A stretch of DNA of 64,000 nt. Source: Chlorokybus atmophyticus. Taxonomy: Eukaryota > Plantae > Mesostigma and Chlorokybus algae. The notes below the pieces were generated by a model that searched no databases, had not been told where the DNA came from, and saw only the letters and a program-made list of their open reading frames with translations. The stretch lies in the NCBI GenBank assembly GCA_009103225.1, contig RHPI01003508.1, forward strand, positions 124,001 to 188,000, in the 5' to 3' direction. Positions 1 to 64,000 of the stretch are shown in pieces. The position numbers and the translations under genes are program-made. Each line of letters begins with the position of its first letter. Within the stretch, counting starts at the first letter, position 1.

Positions 1-3000
1 CTTCCACAGTGATTGACTCAACAGCGAGTTCACTTGCTGCGGGGTGAAGGTGGCTGTGTTGCTCCGAGTGAGCGGATGCCGCTTTGAATGCTTCTGCTCT
101 GCTATGCTCGTCTGCAATGGCGGCGGGAGCCTCCGGTGAGGGCGGTGGAACATGCACAAGCTGCGGGGGCGTTGTCGGTGTAGGCGGTTGGCCCACGCGC
201 TTGAATACAAAGACCGCGTACAGACCTGCCCACATAACACACATGAACACACTCATGCACGCAAACATACACCCACGCAATGCAACAAAGCCATGACTGA
301 CAATAGAGACACTGAGGTAGCGTGCACCTAACTGTGTATATGTACATTCGTGTGCGCGCGTGTGTACACACATATGGTGCATCAAGGCTGGCACGAATCA
401 GAGACACAGAGGCAGCTTGCATGTAACTACACTTGAAAGGCAAGTATTCACTCACCAACTTGGTCCAACATGGCTGCATGCACCTTTCCATACGCCTTGC
501 GGTCGAAAGTGATCACCTGGCGAAAGGCGTCTTCAAAAGTTGCCCTGCAGACACAGCGCTGTAAGACTTGGATTTAGCAAGCAAGTTTGATTGGGTCAAC
601 GCTACACACAGCACACAGCTGTACTATTCTGTATACACACACAACACACATACTTGTTGTCGTCATGAAACTCTTGCAGGTTAGTTATCTCCACCATCTC
701 CAACCCAACACTCTCAGCCAACCTGTGCACACAAAGTCCAGTTCGGCTCCATTGTTTCACATGCAGGATGCTTGAAAGCGACAATCAGCATGCCTGATGA
801 GTGTTGGAAAATGCACAAGGCACTGCAGCCGTGGTCGCAGGCCGTCATCCAGACGCAGCCGATAACGCGTGCCATAGTTGTTGAACCTGCATAATCAGGT
901 CATGCGGTTGACAAGATGGCGATAACAACACCACAAAAGGTCTTGACAGAAAATGACGGCGCGTAAGGCAACATACTGTGCATCGTCAAACTGTATGCTG
1001 TAGAATTCCGACTGGATGATGGATTGCCCGACAAGAACTGCTTTCTGTGCTTTATACCTGCGGCAACAACAACATTAAACAAGAAAACTGCAGTGCTTGT
1101 TTGTGCGCGCGAAACGCGTATGCGCGCATGCGCTTATGCTTGCGTGTGTGTGCGTATATGTGCTTGTATGCGGTCTGGACTCACCATATCATGGACGAGT
1201 CCGGCACGATGCCAAACAGCAGGCCACCAACTCGAAGACGTCGCGCGGCGCATGCCAAGAGGTTCCGCACAGTGCTCTCTTGCATGAAGAAGTCCTGCAA
1301 AAGCAACACAAAAGCAAGGTTGGCAGCACAATCAACACGCCGACAAATTGATTGCAAATAGTTTGCATCGCGGCACGCTGCAAACAATTGCACCCACCTG
1401 CAGATGCTCGTTGCACACAGCGAGGTCAAACACCTCATCCGGCTGCAAATCGTCATGGCCCTGCTTGCAAAAAGTTTCAAGCTACGGTCAGAGAAGCATG
1501 CAACAAATTACTAAGAAATTACTGATACATTACCAGGTTCGTGCACTCCAACAAAATATTTCCGCTGCTCAACTTACGCGGGAAAGGTCGATCTGCTTAA
1601 ACTCCGGCTCGAATCCCGGTTTCACCTCGGCCCAGCGCTGTTTGGCGCGGCTGAGGCCCGTCTCATCCGGCTCTGAAATGGTGTTTACATGATTAAGACA
1701 TGCGCGTCAACGTGGTGGCACCCTTATTTGGCACCAGTGCTGACTGCAGCAACAAAATCGCACCAACACAATCATTGCATGTGATGTAAGCCCACCTATG
1801 TCCAAGTATTTGGAAATGCTGGTGCTCGCCCATCGCACTGCATCTGCACCCCTTCCGCAGAGTTCCAACACCTGCAACGCCACCAATTTATTAAGATCGT
1901 TTAAGCATTCAACAGTCACATTTAAACTGAAGAAACTAGTACAATACGGATATCAATCATAAAGGCAACACTTAGAACCGAGACTCTGGTCGTAATAAAT
2001 GCGTAAAGTTGTAGGACCTATACGACATCAACCTCATAAAATGTCAAGGAGCACAATGACAACACAACTATAAAGTATCGTTTATCACAACAATGATGTA
2101 ATTTATACGGGAGTGTCTTGGCATGCAACTCTTATTCTTGTGGCAGCTGTTTTGTGCAGGACCAACAACGCCAACAACTGCTGTGTTAATGTTGCAATAT
2201 GCACAAAGGAGCTCAACATTTGACAAGCGGAGCATAAGCAGACAAATTCAAGTATAACTTGTGTTTGCAAACCGTGTGCATGCAGCCCTTTCGGACAGAC
2301 ATTCAACAAACAGCTACTGTTGCTGATAGCAACAAACACATTTTGGCAGATAGGGTTAGGCTGCAAGCAGTAATTGCACCAACGCAGCTGCTAGATAAGG
2401 AGATGAAGCCGGTTGAAATGCGGCTGCAAGACAAATGTTACACGTGGTATACATGTCTTGCCCCCNNNNNNNNNNNNNNNNNNNNNNNNNNNNNNNNNNN
2501 NNNNNNNNNNNNNNNNNNNNNNNNNNNNNNNNNNNNNNNNNNNNNNNNNNNNNNNNNNNNNNNNNNNNNNNNNNNNNNNNNNNNNNNNNNNNNNNNNNNN
2601 NNNNNNNNNNNNNNNNNNNNNNNNNNNNNNNNNNNNNNNNNNNNNNNNNNNNNNNNNNNNNNNNNNNNNNNNNNNNNNNNNNNNNNNNNNNNNNNNNNNN
2701 NNNNNNNNNNNNNNNNNNNNNNNNNNNNNNNNNCCCCCCCCCGCTCCTTCCCAAACCCTACACACGCAGACACAGCTCCCAGCACTGGTAATTAAGGAGG
2801 GTGACTACAACTGTTCAAGAAAAAGCATCACAAGCAAGCTACCTGTGCGGAGGGTCCGACAAGCTGCTGCACCAGCACAGCTTTAGTCCACTCAATGAAC
2901 TGCCGCACAGCGCCCGCAACCGTAACCCTCTGCTGTTGTGATTGCTGCTGCTGCTGCTGCTGTAACTGTTGCTGCTGGTGTGCCTGCTGTTGTGGTTGTT

Positions 3001-3133
3001 GGTGTTGTCGCTGAACCTGTTGCTGATGTGCTTGTCCTGATTGTTGCAAAGCTGCGATGGCAGCTGCTGCCTCGGCCAATGCGGCGTCAGGGAACGGCTG
3101 CGCCGCTGCCGCCGCCGCCGCTACATCCTCCAT
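1..3133 (-). CDS. RNMT: mRNA cap guanine-N7 methyltransferase (plant type-2 paralogue-like); 10 exons, 3' end runs off window start
   Basis: Exons 3133-2843, 1871-1796, 1672-1578, 1481-1398, 1294-1185, 1057-977, 886-794, 722-654, 544-456 and 225-<1 splice in consistent phase. The protein reads RQFIEWTKAVLVQQLVGPSAQ|VLELCGRG...FDLAVCNEHLQ|DFFMQESTVRNLLACAARRLRVGGLLFGIVPDSSMIW...QCLVHFPTLIR|LAESVGLEMVEITNLQEFHDDN...GLYAVFVFKR, matching the Pox_MCEL/RNMT family (G.FFG..PDS..IW, LVHFP.LIRLA...GLE, GLY..F.F). N-terminus is polyA/polyQ. Confidence 0.9.
2466..2733. other. Assembly gap (N run) inside RNMT intron 1, flanked by poly-C
   Basis: Run of N with C tracts on both sides. Confidence 0.99.
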
Positions 3134-3317
3134 GCCTCCATAGCGGGCAGATTGTCGTTGTCGATTTGCCGAATAGCCAAGCTGCAAGTTTTCACATGCG
3201 CTGACGAATTGTTAGGCCTAACAATGTCGCGAGCATGTTGGGCCCCAACTTGGGCCATTTGTGGCACAACACATAAACTGGCTTTGTTCCTGATAACTCA
3301 ATCACATACATATGGTT

Positions 3318-6300
3318 CTAGTGTGTGGCGACCCGTGCACAACATGGGTTGGGTCACCCGCCCATGCTGCAATCGTCATGTGATTCTTACAGCCGGCCGT
3401 TCGTCGCCTCGCCTATGCGATACCAACGGCCGGCTGTGCGACGTAATGTCAGTCACTCGACCGGCCGTGACCGGTTCTGCATGGCAGTCAGTGAGATGCG
3501 CGTCAAATAGACACGACGCCGTCACATTGGCAGTCGGCAATGAATGTGGCCAGCACTTGCATTTAAATTTGGCTATATTTCCACCGTTCACGCATTTACT
3601 AAAAAACGACCTTCATCATGTTGTTGCACTCACAACAGTGCAACATCTTACCCCAGCCCCAGTATACATAGGATGCTCATATGATATCACCTCACGTGTA
3701 ACATGTACGCAAACGGACGGCCGAGAAATATATATCATCATCAATCAACTTGTTTCGATGGATGGTCGGATTGATGGATGTAAGGAAGCACTTTACGATA
3801 CATTGCTCGTGTACACCTTGTCTTCCATTGTGTAGCGTATGGCTGCTACATGCACTCCGCCGCGGTTGCCAACTCGTGACATTGCTACGTAAAGGTGCCC
3901 ATGTGTGAACACCGGATTGGGTAAACAATTTCCCACTTTCTTCAGCGTTTGCCCCTGTGCCTTGTTGATGATCATTGCAAACGCTGCTCGAATTGAAAAT
4001 TGCACTCGTCGCAATGTGAATGGCATATGTTCTTAATCAGATGGCATCAGCATCAGTTACGGTAGCCACACGCGCCGACCAACAATTGAGCCAGTGGCTA
4101 TTTCTGCTTTAATCATAAAAGGCAGCAGTGTCTTGCATATAAGTCGCGTGCCATTGGCCAGACCATGTGATAGGTTGCGTAGCAGACCAGTTGGCGTCCC
4201 AAATTTCAAACGCAACTCATGCGGAGGCATGCCAGATATCATGATGCTGTTTAGATACACCACAGAGTAGTCATCCCGAGCTACCTTCTGTAACAATTGG
4301 GGCCCGACCACTAGGCTATGGTAGTAAAAGACACTACCATGAGTGAGGTCTGTCACAATCTATCCCAATTCGTGACATTCCTCCCCAATTTAACCCATGT
4401 GTTCCTTATAATCCAATGAGGCACTAGCCCACGTCGCCGTCTTTGCGGCCGTATTACGATCGGTCTGCCCGTAGCCTGTTGAATCCGGCCCATGAACGGT
4501 CCTGACCGACCGAACGGCCATCCTCACCGCGCAACCTGCCATCGCAGCGCGACCGGTCACGCGGTCTTAGGTTGAACTGGCTCGGCGCGCAGGTTGTGAT
4601 CCCGCGCCCAGCCTAGGGCAAGCCGCCCCAAATGTTATTGTTTTTGCCTTAAATCTGTCTCAGTCCCCTACGGGAATTGAACCTGAAACGTCAAGCTCCG
4701 TTACCATTGTAACAATTGGGGCCCGACCACTAGGCTATGGTAGTAAAAGACACTATCATGAGTGAGGTCTGTCACAATTTATCCCAATTCGTGACACCTT
4801 CCCACCAAATAAGTTGTCCGACTGCACAATGTTCACCAGTTTGCGGTGTACCGCCTCAAAGGAATGCCTATGTTGCATCGATGCCTCATCCCACACTATC
4901 AACCTCGCCTGCCGAATCAGCTCTGCTTTAGGTGAATCACGCGAGATCCAGCATGTTGATGTGTCAGTCATGGCAATGGGAATGCCGAATCGCTTATGTG
5001 CGGTTGCCCCCCCTTGCGGGCACAGGTTGTTGCATCAATATTTCCATTTTCCAATGTGATCACATTCACATGCATGCAGGCGTACATGGTATCTTCAAGT
5101 ACCAATGCCGCTATTCCTAAAGAGGCGACCGCTAGTGCAATCTCTCCACGCCCGCGCACGTACGACAATAGTGTATTGTACGCAAATGTCTTGCCGGTCC
5201 CGCCTAGACCTTCAATAAAGAAGGTCCTGTTGGCTGAGTCGCCATCAGTGCTGTCGATGACCGATGCAACCGCGTTGTCAATGATGCGCTGAGCATCATT
5301 TAATTTTAACGCGCGTTCAACAGCGGTTCGTTGCTGCTCTTGAGTGTTGTACCGATGCAGTTCATCTTTAACGCAGCTTGTACGCTTGCCAGTAAATCTT
5401 CAGATATGCGATGACCCAAATCAAATTTCTCCGACGAAACTCCGCGATTAATGTTGCTTAGAAGCTTTTGCAATCGCGTGCAGCATAAAGAATATCGCGT
5501 TCATTGCGCACGGCCGACTCCTCTCCGCCAGCATCGCACATGAAACAATTTCTGATTGTCAAGAAGTATTAAAGTATCATTGATATTGCTGACAATTATT
5601 GTCGTCTGAGTCATTCGCTGTTGCGTATGCATCTTGCGTCGCTCATTGGTGAAGTCATCACACATGGCGTCGGGCGTTCGCAACCTTATTGTAGATTAAG
5701 ATCGTTGCAAATAGCACACGTCGCTGAGCGCCTGTTTGATGCTGTCAAGTACACGACACGAATGTTACAATTACTAATTAGATTTGTACGAATGGGAAGG
5801 TATAGTTCATCAAGCTCGTGTGCATACCGTAGCCTCGCGCAGCGCCCATTCGTTGACATCTTTCCAAAGGCCTCTTGCCTTGCATCCGTCCTTGTAACTT
5901 TCGAACGGCGTATCTCGGCCTCCAACAGGTCGCAAGTCTTGAAACATTGTGGCGCCGGCGACATGATGCAGCGCATCAGCGTCACGCATTTTCTCTTGCT
6001 GCCGTCGCTCGTGGGCACTATAGTTCAGCCTCATCCACGCCATCAGCATGGAGTTACGGCTCGTTTTCAACACCTGTTGCACTTTTTGTTCGCCGTCAAA
6101 GTAAATCATGTGCTCCCCCTCAAAGTAGATTTGCAATCGCACCACATTTGCTGCTCATCAAGAAAAGCAGATTGTAGCAACCGCCATGCCGCTTCGCTCG
6201 CAGACACGTATCGTCCGTCAATGTACACCCGAACCTCGTCCACGCGTAGTGCACCGGGTTCGCTGCCAATCGACGGATTGCAATTTATAGGTTGCCGTAT

Positions 6301-6404
6301 CGTGACCCTTGCATACATATTCATATATGTACTTCACAGCCGTCACATTGGTGCAAATCTCCACATTGATGTGTGCGTTGTACTTCAACGACGCCCACGA
6401 GGAG
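3318..6404 (-). mobile_element. Helitron 3' part: PIF1-type helicase and end of Rep domain, degenerate; putative 3' terminus
   Basis: Minus-strand motifs SLKYNAHINVEIC...VKYIYEYVCKGHD, DEVRVYIDGRYVSASEAAWRL, IEGLGGTGKTF, LIVWDEASM, GMPPHELRLK...LLRNL..GLANGTRL and RRVQFSIRAAFAMIINKAQGQTL...VFTHGHLYVAMSRV. CTAG at 3318-3321 lies 10 nt from a decayed CCCGTGC/GCACGGG-type hairpin (3332-3348). Many stops and frameshifts. Confidence 0.92.
4289..4796 (-). mobile_element. TRIM (miniature LTR retrotransposon) inserted in the Helitron helicase
   Basis: 89-bp direct repeats at 4289-4377 and 4708-4796 (TGTAAC...GTGACA, 2 differences); 5-bp TSD CCTTC (4284-4288, 4797-4801); minus-strand PBS-like TGGTAACGGAGC and PPT AAATTGGGGAGGAA; no ORF. 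Confidence 0.92.
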
Positions 6405-7986
6405 CGTCACAAATTTTACACCCTGACTGACCAGGGACTGAAGGACTGTCGGGTGCCTGACCCAAACTGACCCTAACTTACCTATTGGATAGGTCCATGA
6501 TGGGACTTATGGGGCGGCCGTTGCTACTAAGCAACATTCGATGACGGCCAGCCGCCGGCCGATAATTACTCACGACGGTGGCCTGCCTGCAGTAGCAAGC
6601 ACGTGACTATACCACGTGTTTACTGTGACGGCCGACTGCCAGTCGTCTATTGTGCGCGGCGGCAGCCTACCTTTTGCTTATCAATGATTATAAGCAAGTG
6701 ACCGGCCGTCCCTCGCCGCGTGTTTAATGTGACGGTTGACCGCCGGTCATCCACTTAGCGCGGCGATAACCTGCATGTTGCTTATTAATCATGATAAGCA
6801 AGTGACCGGCCGTCCCGGCTCAGCGGCGAGCAATGCCGGTATTACCTTTAAATCGGACGGTGACACAATGCGATTGGCGTACTGTAATGGTACGACGCTC
6901 GAATGTACCATTCAAATGTGACCATAATAGTAAGATAGTTCCATTGTCTGACACAATGGCATCGGCGTACCATTCTAATGGTACGCCGGTGCCATCGTAT
7001 CAACTCGTTTGAATCACTTGGGCTGCCCCAAGTGATTCAAAAGCTCAACGGCTTCAAGTGGAGACTGTTCAACCAGTTGCTGGGCGGCGGCGGCGGCGGT
7101 GGTGGCGGCGGCGGCGGTGGCGGTGGCAATGGCCAATAGTAAGCTAGTTTGCTATATGCTGTGACGCTTGGTATGGGCAGTGGCGCATGCAACCTAACCG
7201 CCCTTCCTTGTTGCCTCAGGGCGGTCAGCCCAGGCCAGGCCAGGCCAGGCTAGGCCAGGCCAGGCCAGGCCAGGCAGCGGCGGCGGCGGCGGCGGTACAT
7301 GGTAAGGGGCAGCATCTGAGTGCATATGTTGTATATGTTGCTGTTGATGGCATTTGTTTAATTCAACATCTTGCATGCTTTCCAGGAGCGGCGGCAAAGA
7401 AGGAGCGGCGGCGAAGAAGGAGCGGCGGCGGAGGTGGAGCGCGGTGCAGTGAGCGCAGGAGCGGCGACTTAGTCTACTAGTTTAAGGCCTTAGTATACTA
7501 GAGTGGTAGTAGCAGCTCAGTAGTGTACAATGTGGCATAGTGGTATGACTTGCAATGTCTTTTCTTTATCACTTTCTAATTTAATTTTTTTAAAAGGCTG
7601 TCTTTCACAGTTGATGCGAGGTATTCAATGATGACTACACAGCAATGACAGGTACCTGTAGCGGTACCCTTCTGTAACGGCAAGTGCCTTGAAGGTACCA
7701 TAAGGTACCTGTCAATCACACTTACTTAGTGTACAATCGCCGGTACCTAACTGATAGGTACCGGTTAATTACCTACTAGTTAGGTTAAGTCCCTTTTACC
7801 TGACTGATGTCAGTCTTGGTCAGTTCCTTTATTAAGACGGCCGCCGACTGATGGTGACGGCCGTTATACTCAGGCCTCTGTATCGAGATTACAGGTGGAC
7901 TGAGGTACGTCAGTCTAAATGAGTATCCTCAGGTGCACGGCCGTTGCCAATATTTTATCGGCCGGCAGGAGAAACATTTTGCGACG
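6405..7986 (+). mobile_element. Non-autonomous derivative of the Plavaka family (same two termini as 9832-26386, opposite orientation)
   Basis: Ends CGTCACAAATTTT... and ...ATTTTGCGACG; 2-bp TSD AG (6403-6404, 7987-7988). Removing it rejoins Helitron Rep sequence (GNRRVV...WASLKYNAHINVE). Left end matches the reverse complement of ~26335-26386; right end (7880-7986) matches the reverse complement of 9832-9940. Confidence 0.8.
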
Positions 7987-8154
7987 AGTACGACCCGACG
8001 GTTACCAATATCAACCGTCACCACATTGCCCATCATTGAGTCTTTCATCGTCTTCTGCACTTTGCGGTTGTCCTGACGACGCCTGTACGCGGGGTAGCTT
8101 GGCTGCGACATTGGTCACATCTTAAAAATGCTTGGGGAAACTTTTGCTGCATGC
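7987..8154 (-). pseudogene. Helitron Rep fragment
   Basis: CSKSFPKHF...YPAYRRRQDNRK...VDIGNRRVV matches the Helitron C.K.FPK...GYP.YRRR...DNRWVVPYN stretch. Confidence 0.85.
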
Positions 8155-8739
8155 TGTTATGCCTATTGTCCGCGCATACCAACCTTCCTAGGGCATGCCT
8201 ACATCGCTCGGCTTACAAGCATCCGACCCGCGCGCGTCACTGACCTATGGCTAGGTTATGACTCAGATTAGCTCATGACCATAGCTTACATAGGCACCGC
8301 GCGTAGCTATTCAGTTGTGAGTCCAGTTATGAGTTGTGTTTTATATCAAGTGGGGATTTGTGTGGAGATAGCCTCGATATGACCGTTAGCTTATGTTTTG
8401 AACAGTCACGATTTAACTTGTATAAGTAGTCACGGTGCTCACCGGATCAGCTGATGACATTGTGAGTGAGAAAGCTAAGAGCTTGTAAAGCGACTTGACC
8501 TACGAACACGCCGACCCGGTTATCAAGAAAACCCTCACCGTGTGAGAGCCAGTGCTCTCAATGCTCGTGTGCATCGCGCTTGTTATTGCTGTGAGCTTGG
8601 TGTGCTAGGTTGCGGCGTGTTGGCATTAGTTAGGGCATAGCATCCACGTGTTGCTTGCTCATTCACCTCACTTAACAGTGTAACACAATTTTCACTCATG
8701 CAAAGAACTGTGTAAACAGCACTACCTATAGTAGTGGCT
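8155..8739 (+). repeat. Terminal repeat A1 of the gypsy element
   Basis: Colinear, closely similar copy at 35597-36189. Confidence 0.9.
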
Positions 8740-9059
8740 TGTTGAGTCACAGTGTCGCCCTCTTTTCTCAAGTGAGTGCGTCGCATTCTGCCTCAGATAG
8801 TGCAGTCTGTAGCTGAGAACACATCCCTGTGCATTTGTTATCACTGTCATCATATAGTGCACACACAGGCACTAGTGTGGTGAGTAGTAGCGGCATCAAG
8901 ACAGGCAGTAGAGCACAAACACTCTACCCTGCATACACTTTCACCTGTGGACTAGCTGTATGAGCAGGCCCACCCCGTACTCTTCAATAGACGAGGGTAA
9001 CCTCAGCAGCTGGAGCCCAACCTCCAGTCTCACCTACGAGCGAACCATCGACGGGAGCA

Positions 9060-9831
9060 ATGATCGCAGCAGCAAAGGCTCGCGTTTTGTCTCCGGCGTC
9101 ACTCCGTTCCTGTCTACTCCTCGTCATCGAGCTTCCCCACTCTCATCCGCCAGTGACAACTACGAGATGGGGTCTTTCAGCTCAACCACCGACGAATTCA
9201 TCATCAATTTCCATTCCAATGCGACAACAAGCTGTAAAGAGAACAAAAACTGGTCAGATTAAATTCTTTCACACTGCTGCTCAATATTTGAACCATGAAG
9301 CACATGTTGTCTGGAAGTCAGTTGCTGAACTGCATCGAGATGATGGCTATGGCGAGCTCGCCAGCACCATAGCATCTGCGTCACTGCACAGTCCAGTAGC
9401 CGTCTCTCCACCTGCCACTCCCGCTGCAATTACCGGCTTGTCCATAGCGGCAGTCATCGACAGGGCAGAAGAGGAGGGACCACAGTTGGTGATTGTCAAC
9501 CTGACCCCTACAGAGATTGAGACCGAGATGGCCGCACGACGAGCCCGGATCCTGGACCGTTCTGCTGATATCCTTAAAGAACAGCGAGCAGCAGCCGTTA
9601 AAGTGGGCACACCTCTACCTCTGGCAACACCTGGCTCTCGTGCGGGAGGCAGTGCTTTCACCCTCGGGTCCGTTGCAGTGCGCGCACCAGCCATCACTGT
9701 AGGTGCTGCCATCTCTGACTCTCCACTCAAGGACCTATACGCTGCATTTCGTCGCACCTTCCCACCTCAAACCACCAGCAAAGTGGAGGAGCTGAGACGG
9801 ATCCGACGCAAGCCCAGCGAGGACCCTCTAC
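9060..9831 (+). pseudogene. gag, N-terminal part (continues at 26389)
   Basis: LYAAFRRTFPPQTTSKVEELRRIRRKPSEDPLL joins YSKLEGLL after the Plavaka is removed (CCT CTA CTG TAC TCC AAA). Confidence 0.75.
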
Positions 9832-9967
9832 TGTAGTAGTATGTTTTCCCTGCCGGCCGACTAAATATTGGCAATGGCCGTGCACCTGAGAATACTAATG
9901 TAGACTGTCGTGGCTCAGTCCACCTGTAATCTCGATACAGGGACCCAATAGTAACTTCCGTTACTAT

Positions 9968-10350
9968 CAGGCCCTTTTTGTTATAATTTAATCTTTAACA
10001 GTTGACTATGCCTAATCAACAGGCGCCTGTCAGTCACGTATCAGGCCTTAGCAGGTGACTATGCGTAATTTACAGCCACCTGTTAGTTACTTTTCAGGCC
10101 TTAATAGGTGACTTTATGTAATTAACAGGCACCTGTTGGTTACACATCAGGCCTTACTAGGTGAACCAATCAACGGGCACTTGTAAGTTACACATTAGGC
10201 CTTAACAGGTGACTACACCTAGTTAGCAGGCACTTGCAAATTACACATCGGTCTTACTTAGGTGACTCAGCCTATGTGACAGGCACCTGCAGGTTACACA
10301 CCAGTCCAGCGCAGGCGACTAAACCTAATTCACAAGCACCAACTAGGTAA
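9968..10350. repeat. ~53-bp degenerate subterminal tandem repeats (about 7 units)
   Basis: Units CAGGCCTTA..AGGTGACT...TAATTAACAGGCACCTGTT.GTTACACAT start near 10042, 10095, 10148, 10196 and 10249. Confidence 0.85.
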
Positions 10351-10701
10351 TTATCGACAAAATAAGACATTCTTTAACAACTGAAGGTAATCAAAGCCTA
10401 ACTATCGTCATATGTATTTGCATAGCTTGACTACACGCGACTGTCACTGACTGCCAGCATTGTTATGTGCATGTGCTGTGTACATGTACCCGAAATGTGT
10501 ACAGTGTCCCTCAGTCACTTGCCCAGGCTTGTAGTTCGATTATGTGACTCGAATGCAGTTCTGTTGTATATCATTAGGGATGCAAGTATTGACATGCATG
10601 AGCATAATGACGATTGACTGAGCTGGTTTAAGATGCTCAACACTCAGTCACAAGAGCCTTGTAGCTATGTACACTACCAGCTAAATGGACTACCAACTGC
10701 G

Positions 10702-12522
10702 CTACACCTCCTCTCCATCATCGCTTTGCTCGTCATCATGGAACAAAGCACCACGCGCGGGGGCCTGTGGAGGAGACGCCGGAGCTTGCTCTTCCTCCTC
10801 AAACGGTTGTGCCAGCGAATCAAATGCCGCTTCTGCCTCAGCGAGCGGGTTACGAGCTGCTGTCTCTTGCGGCGGGCGCCGAGTGGGATCTTTCAGGTAT
10901 TTGACACCAGATGCAGTGCGGCGTCTTACAAGGGTGAATGGCTTGAGGGTTGCGTATCGTTGCCTTATCTCCCGCTTTATTGACATGATCATGGTGTTGA
11001 TTTCGCTGAGGTACTCTTCATGTGTGTCGATGCTGGCAGCTAGGAGAGGGTCTCCATCCTTGCCCTTATGATGCGCTTTACCTGCGTAGTTTACAAGCAT
11101 GTCTTAGTGGCATTGAAAGCCACTATTCACTGCAACGCGTCTGCAAGCCTGTAGTTTGGGGCTACAGCACTGAATTGCTTATGATGGAGTTCAGAGTGCT
11201 CACCGTAAGCAACAGGTATGCGAGGTGGTTGACTGTCAGCTACCGGCGACCAGGTGTATTAACGGCGTAAGACCAGCATTGCACGATCATTTGCCAGATT
11301 ATGGGATTGCCCCATTCATGGATGTATCTCTTCCGCTCCGGGTCTGCATTGTCGGTCACCTCAAATCCCCGCCATGACTTGTCTGAAACAGTCATACCAA
11401 CAAGGCATTAGTCACAATGTAGATAGTTTAAGTTGAGCCTGCACTAGGCTAGAATAGTGCCTGTGACTTACTTTGCGCGTTGCGCATCTGGGCTTTTTGG
11501 GTCTCGGGGTCCATTAGGGCGTCGATGTGCCTGATTGAATCGGTTACAATAGGCGAGATGAGTACGTGTGTATGGAGGCTGAGTAAGAAGGCAGTGTTGC
11601 ATAGCAGACATGGTGGTGAGGGACCCAACTCACTTGCGCTTGTTGCTGTTAAACAGTGTCCACTTGTACTCCTTCTCAAGGACATGCTTGATCTTGGTGA
11701 CGTTCTCAGACCGGACCTGCGTAGCTTTCTTCATGGCGACACTCCAGTGGAAGGGGCACTCCTTGGGAGTCCAGTACACCTCATAGAACTTGGCCGCATC
11801 GGCCTCGTCGTCATGGTCGAAGCCAACTACCTGTCACGGGCAGGTTGGTCAGTGTCACGGTGCAGTGCGGTCATGAAGCATTCACAGCACCTGACACATG
11901 ACGTTACGAATAGTGTCCTCCTTGGGATAAACGTGGCTCTCTACCCAGTGGCCGTTTATGATTTCAACGACGGCATCTCGCAAATGCTGTCCACAGAAGA
12001 ACGATCCGTTACACACATACACACAGTGTCACAATGTCACACAGTGCTTACCTCGTTGCCAATCTTCCACTTGCTTGGGGAAGGGTTGCTGACGGCCGAG
12101 GTTGCCACGTCACGGCCAAATGCGTTTGGGTTTGGGGTTCCAATCGACCCTCTGCAAGCACAACCACATGAGTCATGCTGCCAGCCATGAAAGATGCAAC
12201 CCTCACAGTTGCAAAAGAAGAACAACGTGCACAGTGTATCCAGAACGCATGCAGTGAGTCACTGTGCTAGTCATGATAGAAGCAAGCATCCAAGTTAGAA
12301 GTTGAGCAAGAAGCAACGTGCACAGTGCATCAAGAACGCATGCAGTCTAGCTTGCCCTTGCGACTGCGGTGTCAGGTGGAGTTGTTGTGATGTGCTGGGC
12401 GTTAGCGCGGGGTCTTGCTGCGATTGGTTGGCGACGGTTGCCTGGTTGAACACTGGGGGCAATGTGGACAACTGGCGCCGACCTCCACGACGAGGTGCAC
12501 TTACGGATGGACCACGAGGCAT
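10702..12522 (-). pseudogene. Plavaka cargo gene P1: spliced, unknown function, at least one in-frame stop
   Basis: Exons read MPRGPSVSAPRRGG..., GSFFCGQHLRDAVVEIINGHWVESHVYPKEDTIRNVMCQ, VVGFDHDDEADAAKFYEVYWTPKECPFHW..., KRYIHEWGNPIIWQMIVQCW and ...EEYLSEINTMIMSIKREIRQRY, with GT/GC-AG boundaries; no family recognised. Confidence 0.55.
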
Positions 12523-12928
12523 CTCTCCAAATGATAGTCGGGTGCCGCCTGTTTAGCTGTAAGTGGCGCTGCCGCCTCGAACGCTGCCGCCGCCGGTTGG
12601 CCCGCCCGAATGTATGAGGCGCGAAAACGAAAATGAGGCGGTTTTGAACGTCTAGAGTCCCGCACTAGAGTCGCACTTGTAGTGCGTCCTTGCTCCTATG
12701 GTTGATGGTACGACTTATGCATTCGTGCCATGCATGCTTCGTACAACCATTGTTACCAATGGTTGTGTCGTAACATTTATGGTACGACAGAGGCATCTCT
12801 CGTCCAACCCCAGCGATTGCCGTACAATGGCTCTGTCGTACCATCCATGGTACGACAGAGGCATTGCTCGATCAGCCCAAATGGGAGTTAGCATGCACTC
12901 ACCCAAACACGCTTCATTGATGGCCGGA

Positions 12929-15900
12929 TGATGGCACGCAGGGGCACCAGGTCGATGACGGGTCGAATGTCAGGCTTGATGGGCCTGGGTTCGACTAGGA
13001 GGCGGAGGACCAGGAGTCGGAGGAGGCGGCGGCGGCGGCGGCGGCGTGGCACATCTTGCGAGAAGTTGTGGTCGTAAGAGTTCAAGCAGCGAAGCCAGCT
13101 ACTACCGGTCGCCACGTCATGGATCATGGCAGGCGTCAGCAATGGGGCTGTCCAACATGCATCACCAACATTGGACAAACCAGCAGGCAAGCCATTAAAG
13201 ACCATCTTCACACAGAGAGCTGCTTGGTGGCTCGCTTTCTGCAACAGGGAGTGGATCATGAGCTGCAGTCCTTGGAGCCCCTTGTCAAAACCATGCGGGA
13301 CCAATTGCGGCTGTGGGAACAAGCACAAAGGAATGCAGAGGTACACTCAACAGTCACATGCATTTCCTTGCAAGAGCAATTTGTTTTTTAGCGCAGTCCA
13401 TGTGATATATGTAGCGTGGCTGCAGGCCTCCACTATTCACCCATACCCACCCTACAGTCAAGCCGACATTGCGGAAGCAAGAGCAGATAGACAGAGCTGG
13501 GCGGCGGTATGTTGTTGCCAATCTCGCTGTGCATGTTGACTGCAATGTCGGCTCCAATGCATGCCTACCTTTGCATGCTAGGATGTGCGTGAGCGTGCGA
13601 AGTCGCGCGCGCGTGCCGAACGAAGTAGGCTGGGTTTGAGCACAGGAGCGCGTGGCCATTCGTCCGGCATTCAACCAATAGTGCATCAACCAGCAATGAC
13701 GCAGTCCATGCAATCATTCGTGCATCAACCAGCAATGCCGCAGGTGACTGTTCGAAGCAACCAACTGATGACGGTGTGACGCAGTTGACTATTGCAATTG
13801 CAGTGTCGCAAGCATGCAGCTAACCCACATGTGATTGGTTGACAGCACCACAGTGCACTAAGTCCTGTTGGAGCTCCTATGCAAGCCTGGATTCAATCCC
13901 ATCAACTGGTCCTTCAATCCCACTTGCTGATGGGGGCGGCGGCAATGCGCATCAGTTTAACATGCATGTTGGCCTGTTGAATCCCGACATGTCCATTGGG
14001 GCAGTGGCGCATGATGTGCCCATGGCTCAAGAGCTCCGTGACGAGTCTGCCATTGAGGGTGGCGGGGAGAGTGCAGCCAATACCACCTTGTCAGCCCCCA
14101 TGGCTTCCCCTGCTCCATGCAGCCCACGGGCCATTGAGGTAAGTCGCTGTCTTTTATGCTCGTGCTTTGGTAACAATGCGTCAGGCACTGCATAAGCTTA
14201 TATTCGTCCTTTGCAACATTGTGAGCCATCTTATCCTGGGTCCTGTATACAGCCCCCCTTGCTGCATGCACAAGTGGTCTCACCTGCAGCTCCTGCTCCC
14301 CTCCCAGCCAGAGCGCAACCACCTTCCGCGGCACCAGTCCTTCGTGCACTGCCATCTCCTCCACGAGCAGCACCGGTGATTGCCGAGCAACAGTCCTTCT
14401 TGCCGCCACCGGCGAGACCACAGCACAATGCAACAACCGATGTGGCTTTTGCACCTACCTTACCCCACCCGCTGCAAGTTGAAGCCGGCAGTCTGCCCCA
14501 AACTCAGGTACTGTATCAGTCACTGTGACTCTTGCCGTCCACAGTTGGACGCACCATTTGAGTGTTGTATGCGCATGCAGCAAGGGTCACCACCTGCCAG
14601 CGAGTCATCAGAAAAGCTGGCCGCAACCCGCATACGGCCATCAGTTATGCTAGGTGGCCAGCTCGCCTCATGGGACCACTTCAATGCGCCAATGGTTGGT
14701 AATTGCTTCTACCATTGTGTATTTCGCGCCAGGCCATCCATAGCGCAAAGTGTCCTGGATGATCATAAGTGCCCCAGCTCGAGCAGATTTTGGGCCATGC
14801 TGGACACCATGGACGACGACGGCAGGGGGGACACTCTTCGCAAAATCACCGCCAAGGGTGTCGATGCAGGCGTGGCAAGCAGAATCCTAGACATCTGTAG
14901 AGCCACTGGTGCCGCGGGAGAGATGGCGCAGGATTACGACAAACTGCCTGCGACCATGTTGGCTGATGTCAATTGCAACGTTGACATAGCCTTGGCCAAG
15001 GTGCAACATATCGTGCGGAGAAAAGATGTGTACGTCGAGCACCTGCAGATGATCATGTTTGCCAATAAGCCGGGCTCGTTGATTGGCTGCGTGACCGTTC
15101 AGCGCGAGCATGAGGAGTGGGTGCCACGGCCCGGCAGCGCAGTTTGGGTTGGAAATAACAAAGTCCCCAACTCAGTCCTGGTGGTGGGCACTGCTCCTGA
15201 TGAGCCAAAAGCACACTTTTGGCTCCTCAAGCCTGCAAGCACCGAACAGTGGTCGTGGCCTATGCATGAAGTGCCACCGGAGGTAATAGGCCTGATCGGA
15301 GAGTGGCGGAATAGCGTTGCCAATTCCCCGCTACCACCGGCTGTGACCCAAAGTGCTGCGCCAACGCCTCAGGCCTCGCCTTCGTGTGCTAGGCAAAAAG
15401 TAGCCGAATATTCTGCACATCCTGCCTCCCCTCAACCACAGCCACATGCTCGCAATAAGGATTCAGCACCTTCCCTTCCTGTTGCGGAGACTCACTTGCC
15501 ACCGCACTCCAACCATTCGGAGGCATCTCCATTAAGAAGCAGCTGTAGCTCGCCCTCTCCCTCTAAGCTTGCCACATTGATCCCAACCTGTCTTGTTGGT
15601 AAAGAGATTGATCGAGGTGTCCTGAAAGCTGCGCTGGAAGACAAAGGCTTCATGCACGACCTCACGAAGCAACATGAGGTCGTGGAGGAACGGGAGGCAA
15701 CCAACAAGCGCAAGGTTGTGAAGCAAAAAGATAACGCCTTACCTCCTCTGAGTGACAGTGCCACGGAGAGCGCCTGCCAGGATGTGCAGGTTGACAAAAA
15801 AAAGAAGAAGGTTGTTGGAACAAAGGACGCTGATAGGACCAAAAAAGGAAAGGTGAGGCATTGTTACAACGTTAGAAGCACAGCGCCTTGAAGCCTCACT

Positions 15901-16920
15901 GGGGCTGACTGTGTGTCTTGAGTAGGCACAGGCGGGTTTACAGCGTCAAGTGGCTGCTCAGCATCGTCCAGAGAGACATCCGGTGCGGCACGAGCTGCCT
16001 AAGCTCAAAGCACCGACGCGCAGACGCTTTCAGGCGCTGACTCGTAGTGCAAAGGAGTTGATCGCCCTATAATACGCCCAAGACGCACTGCATCACCGCA
16101 TGCGGCATGCCTCGAGGTGGGTGACGAAAGTATGCAATAAGTAGGAGCAAACGCGGAGAGTGCGGTCTAAACAGACCTCTGGGGATTGGACGTAGTTAGA
16201 ACCCATACACGATATGGCCATCCGTAGTACGTTGTTGCCCCTCACCGTCCTCGATATGATGGTGTTGTTGCTGCCGCAGCAACCCGGCAATGTGCAACGC
16301 AATCCGCGGAGTAGAACTTCGACCTGCTGCAGCAGATGTACCTCGATGTCGACTGATGCGGGTCGAGATGTGTACCACTACCTGAGCAAACATACTGGGT
16401 GGCAAGTAAAACTATGCGAGCTGTACTTGGCATGCTTTGGCTGGCAGTGGCTGTATGTCATACGGCATGTCGAGCTGATTCCGTAAAAGCTCGAAGAAAA
16501 TGGCGATGCGGGGGAGTACACGAGTGACGACAGCCATGTCGAGGGCCTAGATAAACGCATGCTGGACGAGACCACCAAGACCAGCAGGTGGTGTATGGCG
16601 GCAGATGGGCGTCAGGTGATTGAGCAGGCAGTGGAGCGTTATGCTGCGCCATTGAGATGGGAGTCGCTACGCCTGCAACGCGATAACAGAGTTTGGTGGC
16701 AGAGGCAGCTTGCACACCCGCGTGCACCATGTGTGCTGATTTGTCGCATTGAAGAGCCCCCCCCCCCCCCCCACGGATGGGGAGACGCCCTGTTGCAAGA
16801 AAGCGATGTGCCATGTCTGCATCATAGCACATCAGAATACCGTGGCAANATAAATCAAAGAATCTGCAAATGTGTCCCTTCTGCAAGCAACCTCACCCGT
16901 TTTGCTTGCCACGCCTGATG
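12929..16920 (+). pseudogene. Plavaka cargo gene P2: spliced, zinc-finger-like N-terminus and OTU-like cysteine protease domain, degenerate 3' part
   Basis: WGCPTC...KDHLHTESC near 13145-13230; APMVGNCFYHCVFRARP (~14690) and KAHFWLL (~15210) resemble OTU Cys and His boxes; downstream frame has several TAA/TAG. Confidence 0.45.
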
Positions 16921-17489
16921 CAAGACGCCAACGTGTCGGCGGTAATTTGGCCCCCGCCTTGATGACAATTGTGCATGTATTGTAGTTTGTGTTGGCTTCC
17001 TGTGAACCATGTAGGTACATGTATAGTTGCAGCATGGTGCATGGTGCACCCGAGATTTGCTGTTGTCAGAAGCATTGGCTGTACATGTGTATGATGACTG
17101 CCCGGCGCATGAGTCAGTGCATGGCTTGCATACCTCGCTGGTTCAGAGCGTGGTTGATTGCAACAGACTCGAACAGCGCTCTGGGTTCCATGGAATGACA
17201 GCACAATATTACTCTACGATTGTGGTAGTATGCGAGTATCCTTGTACTGTAGTACCATTAACAGATGGAGTACCATGCATGTTGATGTAGTACCATGCAT
17301 GGGTTTATAATAGTGTCTATGGTACAATTGTGCTTCACTTGAAGTTTGACCCATTTAGGGTTCGTAAGCTCGCAACCCTAAATTGATGCCCATACCCTAA
17401 AGTCTCGCTCAGTTTGTGGGCAGCCGTGCCGATTCCTATTTTGCATGATGTCGGCGGCAGCAGTTGAATCCCCCTCACCTAAAAGACCA

Positions 17490-19201
17490 TGCTTGGTGTG
17501 CCCACAATGCAATGCGTACGTATGTGCCAATGGCCGTGGGCAGTAAATGCGAGCACACTTGACTGAATGCCAGCGAGTGCAGACAGTGTGCCACGTTTTT
17601 AGTGCTGCTTGCTAGCATCACACCACACACACTGTCGACGTGTTTGGCTGCCGCCTCGGCCAAGTGCTGTGCAAGGAACCCGAGTTTTTCCATTGCGTGC
17701 AGTGCGTGTGCGAATCGTGCTCGCGCTCATGCTTCGAGTGGCGGGGAACCCATGCGCTTCTTCACATAAACAACACCAGAGACATGTGGTTAGTGGACAG
17801 GTGGTGGATGCTATGGAGGTAATTCTGCATAGTGGACCGCAACGTATCACTGCTGTTATGTTATGTTGGACGTATGCTTAATTCATGCATGTTGAAGCTG
17901 TTGTCGCATTTAGAGCAGTCTTCCACGGTGTGGGCGTGGGCAGTTCCATCCCCTAGCCGTTGTAGAGGAGGCAGACCATCGACCGTTTGACAGCGCACTG
18001 CATCGGCTGCGGAACGCAGTTAAGTTGGGATGCGAGCAGCTGATCGGTGTGAGTGTCATGGTGCATTGGCCGCTGGATGGGGAATGGTATGCGGGCGTTG
18101 TAGAATCATTTAAGCAAACGTCAGGTCAGTATCGCTTCGTGGCGTGCGAGATTGAGGTCGCATCATATATGCATGGTGCAATGGAAAATGTCTTTGCAGG
18201 GCAGCACTGTGTTGTATTTGATGATGGTGATCGACCACAAACCGTCAACTTCAAAGGGCACAACAGCAAATATTTGCGTACACATCATCGCTGACGGGGC
18301 ACGCCATGTTCTGCGTGCCGGAGGGGAGAACGTCAGTCGCAAAGTAAGCCCGGACGGCATCATTATTAGTCCCTGGCCAGCACCACGGCCAGCCTTGACC
18401 ACATACACGCCATTTGACAACAAGCCTGGACGCACACGCAGACCAAGGGCACTCGACCTATTATGCGGCAGCGGCGGTGCCAGTGTCGGTCTATACCACG
18501 CAGGCTTTGGCGTGACCAGGATGGACATAAGTCCCTCCTCTGATTACCCGCTGCCCTTCATACACCGCGATGTATGCACCCTGAGTGCAGGAGAGCTGAG
18601 CGAGTACGAGCTCATCTGGGCCAGTCCACCATGCAAGGCCTATTCAGGTGCTATCCCGGCACCTCAACGGGCAGCACATGGCACATCCTGGAGACACCAG
18701 GATATGATATCGCTCGTCCGACGTCCGCTGCTTGCAAGCCAAGTCAACTTTGTGATTAAGAATGTGCCAGGAGCAGCTTCCTCAATCAGACCCAATCTGT
18801 CCCTTTGTGGCACGATGTTTGGCCTATTAACTTTCCGACACCGTCTATTTGAGACACAGCCAGTGGTAGCTACCCCACCAGCACGCTGCTCGCACGCGGG
18901 CAAGGCAGTTGGACTGCTATCGCCGCACCTGTCCGCTAGCGCAAAGAAGGCAATCGTGACATCAAACGCGCCACAGTAAATGTACCCGGTGTATGGCCTT
19001 CCAAGCACCAGGGGCGGCATTGCTGCGTGGCAAACAGCGCTGGGAGTGCCATTGATGACCTCGGCCGTTACCATAGTGAATGCAGTTCCTTCTGCAATGG
19101 CGGAGTGCATAGGGCGTCTCATGCTTGAAACAATGGACATGCGCTGTAAGTACCTCATGTGTCATAGAACTATGAGGCTTGAGTGTGGTGCACTGTATTG
19201 A
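17490..19201 (+). pseudogene. Plavaka cargo gene P3: zinc-finger-like + Tudor + phage-type C5 DNA methyltransferase
   Basis: CLVCPQCNAYVC...HLTEC (~17490). Tudor LIGVSVMVHWPLDGEWYAGVVESFKQTSG|QHCVVFDDGD with a 75-bp intron (18125-18199). After a 1-nt frameshift come C5-MTase motifs: I (ALDLLCGSGG), IV (IWASPPCKAYS), VI (VIKNVPG), LCGTMFGL.T.RHRLFE and X (NAVPSAMAECIG). One internal TAA at 18977-18979. Confidence 0.85.
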
Positions 19202-19204
19202 TGC

Positions 19205-22200
19205 TTAATGCCACACGGCGGACTGATTGTTAAATGTTGCACGGCACATTCGATTGTGGTGATAGTTGTGCAATGACAGCTGCCCTGTATTGTACACGTC
19301 CACATGCAAAAGTTTTAGCATACGATTAGCAATGCCTAACTGACTGATATGCTCCAAACTCAGAGTAGTGAGACAAGTACATGTGTCACGTGGAAGTGCA
19401 GTGAACATTCATCCAATACTTGCCCTCTTGTACACGGGCGCTGTCCTTGTTAAACATGGGGAGCAGCTGGACAATGCCTTTAACTTGCTCCAGAGTCACG
19501 ACATCGAGATGTGGACCCCCTCGACGCTTTTCCCATTCCAGAGCGATGCACTTTGTGTCACATCCAGCTTCATGTATCAGCGGACAAGCACGACCTCCTT
19601 CCACACGTGCTTCACACGTGACAGGGAGCTTGTCGGCGAATGGAGTCTTCAGGGCGACTTGGCGGCTACGCGCAGATTCGCTCCAGTACGGGCTGGACTT
19701 TCTCCTTGTCAGCACATCCATCCGTAGCAACTTGTCCGTCTTCTCCATTACATTACAGCACTGCTGCCGCGCCTGCGCCATGAGCGAGCGCATCTCGGAA
19801 TCCACGACCATGCCATCCTCTCTCACATATTCCGCACAGCTCAATGCCTTCAGGATACGTGCCTGGTAGTCCCAGTTGTTGCCACCACGCGCCCACCGTT
19901 TGACATTTTGGGCGTGCGTCTGCTCCATGCGGTTGGCGCTGAACCAATTCGGGTGTTCACTGCTGACAATTGCCGGCCCAAAATGAGTGAGTTGATGCAT
20001 CTTCTCGATCTTCCAACCTGACTTCTGTGCAGAATATGACGACAGTAGTGGATGCAACAGCTTTGAAGGCAGCCAGCTCGTTGTCGGCTGTGGTCAGGGT
20101 CTCTCTTGTGTGTTCATGCGCCTTGAGCAACTTCTTGTTCCACTGGGCAAGCGATGCGGCAGCAATGGTGAAGAAAACGTTGCCCTCACTATCGAGTAGC
20201 AAACCGTCTGCAAGAACCGGCAGCAGCTGCAGCCGCCACTTTCTCCACCACCTGAAAGGAGTGGTTGAACAGGAAGAAATCTACTGTGCTTGTGGGTGCC
20301 TTGAAGTGCGAAACCCGTAGAGTCGCCTTGCATGCATTTAGCATGTGCACAGCTGCTTGTGAGCACGTGTCGTTGGCTTTTGTGTTCAACACAAAAGCAA
20401 CACCAAAGACGTGCATGGCCTGTAGAATCTGTCTCGTGGATGGACGCAGTCGTTCCTTTGCAGCGTCGTACACAGCAGCAAGCAGGTGGTCAATGATGCC
20501 TCCCAGCACATGCATTGCGTTAGGGGGCAAGACGAGAGTAGCAGTCAGCTTCCGGCACCCACGACTTTCGCCAACTCCACAGTGCATTCTGTTGCCAAAC
20601 CACATTGCCTGGTTTTATGGAAAGCCGTTCATCCTCACGAATGCCGGTAATTTGACCATCACCTCCTCGACATGCATGGAGTGCTGCTCGTTGAAAGTCT
20701 TGGCTGTCTGGCGTGCATTTCTAACACCGCTATGCAGGTCCGCCCGCAGCTGACGTATTGCTGGTGTGTAGAAGGCCTCGGTTCTCAATTCTCGGTCCTC
20801 ATTCATCTCCAACAGATCTGATTTGGTGACGAGACAAACAGCGCAAGGATATCGTATTTGGTTGCCGAACACAATGCGTGCGAGTGTGGCAGTCTCCGAC
20901 AACACGACAAACTCAGATGCTCTACTAACAACATCCTCCATGCACTGTTTGCTGGCAGGCTGCATCCGGTTACAACCATGCATGCCCACTACCTGCAAGT
21001 CGCTGATGTAGTTGGCAAGCGCGGGAAACACACGATGCTCGATGCCATTCGGGTCGATGAGCTGCAGACCTTCCCAACTCGCCCGCTTCACATCCCCTAA
21101 CACTACATTCAAAGCGTCATCAAAAATCTCACGTTTTCGAATGGAGAACGATTCCTTGCCCTGCGCCCAGGTGGGATGCCCGGCCACTGCGTGAACCATC
21201 GGCAGAAGCGCTATCATAACAACCCCCATGTTGCTAGCATACATGTCCCAACTGTAGTTGGCAAGCGATGCCATCAGAGGGTAGCCAGAGCGCTTGCCCG
21301 CGCTGTCCAGCGTGGTCTTGTCACTGTATAGAATGGCAGGCGCCAAGTAGGACGCTTCCCCCACCTCTCTCCTTAAATCCACCTCCACATCCTTCCACCA
21401 ATCGCCCGTGGAAGGATGGCCAAAGCTGTGCTCGTCACCACTGTACTGGAGATTGAAGCCATTGGCGGCATGTGGATTGCCATACAACCGCGCGAGCCAT
21501 ACCTGCTCCAACCAAGAGCATTAACAGGCATGCTGGCCTCAGAATAGGTACTGCATTAGGTACTGCATTTCACAGACCTTGGCCGGCATATATGTGACGC
21601 TGATGTCCTGATCCTCAGGGTCTCCAGGCTTGCTCAGGTCAGCCGTCACATAGTTCTGATAAGGCAGCACACTCGCATGTGCATATGTGACATGGGTCTG
21701 ATGGTCGAAGCACATGCACCGCACACCGTGAACACACCTCAGATCGAGAGAAAGCAATTGTGGTCCGGAGGTAGCTGGCCACATGCACACCGGTCTCCCA
21801 CTTGAGCTCTTCTGTCAGGAAGTGTGCATTTTGGATGCACTTGATGATCCGCCCCATGTCAGAGGCCGACAGGCCTTAGCCGTTGTCGCACTGCACGAAT
21901 GCCACTGCAAGAGCATGCTCCGAGCCATACCACTTGGATTCCGACGCGTGCGAAGGGACGCCTCCACTTCCATGTTGGCGTGCCACAGGTTTCTCAAGCA
22001 CACGCACACATCGAAAGCCCTCGTTCACTTCCTCCTCCTCCTGTTGCTGCTGTGCGTGTGTCTCTTGGAGGAATTCTTCAACATCAAGCATGTGCGCATC
22101 CTGGATCGAACTCACCGGTTTAACATGACCTGCATCGTATTATAATGGACGCTGGCCGACATACAGCTTGATTTGCTTGCACACCCTGCTGCTAATAATG

Positions 22201-22390
22201 TGTATGTAGACCGAGCTGCGTGTGGCGAAGCGCATGTGGCAATAAGGATAAAGGACTCCCATATCTCACTACTAACGTCGACACAGGTGTCGCCAATGTA
22301 ACCTGCATCGAATCCAGCAACACGCACACCCGCCGCCGCCGTCGCCGCCACCGCCACCGCCACCGCCACCGCTACCCTTGCATGCCAGAG
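19205..22390 (-). CDS. Plavaka transposase, spliced, probably degenerate
   Basis: HPSTGDWW...APAILYSDKTTLD...GYPLMASLAN...IFDDALNVVL...EGLQLIDPNGIEHRVFPALANYISDL...YPCAVCLV; C-terminal KIEKMHQLTHFGPAI...FSANRMEQTH; N-terminal (C)PYCHMRF...IHI...C zinc finger with an apparent stop nearby. Confidence 0.9.
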
Positions 22391-22706
22391 GCGGGAAACT
22401 TGGCCGCCATTCACTGGCTCCGTCGTACCATTATTATGGTACGATTGAGCCATTGCACGTCCAGGGTGAGTCTCTGCATATATATCCTAATTCAACCGTT
22501 TCAATGGTACGAAGATGCCTTTGTACAAAGGTACCATTGAAATGGTACCTTTGTACAGTGGCAATGGCAGTTCGTACCATTGACATGTGCTGTGCCTGCG
22601 CATGAAAACACCATTGATATCTCCGCCAAGCTATGCCCTTCCAAGGGCGTGATGCCGAGGGTATGTGGCGTTTGGTGGATTGTTGGCGGCGTTGGCAGGG
22701 GCGTAG

Positions 22707-24932
22707 TGTTGGAGGTGTCACATGGGTGATGCTTGTATCCGGTCAGCTTGCCCTCCACACAGGAGTCAAGAGTCGAAGGTATGCGCTGAGCACGTGGACT
22801 CCGGACTTAGCAAGACGGTCGAGCCAGGACGGACTCTGGACCAGATGCTGAGTAGAGCGTTGGGAGAAACCGCATAGCTTTGTGGATACGTAAGCTTAGC
22901 AGACGTGGCTTAGCTTGTTGGAAAGCTCTGGTCGTGAGTTAAATAGAGCAACTTAGAGTGCGTTGAAAGGCTGAGTATTGTGCACGGTGCGGTGGTTGCA
23001 AATGTAGACGTGTGTAGAAACTGGCGGGGTATAAAACCCCTGGACTTGTATGACATTAATGGCAGTAGCAGTCATGCTCTTATGTTGATGTTGTTGGCGT
23101 GTCACTTGCACGTGTGTATGTCAACAAGTTATGGGCCCACACATGCTTGTGAAGGTTGATGGAGTGTGTTTCAATTGTGTGAGTAGCTGTAGTTGCTTGG
23201 TGTGGAGTAGGTTGTAAGGTCTGCAAGTAGCAGAGGGGCAACCACGGCCACAAGCATGGACGGCTTGATGTTTACAATTGAACCACTGGACGTTGACAAC
23301 TACAACATATGGAGTGTGAAGATGGAGCTACTACTGGCCCACAAGGAGCTGTGGAAGTATGTGGATTCGGCGGAGGCAGTCCCTGTAGGCGAAGCGAGTG
23401 TCTGGGCAACACAAGGGAGAAAAGCTTTAGCGTTGATAGGGTTGCACATGGCTGATCATCACCTGGTGCTGATAAAGGAGTGCAAGAGTGCACAGGAGCT
23501 TTGGATGAAGTTGGATAGCCACTTCAAGTTGCGCAACATGGCGAGGAGATTGCAGCTGAGGCAGGAGCTCAACTCATTGCGCAAGGAGAGCGGGGAGCCC
23601 ATTGTCAAGTTCATGGCGCGAGCGAAGGCGTTGTGGAGGGACTTGCTGGGTGTTGGCCACGAGCTCAAGAAAGTTGAGGTGGTGTGGGCTGTGCTCTCAG
23701 GTTTGCCCAAAGAGTACAGGGTTGTTGTCACTATCTTGGAGTCTGGGAAGGAGGACTTGTCAATGGATGGGGTAACACCAATGCTTCTTTAAGAAGAGCA
23801 GTGCTTGAGGAAGGAGGACGATGATGGAGAGGGAGCACCTGGAGGTGCTATGGCATTCACGTCATCATCGAGGCATGTGAACAAGGGCACACGAAGCAGC
23901 AACGTGGAGTGTTGGCATTGCGGGGAGCGTCGTCACATCAAGATAAAGTGTCTTAAGTTGAAGAAGGCTGATGGTGAGCATCGAGCGGTTGCTTTCCATG
24001 CATCGGATGAGGGAGCGGAGTATCCTGGGTGGGTGCTGGACACGGGAGCGAACAGGCATCTCACAAGCGATAGGAGCAAGCTCGCCAACCTCACTCCTTT
24101 ACCTGAGCCAGTTACGGTGGATTTTGGGAACCGGCAGATGCTAGAAGCTGTTGCAAAGGGAGATGCCAATCTGAGGTGCAAGGTTGGTTGTATGGTGAAG
24201 GCGGTTGTGCTTAGGGATGTACTGTATGTGCTAGGTGCATGTGCTAGTTTGTTCTCAATACGTAGAGCTACGATAGTTGGTGCAAGGGCTGTGTCTGATG
24301 CGGACAAGGCTCGTATAGAGCTTGGTGGTGTCACGCATGTAGTAGGCATCAACAGGGGTGGACTCTACTATGTGGAAGAGGACGGTGCGCACAAGGTTGT
24401 TGCAACGACAAGGGTGGTCGAGAAGACAGCGTTTAAAACACCACAAGGTCATGGCAACAAGGAGGAGGCACATAAGGTTGCTGTCACAAGGAGCTCGGAG
24501 CCCGTGGGAGCTGAAAATGGCTACAAGGAAGCGCTGGCGAGCAAGGTGCATCAAGTGAAGGTTAGCAAGGAGCATGTGCATCAAGAGCAGCACAGAGATA
24601 AAGGCAAGAAGTTGAAGGCCAACCAAGGGGCCCGAATTGCTGTGAAGGACAAGGTGCTGAGTAGAGCGTTGGGAGAAACCGCGTAGCTTTGTGGATACGT
24701 AAGCTTAGCAGACATGGTTCAGCTTGTTGGAAAGCTCTGGTCGTGAGCTAAATAGAGCAACTTAGAGTGCGTTGAAAGGCTGAGTATTGTGCACGCGGTT
24801 GTTGCAAATGTAGACGTGTGTAGAAACTGGCGGGGTATAAAACCCCTGGACTTGTATGACATTAATGGCAGTAGCAGTCATGCTCTTGTGTTGATGTTGT
24901 TGGCGTGTCACTTGCACGTGTGTATGTCAACA
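22707..24932 (+). mobile_element. Ty1/copia LTR retrotransposon, internally deleted (no IN/RT/RH)
   Basis: 5' LTR 22707-23126 (TGTTGG...TCAACA); 3' LTR remnant ~24655-24932; 5-bp TSD CGTAG (22702-22706, 24933-24937); half-tRNA-iMet-type PBS AGTTATGGGCCC right after the 5' LTR. Confidence 0.93.
23256..24400 (+). pseudogene. copia gag (UBN2-type), zinc knuckle and aspartic protease
   Basis: IEPLDVDNYNIWSVKMELLL, LRQELNSLRKESGEPIVKF, CWHCGERRHIKIKC, WVLDTGANRHLT; stop at ~23790. Confidence 0.9.
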
Positions 24933-24939
24933 CGTAGTG

Positions 24940-25820
24940 GGCATTGTGGTCGAGGTCCGGGATGAATTCCATGTTCGCACAGGGCGGGCAGGGTGCGGGA
25001 GGGGTGTTCTTGGTGTCGAACCCCACCATGCCTACCAAGGGCACAGCCAATGACAACAGTGAACCGGGCGATATCTTACAGGGCTCCCCCTCCGAGTGGG
25101 CAAAGGCACACCACAATACTGCCTCTAAGAACATCCGACCCACCAGCAGCTGCGACCACGGCGACATGATTGAAGGGACCAAACAAGACTGGTATAACCA
25201 AGGTGGGTTACGATGCACTGTCAATGCCACATGCTAGGGTTCTTTTATCTTGCACATGCACATCCTCAAGTATCTTGCACATGACATACACTGTCAATAC
25301 CACATGCACAACCTCATGCACAACCTCATGCACATGCACATGAACAGCATGACCAATCTCGCAAATGCACAGCCTATTTCTACTTGCGGGAGCTCACAGG
25401 TCGCAAAAGAGAAGCTGCGGAGTACCACGAACGGGTAATCCATGACCTACTTTAATGTTTCCAGCGGTATTTAAGCATTATGCTTGCAGATTGCCATGTT
25501 GGTTAGAGTGAACCGAGAGCAGCGCGGCAGGCTGACTGTCTGCCTGGCGGAGTGACAACAACAAAGCGAAAGACGAGGTAAGCATGTGTATGCTGATGGG
25601 CTAGTCCTCTGGCAGCACGCCACTCTTACAGCATCACCAAATGCAGGTGGTCACTCTCAGAGCGACCATCAAGCGCATGCGCATGCACGGCGAGGCGCTG
25701 GCATTCAAGCTGAAGGACAAAGTAGCCGCTGTACTGTCAGCGAGCGAGGCAGCGGATGAAGATGACTTCGATGTTGAAGTAGAAGACTTGTCGGAGGAGG
25801 AACAGGAGGAGGGGGTTTGA
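24940..25820 (+). pseudogene. Plavaka cargo gene P4 (3' exons; 5' end probably near 22630, disrupted by copia), unknown function, acidic tail
   Basis: GT-AG-bounded exons near 25000-25202, 25400-25435 and 25490-25578, and last exon QVVTLRATIKRMRMHGEALAFKLKDKVAAVLS...DEDDFDVEVEDLSEEEQEEGV*. Confidence 0.45.
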
Positions 25821-26388
25821 GGAGGAGTTCTGAGGCATGCACCACGGGTTGACAAGCTGCGCATGAGTGCGACAGCTAGACTCAATGTTATAGGGTAGTT
25901 TCATGCGCAAGTCGGCTGCTCAGTTGCAAGTGGACATACTCTCACCACTGCCAGTACATTGTATATATTGTGGGCTTATAGGTGCAAGACCAAACAATCA
26001 GCCTAAGGTTTGTACAAGCTGCATAGCATGTTAATGTTGGCTTACGGCAAGAATTGCCAACTTTTGTCATATGGCAAGGGTCACATATTAACAGCAGTGT
26101 AACGGCAAAAAAACTGCCGGCTATTGCTGTCAGCTGTCCGTAACTACCGGCTAACGGCTGTCTGTGCACATCAATCAAAGGGGAACTGGTTGACAACTCT
26201 CGGCCGGTTAATGCCACTAACAACCACTTTCGGCCCGCGGCCGTCTGCGTCAGTCCACTCAAGCCAATGGCAAACCCAACAGTCCAAAAGTAACATTTTA
26301 GGCAGCGGCAGGCAGGCTTGGGCAGGCTCAGGCACTAGTCAGTCCTTCAGTCCTTAATCAGTCACCGTGTAAAATTTGCAGCGACGCC

Positions 26389-27180
26389 TGTACTCCAAAC
26401 TGGAAGGGCTGTTAAAGAACACTGACTACAAGATCGTCAGTGACGAGGCTGCTGCAGTGGTGTATGTTAATGAGTTTGATGCCACCCTGAGCGAGTTGAC
26501 GCGCCTGACCCTGAACTACAGCAGGCCCCTTGGCTACACGCTCGAGAACGCTTTCGAGATCGCACAAGCCATCCATAAGCGCTTGGTGTATGAGAAGGCA
26601 ATGCTGGACACCAACCGCAGTGCCTCACGGCTTGTAGCCAGCACAACTACTAAGCCTCCTCGTCGCGAACATGGTCGGGACGCTCCACCAGCACGCGACA
26701 AAGGGAAACGGTTATCTCATACTGCTTTGTCTGCCCCTGTGCTGTGTCATTGCTGTGGACGGCATTGGCACTACTAAAAGGAGTGCACCGAAGAGTACTC
26801 AACCCTGGTCTGCGACCACTGTCACAAGACGGGCCACTTGGAGTCAGTCTGCTAGCTCAAGTTCCCTGAGTTCAGACCTGCCAACAGCTACAATGGCAAC
26901 AACTCTGGTGGCTACAACAGCAACAACACAGGAGGCCACAACGGCAACAACTCTGGTGGCTACAATAGCAACCACACCGTAGGTCACAACAACAACAACA
27001 ACTACGCCAACGCCCGCAAGGAAGAGCAAGGCTACAGGGGGAAAAATCGTCCTCCTCAGCGCAAGGGACTGGAAAGACGTCTGCGCGCTGCTGCTGTTGC
27101 CACCAAGGCTTTAGCCAACCCGCCAGTTGATAACCATATTGCTGCCCTCATGGCGCGTATGGCACGCTTAAAGCAATGAG
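26389..27180 (+). pseudogene. gag C-terminal part with two CCHC zinc knuckles
   Basis: YSKLEGLL...TLENAFEIAQAI; CHCCGRHWHY*KEC and CDHCHKTGHLESVC; stops present. Confidence 0.75.
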
Positions 27181-28207
27181 CATGACTACCGCGCCTGCGA
27201 CTCTGCCCGATGGGCACTGATGGCTCCAAAGCGCACGAGAGACACGAGCACTCCGTCACGCGTTCAGCCACCCCGATGAGCTCGCGGGGAAGCCGCAACA
27301 TCGTCAGCAGCTACCTCCTCTGAAGCCACCAGTGGTGCTGCATCAGCGGCAACAGCCACACCGGCTACGCCGTCAGCATCAGCAGCAACTACTCCAATTG
27401 CACTAGTGGACATTGTGACGCCAACACTGGTGAGCACGATGGCGACAGCCACAGCTGTTACCGACTCTGCAGCAGTAGATCGCACCGGTCCCGCTCCAGC
27501 TGCAGAACCACCTGTGTCAGCAAGCGTTGAGACCATTCTCGCGGCACTATCTCAACCACCGCCACTGCCATCGTCGAGCGCGCTGCCACTGCAGCGACGG
27601 GCGCAGCTACATTGCCCGTGCTCTACGTTACTCAGGCTGTCCCTCGAGGTTAGCAAGCTGAGCGCATGGGCGACCATCATGCGTGGAGCAAACCCCACTA
27701 CCATTGCTTTTAGGCGCGGAGCAGAGCGCACAACGTGCGTTGAACGCAGTGATTGCGTCTTCCCGCTGCCTGAATATCACACCCTGCCAGAACACTACTA
27801 AGCGGCAATAGAGGATGAACTCCTCGCCGGCATGGCGCCTCCCATGCGAGACCGCGTCTTTGTGGTTAGACCACCTATGGTACTGAAGTTGGCCCTACAG
27901 CTGTTTCGGACTCTGCATAACAACATGCAGACCGCGCCACGCCAGCCCGCACCAGTCCGTCACGAGCCTTTCAAACCAAGCCCATTGAACACTTATCGAG
28001 ACCGGCAACTGAACTTGTAACAGCACATCGCTGATACAGCCGACATGTCTTTGAATGAAAACGAAGCACTGAGACCCCTCAGTACCGTTCGGCTTCACGA
28101 GCAATATACCGCTTTGAAATAAGCGTTCACCTGGCGGCAGGACCCAACTGCAGCAATCAACGCAAGAGCGCAAGCCCTTGCTGCTGCTCGCGCTTCCGTT
28201 CCTCAAC

Positions 28208-28735
28208 TGTTACAACCCACTCGACCACAAAAGACTTGATGCTTTTATAGTCGATTTGTGGTAATTTAATATACCTTCCCGTTACATTCCCCCCTACTTA
28301 AGAACGCTAGCGTCCTCGGCAGCTGGCTCCCATCAGCTAGGGAATCATCCAAGGGGTCTGATTGGAGACGGTCACCGGCCCCACCACTCAAGGACTGGCC
28401 AATTTAGGCCCATACCGGTCAACACGCGCATAGCGCACCGCTGTCGGCCCCACAGGTCGCATGGCGACAGGCGGGTTGCGTCCTGCCGCGCCGACTAAAC
28501 TGGTCCGTCCGACGCGATTGCCATTGAGCAAATTGCGTCTTATCGATGATGGCACTTATGAATTGACGATGTATAATGTTCTTGCATCGAAAAACAACGA
28601 CTGCGGAATTCAAGTGCAATGCAGGAATCAAACCCGGGTTCAAGCTCCGATACCAATCTCACAGCCCACTCGACCACAAAAGACTTGATGCTTTTATGGT
28701 CGATTTGTGGTAATGTAATGTACCTTCCCGTTACA
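28208..28735 (-). mobile_element. TRIM inserted in the gypsy gag-pol linker
   Basis: 79-bp LTRs at 28208-28286 and 28657-28735; 5-bp TSD TCAAC (28203-28207, 28736-28740); minus-strand PBS TTGGTATCGGAGC and PPT GTAGGGGGGAA. Confidence 0.92.
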
Positions 28736-29916
28736 TCAACCGACAATCGCTGGCCTATCGTCCAGCACGACACCTCTCGTTATTAAGCCCAACAGTGACC
28801 AGGCGAGGGCGCTGGCTCGACAAACCAGGGGGGTGATCGCACCGCTGCTACCCGCCTCGGCGGAAGACTTGCCAGACGATCAACGGGATCCAGAGCAAGG
28901 CTACCTTACACCACAAGGGTGTACACAACGGGATGGAGCAGGCTCACTTGGAGAACAGCAAGTTCGCACTGCCCTGTTGCGACAAGCAACCATGCTACAT
29001 CGACAACAAGGCATCGGCCAGAGACGGATGATGGGGATGCGAGAAGGTGTCAATGCAGCGCGAGCAAGACTAGTGACTTGGCTAGTCACCAATCACCCCA
29101 CAGTCCCTCTGTTTGCATTCAGCACGAGATTGTTGTGGTTGGACGCCTTCCTTCGCTCGCTATGGCAAGCCTATGACGAGGTTGCATCGGCAGCCACCTT
29201 AGAAGGAGCTCAAGAGGCCATACTGAGGTTGCCAAGAGTGGAAGCAGCGCGACAACGCAGATGCAATGCAGCTGCTTATGATGAGCATGTTCAACAGCCA
29301 GAGATTTACCTTACTGTGCGGGCACGAGCGACAACAGTGCTAGAAGTGAGGGTGGTCAATGGCAGATGGGATGCCTACATGGCAGGAATCCTAAGGGTTC
29401 CCACCATCACCCACAACATAAGAGCGCGGCTCTTGCCCACAGTGTATCTCCAGCCCATGCCTCAGAACCATCGCTGGAGTGATGTGGTCAACAATCCAAC
29501 AGCCACATGGGAAGGTACATTGGTTAGAGAGACAGTCCATGTTGTATGCTAGACTTATGTGGAAGAACAGGCTGCGCGGGAGGTGGGCTCACAAACACCC
29601 TGTCCTTCAGAGTTTTCCCAACAGCCATTGGCTACGCCGCCAGGTGACCCCGGCCACGCAGAGGCGCAATCCCCCTGCGCCACAATCAGGGCAGCCACAG
29701 GCAGCACCGCCAGCACCCAGGCCGCAACGGGTGTACCAATAGCCAAGACAAGGATGGTTCGGGCCGAGCCGCGGACAAGAATGTTATTAAGACCCAGCCA
29801 GTCGAGGGGCGCTAGTCGCACTGCGCTCGACACCATCGGAGAAGACTGCAGCAGCAGTCACCTCACGCACACGCTACTGACGATTCAAGCGGCTGCGCAT
29901 CAACGCCAACGTAGCC

Positions 29917-30264
29917 ATGATTGCCAACAAAAGCAAGCATGTCACCATCAATGGACGAGCACCCAAGCGCGTGATGCTTGACTCTAGAGCCCAGCCTGTC
30001 ATCATTGGACGTTACCTCGCACGCGACCTTGGCATCGCCAGCGCTGAGCTGATGCCCTGCCCATACGTGCTCGACACAGCAACCGGTAGCCGTGACAAGG
30101 TGATTGGCAACACCAAGCAGGCCCTCTGCATTTGCTTGACAGGGTTGGACCCTTCCCACAGCACCGAGGTCATACATAAGTGTGTGGTTACCGACGCAGG
30201 ATCCTTCGACCTGCTGCTGGGACAGGACTTCAACTTCCATGTTGGCATGGGGCTGGACTATTGA
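29917..30264 (+). pseudogene. Retroviral-type aspartic protease
   Basis: KRVMLDSRAQPVIIG...FDLLLGQDF (DSG decayed to DSR). Confidence 0.75.
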
Positions 30265-30672
30265 ACAGAGAGGGCATGGTTTCGTCCACATTGCGATGAG
30301 GAGTATGGAGAGGTTCAAGGATACCTGGCTCTCGAGCTGGTGGCTCGCACTCGCTCTCACCAATAGTCAGCCGCAACAGCCATCTACAGGTCGGTTTCGA
30401 CAACCCTTGACAGGTCAGCAGCGGTGGTCACCCACAACCATGACCAAGACTCTCCTATCCCATACGAGGAGTCCCAGGAGGATGCCATTGAAGAAGTGGC
30501 CCAACAAAAACCATCTAAACGCCGCTGGCGTGCACAAGTGGTCGCACATCTACTGCTTACGAGACCACGGCTCACTGCACAGTTCCTTCTTTACAAGGAC
30601 CAAGCTGCAGTTCAGCAACAACAGTAGATGGCCGCTGGAGTAGTGGAGTTGCACGTGTTCCGCCGACGACAA

Positions 30673-31604
30673 GGCATCACCGTGTTTTAATTCTTTGGAG
30701 GTATAGGTAATGGCCTCCCCGCCGTCCTCAACACCAGCGCGACGGTCACCAAGTATTTCTACTGTGACCCTGATCCACACGCACAGATTGCCCTGAGCCA
30801 CCACCTGCGCCACCTACACAAATGCTACTCGCAGCGACGGCCGCTATCGGCACTGCAAGGCAGTCTGAAGGCACTGTCACAGAACATTCGTTTAATTATT
30901 GAGGATCACCTCCTGGCGGTGGGCAACATTGACTTGCTGATAGCAGGATGGGAGTGTCAAGGACACTTCAGAGCAGGCAGAGGCCAAGGACTCACTGATC
31001 CTCGCTCGCAATTGTTTTGGGAACCGATGCGTATCATAAAAATCCAGCGGAGCAACCAGCTGTCCAGGCCTCCGGAATACATCATTGAGAATGTGCACTC
31101 CTAGGACAATAAGCGCCATAACGTGGCGAACAGCTTTCCACAGGTGTTTTCCTTGCTGGGACATCCTCCTAAAAGCAACGCAGCGCGGCATGATGAATCC
31201 CGTGCTCACCGCGTCCACGCGAAGTGGACCAATCTGGCTACAGTCGAGGATCTCTTTGCTGTTGATTATTCAAACAGCAATCGTCCATGCGATCTCACCG
31301 TCAACGCTATCCTGCACCTTGGGCGCACAGCACAACCGGTCACACAACACGATCACCAGCACTTCTACCAATGCAATTAGCATGGTCAACCACGTTGTGC
31401 GCTTCGCACTGTGGTGTCTTACCTGGATCATACGCCTTCCGCTACCAAGGCAAAGGCATGGTGTTGGATTCCAACACAGGCCGACTGGAGGAACCCAATG
31501 CTCGTCAGCGCGAACGCGCCATGGTATTCTCTCCAGGCAGTATTACAGCTCTCATGCTGACCATTAGTCAGCAATGTCAGTTGTTGGGACGCGCAATGGA
31601 TTAG
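30673..31604 (+). pseudogene. DNMT3-like C5 cytosine methyltransferase domain within pol, between PR and RT
   Basis: ITVF*FFGGIGNG (motif I), IDLLIAGWECQGHFRAGRGQGLTDPRSQLF (IV), YIIENV (VI), AHRVHAKWTNL (VIII), EEPNARQRERAM...LLGRAMD (IX/X); stops and a frameshift. Confidence 0.85.
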
Positions 31605-31691
31605 AACATAATGGTGGTGTTATTGGAGATATGCTTTGCTCTTCAGGACCGCTATGTGTGCTTTCGGGAGCTCGAACACCTGGCGGGGGGG

Positions 31692-32074
31692 NNNNNNNNN
31701 NNNNNNNNNNNNNNNNNNNNNNNNNNNNNNNNNNNNNNNNNNNNNNNNNNNNNNNNNNNNNNNNNNNNNNNNNNNNNNNNNNNNNNNNNNNNNNNNNNNN
31801 NNNNNNNNNNNNNNNNNNNNNNNNNNNNNNNNNNNNNNNNNNNNNNNNNNNNNNNNNNNNNNNNNNNNNNNNNNNNNNNNNNNNNNNNNNNNNNNNNNNN
31901 NNNNNNNNNNNNNNNNNNNNNNNNNNNNNNNNNNNNNNNNNNNNNNNNNNNNNNNNNNNNNNNNNNNNNNNNNNNNNNNNNNNNNNNNNNNNNNNNNNNN
32001 NNNNNNNNNNNNNNNNNNNNNNNNNNNNNNNNNNNNNNNNNNNNNNNNNNNNNNNNNNNNNNNNNNNNNNNNNN
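31692..32074. other. Assembly gap (N run) flanked by poly-G
   Basis: Run of N between G tracts. Confidence 0.99.
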
Positions 32075-32264
32075 GGGGGGGGCTAATCGTGTTTAAAAGA
32101 CCAAAGCGGCACAGACCGCCCTCGAAATTGCCCACATGAAGGAACATGCAGTCATTGTGGAGGACATTCCGGTAGTCGCCAATGCTACCTCTTGATCCCA
32201 TGCCGTTGGACCACTGGCTACAGACCAGACGCGAGAACAACTCGAGGCTCTCCTCGACAAGTGG

Positions 32265-33560
32265 ATGAGTCAGTTTAGCTTCAGCGTGAAAAAACTTGGC
32301 ATCTACTCAGTTCACCAGATGGACATCGAGTTGGTGGACACCGAACTGGTGTTCCGACGATTGTACCGACTGTTCAAGTTGGAAGAAGACTTGGTGGAGC
32401 AGAGGTGCAAGGCTCTGTTAGATGCAGGCCTTATAAAAGAGTCCACATCGGACTTTGCGGCCGCGACCGTTATGCCCCTGAAGAAGGGTTCAGCAGGCAA
32501 CTGGACAGACCGGCGTATGTGCGGTGACTATCGCCCCCTCAACATCAAGACCAAGCAAGACAGGTATCCAATGCCTACTGCAGAAGGTATCTTTGATGAT
32601 GTACGAGACTGTACCGTCTTCAGCATCCTGGACATGCGCAAAGGGTACGACCAGATCGCCATCAAGGAGGAGGACAAGCACAAGACCTCTTGCTGGGGCA
32701 ACCGGCAGCTGTACCAGTGGAAGGTCATGCCCTTCGGACTGAAAAATGCTCTTACCAAGTTTCAGCACGTCATGGACAAAGCCTTGAAGGGGCTGGACTT
32801 CACGCGATGCTACATTGACGACATTCTTATCTTCATAGGCATCAACGAAGTGCACCTCCAGCACATCGAGAAGGTGCTAGAGAGACTCAAGGGGGTGGGG
32901 ATGATTGTGCACCCCCACAAGTGCACATTCTTCACTCACAAAGTACTTACCTAGGGCACATGATTGTGCCCCACGGTGTGTACGTACAGTATGCAAAAGC
33001 GGAGGCCCTGGCAGCTATCCCTGCTCAAACGAACCTTACGCGCCTGCGCGCATTCTTGGGCCTTGCCAACTACTATCGCCGGTTCGTGAAGGACTTTGCA
33101 AAGATCGCGCGGCCCCTCAACGAGCTCCTGAAGAAGGAAGTGGAATTTGCGTGGAAGGAGCCACAGCAGCAGGCTTTTGAGGAGTTTAAGGGCAGGCTCA
33201 CCACAGCTCCCATCCTTTAATGTCCTGACTACATAAAGCCCTTCATCCTCCACACCATTTAGAGCAAGCTCGGAGTGGGGGCTGTGCCGGTGCAGCACGA
33301 TGATAACAAGAAGGAGCGGGTGGTGTCATACGCCAGCCGAAGCAACAACAGCGCCGAGGCCAACTACAGCAGCTACAAGGGGGAGTGCCTCGCTGCAGTG
33401 TGGGCTATTTCCTTCTTCCGACCTTTCCTTTTCGGTCGACAATTCCAGCTGATCACCGATCATCAGCCACTCAAGTGGTTAATGACCAACCAACATCTGA
33501 CAGGGTAACTTGCTCGCTGGGCCCTGCTGTTGCTGGAGTATGACTTTGAGATCGCTTTTG
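32265..33560 (+). pseudogene. Reverse transcriptase and RNase H (Ty3/gypsy type)
   Basis: RRMCGDYRPLN, LDMRKGYDQI, VMPFGLKNA, RCYIDDILIF, FLGLANYYRRFVKDFAKIARPL, SYASRS...NYSSYKGECLAAVWA, LITDHQPLKWL; stops and frameshifts. Confidence 0.95.
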
Positions 33561-33921
33561 CGCTGGCCTTATTAACCAAGACGCCGATGGCCTCAGTTGT
33601 AACATTTATCTCTGCATTGACATTGCAACCGGAGCTGGGCATGAGCTCGGCCCTGCAGCAGCAGCTCTCACTATGGCAGCCATGTTTGCTGCTGCCGCGT
33701 TATGCTCAGGGCGCAAGATCAATACCATTGCCACATCAACGGCGGAGAGGATTCCTGCCCGTGAGTCTACCGGCCCCACAGTTACCACACCCCTAAGACA
33801 CACCCACGCGGTCAACATTGATGTCGATGACACCGAGCTGGCACCCACCGACAATAGGCAAGACATATGACTAGACAAGCCATCACTCTCCTTCCCCTAA
33901 AGTGGCCAGCTTCTCTCCGGC

Positions 33922-34927
33922 ATGAGTGCACGAGAGAGATATCGTGTCAACCAACGCACCCGCCACTATCGGTGGGCAGACGACAAGCTGTATCATAGCT
34001 TCCATAATGAAGACAAGAAGGTGCCGACACCAGCCACACGCGAGGGCATCATCACTGTGCTTTACATTGAGCTTGGACACTTCGCTGTCAAGCGTACAGC
34101 CAGCCTGGTAAGGGCGCAATATTGGTGGTATGAATTGTTCAAACAGGTGCAGGGGTTCGTCAGTCACTGCCAACAGTGTGACATGGTGCGCGCCAGCCTC
34201 AACACACGCAGCGCCACCTTGCACCCACTCCCCATCTCCGCCCTTTCCTATCGTTGGGGACTTGACATCTTGGGAGACTTGGCACCCTCGGCGCGTGGCA
34301 ACCGTAACATCCTGGTTATGATGCACTTCCCTAAATGGGTGGAGCTGGTGCCATTACCCAACAAGAGCAGCAGGGGGGTGTCTCAAACTTTCCTCTCCCA
34401 TGTCCTCGGCCGGTTCGGCAGCTGCGCTGAGGTCATCACCGACCAAGGCACTGAGTTCAGTGGGGAGTTCGACACCCTTTTGGGCAGATGCGACATCGAT
34501 CATCGCCGTACCTCGTGTGACCACCCCAAGCCGTCAGTCTCGTCGAGCGTACAATGCAGACCATTAGAAAGCACTCCGCAAATACGTGCTGGAGTATGAG
34601 AAAAACACCTGGAACGACCATCTTCCGTGGGTGGCCCTTGGATACAGACTGTCAAGGCAGGCGGCTCTGCGCGAGTACAGCTCATACTACCTGCTGTTCG
34701 GCCGTCTGTCATTGCTTCCCTTTTGTGCACATCAAGAAGTAGATCGTGTGGCGAACAACCTCGACGATCCCGACTGGATGCACCACTACATTACCACACG
34801 CGCCGCGCTGTTCGAGCGCACCGTCTCTATGGCCTTCAACAACTTACGCATCGCGCAGCACCGCGACACTCTGCGCTACAAGCGCGTGCGCAGCGGCTTC
34901 TACAAGGAGCGCCAACGGCGGTCTTAG
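33922..34927 (+). pseudogene. DDE integrase (HHCC zinc finger + rve core)
   Basis: LGHFAVKRT...YWW...CQQC, RWGLDILG, FPKWVELVPL, VITDQGTEF. Confidence 0.92.
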
Positions 34928-35139
34928 GCAGGGGACTTTGCCTACCACATGGCAGCTACTACGGACACGCTCGACACCTCCGTGGGCCGCATCATTTACA
35001 AGGTACTTAAGGTGTACCCCACAGGGCTCCTCGATAAAAACGGAGAGAGGTTGAAAGACAACATGGTGAACTGCGCGCTATGTCACCTCCCTTACGTAGC
35101 TGGCTTTGCGCGCATCCAGCACCCTCGCCCCGCCCGCAG

Positions 35140-35311
35140 CACACGCTGTGAACGCTGCGGCAGCGCCAACGACAACGCACTTATAATGCTCTGCGATGGC
35201 TGTAACAAAGGCCTGCATTGCTACTGTCGGGAGCCCCCATTAGACGCAATACCCATGGAGGAGTATTCGTGCAACAATTGCCGCGCCAACGGCCCTCCTC
35301 ACTTGCATTAG
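35140..35311 (+). CDS. PHD finger at the end of pol
   Basis: CERCGSANDNALIMLCDGCNKGLHCYCREPPLDAIPMEEYSCNNC (C4HC3 pattern). Confidence 0.9.
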
Positions 35312-35360
35312 CAGCTGAGCCCTGGAGCTGGAACCTCCCCAGAAGCTCAGGGGGGTGGCT

Positions 35361-36422
35361 TGTTAATTGTGTGTCCTACAGCACAGCATGTACACTATGG
35401 AGGACACCGACTCCACATGTCCGTGTTACTTAGCAGTAGCGGAGCAGCTCCACCAAGCACTTGTCGCCATAAGAGCTGGGTTATCTTTTGCTTTGGCCAC
35501 ACGTTACAGCATGTTGCAGTAGCATGGCTAGCGAGTATGTCTTTCCCTGCAGCTGTCTGAGACAGCGTGGCCCTCGACTCTCTTCGACCCGACAGCTGTC
35601 ACGCCTATTGTCCGCGCATACCAGCCTTCATCGGGCATGCCTACATCGAAACCCTCGTCCGGCTTACCAGCATCCCGACCCACGCGCGTCACTGACCTAT
35701 AGCTAAATCATGACTCAGATTAGCTCATGACCATAGCCTACATAGGCACCGCGCGTAGCTGTTAAGTTGTGAGTTCAGTTATGAGTTGTGTTTTATATCG
35801 AGTGGGGATTTGTGTGGAAATAGCCTTGATATGACCGTTAGCTTATGTTCTAAACAGTCATGATTTGTCTTGTATCAGTAGTCACGGTGTTCACCGGATC
35901 AGCTGGTGACACTGTAAGTGAGAAGCTAAGAGCTTGTGAAGCGACTTGACCTACAAACACGCCGACCCGGTTATCAAGAAACCCCTCACCGTGTGAGAGC
36001 CTGTGCATGCTTGTGTGCATCGCGTTTGTCATTGCTGTGAGCTTGGTGTGCTTGGTTGCGGTGTGCGTGTTGGCATCAGTTAGGGCATAGCATCCACGTG
36101 TTGCTTGCTCATTCACCTCACTTAACAGTGTAACACATTTTCCACTCATGCAAAGAATTGTGTAAACAGCACTACCTATAGTAGTGGCTTATTGATTGTG
36201 TGTCCTACAGCACAGCATGTACACTAGGGAGGACACCGACTCCACGTGTCCGTGTTATTCAGCAGCAGCGGAGCAGCTCCACCAACACTTATCGCCACAG
36301 GAGCTGGGTTATCTTTTGCTTTGGCCACACGTTACAGCATGTTGCAGTAGCATGGCTAGCGAGCATGTATTTCCCTGCAATTGACCAAGAAAGCGTGACC
36401 CACGACTCTCCTCCACCCGACA
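35361..36422 (+). repeat. 3' repeat block B1 (35361-35594), A2 (35597-36189), B2 (36190-36422)
   Basis: B1 and B2 are colinear ~235-bp copies; A2 matches A1 (8155-8739); purine tract AGGGGGG just before B1. Confidence 0.9.
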
Positions 36423-36580
36423 ATGTCGACCTGCCATCAGTTCTTTTCCCATGCAGGGTGATTTCTCGTTCAATGCCCCACATGGTCCGTGTATCATGCA
36501 GCTGGTCACGATGTCGTACAGCTTGCGCGCGTTTTCCTGGTCGGGGATTTCAATGCATACAATCTAATCAATCTCCTTAG
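36423..36580 (-). pseudogene. Helitron Rep fragment
   Basis: EID*IVCIEIPDQENARKLYDIVTSCMIHGPCGALNEKSPCM. Confidence 0.88.
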
Positions 36581-37374
36581 TGGTACAGGGTACGTTATGG
36601 GATGCAAAATAGTTTTAGAACCTTTTTTGGCCCATCTGTCGAGCACCACATTTTCATGACGTATGGCGAATATCGGCGAGTTGTGAGTCTGCCGCAGATA
36701 TCGACCTGGGTCCAGGACCAGTCCGAAAGGTGCCAAAAAACGGATGGCCTGTCGAGAAGGGCTCGTTCAGATTTCCGGAAGGGCATGGCGCCAAATAATA
36801 TAACCTAATCATATGCGCACCAAATGAAGAGATCTTTGGTGCGTGGGAAAGGAAAGTCTAGAATGTGTACTACAAGTTCGGCAAGAATAACTCAGCTTCT
36901 GATTCTGTTTAGCGCCAGCATTGTGTAGATAGTAGCATGTGCAGATCGGTAGGTATACAAGAGACATTTTGCTATGTGCAAAACAACTTTTATCTCCCTA
37001 TTTTTTTGGGGTGCAAGCCTGGTGGTGGGTAGCAGGGGTTGCTAGCGTGTGTCCACTGGTGTGTGCTTGCTTGTGTGACAATCCAAGGCGCTACACAAGT
37101 CGGTGTGTAGCTTCGAGCGCATGCGCGTGCGTACGTGAGTGGCGGGGCGCGCGTGTGTGCTTGGCGGAGGGGGCAAGGTTCTGGTGTGAATACCGCGTCT
37201 TGGTTAGAGGGATGTTGATTGGACCAACTCACAGGTGACAAGGCACGAGCACCGTCACAGTGGGGGACCCTGGTCCGAACCTTAAGCCGCCCGGGTGTTT
37301 GGACCATGGTCCGCACGTGCGGACCAGGGCTGGTCCGCGGAAAACGTTCTGTGTAATTGGTAACCAACGCGGCT

Positions 37375-37530
37375 CACGTTGTTCTTCTTGTTGCTGCTTA
37401 TGTTCACGTACTTTCTTCAGCGCTTGCGCCTGCTAATACTGTTTGCGACGCCGTTTTAATCGTGTTGCACGCTGCTCGCTGTTCTCGTTATCACGCCTTC
37501 GTACGCCTTCGTTAATCGGATGCCACTTTT
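37375..37530 (-). pseudogene. Possible Helitron N-terminal charged-repeat (STPR-like) remnant
   Basis: RRRDNENSEQRATRLKRRRKQY*...EQREPR; same strand and expected position relative to the Rep fragments. Confidence 0.35.
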
Positions 37531-38035
37531 GCATACTTCCGTTGCTCACTCCCATCATGCATACGTTCATCCATATTTGCAACTCACTCACTCGCCTACA
37601 CAGTTTTATAGCCTGACGCAGAGAACCCTTTTTTTAAGGTTTTTGTAATCTGAGTTCAATCTACATGCCTGTCTACACAGCTTGCCCCGTAAAGCCACAA
37701 CACACAGTCTATTCCCAAATGATACGCATCCCCTACTTTACGAGTCTTCGCTACCCTCCGTACTACCATGAAAAAACCTACATGGCTCATGAGTGCTGCT
37801 GTCAAATACTACGCGCCAACACACTTGGCGCCTTGGTGCTGCTTTGTATGACAAACTTCGCAACAACTAATTAGTCCCTTACTCTATATGCCATCTTACA
37901 TAGCGAGTATACAACCATTGCCGCTCCATCTGTCTCGCAAGTCGCACTGCTGCCTCGTTAACCATATGTTTTTTCAGCGTAGCTACTTAGACCTTCAACT
38001 TGACATTCTCATCAATCAATAGCCTATACTTAATA

Positions 38036-38507
38036 TATAACAAGGACAAACATTAAACAACCACAATTCGACAATGAAAGTCCGGTCGAGTGGGCTATGA
38101 CATTGGTCATCGGAGCTTGAGACCCGGGTTCGATTCCTGCCTTGCATTCCGCAGTCGTTGTTTCTTGATCCAGTAACATTGTAAATGGTCACTTCATAAG
38201 TGCCATCATCCATGAGTCGCGTTTTGCAAAATGGCAGTCGCGCCAAACTGAGCAGTTCAATCGGCGCGGCACGATGCGACTGCCTATCGCGGCGATGCGA
38301 CATGTGGGGCCGACAACGACGCGCTTGGCGCGCAGTTGATCGGTATGGGCCTGTACAAACCTGGCCTTAGTAGTGGGGCCGGTGACCGACCCTAATAAAC
38401 CCCTGGGATGATTCCCCAGCTGAGCATGAGCAGCTGCCGAGGACGTCAGCGTTTTTAAGTGGGGGGAATGTAACGGGAAGGTACATTAAGTAACCACAAA
38501 TCGACAA
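38036..38507 (+). mobile_element. TRIM of the same family as 28208-28735, 3' LTR truncated
   Basis: Decayed 5' LTR 38036-38102, PBS TTGGTCATCGGAGC, internal region colinear with the reverse complement of 28287-28656, PPT GGGGGGAA then TGTAACGGGAAGG at 38469. Confidence 0.8.
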
Positions 38508-39489
38508 CTACTCACCACGTTCAGATCGCATCGACTCCAGCTCTTCACGAAAGCGACCAACTTCCGTTTTAAGTTGACGCTTCTCACCTTAATATTGCAT
38601 GCGCCGCTTCCACTCTTAGTCTCGCTGTGCGACCCCCTCTATCACCGCCTTGCATGCTTTGTGGACATCACTGCACAATGCAACTCAGTCCATCAACTTA
38701 AATTCTTGGAGAACCAAACAACAACATAGTTTCCCTGCACTTTATTTAATTTGATCTTTTCATATAGTAGTAGGATTTGAGTTTCATTTAATTGCCAAAA
38801 GGTCACAGAGTTGAGCAGGTTGTACTTCTTTAATTGCGTTGTTTGAGATGCGGACGACATGCTATGATGGATTGTCAAGCGTGTGAGGAAGCGTGTGAGC
38901 GTATGCACCTGCATAAACATGGATTAGCAAGCGTTCTTGCAAGTGTATGAGTGCATGAATAACCAAGTAAGTGCGACTATTAATACCCTACCCTACCCAC
39001 CCCTCTTGCTTGACATACATAGAGGCAGACCGCCCTCCCCCCCCCCCCCCCNCATCAACATACCTTGCTAGGAATCAGCTGTGGCAAGGTCGGGGGACAA
39101 TTGGCAGAGAGATTGGTTGCTTGTCACAAGATCAGACCGTCCGATCTGCCAGATTGGCCGACTTGCCAACCTTTGTGCGCGCAACTCCTGCACACACCAG
39201 CTCACGCGTTAATGGAAGGAGAGAGGGGGAGGGGGAGGAAGGCGTATTGTGTAAACCTTGTGCGAAACAGCAGCACCATATGCACACAGGCATGGGTGGA
39301 AGAGGCGTGCATGCACATGCGTGCAGATTAACAAACCTTGAAGACTGCAGGGGTGGGGGGGCTGACTAGCTGTGGACTGGCTGCTGCCAAGCTCCTATGC
39401 GCACAACTCCTTTTTACACATAAGCGCAAGCGTTGGTGGAAGAAGAGGGACCAGGTCGGGGAGGACGTGCAAGCATGCACACATGCGTG

Positions 39490-39692
<203 letters not shown>

Positions 39693-40299
39693 GTTACAAA
39701 GCTCGCACCCTTGCGCACACGCACAGTCATAAATCCTTGCATACACAGCATACACATACTGAACAACCATACCACTTGTGAAATGTGCACTTGGTGAGGA
39801 AGGTTGTTTTGCTTGTTTGGTCTACTGCCCTGGCTGAGCATAAACGATGGGGGTAAGTGGCAGCAATAGCACATGAAAAGCACAAATCACACAGGCTCGC
39901 CGCAACTCACCAGCTGACAAACACGCCATCTCAACGTCGGGCTGACTGGTCACTGCTACAACTTGAGTGACCTGGTTGGCTTGGCCGGGCAAGGGGTGAT
40001 AGAGGGAGAGGGGGAGCGTGCACCAAGGAAGCCACAAAGTGAGCAGTGTGACGAAAGCACGTATGGACAGGCATGCGCTTGTGCACAAACTTAAACTCAC
40101 CGCCAGAAAGGCGCCGCCTCCTTGCTCGCCGCCGTTCTGGACGCCGCTTTGACCTGGTCGCCTGCCTGGCGAGGTCAGGGGGTGAGGGGGCAGCTGCGGG
40201 GGACGCTTTTGACACAGATTGACTTCCCAATGACTTCTCACCTGAGCAGCTGCGACCGTCGTTGTCTTAGCCTGCTTGCCAGCATGATCCACTGGGTTG

Positions 40300-40940
40300 T
40301 CAGCTATTGCCACGTTCGTCAGAATCATGTGGTATTTTCGTACTTGTAAGAATGAGTGTTTTGAAGCCGCCCAAAACACATTCGAATTTTCGCAATCCTC
40401 GCGTCGGGGATGGGATGCGACCTGCCTGGCTGTGCGCCAGAATATGCAATGCGTTGGGTGAGCCCATGGCAGCGCTCAATGCATTACGCGGCAACAGTGG
40501 GGTCATCAAATGCATTGTGAAAGGCGACTGCAATTCAACGAAACCGCACGCACAAACGGGGGTAATCTTTGGATATAGTAGTAGGATGTAGCAATAGGGC
40601 CGGCCTGATCCACTGGCCCGTCGGCTGCTGCCGCGTTCATCTAAACAATCTGGTGTTTTTGTACCATTCATGATGAGTGTTTGGAAGCCACCCACAACAC
40701 ATTCAAAGTTTTGCGACCGAACCCAACTTACAACGGCAGGTCGCGCGTCGGGGACGGAATGCAAATTGCCTGGTTGTGCACTAGAATATGCAATGTGTCG
40801 AGTGAGCCCATGGCGGCATTCAATGCATCGCGCAGCAACAGTGAGGTCACCAAATGCATTATAGAAGGATGCATACAAGGATGCACGATTGCAACGAATC
40901 CGCACGCACAAAGGGGCGTAATTTCTTTGTATAATAGTAG
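40300..40940 (-). repeat. Two tandem diverged copies of a ~300-bp coding-like module
   Basis: 40330-40590 and 40670-40940 are colinear; both translate on the minus strand to HPT.I...Y..LCVR.R...F.NAF.D.TVAA.CIE..HGLT..IAYS.AQPG. Confidence 0.75.
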
Positions 40941-41654
40941 GATGTTATATTGTGCGCCAAGTTACAAACTCTCATGGTCCACAAAAATAAATTTTAATGG
41001 TGTAACGACACAACGGATCCTACTAATATATTCATTGTTGCCGCATGTTTGCAAATGATGAATACATGAAACAGAAGAATGTTTCATGTATCTATCATTT
41101 ACAATATAGTACAATTACATTGCATCATATGTTGTACACGTAGTAAAAGTACTTGTGCTTATTACGCACACAACATGCATGATCTGTTGATATACAAGCG
41201 GCATATCCTATCATACACAATGCATGCACATGTTCGTCACATGCATTTATAATTATTGCATAATTGAAGCAAAATATTACGTAGCCACACCCTAAACTGT
41301 GCATGATGCATATTAACGTGAAACCTTGATATGCATCATTCATATAATGACACATGTGTGAGAGTACCGTCCACTCAGCAAAAAAACCAAGCAGAATTGC
41401 TTAATGAAGTCTTGATGTGCCAACAGGGTGGAAAGATAATAGTTGTATGCATACTTAAGGAGGTTGAGCCCTCCAAGACAAGTAGCATGATAGTTGTCAG
41501 GCAATGTATAGTCCCGCGTCAATCTTGCTCCAATCCCAACCACCCCACTCTGCTAATAATCCGTGATGTTAAGATGTTTCCGCTGATATTGGGTGCATGG
41601 GCGAAGAGGCAAAGAGAACCATCTTCGTATGTGTGCGCATGTCGCGATGCATTG

Positions 41655-41765
41655 ATAGCTACATGATGTGCATGAGGATCATGCACATCATGTAGCTATA
41701 AACAGAGTGGAAGGTATCATGATGTGCATGATCCTCATGCACATCATGATACCTTCCACTCTGTT
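41655..41765. repeat. Two adjacent perfect inverted repeats (21-bp and 31-bp stems)
   Basis: 41655-41675/41679-41699 with loop GGA; 41701-41731/41735-41765 with loop TCC. Confidence 0.97.
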
Positions 41766-43176
41766 ACGCCGTGGTAATATTCTTGCTATTTGAAGTAATG
41801 ATGACATGACTCATATCACAGTATCAACATGACAAGTATGTTACTAATATGTTTTGTAATGTATATACCGAGACAGCATACAAATGTTACAATCATGTAA
41901 ACATGAGGTGCACAATTGATACGCTTAACACTAGGATGGTAGCGAAAAGTAACAAAAATAATGCACTTAGCTTTATTTTCTGCCCCATTATGACGTTTGT
42001 TGAAGACAATCATACTTAAGTCAAAGTTTGGGTGGATTGCTGACGCAGTTTCAACGGGCATAAATACAACCGCGGTTAACTGCCCGCGGCAGTCCGTTAA
42101 CCGCGGTATACACTTGACTTCGCCGCCAGAGATTGTGAGTTCCGCCAACTTCACGGGCAACTCGCGCGTTTGACTCACACCTTTTAGGGTGTGGCGGCAA
42201 CTGCACAGCAAACTAGCTACTTGCAACCTTCGTAACACCTACCACAAGCATCAAAGAAGCACGAAACTAATCGTCCGGCGTACTAGTCCAAATTTGCTAC
42301 AACTCGATACCAGGAATGTTGTCACAACCGATTCGATTTCGTTGCAATAAGAAGAGATCTGTTTTTGTATCAAAAACATTTCAAGTACTTATATCGGTAT
42401 AGTTATCATCCTAATGTTGAGAGCAACAGCTTGCGATTACTTTTGTATATGCACATTAAGTGCAATATCGGTATAGTTATCATCACAATGTTGAGAGCAA
42501 CAGCTTGCTTTTACTGTTGTATATGCACATTGAGTGCAATACGACCTGAGCATTGAGTGTTTGTATTGCTGCAGATAAATCTATGCTCATCTTGAATGAA
42601 TGTATTGTTTTTTACTCATATTTATATTGATTCACTTTATGATATGCTATTAAACACGATTAATGTGTATGTTATAAATGTGTCCACCAACAACTAGTCA
42701 TGGCTGATGATGGGATGTTTGTGGTGTGTGTCCTTGCTTTGTGCCCCTTAACTTTCCACAATACACGTATACATTTTGTCAACTGTGTATGTAATATCAA
42801 CATCCAATAACATTGAAACTTATACTTAAAGATTGAAGCTTATGCGCTCAGCAGCCTAGTGTTAACTTAACAATAAGCTGGCCGGTAACTTTACTCGTAA
42901 TGGAAAGCGAATATTGGTAAAATAAACGTTGAATAACATGTGATAATGTATTTAAAGCTCCAAAATTACATCGTCCAAAGAGAGCATTCCTTACAATGTG
43001 TGGATTTACAAAAATGATCATTTGTTTTATTTGGAGGCTTTGTGAAATTCAATTAAGTGCCTGAGGGTATACGTATACAGCGCAATCCGTGCAATGTGTC
43101 ATTGTAGTGTTCATTATCACCGGCATAAACCGAAGAATGAGCGTGCAAATGAATATGACATGTGTTAAGTAGCCGA

Positions 43177-46100
43177 TGTAACGGAGGGCTACCTCTACAG
43201 AGGTTCCCCGCCCTTATCTAATTGAACAAGGGTCCCAACGGGTATATACATCCATATTGGGGCCGTTAACCTAATATTAAGGCCCTAATGTAGTGTTATT
43301 TATCTGTAACACTATTATCGACCCGAAACATGAGTCTTGTGTCGATATCAGGTGTATGGCGGCACTACTTATGCAGCGGCCGCTATAGTCAGGGCATCTT
43401 CGGCTCCGGCAGTAACCCTTGGCGGCGGCGGTGTCGATGGCCTCGCTGAAGGCGGTGTTGGGGTAGGGGATTGAAGGGGCGGTAGCACCCCTCCTTTACA
43501 TTGGTATCGGAGCACGAGCGACGAGGGGCCTGTGGGAGGGGCGGCGGCAGGTAGCAGCAACTGCGGCGGCAGATGGCAGCGACAGCAGCGGCAGCGGCGG
43601 CGGCGGCGTTATTAGTGAATAGTTATTGGATAGTTGTGTATGTAACTAGCGCTGCTGCTGGCTTAACTTGCCTAGCCTAGTTTGCATTGCCTTGCTTAGC
43701 CTAGCCTAGCTTACCTTGCCCTGCCTAGCCTAGTTTGCTGTTAGGGGAGGCGGCCACTCAGGCAGTTTACCCCCCCAAGCAGTGCATCTCAGCACATCAC
43801 CTAGTGAGTAATATTGTTTTTTCTTTCTTCACTTGTGTGTGCTTGCCACCACGTGGGTTCGTGGTGGTGTGAAGGGGTATATATTTTAAAGAAATACAAA
43901 TCCCTTGGGGGCAGTCCAGTGGCAACATCGGCTATTCCGACCGCCAATAAGGGCGGTGAGGCCGCCCGAGTTATTTTGCGCGGCCGATATCAAACTTACG
44001 ACTGACAACTAGTCGATGTTGGCCTGTAAGGTCGATTTGACGAGATTTCGGCACCTCGTGTGTCAATTACAATTGTGAGTTGATATGGGTTGTATAAAGT
44101 GTGAAAGCTTTGGACAGCCATAGCTCGTGAACCGTCGCGTGGATTCGCGTGCGGTTTGCAGTTGCAGAGTGAGTGTCAAGTTAAGAGGTGTGTGGAGAGC
44201 TCTTGTTTGGGTCTGTACACCCCACGTTAACCCCTCGAGACTTGACGCAACAAATCACTATTATTTGCCAATTTTGCAATGCACAATCTGTGTATTAATG
44301 CACTTGCTAACGCGAATCCTTGGGCAGATGGCTGACCAAGAGGCGGGAGGTGACAAGTACTTCACCGTCCCTGACTCATTGCTATCATACGAACCATCGA
44401 GTGATGATAAAGTGAGAGACTAGGATACGAGTAAGAGCTACAAACTCATTGAGAGTGACAAGGAGGGAGCTGAGCAGGATAGCAAAGCTTCTCCCAACCT
44501 ATCTACTCAGAGTGGACCAGCTATAAGGGACACACAAACTGTCATTTGGCGGGGCCATTGAGAAGTATGCCTCAGAGCGTAAGGCTCTGCTTGCTGGCCA
44601 CCCTTACCTTCGTTAGGAAACATGAAATGCATGGGCGCAGAAGATTCGTGATGGGTAGGAAACGAACTTTGCCACACTCCCTCGCGCAAGCAAGAAGTTG
44701 GTGATCCGCATGCTTGAGCACGAATTGACGATCAACATCCCGCCACTTGCATGAGATGATCCGAGAGTGGCTGCTCTCATGACCATATATGACAAGCCAC
44801 TTCCATATGAAGGGAAGCGCATGGCGTTTGAGACTTTGGCCAACTTTGTGGTAAAATCATCACAGCGTTGCAAGGATGTGTTTCGGTACTTGGGACCTGA
44901 CTTGGAAAACAAGTTAACAGCTTGATTAAAGTTGGCGGCACGCCTTGATACGCAATCCGAGTCGGTGGCGCTGCGCCAACAAGTGGCGGATGCTACTTCA
45001 GCAGCTGGTGCATTCATGGGGCTGCCGATTACAGCGCTAAACAAACCTGAGAAGTTCAAGCCCAACGGCAGTGTCAGCATCCATGACTGGGTGGTCATTG
45101 TAGAGCACTACTTGACAACACTGAAGCGCCCATTGGTAAGCACATTGCTGTTGCTGAGTTGCTCATGCCATTTGACGTTCTCACCGAGTGGGCGAGGCAA
45201 ATAGAGGATGGTGCGGCCAAGATAGTGGAAGCGCTATTCAAGTTCCTTGTGGAGCGCTGTGGTGGCATGAATTTGGCTACTCAGGCTCGCAACAAGCTTA
45301 ACAAGTTGCGACAGAATGGCCGGGTGGCTTTAATCTATCTGCAGTAGTTCCAAGCATTGGTGGATTGCGTGAACAGTGACCTCATGCCCATGGACAAGGC
45401 TGAGCTTTGAATTGTACAAGCGCGGCTTGAATGCGCGTGTGCGCGATCAGCTGCAATACACGGCAACGGGACTTCCTTGCGTTCTTAAAGACTTGGCCAA
45501 CCTGCAGAGTTAAGCGTGTATCTATAGAGTGATGACACAGTGCAGGAGAAGACACATGTGGCAACTGCGGCTAAGCTGCAGAGGGTGGGAGGAAAGCGTT
45601 ACCCTCAGCCATGCAATGCGCACACGGCAGAAAAGGCGAAGACATTCACGCCTTATACTGGTGGCACATCTGCAGGTGGTGCTACACCTGCTGCGGCTCG
45701 CACTTGTTACGTCTGTCATTAACCGGGCCACATTGCAAAGAATCGCCCTACCAATGTGAAGGGCAAGGCCAAAAAGGTTGAATAGGATTACGCCGTGACT
45801 GGTGTGGAGATGGTTGATAGCCAGTTGCTTGAGATGCATGCAGCACACTCGATCAATAATCTGTCCCAAGTGCATGTAATGATTCACGCATGGCAAGCAC
45901 ATGACAAGTTGCCACATTTTTATGTTGAAAAAGTGGAAGAGAGCGCTTGTGTGCTGGTACATGTGGAATTCAACGTGCTTACTGATGTGTTGCATGCATT
46001 GACTAGGTAGCAAAAGAAGCACAACACCTAAAGTATGGTGGTGATGGTGCCAAAGTATCATGGCCCATAATTAAAGCATACTCGCGGGGGTACTGTGCTG

Positions 46101-49083
46101 AAGCAATTTAACAAGCGTGAAGTAGGGACAGTACGATTGTCGGCAATATTGATCAACCCTCGCGTTAGTCACGGACTCTTGGCTACATTTCGGACACGGG
46201 TGGTACCCATGTTGAAGACATTCAGTAGCACAATGCAGGGCGTAAAAAGTTCTATCTTGATTGACACAAGTGCAACACAACTTCGTTAAGGAACAATGGG
46301 TTGTGCGCAACAAAATAGCGTGTAAACCCTCAGCATTTTCAGCTGCTAGTGCGAGGGGTGCGTTGCCAGTAAAGGGGAGATACAAATGAAGTAAGAATTG
46401 GAAAATTGTCATGCCACTCTTACTTTCATAGTAGTATCCATTAACATATCAGGTGTTAATGTGGTATTAAGACAGGAATGGCAGAAAAATGTTAAAACGA
46501 CATTGGATACTGGCGCACACCTGTGCACATTAAAGAAAGGTCGTAAGCGTGTAACATTGTCTGTGAAAGGGTCACATAGCTTAGAGCACAAGCACCTCGA
46601 CCCTGCGTTACTCACTGCAAGTGAAGCGCGCGGTGCGCAAAAACATACCGGCTTTTGGTCCACTTGACATCGTTGGACAACTTTATGCCGAGCAGTACAG
46701 AAGGTGTTGCCAACATCATCAAGATTACCAACATGTGTTCTTAGATGAGTTGCTTGGCTTACCTCCTGATCGAGGTGTTGGACACACTATACCACTCATT
46801 TTTTATAGTGAGCCTCCGTTTCGGCCTATATATAGGCTAAGCCCCCGCGAGAGGGGGGAATTCATTGAACCGAGTTCTTCACCCTTTGACGCGCCCATTT
46901 TGTTTGTGATGAAAAAGATTGGAAAGCTGCGCATGTGTGTGGATTACCGTGCCTTGAACAAGATTACAATTGAAAATTGATACTCGTTACCACAAATTGA
47001 TGATGTGTTTGATCAACTGTCAAGAGATGCGTATTTCAGAACACTGAACTTGACAAATGGATATCATCAAATCCGGATTTATCCTTCTGATGTTTACATA
47101 ACAGCATTCAGCACACCTTCAGGCCATTATCAGTACAAAATGTTACCTTTTTGACAGATTAATGCGCCCGCAATGTTTCAGAAGGAGATGAATAAAATTT
47201 CTGGTGCCATCCTTGGCAAGTATGTTATAGTTTACTTGGAGGACATCATTGTCTTCAGTAAACTAAGAAACATCAGCAGCAGCACTTGGAAACGGTGTTT
47301 ACCTTATTGCATACACATCGCTTGTTTGCCTTTCTTGCAAAGTGTGGCTTTTGCAAAACGGAGTTGCCATTTTTGGGGCACATTGTGAGCGGTGCGGGTG
47401 TTAAACTTGACCCTCGCAAGGTGCAAATTGTAAAAAGATTGGCCTCAACCCAAGAATGTACATTACCTGCGACCATTCTTGGGATTGGCAAACTACTTTT
47501 GCAAGTTTATGATGGGGTATTCAACAGTTGTGCCTTTGACAAAATTGTTGCAAAGCGACGCTCAATTCTTGTGGACTGTTGAGTTAGCTGCTATGCAACA
47601 AGTGAAGCTAGCTTTGACTTCGGCTCCAGTGTTAGAATTGTCGAACTGGGGCAAGCACTTTCTGTGGTTAGCGATCGCTATGCGTCCACCCTTGGGTGTG
47701 GTGCAGTATTGTTGCGAGATGGCAGACCATGTGCTTATGAGAGTAGGAAGTTCATCTCAGCAGAAGTGAACTACACTACCACCAAACAAGAGTTGCTTGG
47801 CATAGTACATGCTCTGGAAACATTGCGATGTTACTTGGAGGAAGCTCAGTTCACAGTGGTGATTGATCATAATTTATTGGTGTACTTGTCGACACAGCAA
47901 AACTTGTCACGTAGACAAGCTCGCTGCTTCGAATGGCTGAGTTCGCAATCAATAATGCATGGCAAGAGAGTGTGCAGGAATCTCCGTTTTTCTTGAATTA
48001 CGGAATGCATCCACAAGTCTTGCAGATATCAAGTTGCCCGCTGCTGATATCAGTCGCATGCCTGCAGCGCGCGAGATGGCTTCGGCCATGCAGGATAGGT
48101 TAGCATTGGCAAAGGACTGTCTACGCGCAGCGCAGCGCAAGACATACATAAAGCCCCTGTTGATGCACATCGTAGAGAGGCCTACTATGATGTGGGCTGT
48201 TCGGTACTTTTAAGCACCAAAAACATATCCATCAAGGGAGTGGGTACCCGCAAGTGCTTCCCTCGCTGGATAGGCCCTTTCAAAGTGATTAATCGGGTTG
48301 GCACTCACGCGTATCGTTTAGACTTACGAAAGTCGATACGCATTCACAATGTGCTTTATGTGAGTGTATTAAAACCGCACCATTCTGACGGTCGCGTTCA
48401 ACCTCCTCCACCCCCCCCTTGCAGTGGATGGCGACGATAGTTTTGAGTATGAGGTGGAAGTAATCCTGAGTCACCGTAAGCCCCAACGCGGACGCGCGCT
48501 GTCGTACTTAGTGAAATGGGAAGGGTATGGTGTTGAGCACAATACATGGGAGCCCAAAAGGAGTCTTACCAACTGCCAGGAGATTCTTCGGGGGTACTGG
48601 AGTACTGTATTTACACGAGAACGGTAAAAGGGTGTTGGCAGACATCTTTACCATTTCGGCCCAGAATCTCTGACTGCTTTGGTTTTTAGTGCTCATAGTG
48701 GGGCTTTGCTAACCCTTCCATGAGGACATTGAAACCTATGTGGGGGGAATGTAACGGAGTGCTACTTCTATAGTGGTCCCCGCCCTTCTCTAAGATTAGA
48801 TCAGGGTCCGAACGGGTATATACAGCCATTTAAGCCATATTAAAGCCGTTAACCTAATGTTAATGCCCTAATGTAGTGTTACGATAAGTAATATTGATAT
48901 CGGCATGAGACTCATGTCTCATACCGATATCAGCCGCATAGCGGCGCTGCTAACGCAGCGGCCGCCATAGCTAGGGGATCTTTGGCTCCGGCAGTTGCCC
49001 CTGGCGGCGGCGGTGTCGACGGCCTGGCTGGAGGCGATGTTGGGGTAGGGGATTGGAGGGGGCGGTAGCACCCCTCCTTTACA
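43177..49083 (+). mobile_element. Chromovirus (Ty3/gypsy) G1, decayed, integrase core deleted
   Basis: LTRs 43177-43500 and 48750-49083 (TGTAAC...TTTACA); PBS TTGGTATCGGAGC; PPT GGGGGGAA; TSD GCCGA/GCTGA; gag [36 protein letters not shown] and chromodomain EYEVEVIL...YLVKWEGYGVEHNTWEP (48440-48590); jump from RH end to IN C-terminus near 47940. Confidence 0.93.
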
Positions 49084-49334
49084 GCTGACATTGTTGCTAT
49101 TAAAATGCCATCAGCCTTTAATGTGCTTGCATTGGCATGTGCCATTCACGTTTACACACTTGATCATGCTGCGCTAACAGTGATGACATAATTGAACAAT
49201 TGCGGGGGTGTTGCATGATTTGCTAAAAAATCTAAGCATAGATTCTTGGCTCTAGCCCTTGCAATTGCTTCAATGAGTTTTATAGCATTTTGCACAAGGC
49301 GTAGTACTTTTTCCACACTCTCGTAGCTCGTGTG

Positions 49335-52300
49335 TGTAACGGAGTGCTACCGCTATGCGGTTCCCCGCCCTTATTTAGTTAGAAATAAGGATCACAATGG
49401 GCAATTAACAGCCAATTGAGCCGTATTAGGGCCTTTATGGCCTTAATGTAGTGTAAGCTTATCGCTAACACTGATAGCGATGTGAGACTCATGTCTCACA
49501 TCGATATCAGCCGCATAATGGCGCTGCTAACGCAGCGGCCGCCATAGCCAGAAGATCTTTTGCTCTGGCAGCTGCCCCGGCAGCGGCGGCGGCGGTGTGG
49601 GCCTGCGGCGTCGCTGGTGGTGGTGTTGGGTTAGGGGATTAAAGGGGGCGGTAGCCCCCCCCCCCCCCCCCCCCCCNTTGGAGGAAGGGGAGGTGAGGGG
49701 CCTGTAGGGCGGCGGCGGCAGCAGTAGCCGCCACCGCCACCGCCACCCACGTGTTAGGGTGGGTAGCGGTGTTAGTTGTTGTTGTTGTGTTGTTGTGTAT
49801 AACGCTGCTGCTGGTGTAGCTTAATTAGCCTTGCTTACTTGCTAGCCTAGCTTAGCCTAGCCTAGCTGCCTAGCTTAGCCTAGCTTGCTACTGTGAAGGG
49901 GAGGCGGCCACTCAGGCAGCCCACCCCCGAGCATTGCATCCCAGCACATCACTTAGTAACTCACATTACTATCAATACGTGTGTGCTTGTGGGATAGCCA
50001 CCGCGTGGATTTGCGGGGGTGTGAAGGGTTTTGTGCGCGCACACGCATTCGCATGCGTGCTCTAACCCTTGAGGGCAGTCTCGTGGCAACATCGGCTGTC
50101 GTGACCGCCAGTCAGTGCGGTGGGGCCAACAGACTTGTTCTGTTCGGCCAAGCAAACTCCATTCACACTTGGCACTACTCGTGTCAATTGCAATTGTGCA
50201 TTACTGGAGTTGTACAACCTGAGAACTTTGAGCTGTTGTAGCGTGCAAACCGTCGCGTAGAATCGCGTGCGGTTTGTTTGCAAGCAAGCGTCTTGTTAAG
50301 AGGTGTTGGGTAGTCCCTTCACGGGATGTTTTACCCAAGTTAAAAACCTTGCAATCAACGAGAAGGAAACAACAAATTTTAACACTTTCAAAGTGCACAA
50401 CTCGTGTGCTTGTGCACTTGCAAACTTCTTAACAGCTTGTCTCCTTGGGCAGATGTCTTACCAAGGAGAGGAAGGCGGGGTGTATCCCGTTCCTGAGGAT
50501 TCATCCTATGAGCCATCAAGTGATGAGGAAGTGAAGCACTCGGACACGAGTGGTCGTTACAGTGTTAGTGATGAGGAAGAAGCCAAGTCCAAGAGTGGTG
50601 AAGCTTCTTCCAACAAGTCCTCTCATGACAAACAACCTATGGACGCTCAGAGCATCATCGGGGCGGCCATAGCAAACGCATCAGAGCGTGATGCTCTTCT
50701 TGCTGCACACTTCCAGCTTCGCAAGGAAGGAAGTGTGGGATAAGTGGGCGCAGCAAGTCCGTAACGCATATGAGACGGACTTCGCGGCACTCCCGCGCGC
50801 AAGCAAGGAGATGGTGATTTGCATGATCGTGCACGAGTTGACGCGTAATGTACCGCGACTCACGTGCACAAATCTAGCAGTGCCTGCTCTTAGGGCCACT
50901 TATAACAAACCAGAGGATGGCGTTCGAGGCTCTCACCTCATTAACGGTAGAGACTTGGAAGCGTTGCAAGGACCTCTTCTGGTACTTAGGGCCTGAGCTG
51001 GAGGAAAAGTTGGCTCGAGAAGAGCGCTTGACTGCGCGCCTCAATGCTATGTAGTCCGAGTTGGTCGCATTATGCCAGCAGGTGGCTGGAGCTACCACAA
51101 CTATAGCAGGGACATTAGTTGGCCTACCCGTTACAACGATGAACAAGCCCGAGAAGTTCAAGCCTAATGGGGCTGTGAACATTCATGATTGGGTGGTGAT
51201 TGTGAAGCGCGACTTGGCTGCACTTCAGCGACCAGTTAGTGAGCATACATCTGTTGCTGAGTTGCTCATGCCACCTGACGCTTTAGACGAGTGCACGACA
51301 AACAGAGGATGGTGCTTTTAAGACTATGGAGGCATTATTTCGGTTCTTGGTGGAGCGCAACGATAGCATGAATCTGGTTACTGCTGCTCGCAACAAGCTT
51401 ACTAAGATGCGACAGAATGGTCGGGCGGCTACAGTGTACTTGCAGGAGTTTCTGGCACTTGTTGGCCGTGTCAACATTGGGCTCATGCCCATAGACAAGG
51501 CTGAGCATTTTAACCTGTACAAGCGCGGCTTGGATGCGCGCTTGCACGACCAGTTGCAGTACAACACGTTGACGGGGCAGCCGTGGGTTCCCGCGGACCT
51601 CGCAACCTTGCAGAGGTTGAGTGTGTATCTGTTCAACGACGATGCTGCGGCTGTGCAGGACAAGTCACATGTGGTGGCTTCAGTCAAGCCACATGGGGGA
51701 GGGGGGAAGCGGTTCCCTCCACCAAGTGCGCATGCGGCAAAGAAGGTGCTACGCCTTTTGCAGCACGCGCATGCTATGTGTGCCATCAGCTAGGCCACAT
51801 TGCGAAGAACTGCCTAGGCAAGGTGAAGGGCAAGGTCAAGAAGGTTGAATATGAATACGTCGTGACTGATGTACCTTCATGTAGTGTCCAGTTGCTAGTG
51901 TTACATGCAGCAAACCGGTTTGATGAATTGTCTCGTGTGCATGTAATGACACATGCATGGCAAGCACATGATAAGCTGCCACGTTTTTATAGTGAAAAAG
52001 TGGATGACAATGCTTGTGTGCTAGTGCATGTAAAGTTTAACATGCTAACAAAAGTTTTGCGCACATTGTGTGAGTTACAAAATAAATATACGACACTGAC
52101 TGTGGTTGTCATGGTGCTTAAGTATCACGGACCATGGCTAAAGCATACTCGGGGGGGGACTGTGTTGAAACAATTCACAAAGTGTGAAACGGGAACAGTG
52201 CGGTTGTCAGCAGTATTGATTAACCCACGCATCATTCACCGAATCTTGGCTACCTTTCAAGGGCGAGTAGTACCTTTATTGTGGACCTTTACAGGCCCGG

Positions 52301-55300
52301 CATAGGGTACTACTAGCTCGTTCTTGGTTAACACTGGGGCAACGCATAATTTCGCTAAAGAAAAATGGGTTATGCGCAATAAGTTAGCGTGCAAACCCTC
52401 AACCTTCTCAGCTGCTGGGGGTGGGGGTGCGTTATCAGTAAAAGGTGAAATGAAGTTGAAAATCAAGACTGGTAGTTATCAAGCCAAATTTAACTTCATC
52501 GTAGTACCCATTGACATAGCTGGTGTTGATGTGGTATTTGGCCAAGAATGGCAAGATCAAGTGTCTATGACATTAGATACTGCTGCACGGTTGTGCACAG
52601 TAAAGAAGGGGCGTAAGCGCATCATTTTATCCGTGCAGGGGTCGCATAGCTTAGAATACAAGCAAATAGACCCTGCGTTACTTACGGCGCTTCAAGTGAA
52701 GCGTGCGTTACGTAAAAACACACTTGCTTTTGTAATGCACTTAACGTCAAGTGATGGTGTAGTGCCTGACAATACAGAATGTGTGGCGGACATCGTCATT
52801 GATAAGTTTCAGTATGTGTTCTTTGAGTAGTTGCCGGGCTTGGCCCCTGATCGAGGTGTCGGACACACAATACCTTTGATTCCTGATAGTGAGCCTCCAT
52901 TTCGGCCTACATAAAGGTTGAGCCCTCGTGGGAGGGGGGAAATGGAAACACAGATAAAAGAGTTACTAGAAAAGGGATTGATTGAACCAAGTTCTTCACC
53001 CTTTGGCGCACCCATCTTGTTTGTTATGAAGAAGAATATGAAGTTGCGCATGTGTGTGGATTACCGTGCTATAAACAAGATCACGGTAAAAAACAGATAC
53101 CTGTTGCCAATGATTGATGATGTGGCTGACAAGTTGTCAGGGAATGCGTACTTTAATACGCTAGACTTGACAAGTGGCCATCTTCAAATCCGGATTCATC
53201 CTTTGGATGTCTATAAGACAGCATTCAGGACACCTACGGGCCATTATTAAACCAAAGTGTTACCTTTTTAATTGACTAATGTACCCGCTGTGTTTAAAAG
53301 GAAATGAATTGGAATTTTGGTGATATGCTTGGTAAGCATGTCATGATAAATTGGATGTCATCGTTGTCGTCAATAAAACAAAAGAAGAACATAGGCAACA
53401 CTTGGAAGCGGTGTTTGCAAGATTGCGCAAGCATCGTTTATGGCTCGCCGAGTGTGATTTTTGTGGAACGGAGTTGCCCTTCCTTCGTTGTATTGTGAGT
53501 GGTGCGGGTATCAAGCCTGACCCTCGCAAATTGCAGGTTGTAAAAGAGTGGCCCCAACCTCAGAATGTCCATCAATCAAGGTCGTTTCTAGGGTTGGCAA
53601 ACTACTTTCGCAAGTTCATAATGGGGTACTCGACAGTTGTCATGCCTTCCACCACACTGTTGCGTAAAGATGCCCCGTTCACTGAGAGGACAGAACAAGA
53701 AGCTGCTATGCAAAAGGTGAAGTTGGCTTTAACATCCGATGTTAATTCTGATGATCAGCGCCGGTGTTAGCACTGCCAAATCGGGACAAACACTTCACAG
53801 TCAGTGACGCATCAACACTTGGGTGTGGTGCTATACTGCTGCAAGATGGCAGACCTTGAACTTATGAGAGTAGGAAGTTCATTCCTGCAGAGGTAAACGA
53901 CACTACGACAGAGCAAGAACTATTGGGTATAGTTCATGCTATTGAGACATGGAGATGTTACTTGGAGGGTGTTCAGTTCACTGTTATGATTGATCACAAC
54001 CCGTTGGTGTATTTCTCAACACAGCAAAACTTGTCGAGACGGCAAGCGCGCTGGAATGAGTTTTTGTCCAGGTTCACCTTTGATTGGGTGTATCGGCCGA
54101 GCAGAACCAATGTGGCTGACCCTTTAAGTCGCTGCCCGTCATTACTGGCGGTGATGCGAACGCAATTACTTGCGACACGCAGCACATTGTCTCTTGATGA
54201 TGAGTTTGTGCAAGCTTTTGTACAAGGGTACACTTTAAACCCATGGTTTGCTATTGCAGACAACTTACAAAAGTTTGACAAACGTGACAATCTGTATTAT
54301 ATGAGCAACAGTTTGGTGATACCTGACCATGCTAAAATGCGTGTAAATGCATAGCGGATATACACGATCCACCGTACGCTGGGCACTTCGATAGTCGCAA
54401 GACCACTAAGGCAGCGCAACAGTTGTATTGGTGACCATCGTTGCCTGCTAATGTAAAGCGATATGTGGACACGTGTGACAAATGTCAACGTGACAAACCG
54501 CTACGTCAAAAGCCCGCTGGGCTATTGCGGCCGTTACCAGTTCTTGACCGTAAGTGGGAAAGTATGAGTATAGACCTTATCACTGAGCTCCCTGAGACAG
54601 CGTTGGGTCATACTACGGTTGCAGTATTTGTGGATTATTTGACAGAAATGGTTCACATTGTTCCTTGCCGTACGAAGATAGGCTCCCGTGATCTAGCGAT
54701 GGTTTTTGTCGCGTCAGTGTTCAAGTTGTATGGCTTGCCTCGCAACATTGTCTCTGATCGTGACCCGAGGTTTGTGTCTCAGTTCTGAAAGTCGCTATGC
54801 AACTTCCTGCAGATACAGCAGCACACGAGTACTACTTATCATCCGCAACTGATGGTCAGACTGAATCCAAACAAGTAAATGAGGAAACCATATATTATGT
54901 GAGTCCGAATCAGTCTGATTGGGATATTTATCTTCCAATGGCTGAGTTCGCGCTTGACAATGCATGGCACGAGAGTGTGCAGGAAACTCTATTTTTCTTG
55001 GATTACGGAGTGCATCCACAAAGTCTTGCGAGTATTAAGTTGCCAGCTAGCGACTTGATTCGCGTGCCTGCACAGCGCGAGATGGTTGCGGCCATGCAAG
55101 ACAGGTTAGCGTTGGCAAAAAGCTGTCTCCGCGCAGCGCAAGACAGACAGAAAGCCCAAGCTGATAAGCATTGTAGGCAGGCCGACTATGATGTGGGCAA
55201 TTCGGTGCTTCTAAGCACTTAAAACATATCCATCAAGGGAGTGGGTACCCGAAAGTTTTTCCCTCGCTGGATAGGCCCCTTCAAAGTGGTTGATCGGGTC

Positions 55301-56139
55301 GGCACTCACGCGTATCGTTTGGAGTTACCACAATCCATACGTATACATAACGTGTTTCATGTGAGTGTACTGAAGCCATACCGTTCAGACGGTCCGGTTC
55401 AACCTCCTCCACCCCCCGTCGCAGTGGATGGCAATAATACTTTCGAGTACGAGGTGGAAGCAATCCTGAGTCACTGTAGACCCCGACGCAAACGCGCGCC
55501 AACTTACTTACTTGGTGAAATGAAAAGGGTATGGTCACCATACCTTCAACACGGTGTTGAACACAACACGTGGGAACCCCAAAGGAATCTTACCAACTGC
55601 TAAGAGATTATTTGGGCGTACTGGAGTAATGTGTCCGCGCGGACGGTAAAAGGGTGGCGGCAGACATCTTTACCGCTTCGGCCCTGGTTTTTCTTGTACT
55701 CAGGTTTTGAGTGCTTACGGTGCGGCCCTGCTAGAACTTCAATAAGGATTGAACTCTAAGTGAGCGGGAATGTAACGGAGTGCTACCGCTATGCGGTTCC
55801 CTGCCCTTATTTGGATAGAAATAAGGGTCCCAACGGATAATTAACAGCCATTTGAGCCGTATTAGGGCCTTTTTGGCCTTAATGTGGTGTTAGCTTATCG
55901 CTAACACTGATTTTGATGTGATACTCATGTCTCACACCGATATATATCGATGTGCGACTCATTTCTCACATCGATATCAGCCGCATGGCGGCGGTGCTAA
56001 CGCAGCGGCCGCCATAGCCAGAGAATCTTTTGCTGGCAGCTGCCCGGCAGCGGCGGCGGCGGTGTGGGCCGGTGGCGTGGCTGGTAGTGGTGTTGGGGTA
56101 GGGGATTAAAGGGGGCGGTAGCACCCCCTCCCTCCTATA
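49335..56139 (+). mobile_element. Chromovirus G2 (same family as G1), near full length, decayed
   Basis: LTRs 49335-~49676 and 55771-~56139; gag (KPEKFKPNG, CYVCHQLGHIAKNC), PR (LVNTGATHNF), RT, RH, IN (CDKCQRDK...WESMSIDLITELP...VSDRDPRF), chromodomain (EYEVEAIL...HNTWEP); right end and TSD not clean. Confidence 0.92.
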
Positions 56140-58399
56140 ATAAGATTTGATTGTTGGTATTAAAAAGACTACAAGTATAACAACGAGTACAATTGCCAGG
56201 CTGGTGTAAGTAATATTAAGAACCACCGGCTGATAAAGCTTGTTATAATAGCGTATCTTATACATAAATATTTAACAAGTATAGTATAGCACAATTATTA
56301 AACAATTTTAGATATTGCGGTGTTACATTGCAATTCAAGTTGTTATAGCAATAAATTGCAACACTTGATCTGGTTATCTCTTTGCCGATATAAACATGGG
56401 TCAATAATTTTTCTATAAGGTATAAACGTTATACTAAAATAAGATTTAATGAATGGTGTGTAATGCACGAATGCACGAATGTTCTTTCCCTCAAATGGTT
56501 AGCATCATACTGTATCAATGAACGATTCCATCATTCATGCATATGTGCATTACGCATTTAATGTTATTGTGCTCTGCATACAGTATGCACTATGCAAGCA
56601 GTCATTGCATTCGTTTTACATAAGCTATTGTCAATTACCATGTCGCCACAAATTTGTATAAACATGTCAATACAGAACTAAAGCATTGCATAAGTAAGAA
56701 CACTCGATCAAGGCGGACCGGTATGATACACCAACAATACAGCGATAAACACATGTGCATATATATAATATAGTTTTTCTTTGTACGAGCAATCATGATT
56801 TGATTGTTATTTTATGTTATCGATATCACACTTACTCAATTAGCATGATGCATCGAGTTAAGACTATTAAACGGACATATTCAACTTCGTATTCCAGAGT
56901 GACAATTAATATTGTGATTATTACCATAATCATGTATGAACGCTTCAACGGGGCGTCTGTTATGTCATTGCTGTTTGATAATATTACATGTGTGAGGATA
57001 GATGACTATGCGTCATTACATACATCCAAGATGCGTAAAAGTGCGCATGTACGACTTGAGCATTATCGTAAACGCGCATCATGCTTATGTCCATCACAAT
57101 GCATTGAAGAGCAATATGACGAATATATGATGATGTAAAAATTGAGACATTTTTGTATAAAATCTCCAATATCATCTTTACATCAGCAAAAAAAAGAATC
57201 TTTACAACATGCTTTAAAATTCAAGGTATATATATATATATATAAAAAGCAAACTGTCAACACAGCTGTATTGACTGAGTCGTTAAGGTATGTGTGTATG
57301 GTGCTGTATAAAGTTTTGAACTGAATGTGATGTACTTTATGATGGGGATGTTGAATCTGCGGGGACCGTTATGTTAATGGTGATGCACTGTTGTGCTAGT
57401 AGTCAAGCTACTCCCACACCCGGGGTAAACTGCTCAGCGTACCGGTACTGCAAAAGTACGGTTCCTGTACTTGACTGTATCATTCCTTCACTGTGCCAAG
57501 AGGAGATCGTCACCGATGGCGAGCACGTGGGGCACCAATAGCGTCGCTGCTGACATGAGGACAAGCTCTTACCATCAGCTGCCGTGCGACGTCGACAGGC
57601 CGCGAGATCGCTACACTGCCGAGAGGCGGCTGTGATTGGACGGCTTGTATGAGCGCTGTTTACTGAACCGACTGCTGGCGGCAACGCTGCGGCGTGCAAC
57701 GCCACGTCGGCAGGCGATCCGCCCTGCAACAAGATCCGGGCAGGGGGCGTGCACGGGGAGATACTGCCGGACGGGCATGATGGGACATCATTATTGACGG
57801 GTGGCCTTCATCACGGAAGATGCATGAAGTTGGCGGGAAAGCGCATCATGGGGCTACCGGGAGTAGGCGGGAGGGGACTTTAGACGATGTGGGCGCCTTC
57901 GGCGCGCTCAAAGCCAGCTGTTGCACGTCCTCCCGCGGCTTGTTTCGTAAGGGCCACCGCCGAGCGCCTGTCCTGCTTTCTTATGAAGCCCATCTGGCCT
58001 CTATTTGGATGCTTCCCCTGGAAAGACGAGCGACGACGCGATTCCACCAGCGGGTCACGCATCACACGCTGAGGACGGGACGGACGGCTCGAACCGACGG
58101 ATGCGTGACGCCCACCGCCGGCCTCTGTGAGAATATCAGCACCGGCGGCCTGATTTTTTCCATTAAATAAGCACCTTTTTATTACGCCTATAGAGGACCC
58201 CAGCTTGGCGGGGAAAGCTCCGTAGGCTCCGCTGTATCTGCTTTTCATGATGCTGCAAGGCAGTCACGCGTGTCAATGCATACTACCTGCTTGTCACGGT
58301 TCGGCGTGCGGGGGGCGGAAGGCAGAGATTGGCTGAAAACTGGACTAGACTTGGCGAGTCAATGCATAGCAGAAGGCGTGAGTGTCTAGTAGTTGTAGA

Positions 58400-60772
58400 C
58401 ACTGTCGCAACTTTAGTTCAACACCATCTCAAAGGGAGTACGTGCGCAGCTGGAGGCGGTCTTCGAGGCCAAGGCATTGGCGGCAGTGGTGTGGTCGTGG
58501 ACGGTTGAGTCTGCGGCGGAGGCGTGCGCCGTGGTGGTTGTGGGTTGCCGAAGGTGATCCCGTAAAGGTAAGCTATCAGCCAGTGTGTTGGGCTGTCTGA
58601 AGCATCTGGGTCGTTGGTGTGGGCAGCTGCGTGCTTTTGGGGTGCGAGCTTGAGGCTTACGTGCAAGCGAGCGCTGGGAGAGTAAGCATGGGCGACGTCA
58701 GGCATGGTTGATCTCATCTTGCGAAACCAGCGTGCAGCTGCTGAGCTGCTGCCCGGCCTCGCATGCAAGCGCCAGTCGCTGTCTTCAGTTGCATTCAAGT
58801 GCGGTCTCATCAGTGTCTCGCATGCGTCTGCTTGGTATCTGTCTGCCGCATGCATAGGTGTGCGCAAGCGAGTCAGCTGTCCGTAACTGCCCAGGCCAAC
58901 TTTTCCCTGAGTTGCTACAGCCTGGCCAGTTTTGGACAGTGATAATTGCAGTACACTAGTGCGGCACTGGTGCAGTTCAGTTGTCACTTTTAAGGTCGTC
59001 TGTTGTCGGTGTGGCGGCGACTGCGAAGCGGAACTTGCGAACTTTGAAGTTTTGTGAAGCCTGTCTAATGGAATATGTAGTGATTATGCTGGTGTGACAG
59101 GAGCACGAGGTGTTTGGCTTTGCATGTAAGCCAGCACCGCTGGCAGTTGGTGGTGTGCGGGTGCATGTGTTCTGAATAAGGTAGCCGTGTCCTCGTGCAG
59201 GCCGGATGCTTAACAGATAACAGATCGTGGTTTACTTGTGCCTGCGGCTCCATGGATGTCGCTTGTTGAAAGCTATTTGCTTCTAGTCGTGGGCGGTGTT
59301 CCATGTGGTTATTGTAGTAGTAGCGGAGACGCACAGTTCTGCCCAGCTTCAACAAGCCATATCCGTCTCACAGGGCAGCTGCTGATCACCTTCGTTTGCA
59401 ACAAAAACACTGGATATGTTGACTGTTACATCAGCTGATCGGTGGCCTCCACTTGGCAGGCAACCATGTCACGGATGTCCGTGGTGCTTCTCTGCACCTG
59501 CTTGCTCGCAGCAGTCTCCGCTGCCCGCGCACAGCTTTTCCTTGCCCCTCCTCCTCCACCTCCACCTGATGAACTGGTGTCTGATATCAGCCGGTAAGTG
59601 TCTCATGCTCGTAGCAGCTTTCTTGTCCATGCCTGCGTGCCTGCCTGCACTGACTCGGTCGTGTTTGTCTTGTCGAAGTCTTCTGATTGAGCTCGACCAG
59701 TCCTCAAAAGATGCCCCGGTCAGCCTTCTGGAGGCTGAACAATGGCCTGCCAACAACTACAGCCTCGCATACGACCCAACAACTGGCTTCGCAGGTACAT
59801 GTAGTTGCGTTTCTCCTATTGCTAGCCATGCATGTTTCAGGTGACTAATCTGTTGTGTGCACGTGCAGTTAACGCGCTCTTCGCCCCATTCAAGGATGGA
59901 ACCGCCATTTCTACTGTTGCCATCCGCACGAGCAGTGACGCACCATGGATTATAGTGGCTTCCGAACTTGACACCCTGCGATCAAGCGGTACAGAAGGCG
60001 CTGTTGTTGTCGGCGAGACAGTCATCTCTCCACGAGAAGAAGGCGTTTCCATCATGGCATGTGATGGAGTGTTCCTGTCTTGGTCTTATCAGGTATGGAG
60101 CAAGGTGTCTTTTGTGCAATTGCGATGTGTTCACTCTGCTTGGGTGTTAATTTTATTGGCTGGCAGGGTGCAATTGTCAATGGACCCACCGTTAGCATTC
60201 AGAAGGGCGACCTTGAAGTCCGCGTGCGCTATGGCAAGCGTATTGCTCTCCGGCAGGCTTCTGGCCCTGTGTCTACCGGCGCTTTGAACCTTCTCATCAG
60301 TGAGTGCAGCAAGCTCAACTTGCAGTGCAGCAATTTCTTCTTGCCAGACGGCTTGCTGACCTCTAGCTGTCCTGCTCAGGTGGAGCAACTCTCACGGCAG
60401 CGCATGTTGACGGCGACCTTGTGCTCCGCAAAGTGTCTGACATTGGTCAGGTGGAGGAGCTGGGCGCACCAGCTGAATTTGGTAGGTGCCTTTGTTGTGA
60501 CTTGCTGCCAAGTTCTACACCTGCATGCGCGCCATTGCTAACTTGGTGCCGGCAATGCAGAGATCAGCAGCCTGTTTGATGTGGAGACTCCTCGGGCAAG
60601 GCTGCAGCCAACCATTCAGGAAGCTCACCCCTTCTCCGCAGCCGTGTCTTCCGAATTGGTGGATGAGGCTTCGGACAATGTTTCAGAAAATACTGTTCAA
60701 ACTGCCCTGCAGACTGCCGCTGCCCGCCTTCGTGGTTCCCGGAAACTGAAGCTTGACTTGGCTCGTCAGTAA
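58400..60772 (+). CDS. Unidentified multi-exon gene (host or TE-derived)
   Basis: Open GT-AG-bounded segments near 59690-59797, 59869-60092, 60166-60300 and 60560-60772 (e.g. WPANNYSLAYDPTTGFA|VNALFAPFKDGTAISTVAIRTSSDAPWIIV..., GAIVNGPTVSIQKGDLEVRVRYGKRIALRQ); 5' structure uncertain. Confidence 0.4.
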
Positions 60773-61548
60773 TGAGACATGATATGCTCCTGAGCTGGTT
60801 GAATTTGAGCAGTGTCTAAGTTGAAGTCGTGTAGGTGTCAATAGTTACTCCTATAAGTAGTGCCTATAGCAACTAGTTCCCCCAGTCAGTTGAGTGTTGA
60901 CCATCAGGCGCTGTTGTCGGTGCGTGATGGCGCTGGTGTCCAGTGCTCCCTCTTCATAGACAATGTGGTTCGCACACCAAGCACTTGCTTGGTCTACTTC
61001 CACGCCCATGTGTGCATCTAGAGCTTGTAGCCTAGCACCCTAGAATTCCCGTGGTATATAATCAACAAGTGTGGTGCTTCTTCCATGTTTACTGTCGTTG
61101 GTAGTGACTGCGATGCCTGAGTGCACTGTTGCTATGGTGCGCAGGCAAACAATGGCAACACGTGCACACATAGTCTGCGTTGCACCACAACTGATCAGCA
61201 GCTTTCTCCACCCACAATACAGCCACGCACACATCATCAGTCCATCACAGCACGCAGGTAGCCATGAGCACAACAGCTTTACCATACATGCATGCGCAGA
61301 CTACATGGCACTGCAGGTTGAAACACAGCTTCGGTTGAACTCAGCACCATGCGTGCAATGCTGGCTTGAGCGTTGCCACGCCACCACAGTATACCTGCTG
61401 GATGTTGATTGCTACTACTGTGTTATTGTGTACTTTGTGCAATGGCGTGTACCATGCTGTTTCTGACCGGAGAGATTGTACTGGACGAGGCAAGCCCTCC
61501 TCCCTGTCTCATTTGTGACATTCGCTGTCACAAGTTCAAATGCTCGAC

Positions 61549-62285
<737 letters not shown>

Positions 62286-63028
62286 NCATAACAGGCAAAT
62301 TCGCAGCACGCCACTTTGCAATGCGGCATTGAGCCTGGTTGACTAGCAGGATGAGGACATCCAGCTGTCTGTCCATAGACTCTGCAATCAGACACTCGCC
62401 TTCATTACTGTTGTGTCCCACACAGCGTGATATGGACAGATGCGGTCTAGTGTCCATCTGCACGCTAGCGGTTGTGCATGTTTGCGTGCGGTTAAAGCAG
62501 CAAATGGTCATAAAGGCTCTCACACATGTCAAAGTGCAGCGGTGATCAGACATTAGAGGGCATGCTCCAACATGTCACGCGCCGCCGCGTGCCTCCCATG
62601 CGGGTCATAACCCCAGTGGAAGCGTGCAGTTTTGAAGCATGTGGCAACTTATGTCGTTCCATCCAAGCAGACACAAAGTATTATAAATAGCGCGCGAACA
62701 GGTGCGTCTGCTTTATTATCCACGGGGCATGTCTCTGCAGCCCCGGCACACTCCTGCTGATACAGAATGAATCCCCTCACTGAAACCAAACCCCTATCGA
62801 CCTGCTACAGCTAGCCACAATCACTATGACCTATCGTATCCCGTATAGCTTACAACAGAAGAAATCGTTAGAAACACAGGTGCCCCCACACGTGCTACCA
62901 GAAGTGAACAAAAAATATCGCACGCATGCGTTGCGAATCTGCGCATGCGTTGCGGTGCCGTGCCATATACTCGCATCCCGCGCGGTATACTCGCATCCCC
63001 AGCGCACGCTAGCTATTGTACACATAAT

Positions 63029-64000
63029 TTAACTTACTTCTACACCCAAGTTGCGCAAGGCCAACGCGGCAGCGCGCTTCCCTAGATCAGTGCCGTTTGT
63101 AAGCAACTGCTTCAATGGTGCAACCGCACCTGCCTTGGCAATCGCAGCCTGCACATACAAATGGGTACTGTTACTAAGGTGCGAGCAGTGCTGAATGGGT
63201 GCATGGATTGACACATATAGCATGCACACAGCGCTACACGAGGGTCCCAAGCAGTACCTTAGAGTCGTTGTTGAAGGAGAGGTTGCAGAGTGCATTCGCT
63301 GCGGCAGCTCTGCCATCAGCCGAGTCGCGCTTCAGCATCCTTACGAGCAGCGGGATAGCACCCTGCTTGCCGATGATCACCTAGAAGTAAAAAAACCAGT
63401 CAGAAAAGACATGTGCGCCAGCGCCCAGTAGGCACACATGGCTTCGCAACGCGTACCTTGTTTTCCGTATTGAGTGCAAGATTGGCTAGCGCCAATGCTG
63501 CGGCCTCCTTGCCACCGCTGCCGCCCTTCTTGAGAAGGCCAACAAGCGGGGGGATGGCACCCTCCCTGGCAATGATCACCTACAAGGACAGAAGAGAGCA
63601 CTGTCAGAGACGCGTCTATTATGGAGAGAGTGCTCAACCTTGCAAGCACAAAGTCAAACTTACTGTGTTCTCTGCATTGTACGCAGAAAGGTTGCGTAGC
63701 GCTTCCGCCGCAACCTCCTGTACTGTCGGGAGCCCATGGCGCAGCAAGCTGACCAGTGGTGGGATTGCACCCTCCCTTGCCACCTCAACCTTGTTGTTGG
63801 CATCTTTGTCGCACAGGTTGCAAAGTGCGGCAGCAGCGGCTTCCTGGCCTTGCGGTGAGGATGTAGAGCGCAGAAGCTCGACCAAAGGTGTAACCGCGCC
63901 TTCCAGGGCAATGATCACTTTGTTGTCGTTGTTGCGCGCAAGCTTGCACAACACGCGCGCCGCAGCTTCCTTTTGCCATGGGCTGCCGTGGCGAAGCAAG
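63029..64000 (-). CDS. Armadillo (ARM) repeat protein, 3' exons; 5' end beyond window
   Basis: Exons >64000-63664, 63579-63457, 63380-63258 and 63148-63029 splice in phase 0; repeats of IA.EGAIPPLV.LL..G....KEAAA.AL.NL. Confidence 0.92.

Follow-up and report, generated by a model that had tools for sequence, protein, structure and literature searches.

A decayed Plavaka DNA transposon of Chlorokybus atmophyticus carries a Tudor domain and a pseudogene of a short C5 cytosine methyltransferase

The stretch of DNA analyzed here, 64,000 nucleotides of the Chlorokybus atmophyticus genome (GenBank assembly GCA_009103225.1, contig RHPI01003508.1, positions 124,001 to 188,000), is called the window, and all positions are given in its numbering; its GC content is ~52%. 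From 6410 to 26378 the window is occupied by a decayed 20-kb Plavaka DNA transposon of 19,969 bp with several cargo genes, 39-bp inverted ends, and a 2-bp target duplication. The left terminal inverted repeat (6410-6448, plus strand), which starts with 5'-CA, pairs with the right one (26340-26378, minus strand), which ends with TG-3', at 34 of 39 positions (blastn E 7e-4), and this pair was the one long inverted match when 5001-17500 was searched against 22301-40000. A pattern drawn from the ends themselves gave 2 matches against 0.02 expected. CA stands on both flanks (6408-6409 and 26379-26380, plus strand), and this duplication, which with two bases might be due to chance, was credited because excision of the element in silico restores an open frame across the insertion site, the empty site reading FNDAHEERQRRLYSKLEG. 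The terminal repeats with CA..TG ends and the 2-bp duplication are those of Plavaka elements of the CMCT clade, whose members are reported to share CA..TG ends and, in Plavaka, to make duplications of 2-3 bp (PMC12730594). The outermost bases, CAAAT..ATTTG, are of the CA..TG type and fit neither the TGT..ACA termini of fungal PlavakaA nor the CATCA..TGATG termini of PlavakaB (PMC12730594), so that, as judged from its terminal sequences, the element is assignable to neither subgroup. A shorter element, from ~16.8 to ~22.7 kb of the window and with PlavakaB-like CATCA..TGATG ends, was considered and rejected, since a search there gave no convincing pair of terminal repeats and sequencing depth runs past both points.

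The Plavaka transposase (PF18759, E 4.2e-21, 75.9 bits against a cutoff of 26.3) lies at 19386-21520 on the minus strand, is interrupted by stops and frame changes, and probably has 5' exons that extend toward 22300. No DDE transposase of any other type was detected inside the element. The broken gene retains a CAVC, of the C(2)C form, at 20845 and histidines at ~20512 and ~20488, with a spacing wider than H(3-4)H; candidates for the catalytic D, D, and E, picked by eye from Plavaka motifs, are at 21328, 21010, and 19931. Long relatives of the transposase were not found at E ≤ 1e-5 in what was a weak search, and no second copy of the element exists within the window. Two other mobile sequences are nested in the element. 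One is a solo-LTR-like insertion (8153-8745, plus strand), which self-blastn aligned at 90% identity with 35595-36195 and which is labeled an LTR because that second copy sits after a gypsy pol; the other is a truncated copia retrotransposon (22838-24942, plus strand) with LTRs at 22838-23136 and 24647-24942 and with lower depth than its surroundings. The first-pass annotation of this DNA, made from the sequence alone, had placed the methyltransferase inside a delimited Plavaka element. The terminal repeats, CA duplication, restored empty site, and PF18759 match all bear this out, and the ends are confirmed, but the picture is corrected to that of a ~20-kb element that holds more than one cargo gene and into which two LTR sequences have inserted.

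Among the cargo, an ORF at 14380-15891 (plus strand) contains a segment that may resemble OTU proteases, a lead that comes from its first Atlas matches (0.91-0.92), clusters in which 19-34% of the members have PF02338; Pfam gave no domain match for this ORF. Nor did Pfam assign a name to any other cargo frame examined between 8991 and 26334, and neither a TET/JBP domain nor a gene like PAG of the Bostrychia Plavaka elements was detected by it here. The window has 22 sites of the heptamer GTACCAT where 6.9 are expected, and 19 of these sites are inside the element, as one single site and four clusters at 6887-6984 (one inverted pair), 12705-12853 (one inverted pair), 17252-17325 (upstream of the Tudor-methyltransferase gene), and 22425-22580 (upstream of the transposase, with two inverted pairs). 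The clusters begin close to the left end and reach as far as the transposase, and they thereby tie the parts of the element into one unit.

The Tudor domain is encoded in two exons. An open frame at 17914-18124 (plus strand) ends in exon 1, where the domain begins at ~18034, and is followed by a 75-nt spliceosomal intron (18125-18199, plus strand) with GT..TGCAG ends, the acceptor being TGCAG, and by exon 2 (18200-18294, plus strand), which encodes FDDGD and in this copy runs through a frameshift zone at ~18260-18290 to a stop at 18292-18294. A start codon and upstream exons of the gene were not found in the window. The intron is in frame and free of stops, so the DNA by itself does not force splicing. 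The unspliced read-through, however, has a match to PDB 7DE9 (E 3.8e-5) that falls into two segments, query 2-28 with chain 10-36 and query 57-68 with chain 40-51, and the 25 surplus residues between them equal 75 nt, which independently confirms the intron that the first-pass annotation had proposed. Pfam matches were weak for both the Tudor domain (E 0.02-0.1) and the methyltransferase (E 0.05-0.07 for the C5 methylase family), and other tests were therefore required.

7DE9 is the Tudor domain of Arabidopsis RDM15 (PTM/DIR17-like Tudor, PF21743, in Pfam) bound to H3K4me1, whose pocket is reported to consist of Trp616, Tyr623, Tyr641, Asp643, and Asp645, with Glu647 and Gln654 contacting H3R2 (PMC8184781). 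The spliced Tudor domain of the window has W, Y, F, D, and D at RDM15 offsets 0, 7, 25, 27, and 29, that is, the same spacing of three aromatics and two aspartates with Phe in place of Tyr641. A methyl-lysine pocket is thus well supported by residue conservation, and the Tudor domain appears to be a genuine one of the methyl-lysine type, as had been claimed. Binding of H3K4me1 is predicted, whereas specificity for H3K4 is not assured because Glu647, one of the H3R2 contacts, is replaced by Pro. RDM15 is described as acting for the host in RNA-directed methylation, with no mention of a methyltransferase domain (PMC8184781), whereas the Tudor domain of the window adjoins one.

The short C5 cytosine methyltransferase (MTase) pseudogene extends from 18410 to 19201 on the plus strand, with its stop codon at 19199-19201, which is 185 bp from the 3' end of the transposase gene at 19386, so that the two genes converge as had been described. 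All the peptides quoted in the first-pass annotation, RPRALDLLCGSGG, DYPLPFI, IWASPPCKAYS, VIKNVPG, LCGTMFGLLTFRHRLFE, WQTALGVPLMT, and NAVPSAMAECIG, were found at their positions in this single frame, which retains the catalytic Cys. In the family alignment, C5 motifs I (FxGxG-like), IV (PC), VI (ENV), VIII (RxR), and IX-X follow each other in order. The window copy has an internal TAA (18977-18979), which comes before motifs IX-X, and has lost the Glu of ENV at 18758 (KNV) and the Gly of motif II at 18518. Among 54 conserved columns, conservation being set at ≥80% of the remaining 99 alignment rows, it keeps 42 and departs from 12, including Gly37 and Glu117; five of the 12 departures fit a single C-to-T type change, and the other seven do not, which could mean a long decay of the gene. 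We predict from these lesions that this copy is dead, in agreement with its earlier description as inactivated. The dinucleotide profile of the MTase is that of the element and of the remaining window, so the gene is no fresh arrival. CpG/GpC depletion of the element beyond that of its surroundings was not found, the 24 decay sites examined showed no preferred sequence context, and neither comparison gave a methylation footprint.

A homology search with the MTase, as had been proposed with the first-pass annotation, settles the identity of the enzyme: 3,189 relatives were found at E ≤ 0.001 and 1,693 at E ≤ 1e-10 (counted as representatives of 50% clusters), and a word-index search gave 32, the relatives being mostly 200-250 residues long and 32-50% identical. 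The model of the MTase (pLDDT 88.5, from a 100-sequence alignment) retrieved DNMT3A/B and M.HaeIII by Foldseek with E 1e-8 to 1e-7 at 10-14% identity, and C5 enzymes in the PDB matched it at 10-18% identity with none favored by sequence. By alignment and predicted fold, the MTase is a member of the C5 cytosine methyltransferase family with a class I fold. The family profile matches DNMT1 at motif I only, with E 6e-5 or worse, which supports the earlier assignment to a short prokaryote- or phage-type family rather than to DNMT1, DNMT3, or CMT. Active phage C5 methyltransferases have been reported (PMC8256090), and no biochemical test of the short family was found in the literature. On the evidence of the matches, the family as a whole is present in many phyla of bacteria as well as in phages: the best 80 GTDB loci belong to at least 15 phyla (Acidobacteriota 21, Actinomycetota 16, Pseudomonadota 14, and others), and 309 phage records matched.

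The closest relatives of the MTase form a small group whose members have extra sequence inserted after motif VIII and before motif IX, which Pfam identifies as MBD (PF01429), above the cutoff in two relatives and below it in three. The window MTase has no such insert, and a contig from another run (X3, described below) shows no large insert there either. The window and 12 of the 15 group members share a helix signature that follows the catalytic Cys and is present in 1 of 164 other matches, and a YG motif, also present in the window, occurs in 12 of the 15 and in none of the 164; both patterns were written after inspection of the alignment, and the helix pattern misses one group member (L192). 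Among 245 MTase ORFs from fetched loci, none has the helix signature and eight have the YG motif, among them two of four named actinophage enzymes (those of Gordonia phages) and 5 of the 80 GTDB loci, all five of actinomycetes. In a quick tree of 79 rows (the window, 14 group members, 60 random picks from 150 other matches, and the four named phage enzymes), the window falls as a long branch within the insert-bearing group with an SH-aLRT of 95, and a more careful tree, for which 33 rows were chosen by hand, joins it to the same group with support of 94/91. Forcing the window together with three actinophage enzymes and one neighbor was 12.9 log units worse and was not rejected (AU p = 0.26). 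The window scored 252 bits against a profile of the insert-bearing group and 171-194 bits against those of 12 random sets of 15 other matches.

Several observations bear on where this group resides. A contig of a giant-virus MAG in IMG/VR has a gene identical to one group member, and Pfam found no hallmark gene among its 15 neighboring ORFs; of eight proteins labeled giant-virus-like, one could be tied to a giant-virus contig. Another member is a gene model of the JGI Chrzof1 set, from Chromochloris zofingiensis, a green alga. Among viral proteins, a C5 methylase of Pithovirus matches best by fold (E 5e-17, the next being 3e-9). Scans of viral contigs with two of the relatives (P0003 and P0041) gave no loci and with a third (P0037) two distant ones, alignment scans for the closest relatives returned ordinary short members only, and a motif scan gave 37 loci, one of them with the enzyme. 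We favor, as an inference from sequence relationships, an arrival of the MTase by way of mobile DNA of giant viruses or algae over one directly from a phage. No paper on MBD-insert enzymes of the short C5 family was found in the mainly openly readable literature.

In the window copy, the Tudor and MTase frames are one base apart, which is the 1-nt frameshift noted earlier, and the Tudor frame stops ~40 nt past the domain. Upstream of the MTase, ATGs in its frame exist only within the Tudor intron and exon 2, where that frame is an alternative one to the frame of the Tudor domain. The 12 of 59 indels that were listed include gaps at 18265 (1 nt), 18267 (4 nt), and 18288 (2 nt), which are seen at full depth in all three public runs, and because they add up to 7 nt, the remainder required, these indels would join the two frames. 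They suggest an intact in-frame fusion in other copies, and Tudor and MTase are likely to be one fused protein in intact members of the family. A second intron between the two domains, with a donor-like GTAAGC near 18345, was considered: relatives align through PFDNKPGRTRRP, which excludes an acceptor near 18441 and leaves room for an earlier one. Among relatives within longer proteins, 10 matches had DNA polymerase, primase-type, or other prokaryotic-looking partners, with no Tudor listed.

Other copies were sought in three public runs (X1, X2, and X3) from two studies, in which 21-24% of sampled words were present and whose contigs were compared over 13500-25500; a further run (X5) gave no contig in this comparison. 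Depth over 13500-22321 was 137-330 in X1 and 85-174 in X2, falling to 27-36 and 12-43 inside the nested copia; such uniformly high depth over cargo and transposase is as expected of a repeat family, depth not being equal to copy number. X1 yielded 622 contigs with identities to the window from <90% to >99%. A contig of 2,521 nt from X3 covers 17858-19611 and 19618-20091 and so links the Tudor domain and the MTase to the end of the transposase; over 17858-19611 it differs from the window by 72 differences and 15 gaps, and at 19611 it has 248 additional letters. Contigs from both studies cover these parts at high depth, and the linkage on the X3 contig contradicts the one-off capture that would have spoken against the first-pass annotation. 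From the depth and the diversity of the contigs, the element is likely a multi-copy family. Where X3 and the window differ, the window has A/T against G/C in the contig 196 times and the opposite 62 times, which fits decay of the window copy from a better-preserved family. A minor X2 contig, which has a deletion, shows G just before 18759, a weak hint that the ENV glutamate is kept in another copy. The 40 of 717 substitutions that were listed include four MTase changes, one of them silent and one giving EYP, which is present in the four closest insert-bearing relatives. No fully intact copy was seen among the differences listed, i.e., these 40 substitutions and the 12 of 59 indels.

What the cargo does, or did, in intact copies can be considered as follows. 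The reading we prefer, to which we give an even chance, is that the fusion protein reads mono-methylated H3 and writes 5mC nearby, most likely on the element's own copies and on other repeats, thereby restraining transposition. The Tudor domain would dock on a mono-methylated histone H3 lysine, and the fused minimal C5 enzyme would methylate nearby cytosines, guided by H3K4me1-type chromatin; the most likely purpose would be to mark the element's own copies and other repeats, damping transposition and the cost to the host. 5mC normally silences transposons, and in Chlamydomonas H3K4me1 marks silenced chromatin. It is unlikely, by comparison, that the MTase and Tudor exons were captured once and then amplified as dead or neutral DNA, like the cargo of Pack-type elements. 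Such passive carriage would agree with a window copy broken at several places and changed at 12 of 54 conserved columns, with the lack of an element-specific methylation footprint, and with the lack of an intact copy among the differences listed, but the A/T-to-G/C asymmetry against the X3 contig points to a better-preserved family, and the four listed MTase changes include the silent one and the EYP of the closest relatives. In addition, the gene combines a host-like dinucleotide profile with 42 of 54 conserved columns kept, which suggests long selection inside the host.

Less likely still, Tudor and MTase might be separate cargo genes, or Tudor might be part of another protein, with the MTase acting alone, for instance on the element's GTACCAT sites or on excised intermediates, to tune the binding of the transposase. 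The GTACCAT clusters would offer a possible sequence target, the two frames do differ in the window copy, no fused relative was found, and in the nearest relatives the reader is inserted within the enzyme and not placed at the N terminus; against this stand the listed indels that would join the frames, the confinement of in-frame upstream ATGs to the Tudor intron and exon 2, and the end of the Tudor frame ~40 nt after the domain. The least likely of the readings weighed here is direct horizontal capture of an orphan MTase from an actinophage or actinobacterium, followed by fusion to a host Tudor, which is the origin that the first-pass annotation had proposed. The 309 phage records include 186 of Mycobacterium and 52 of Streptomyces phages, with 32-37% identity for the best 30 of the 309, one close relative has clusters of phages and of Actinomycetota as its Atlas neighbors, the AU test did not reject the grouping, and the YG signature recurs in the two Gordonia phage enzymes and five actinomycetes. 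The phage collection is, however, rich in actinophages, the best 80 GTDB loci are spread over at least 15 phyla, and both trees and the profile scores favor the insert-bearing group, as does the helix signature, post hoc as that pattern is. A specifically actinobacterial or actinophage source is thus disfavored by these comparisons, and that part of the earlier claim is not upheld. Returning to the reader-writer fusion, a broader and more tentative proposal, possible rather than probable in our view, is that a lineage of minimal phage-type C5 MTases moved into eukaryote-associated mobile DNA, namely giant viruses, green-algal genomes, and cut-and-paste transposons, and was coupled more than once to chromatin readers, in some members as an inserted MBD and here as a front H3K4me1-type Tudor in an active Plavaka family.

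The nearest published counterpart is the giant Plavaka of Bostrychia (PAG1-3), 17-19 kb in size with several accessory genes and internal inverted-repeat arrays (bioRxiv 10.1101/2025.02.11.637652). As far as the accessible text describes it, it resembles the present element in its Plavaka transposase, its similar size (~20 kb here), its inverted repeats, and a methyltransferase joined to a chromatin domain; by the same description, PAG2 couples a putative N6-adenine methylase (PF01555) with SET, a writer-writer arrangement, whereas here a C5 enzyme of the PF00145 family stands behind a Tudor reader. Plavaka elements have also been reported in chlorophytes (PMC13519894). The fungal Plavaka/CMCT elements with TET/JBP share with the present element the CA..TG termini, the 2-bp duplication, and cargo that modifies DNA bases, but their cargo is described as oxidizing 5mC, whereas the cargo here is a predicted 5mC writer (PMC12730594). 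C5 methyltransferases are carried by the retrotransposons SymbioLINE-Dnmt, SymbioDIRS-Dnmt3, and KnitGypsy-Dnmt3 (PMC5890265) and by EpiLTRs, which carry DNMT, DAM, and a chromodomain and thus have a histone reader as well (bioRxiv 10.64898/2026.05.21.726589). Some of these enzymes methylate CG, and in the available descriptions they are mostly related to DNMT3 or DNMT4, whereas the element studied here is of the cut-and-paste type with a minimal prokaryote/virus-type enzyme (PMC5890265; bioRxiv 10.64898/2026.05.21.726589). One of these reports also cites DNA transposons of marine viruses that carry a DNMT (PMC5890265).

Entry of viral-type C5 enzymes into eukaryotic genomes has precedents, since Acanthamoeba has a DNMT related to that of Pithovirus and Amoebidium has DNMTs of giant viruses (PMC12344493; PMC11244446), and Pithovirus likewise gave the best viral fold match here; those enzymes are, in the accessible parts of the two reports, generally without companion domains and not described as transposon cargo. 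In Ectocarpus, the giant DNA transposon Sola1-1 carries ParB and a prokaryote-type N4/N6 methyltransferase, and Gypsy-10 carries a Tudor domain, the first reported on a transposon according to its 2025 paper (PMC12477816). These two likenesses belong to separate elements, the methyltransferase being an amino-methyltransferase and not a C5 enzyme and the Tudor domain lying on a retroelement. The first-pass annotation knew of no Plavaka with a C5 MTase, and our search of the literature, with most subscription papers outside its scope, found no Plavaka or CACTA element with such an enzyme; novelty holds to that extent but is narrowed by the red-algal Plavaka with an adenine methyltransferase-SET gene already published.

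Retroelements with C5 enzymes, some of them with readers, and DNA transposons with TET or an adenine methyltransferase are therefore known, and the case still missing would be supplied by a cut-and-paste element in which a C5 writer is joined to a histone reader. Because the enzyme has only ~240 residues and the reader has a homolog of solved structure, whether the fusion serves self-silencing, the marking of rivals, or a change of host chromatin is directly testable. The MBD-insert relatives provide a second lead, that of a predicted compact methyltransferase that both reads and writes. If the broader proposal is true, these enzymes would constitute an undescribed reader-writer clade, and DNA transposons would write 5mC on histone-marked chromatin.

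The window holds, in addition to the Tudor-linked short C5 methyltransferase pseudogene carried by the decayed Plavaka DNA transposon (the Plavaka enzyme), a C5 methyltransferase in a decayed gypsy retrotransposon at 29881-35308 (+), where the methyltransferase part spans about 30660-31600, matches PF00145 (E 1e-8) and retains the motifs GWECQ..ENV. The domain order of this gypsy is protease, C5 methyltransferase and reverse transcriptase, with a PHD finger 3' of the integrase, and the element resembles the DNMT-carrying Gypsy elements of charophytes. Comparison of the gypsy methyltransferase with the Plavaka enzyme found no similarity, and, as judged from sequence, it is the second C5 methyltransferase of the window and unrelated to the Plavaka enzyme. 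The two elements share a repeat: an LTR-like stretch that closes the gypsy (35595-36195) recurs with 90% identity as a copy nested in the Plavaka element (8153-8745). Elsewhere in the window, a tandem pair of related gypsy elements with an SH3 match and a weak chromodomain match lies at 43177-56165, and PIF1 helicase fragments at 4060-5399 (-) are possibly a Helitron remnant.

The Plavaka element also contains an OTU-protease-like cargo segment at 14545-15315 (+), a lead only, whose closest protein clusters in the Atlas are mostly from Nucleocytoviricota or haptophytes. Further exon-like frames of the element at 10700-12200 (-), 12900-13540 (+), 16196-16850 (+) and 24940-25820 (+) gave no match in a Pfam search and are likely to be additional cargo genes. 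Close to the 3' end of the transposase, at 19611-19618, contigs of other sequencing runs contain 248 extra letters. Runs of N at 2466-2733 and 31692-32074 lie outside the element, and the stated length of the element may be slightly off given the one N within it, at 16849.

Relatives of the Plavaka enzyme differ in architecture. An MBD or MBD-like insert occupies the target-recognition region of the short C5 methyltransferases P0036, P0038, P0041, P0091, P0154 and locus L192:7853-9058, one such enzyme being a JGI Chrzof1 gene model, and a giant-virus MAG contig encodes a more diverged form. The short methyltransferase is tandemly duplicated within a single polypeptide in P0034, P0035, P0050 and P0140, and other long relatives carry fused DNA polymerase A domains.

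Clusters of GTACCAT, frequently containing inverted pairs, occur inside the Plavaka element at 6887-6984, 12705-12853, 17252-17325 and 22425-22580, upstream of apparent cargo genes and of the transposase. These clusters are candidates for binding sites of a protein that the element itself would encode.
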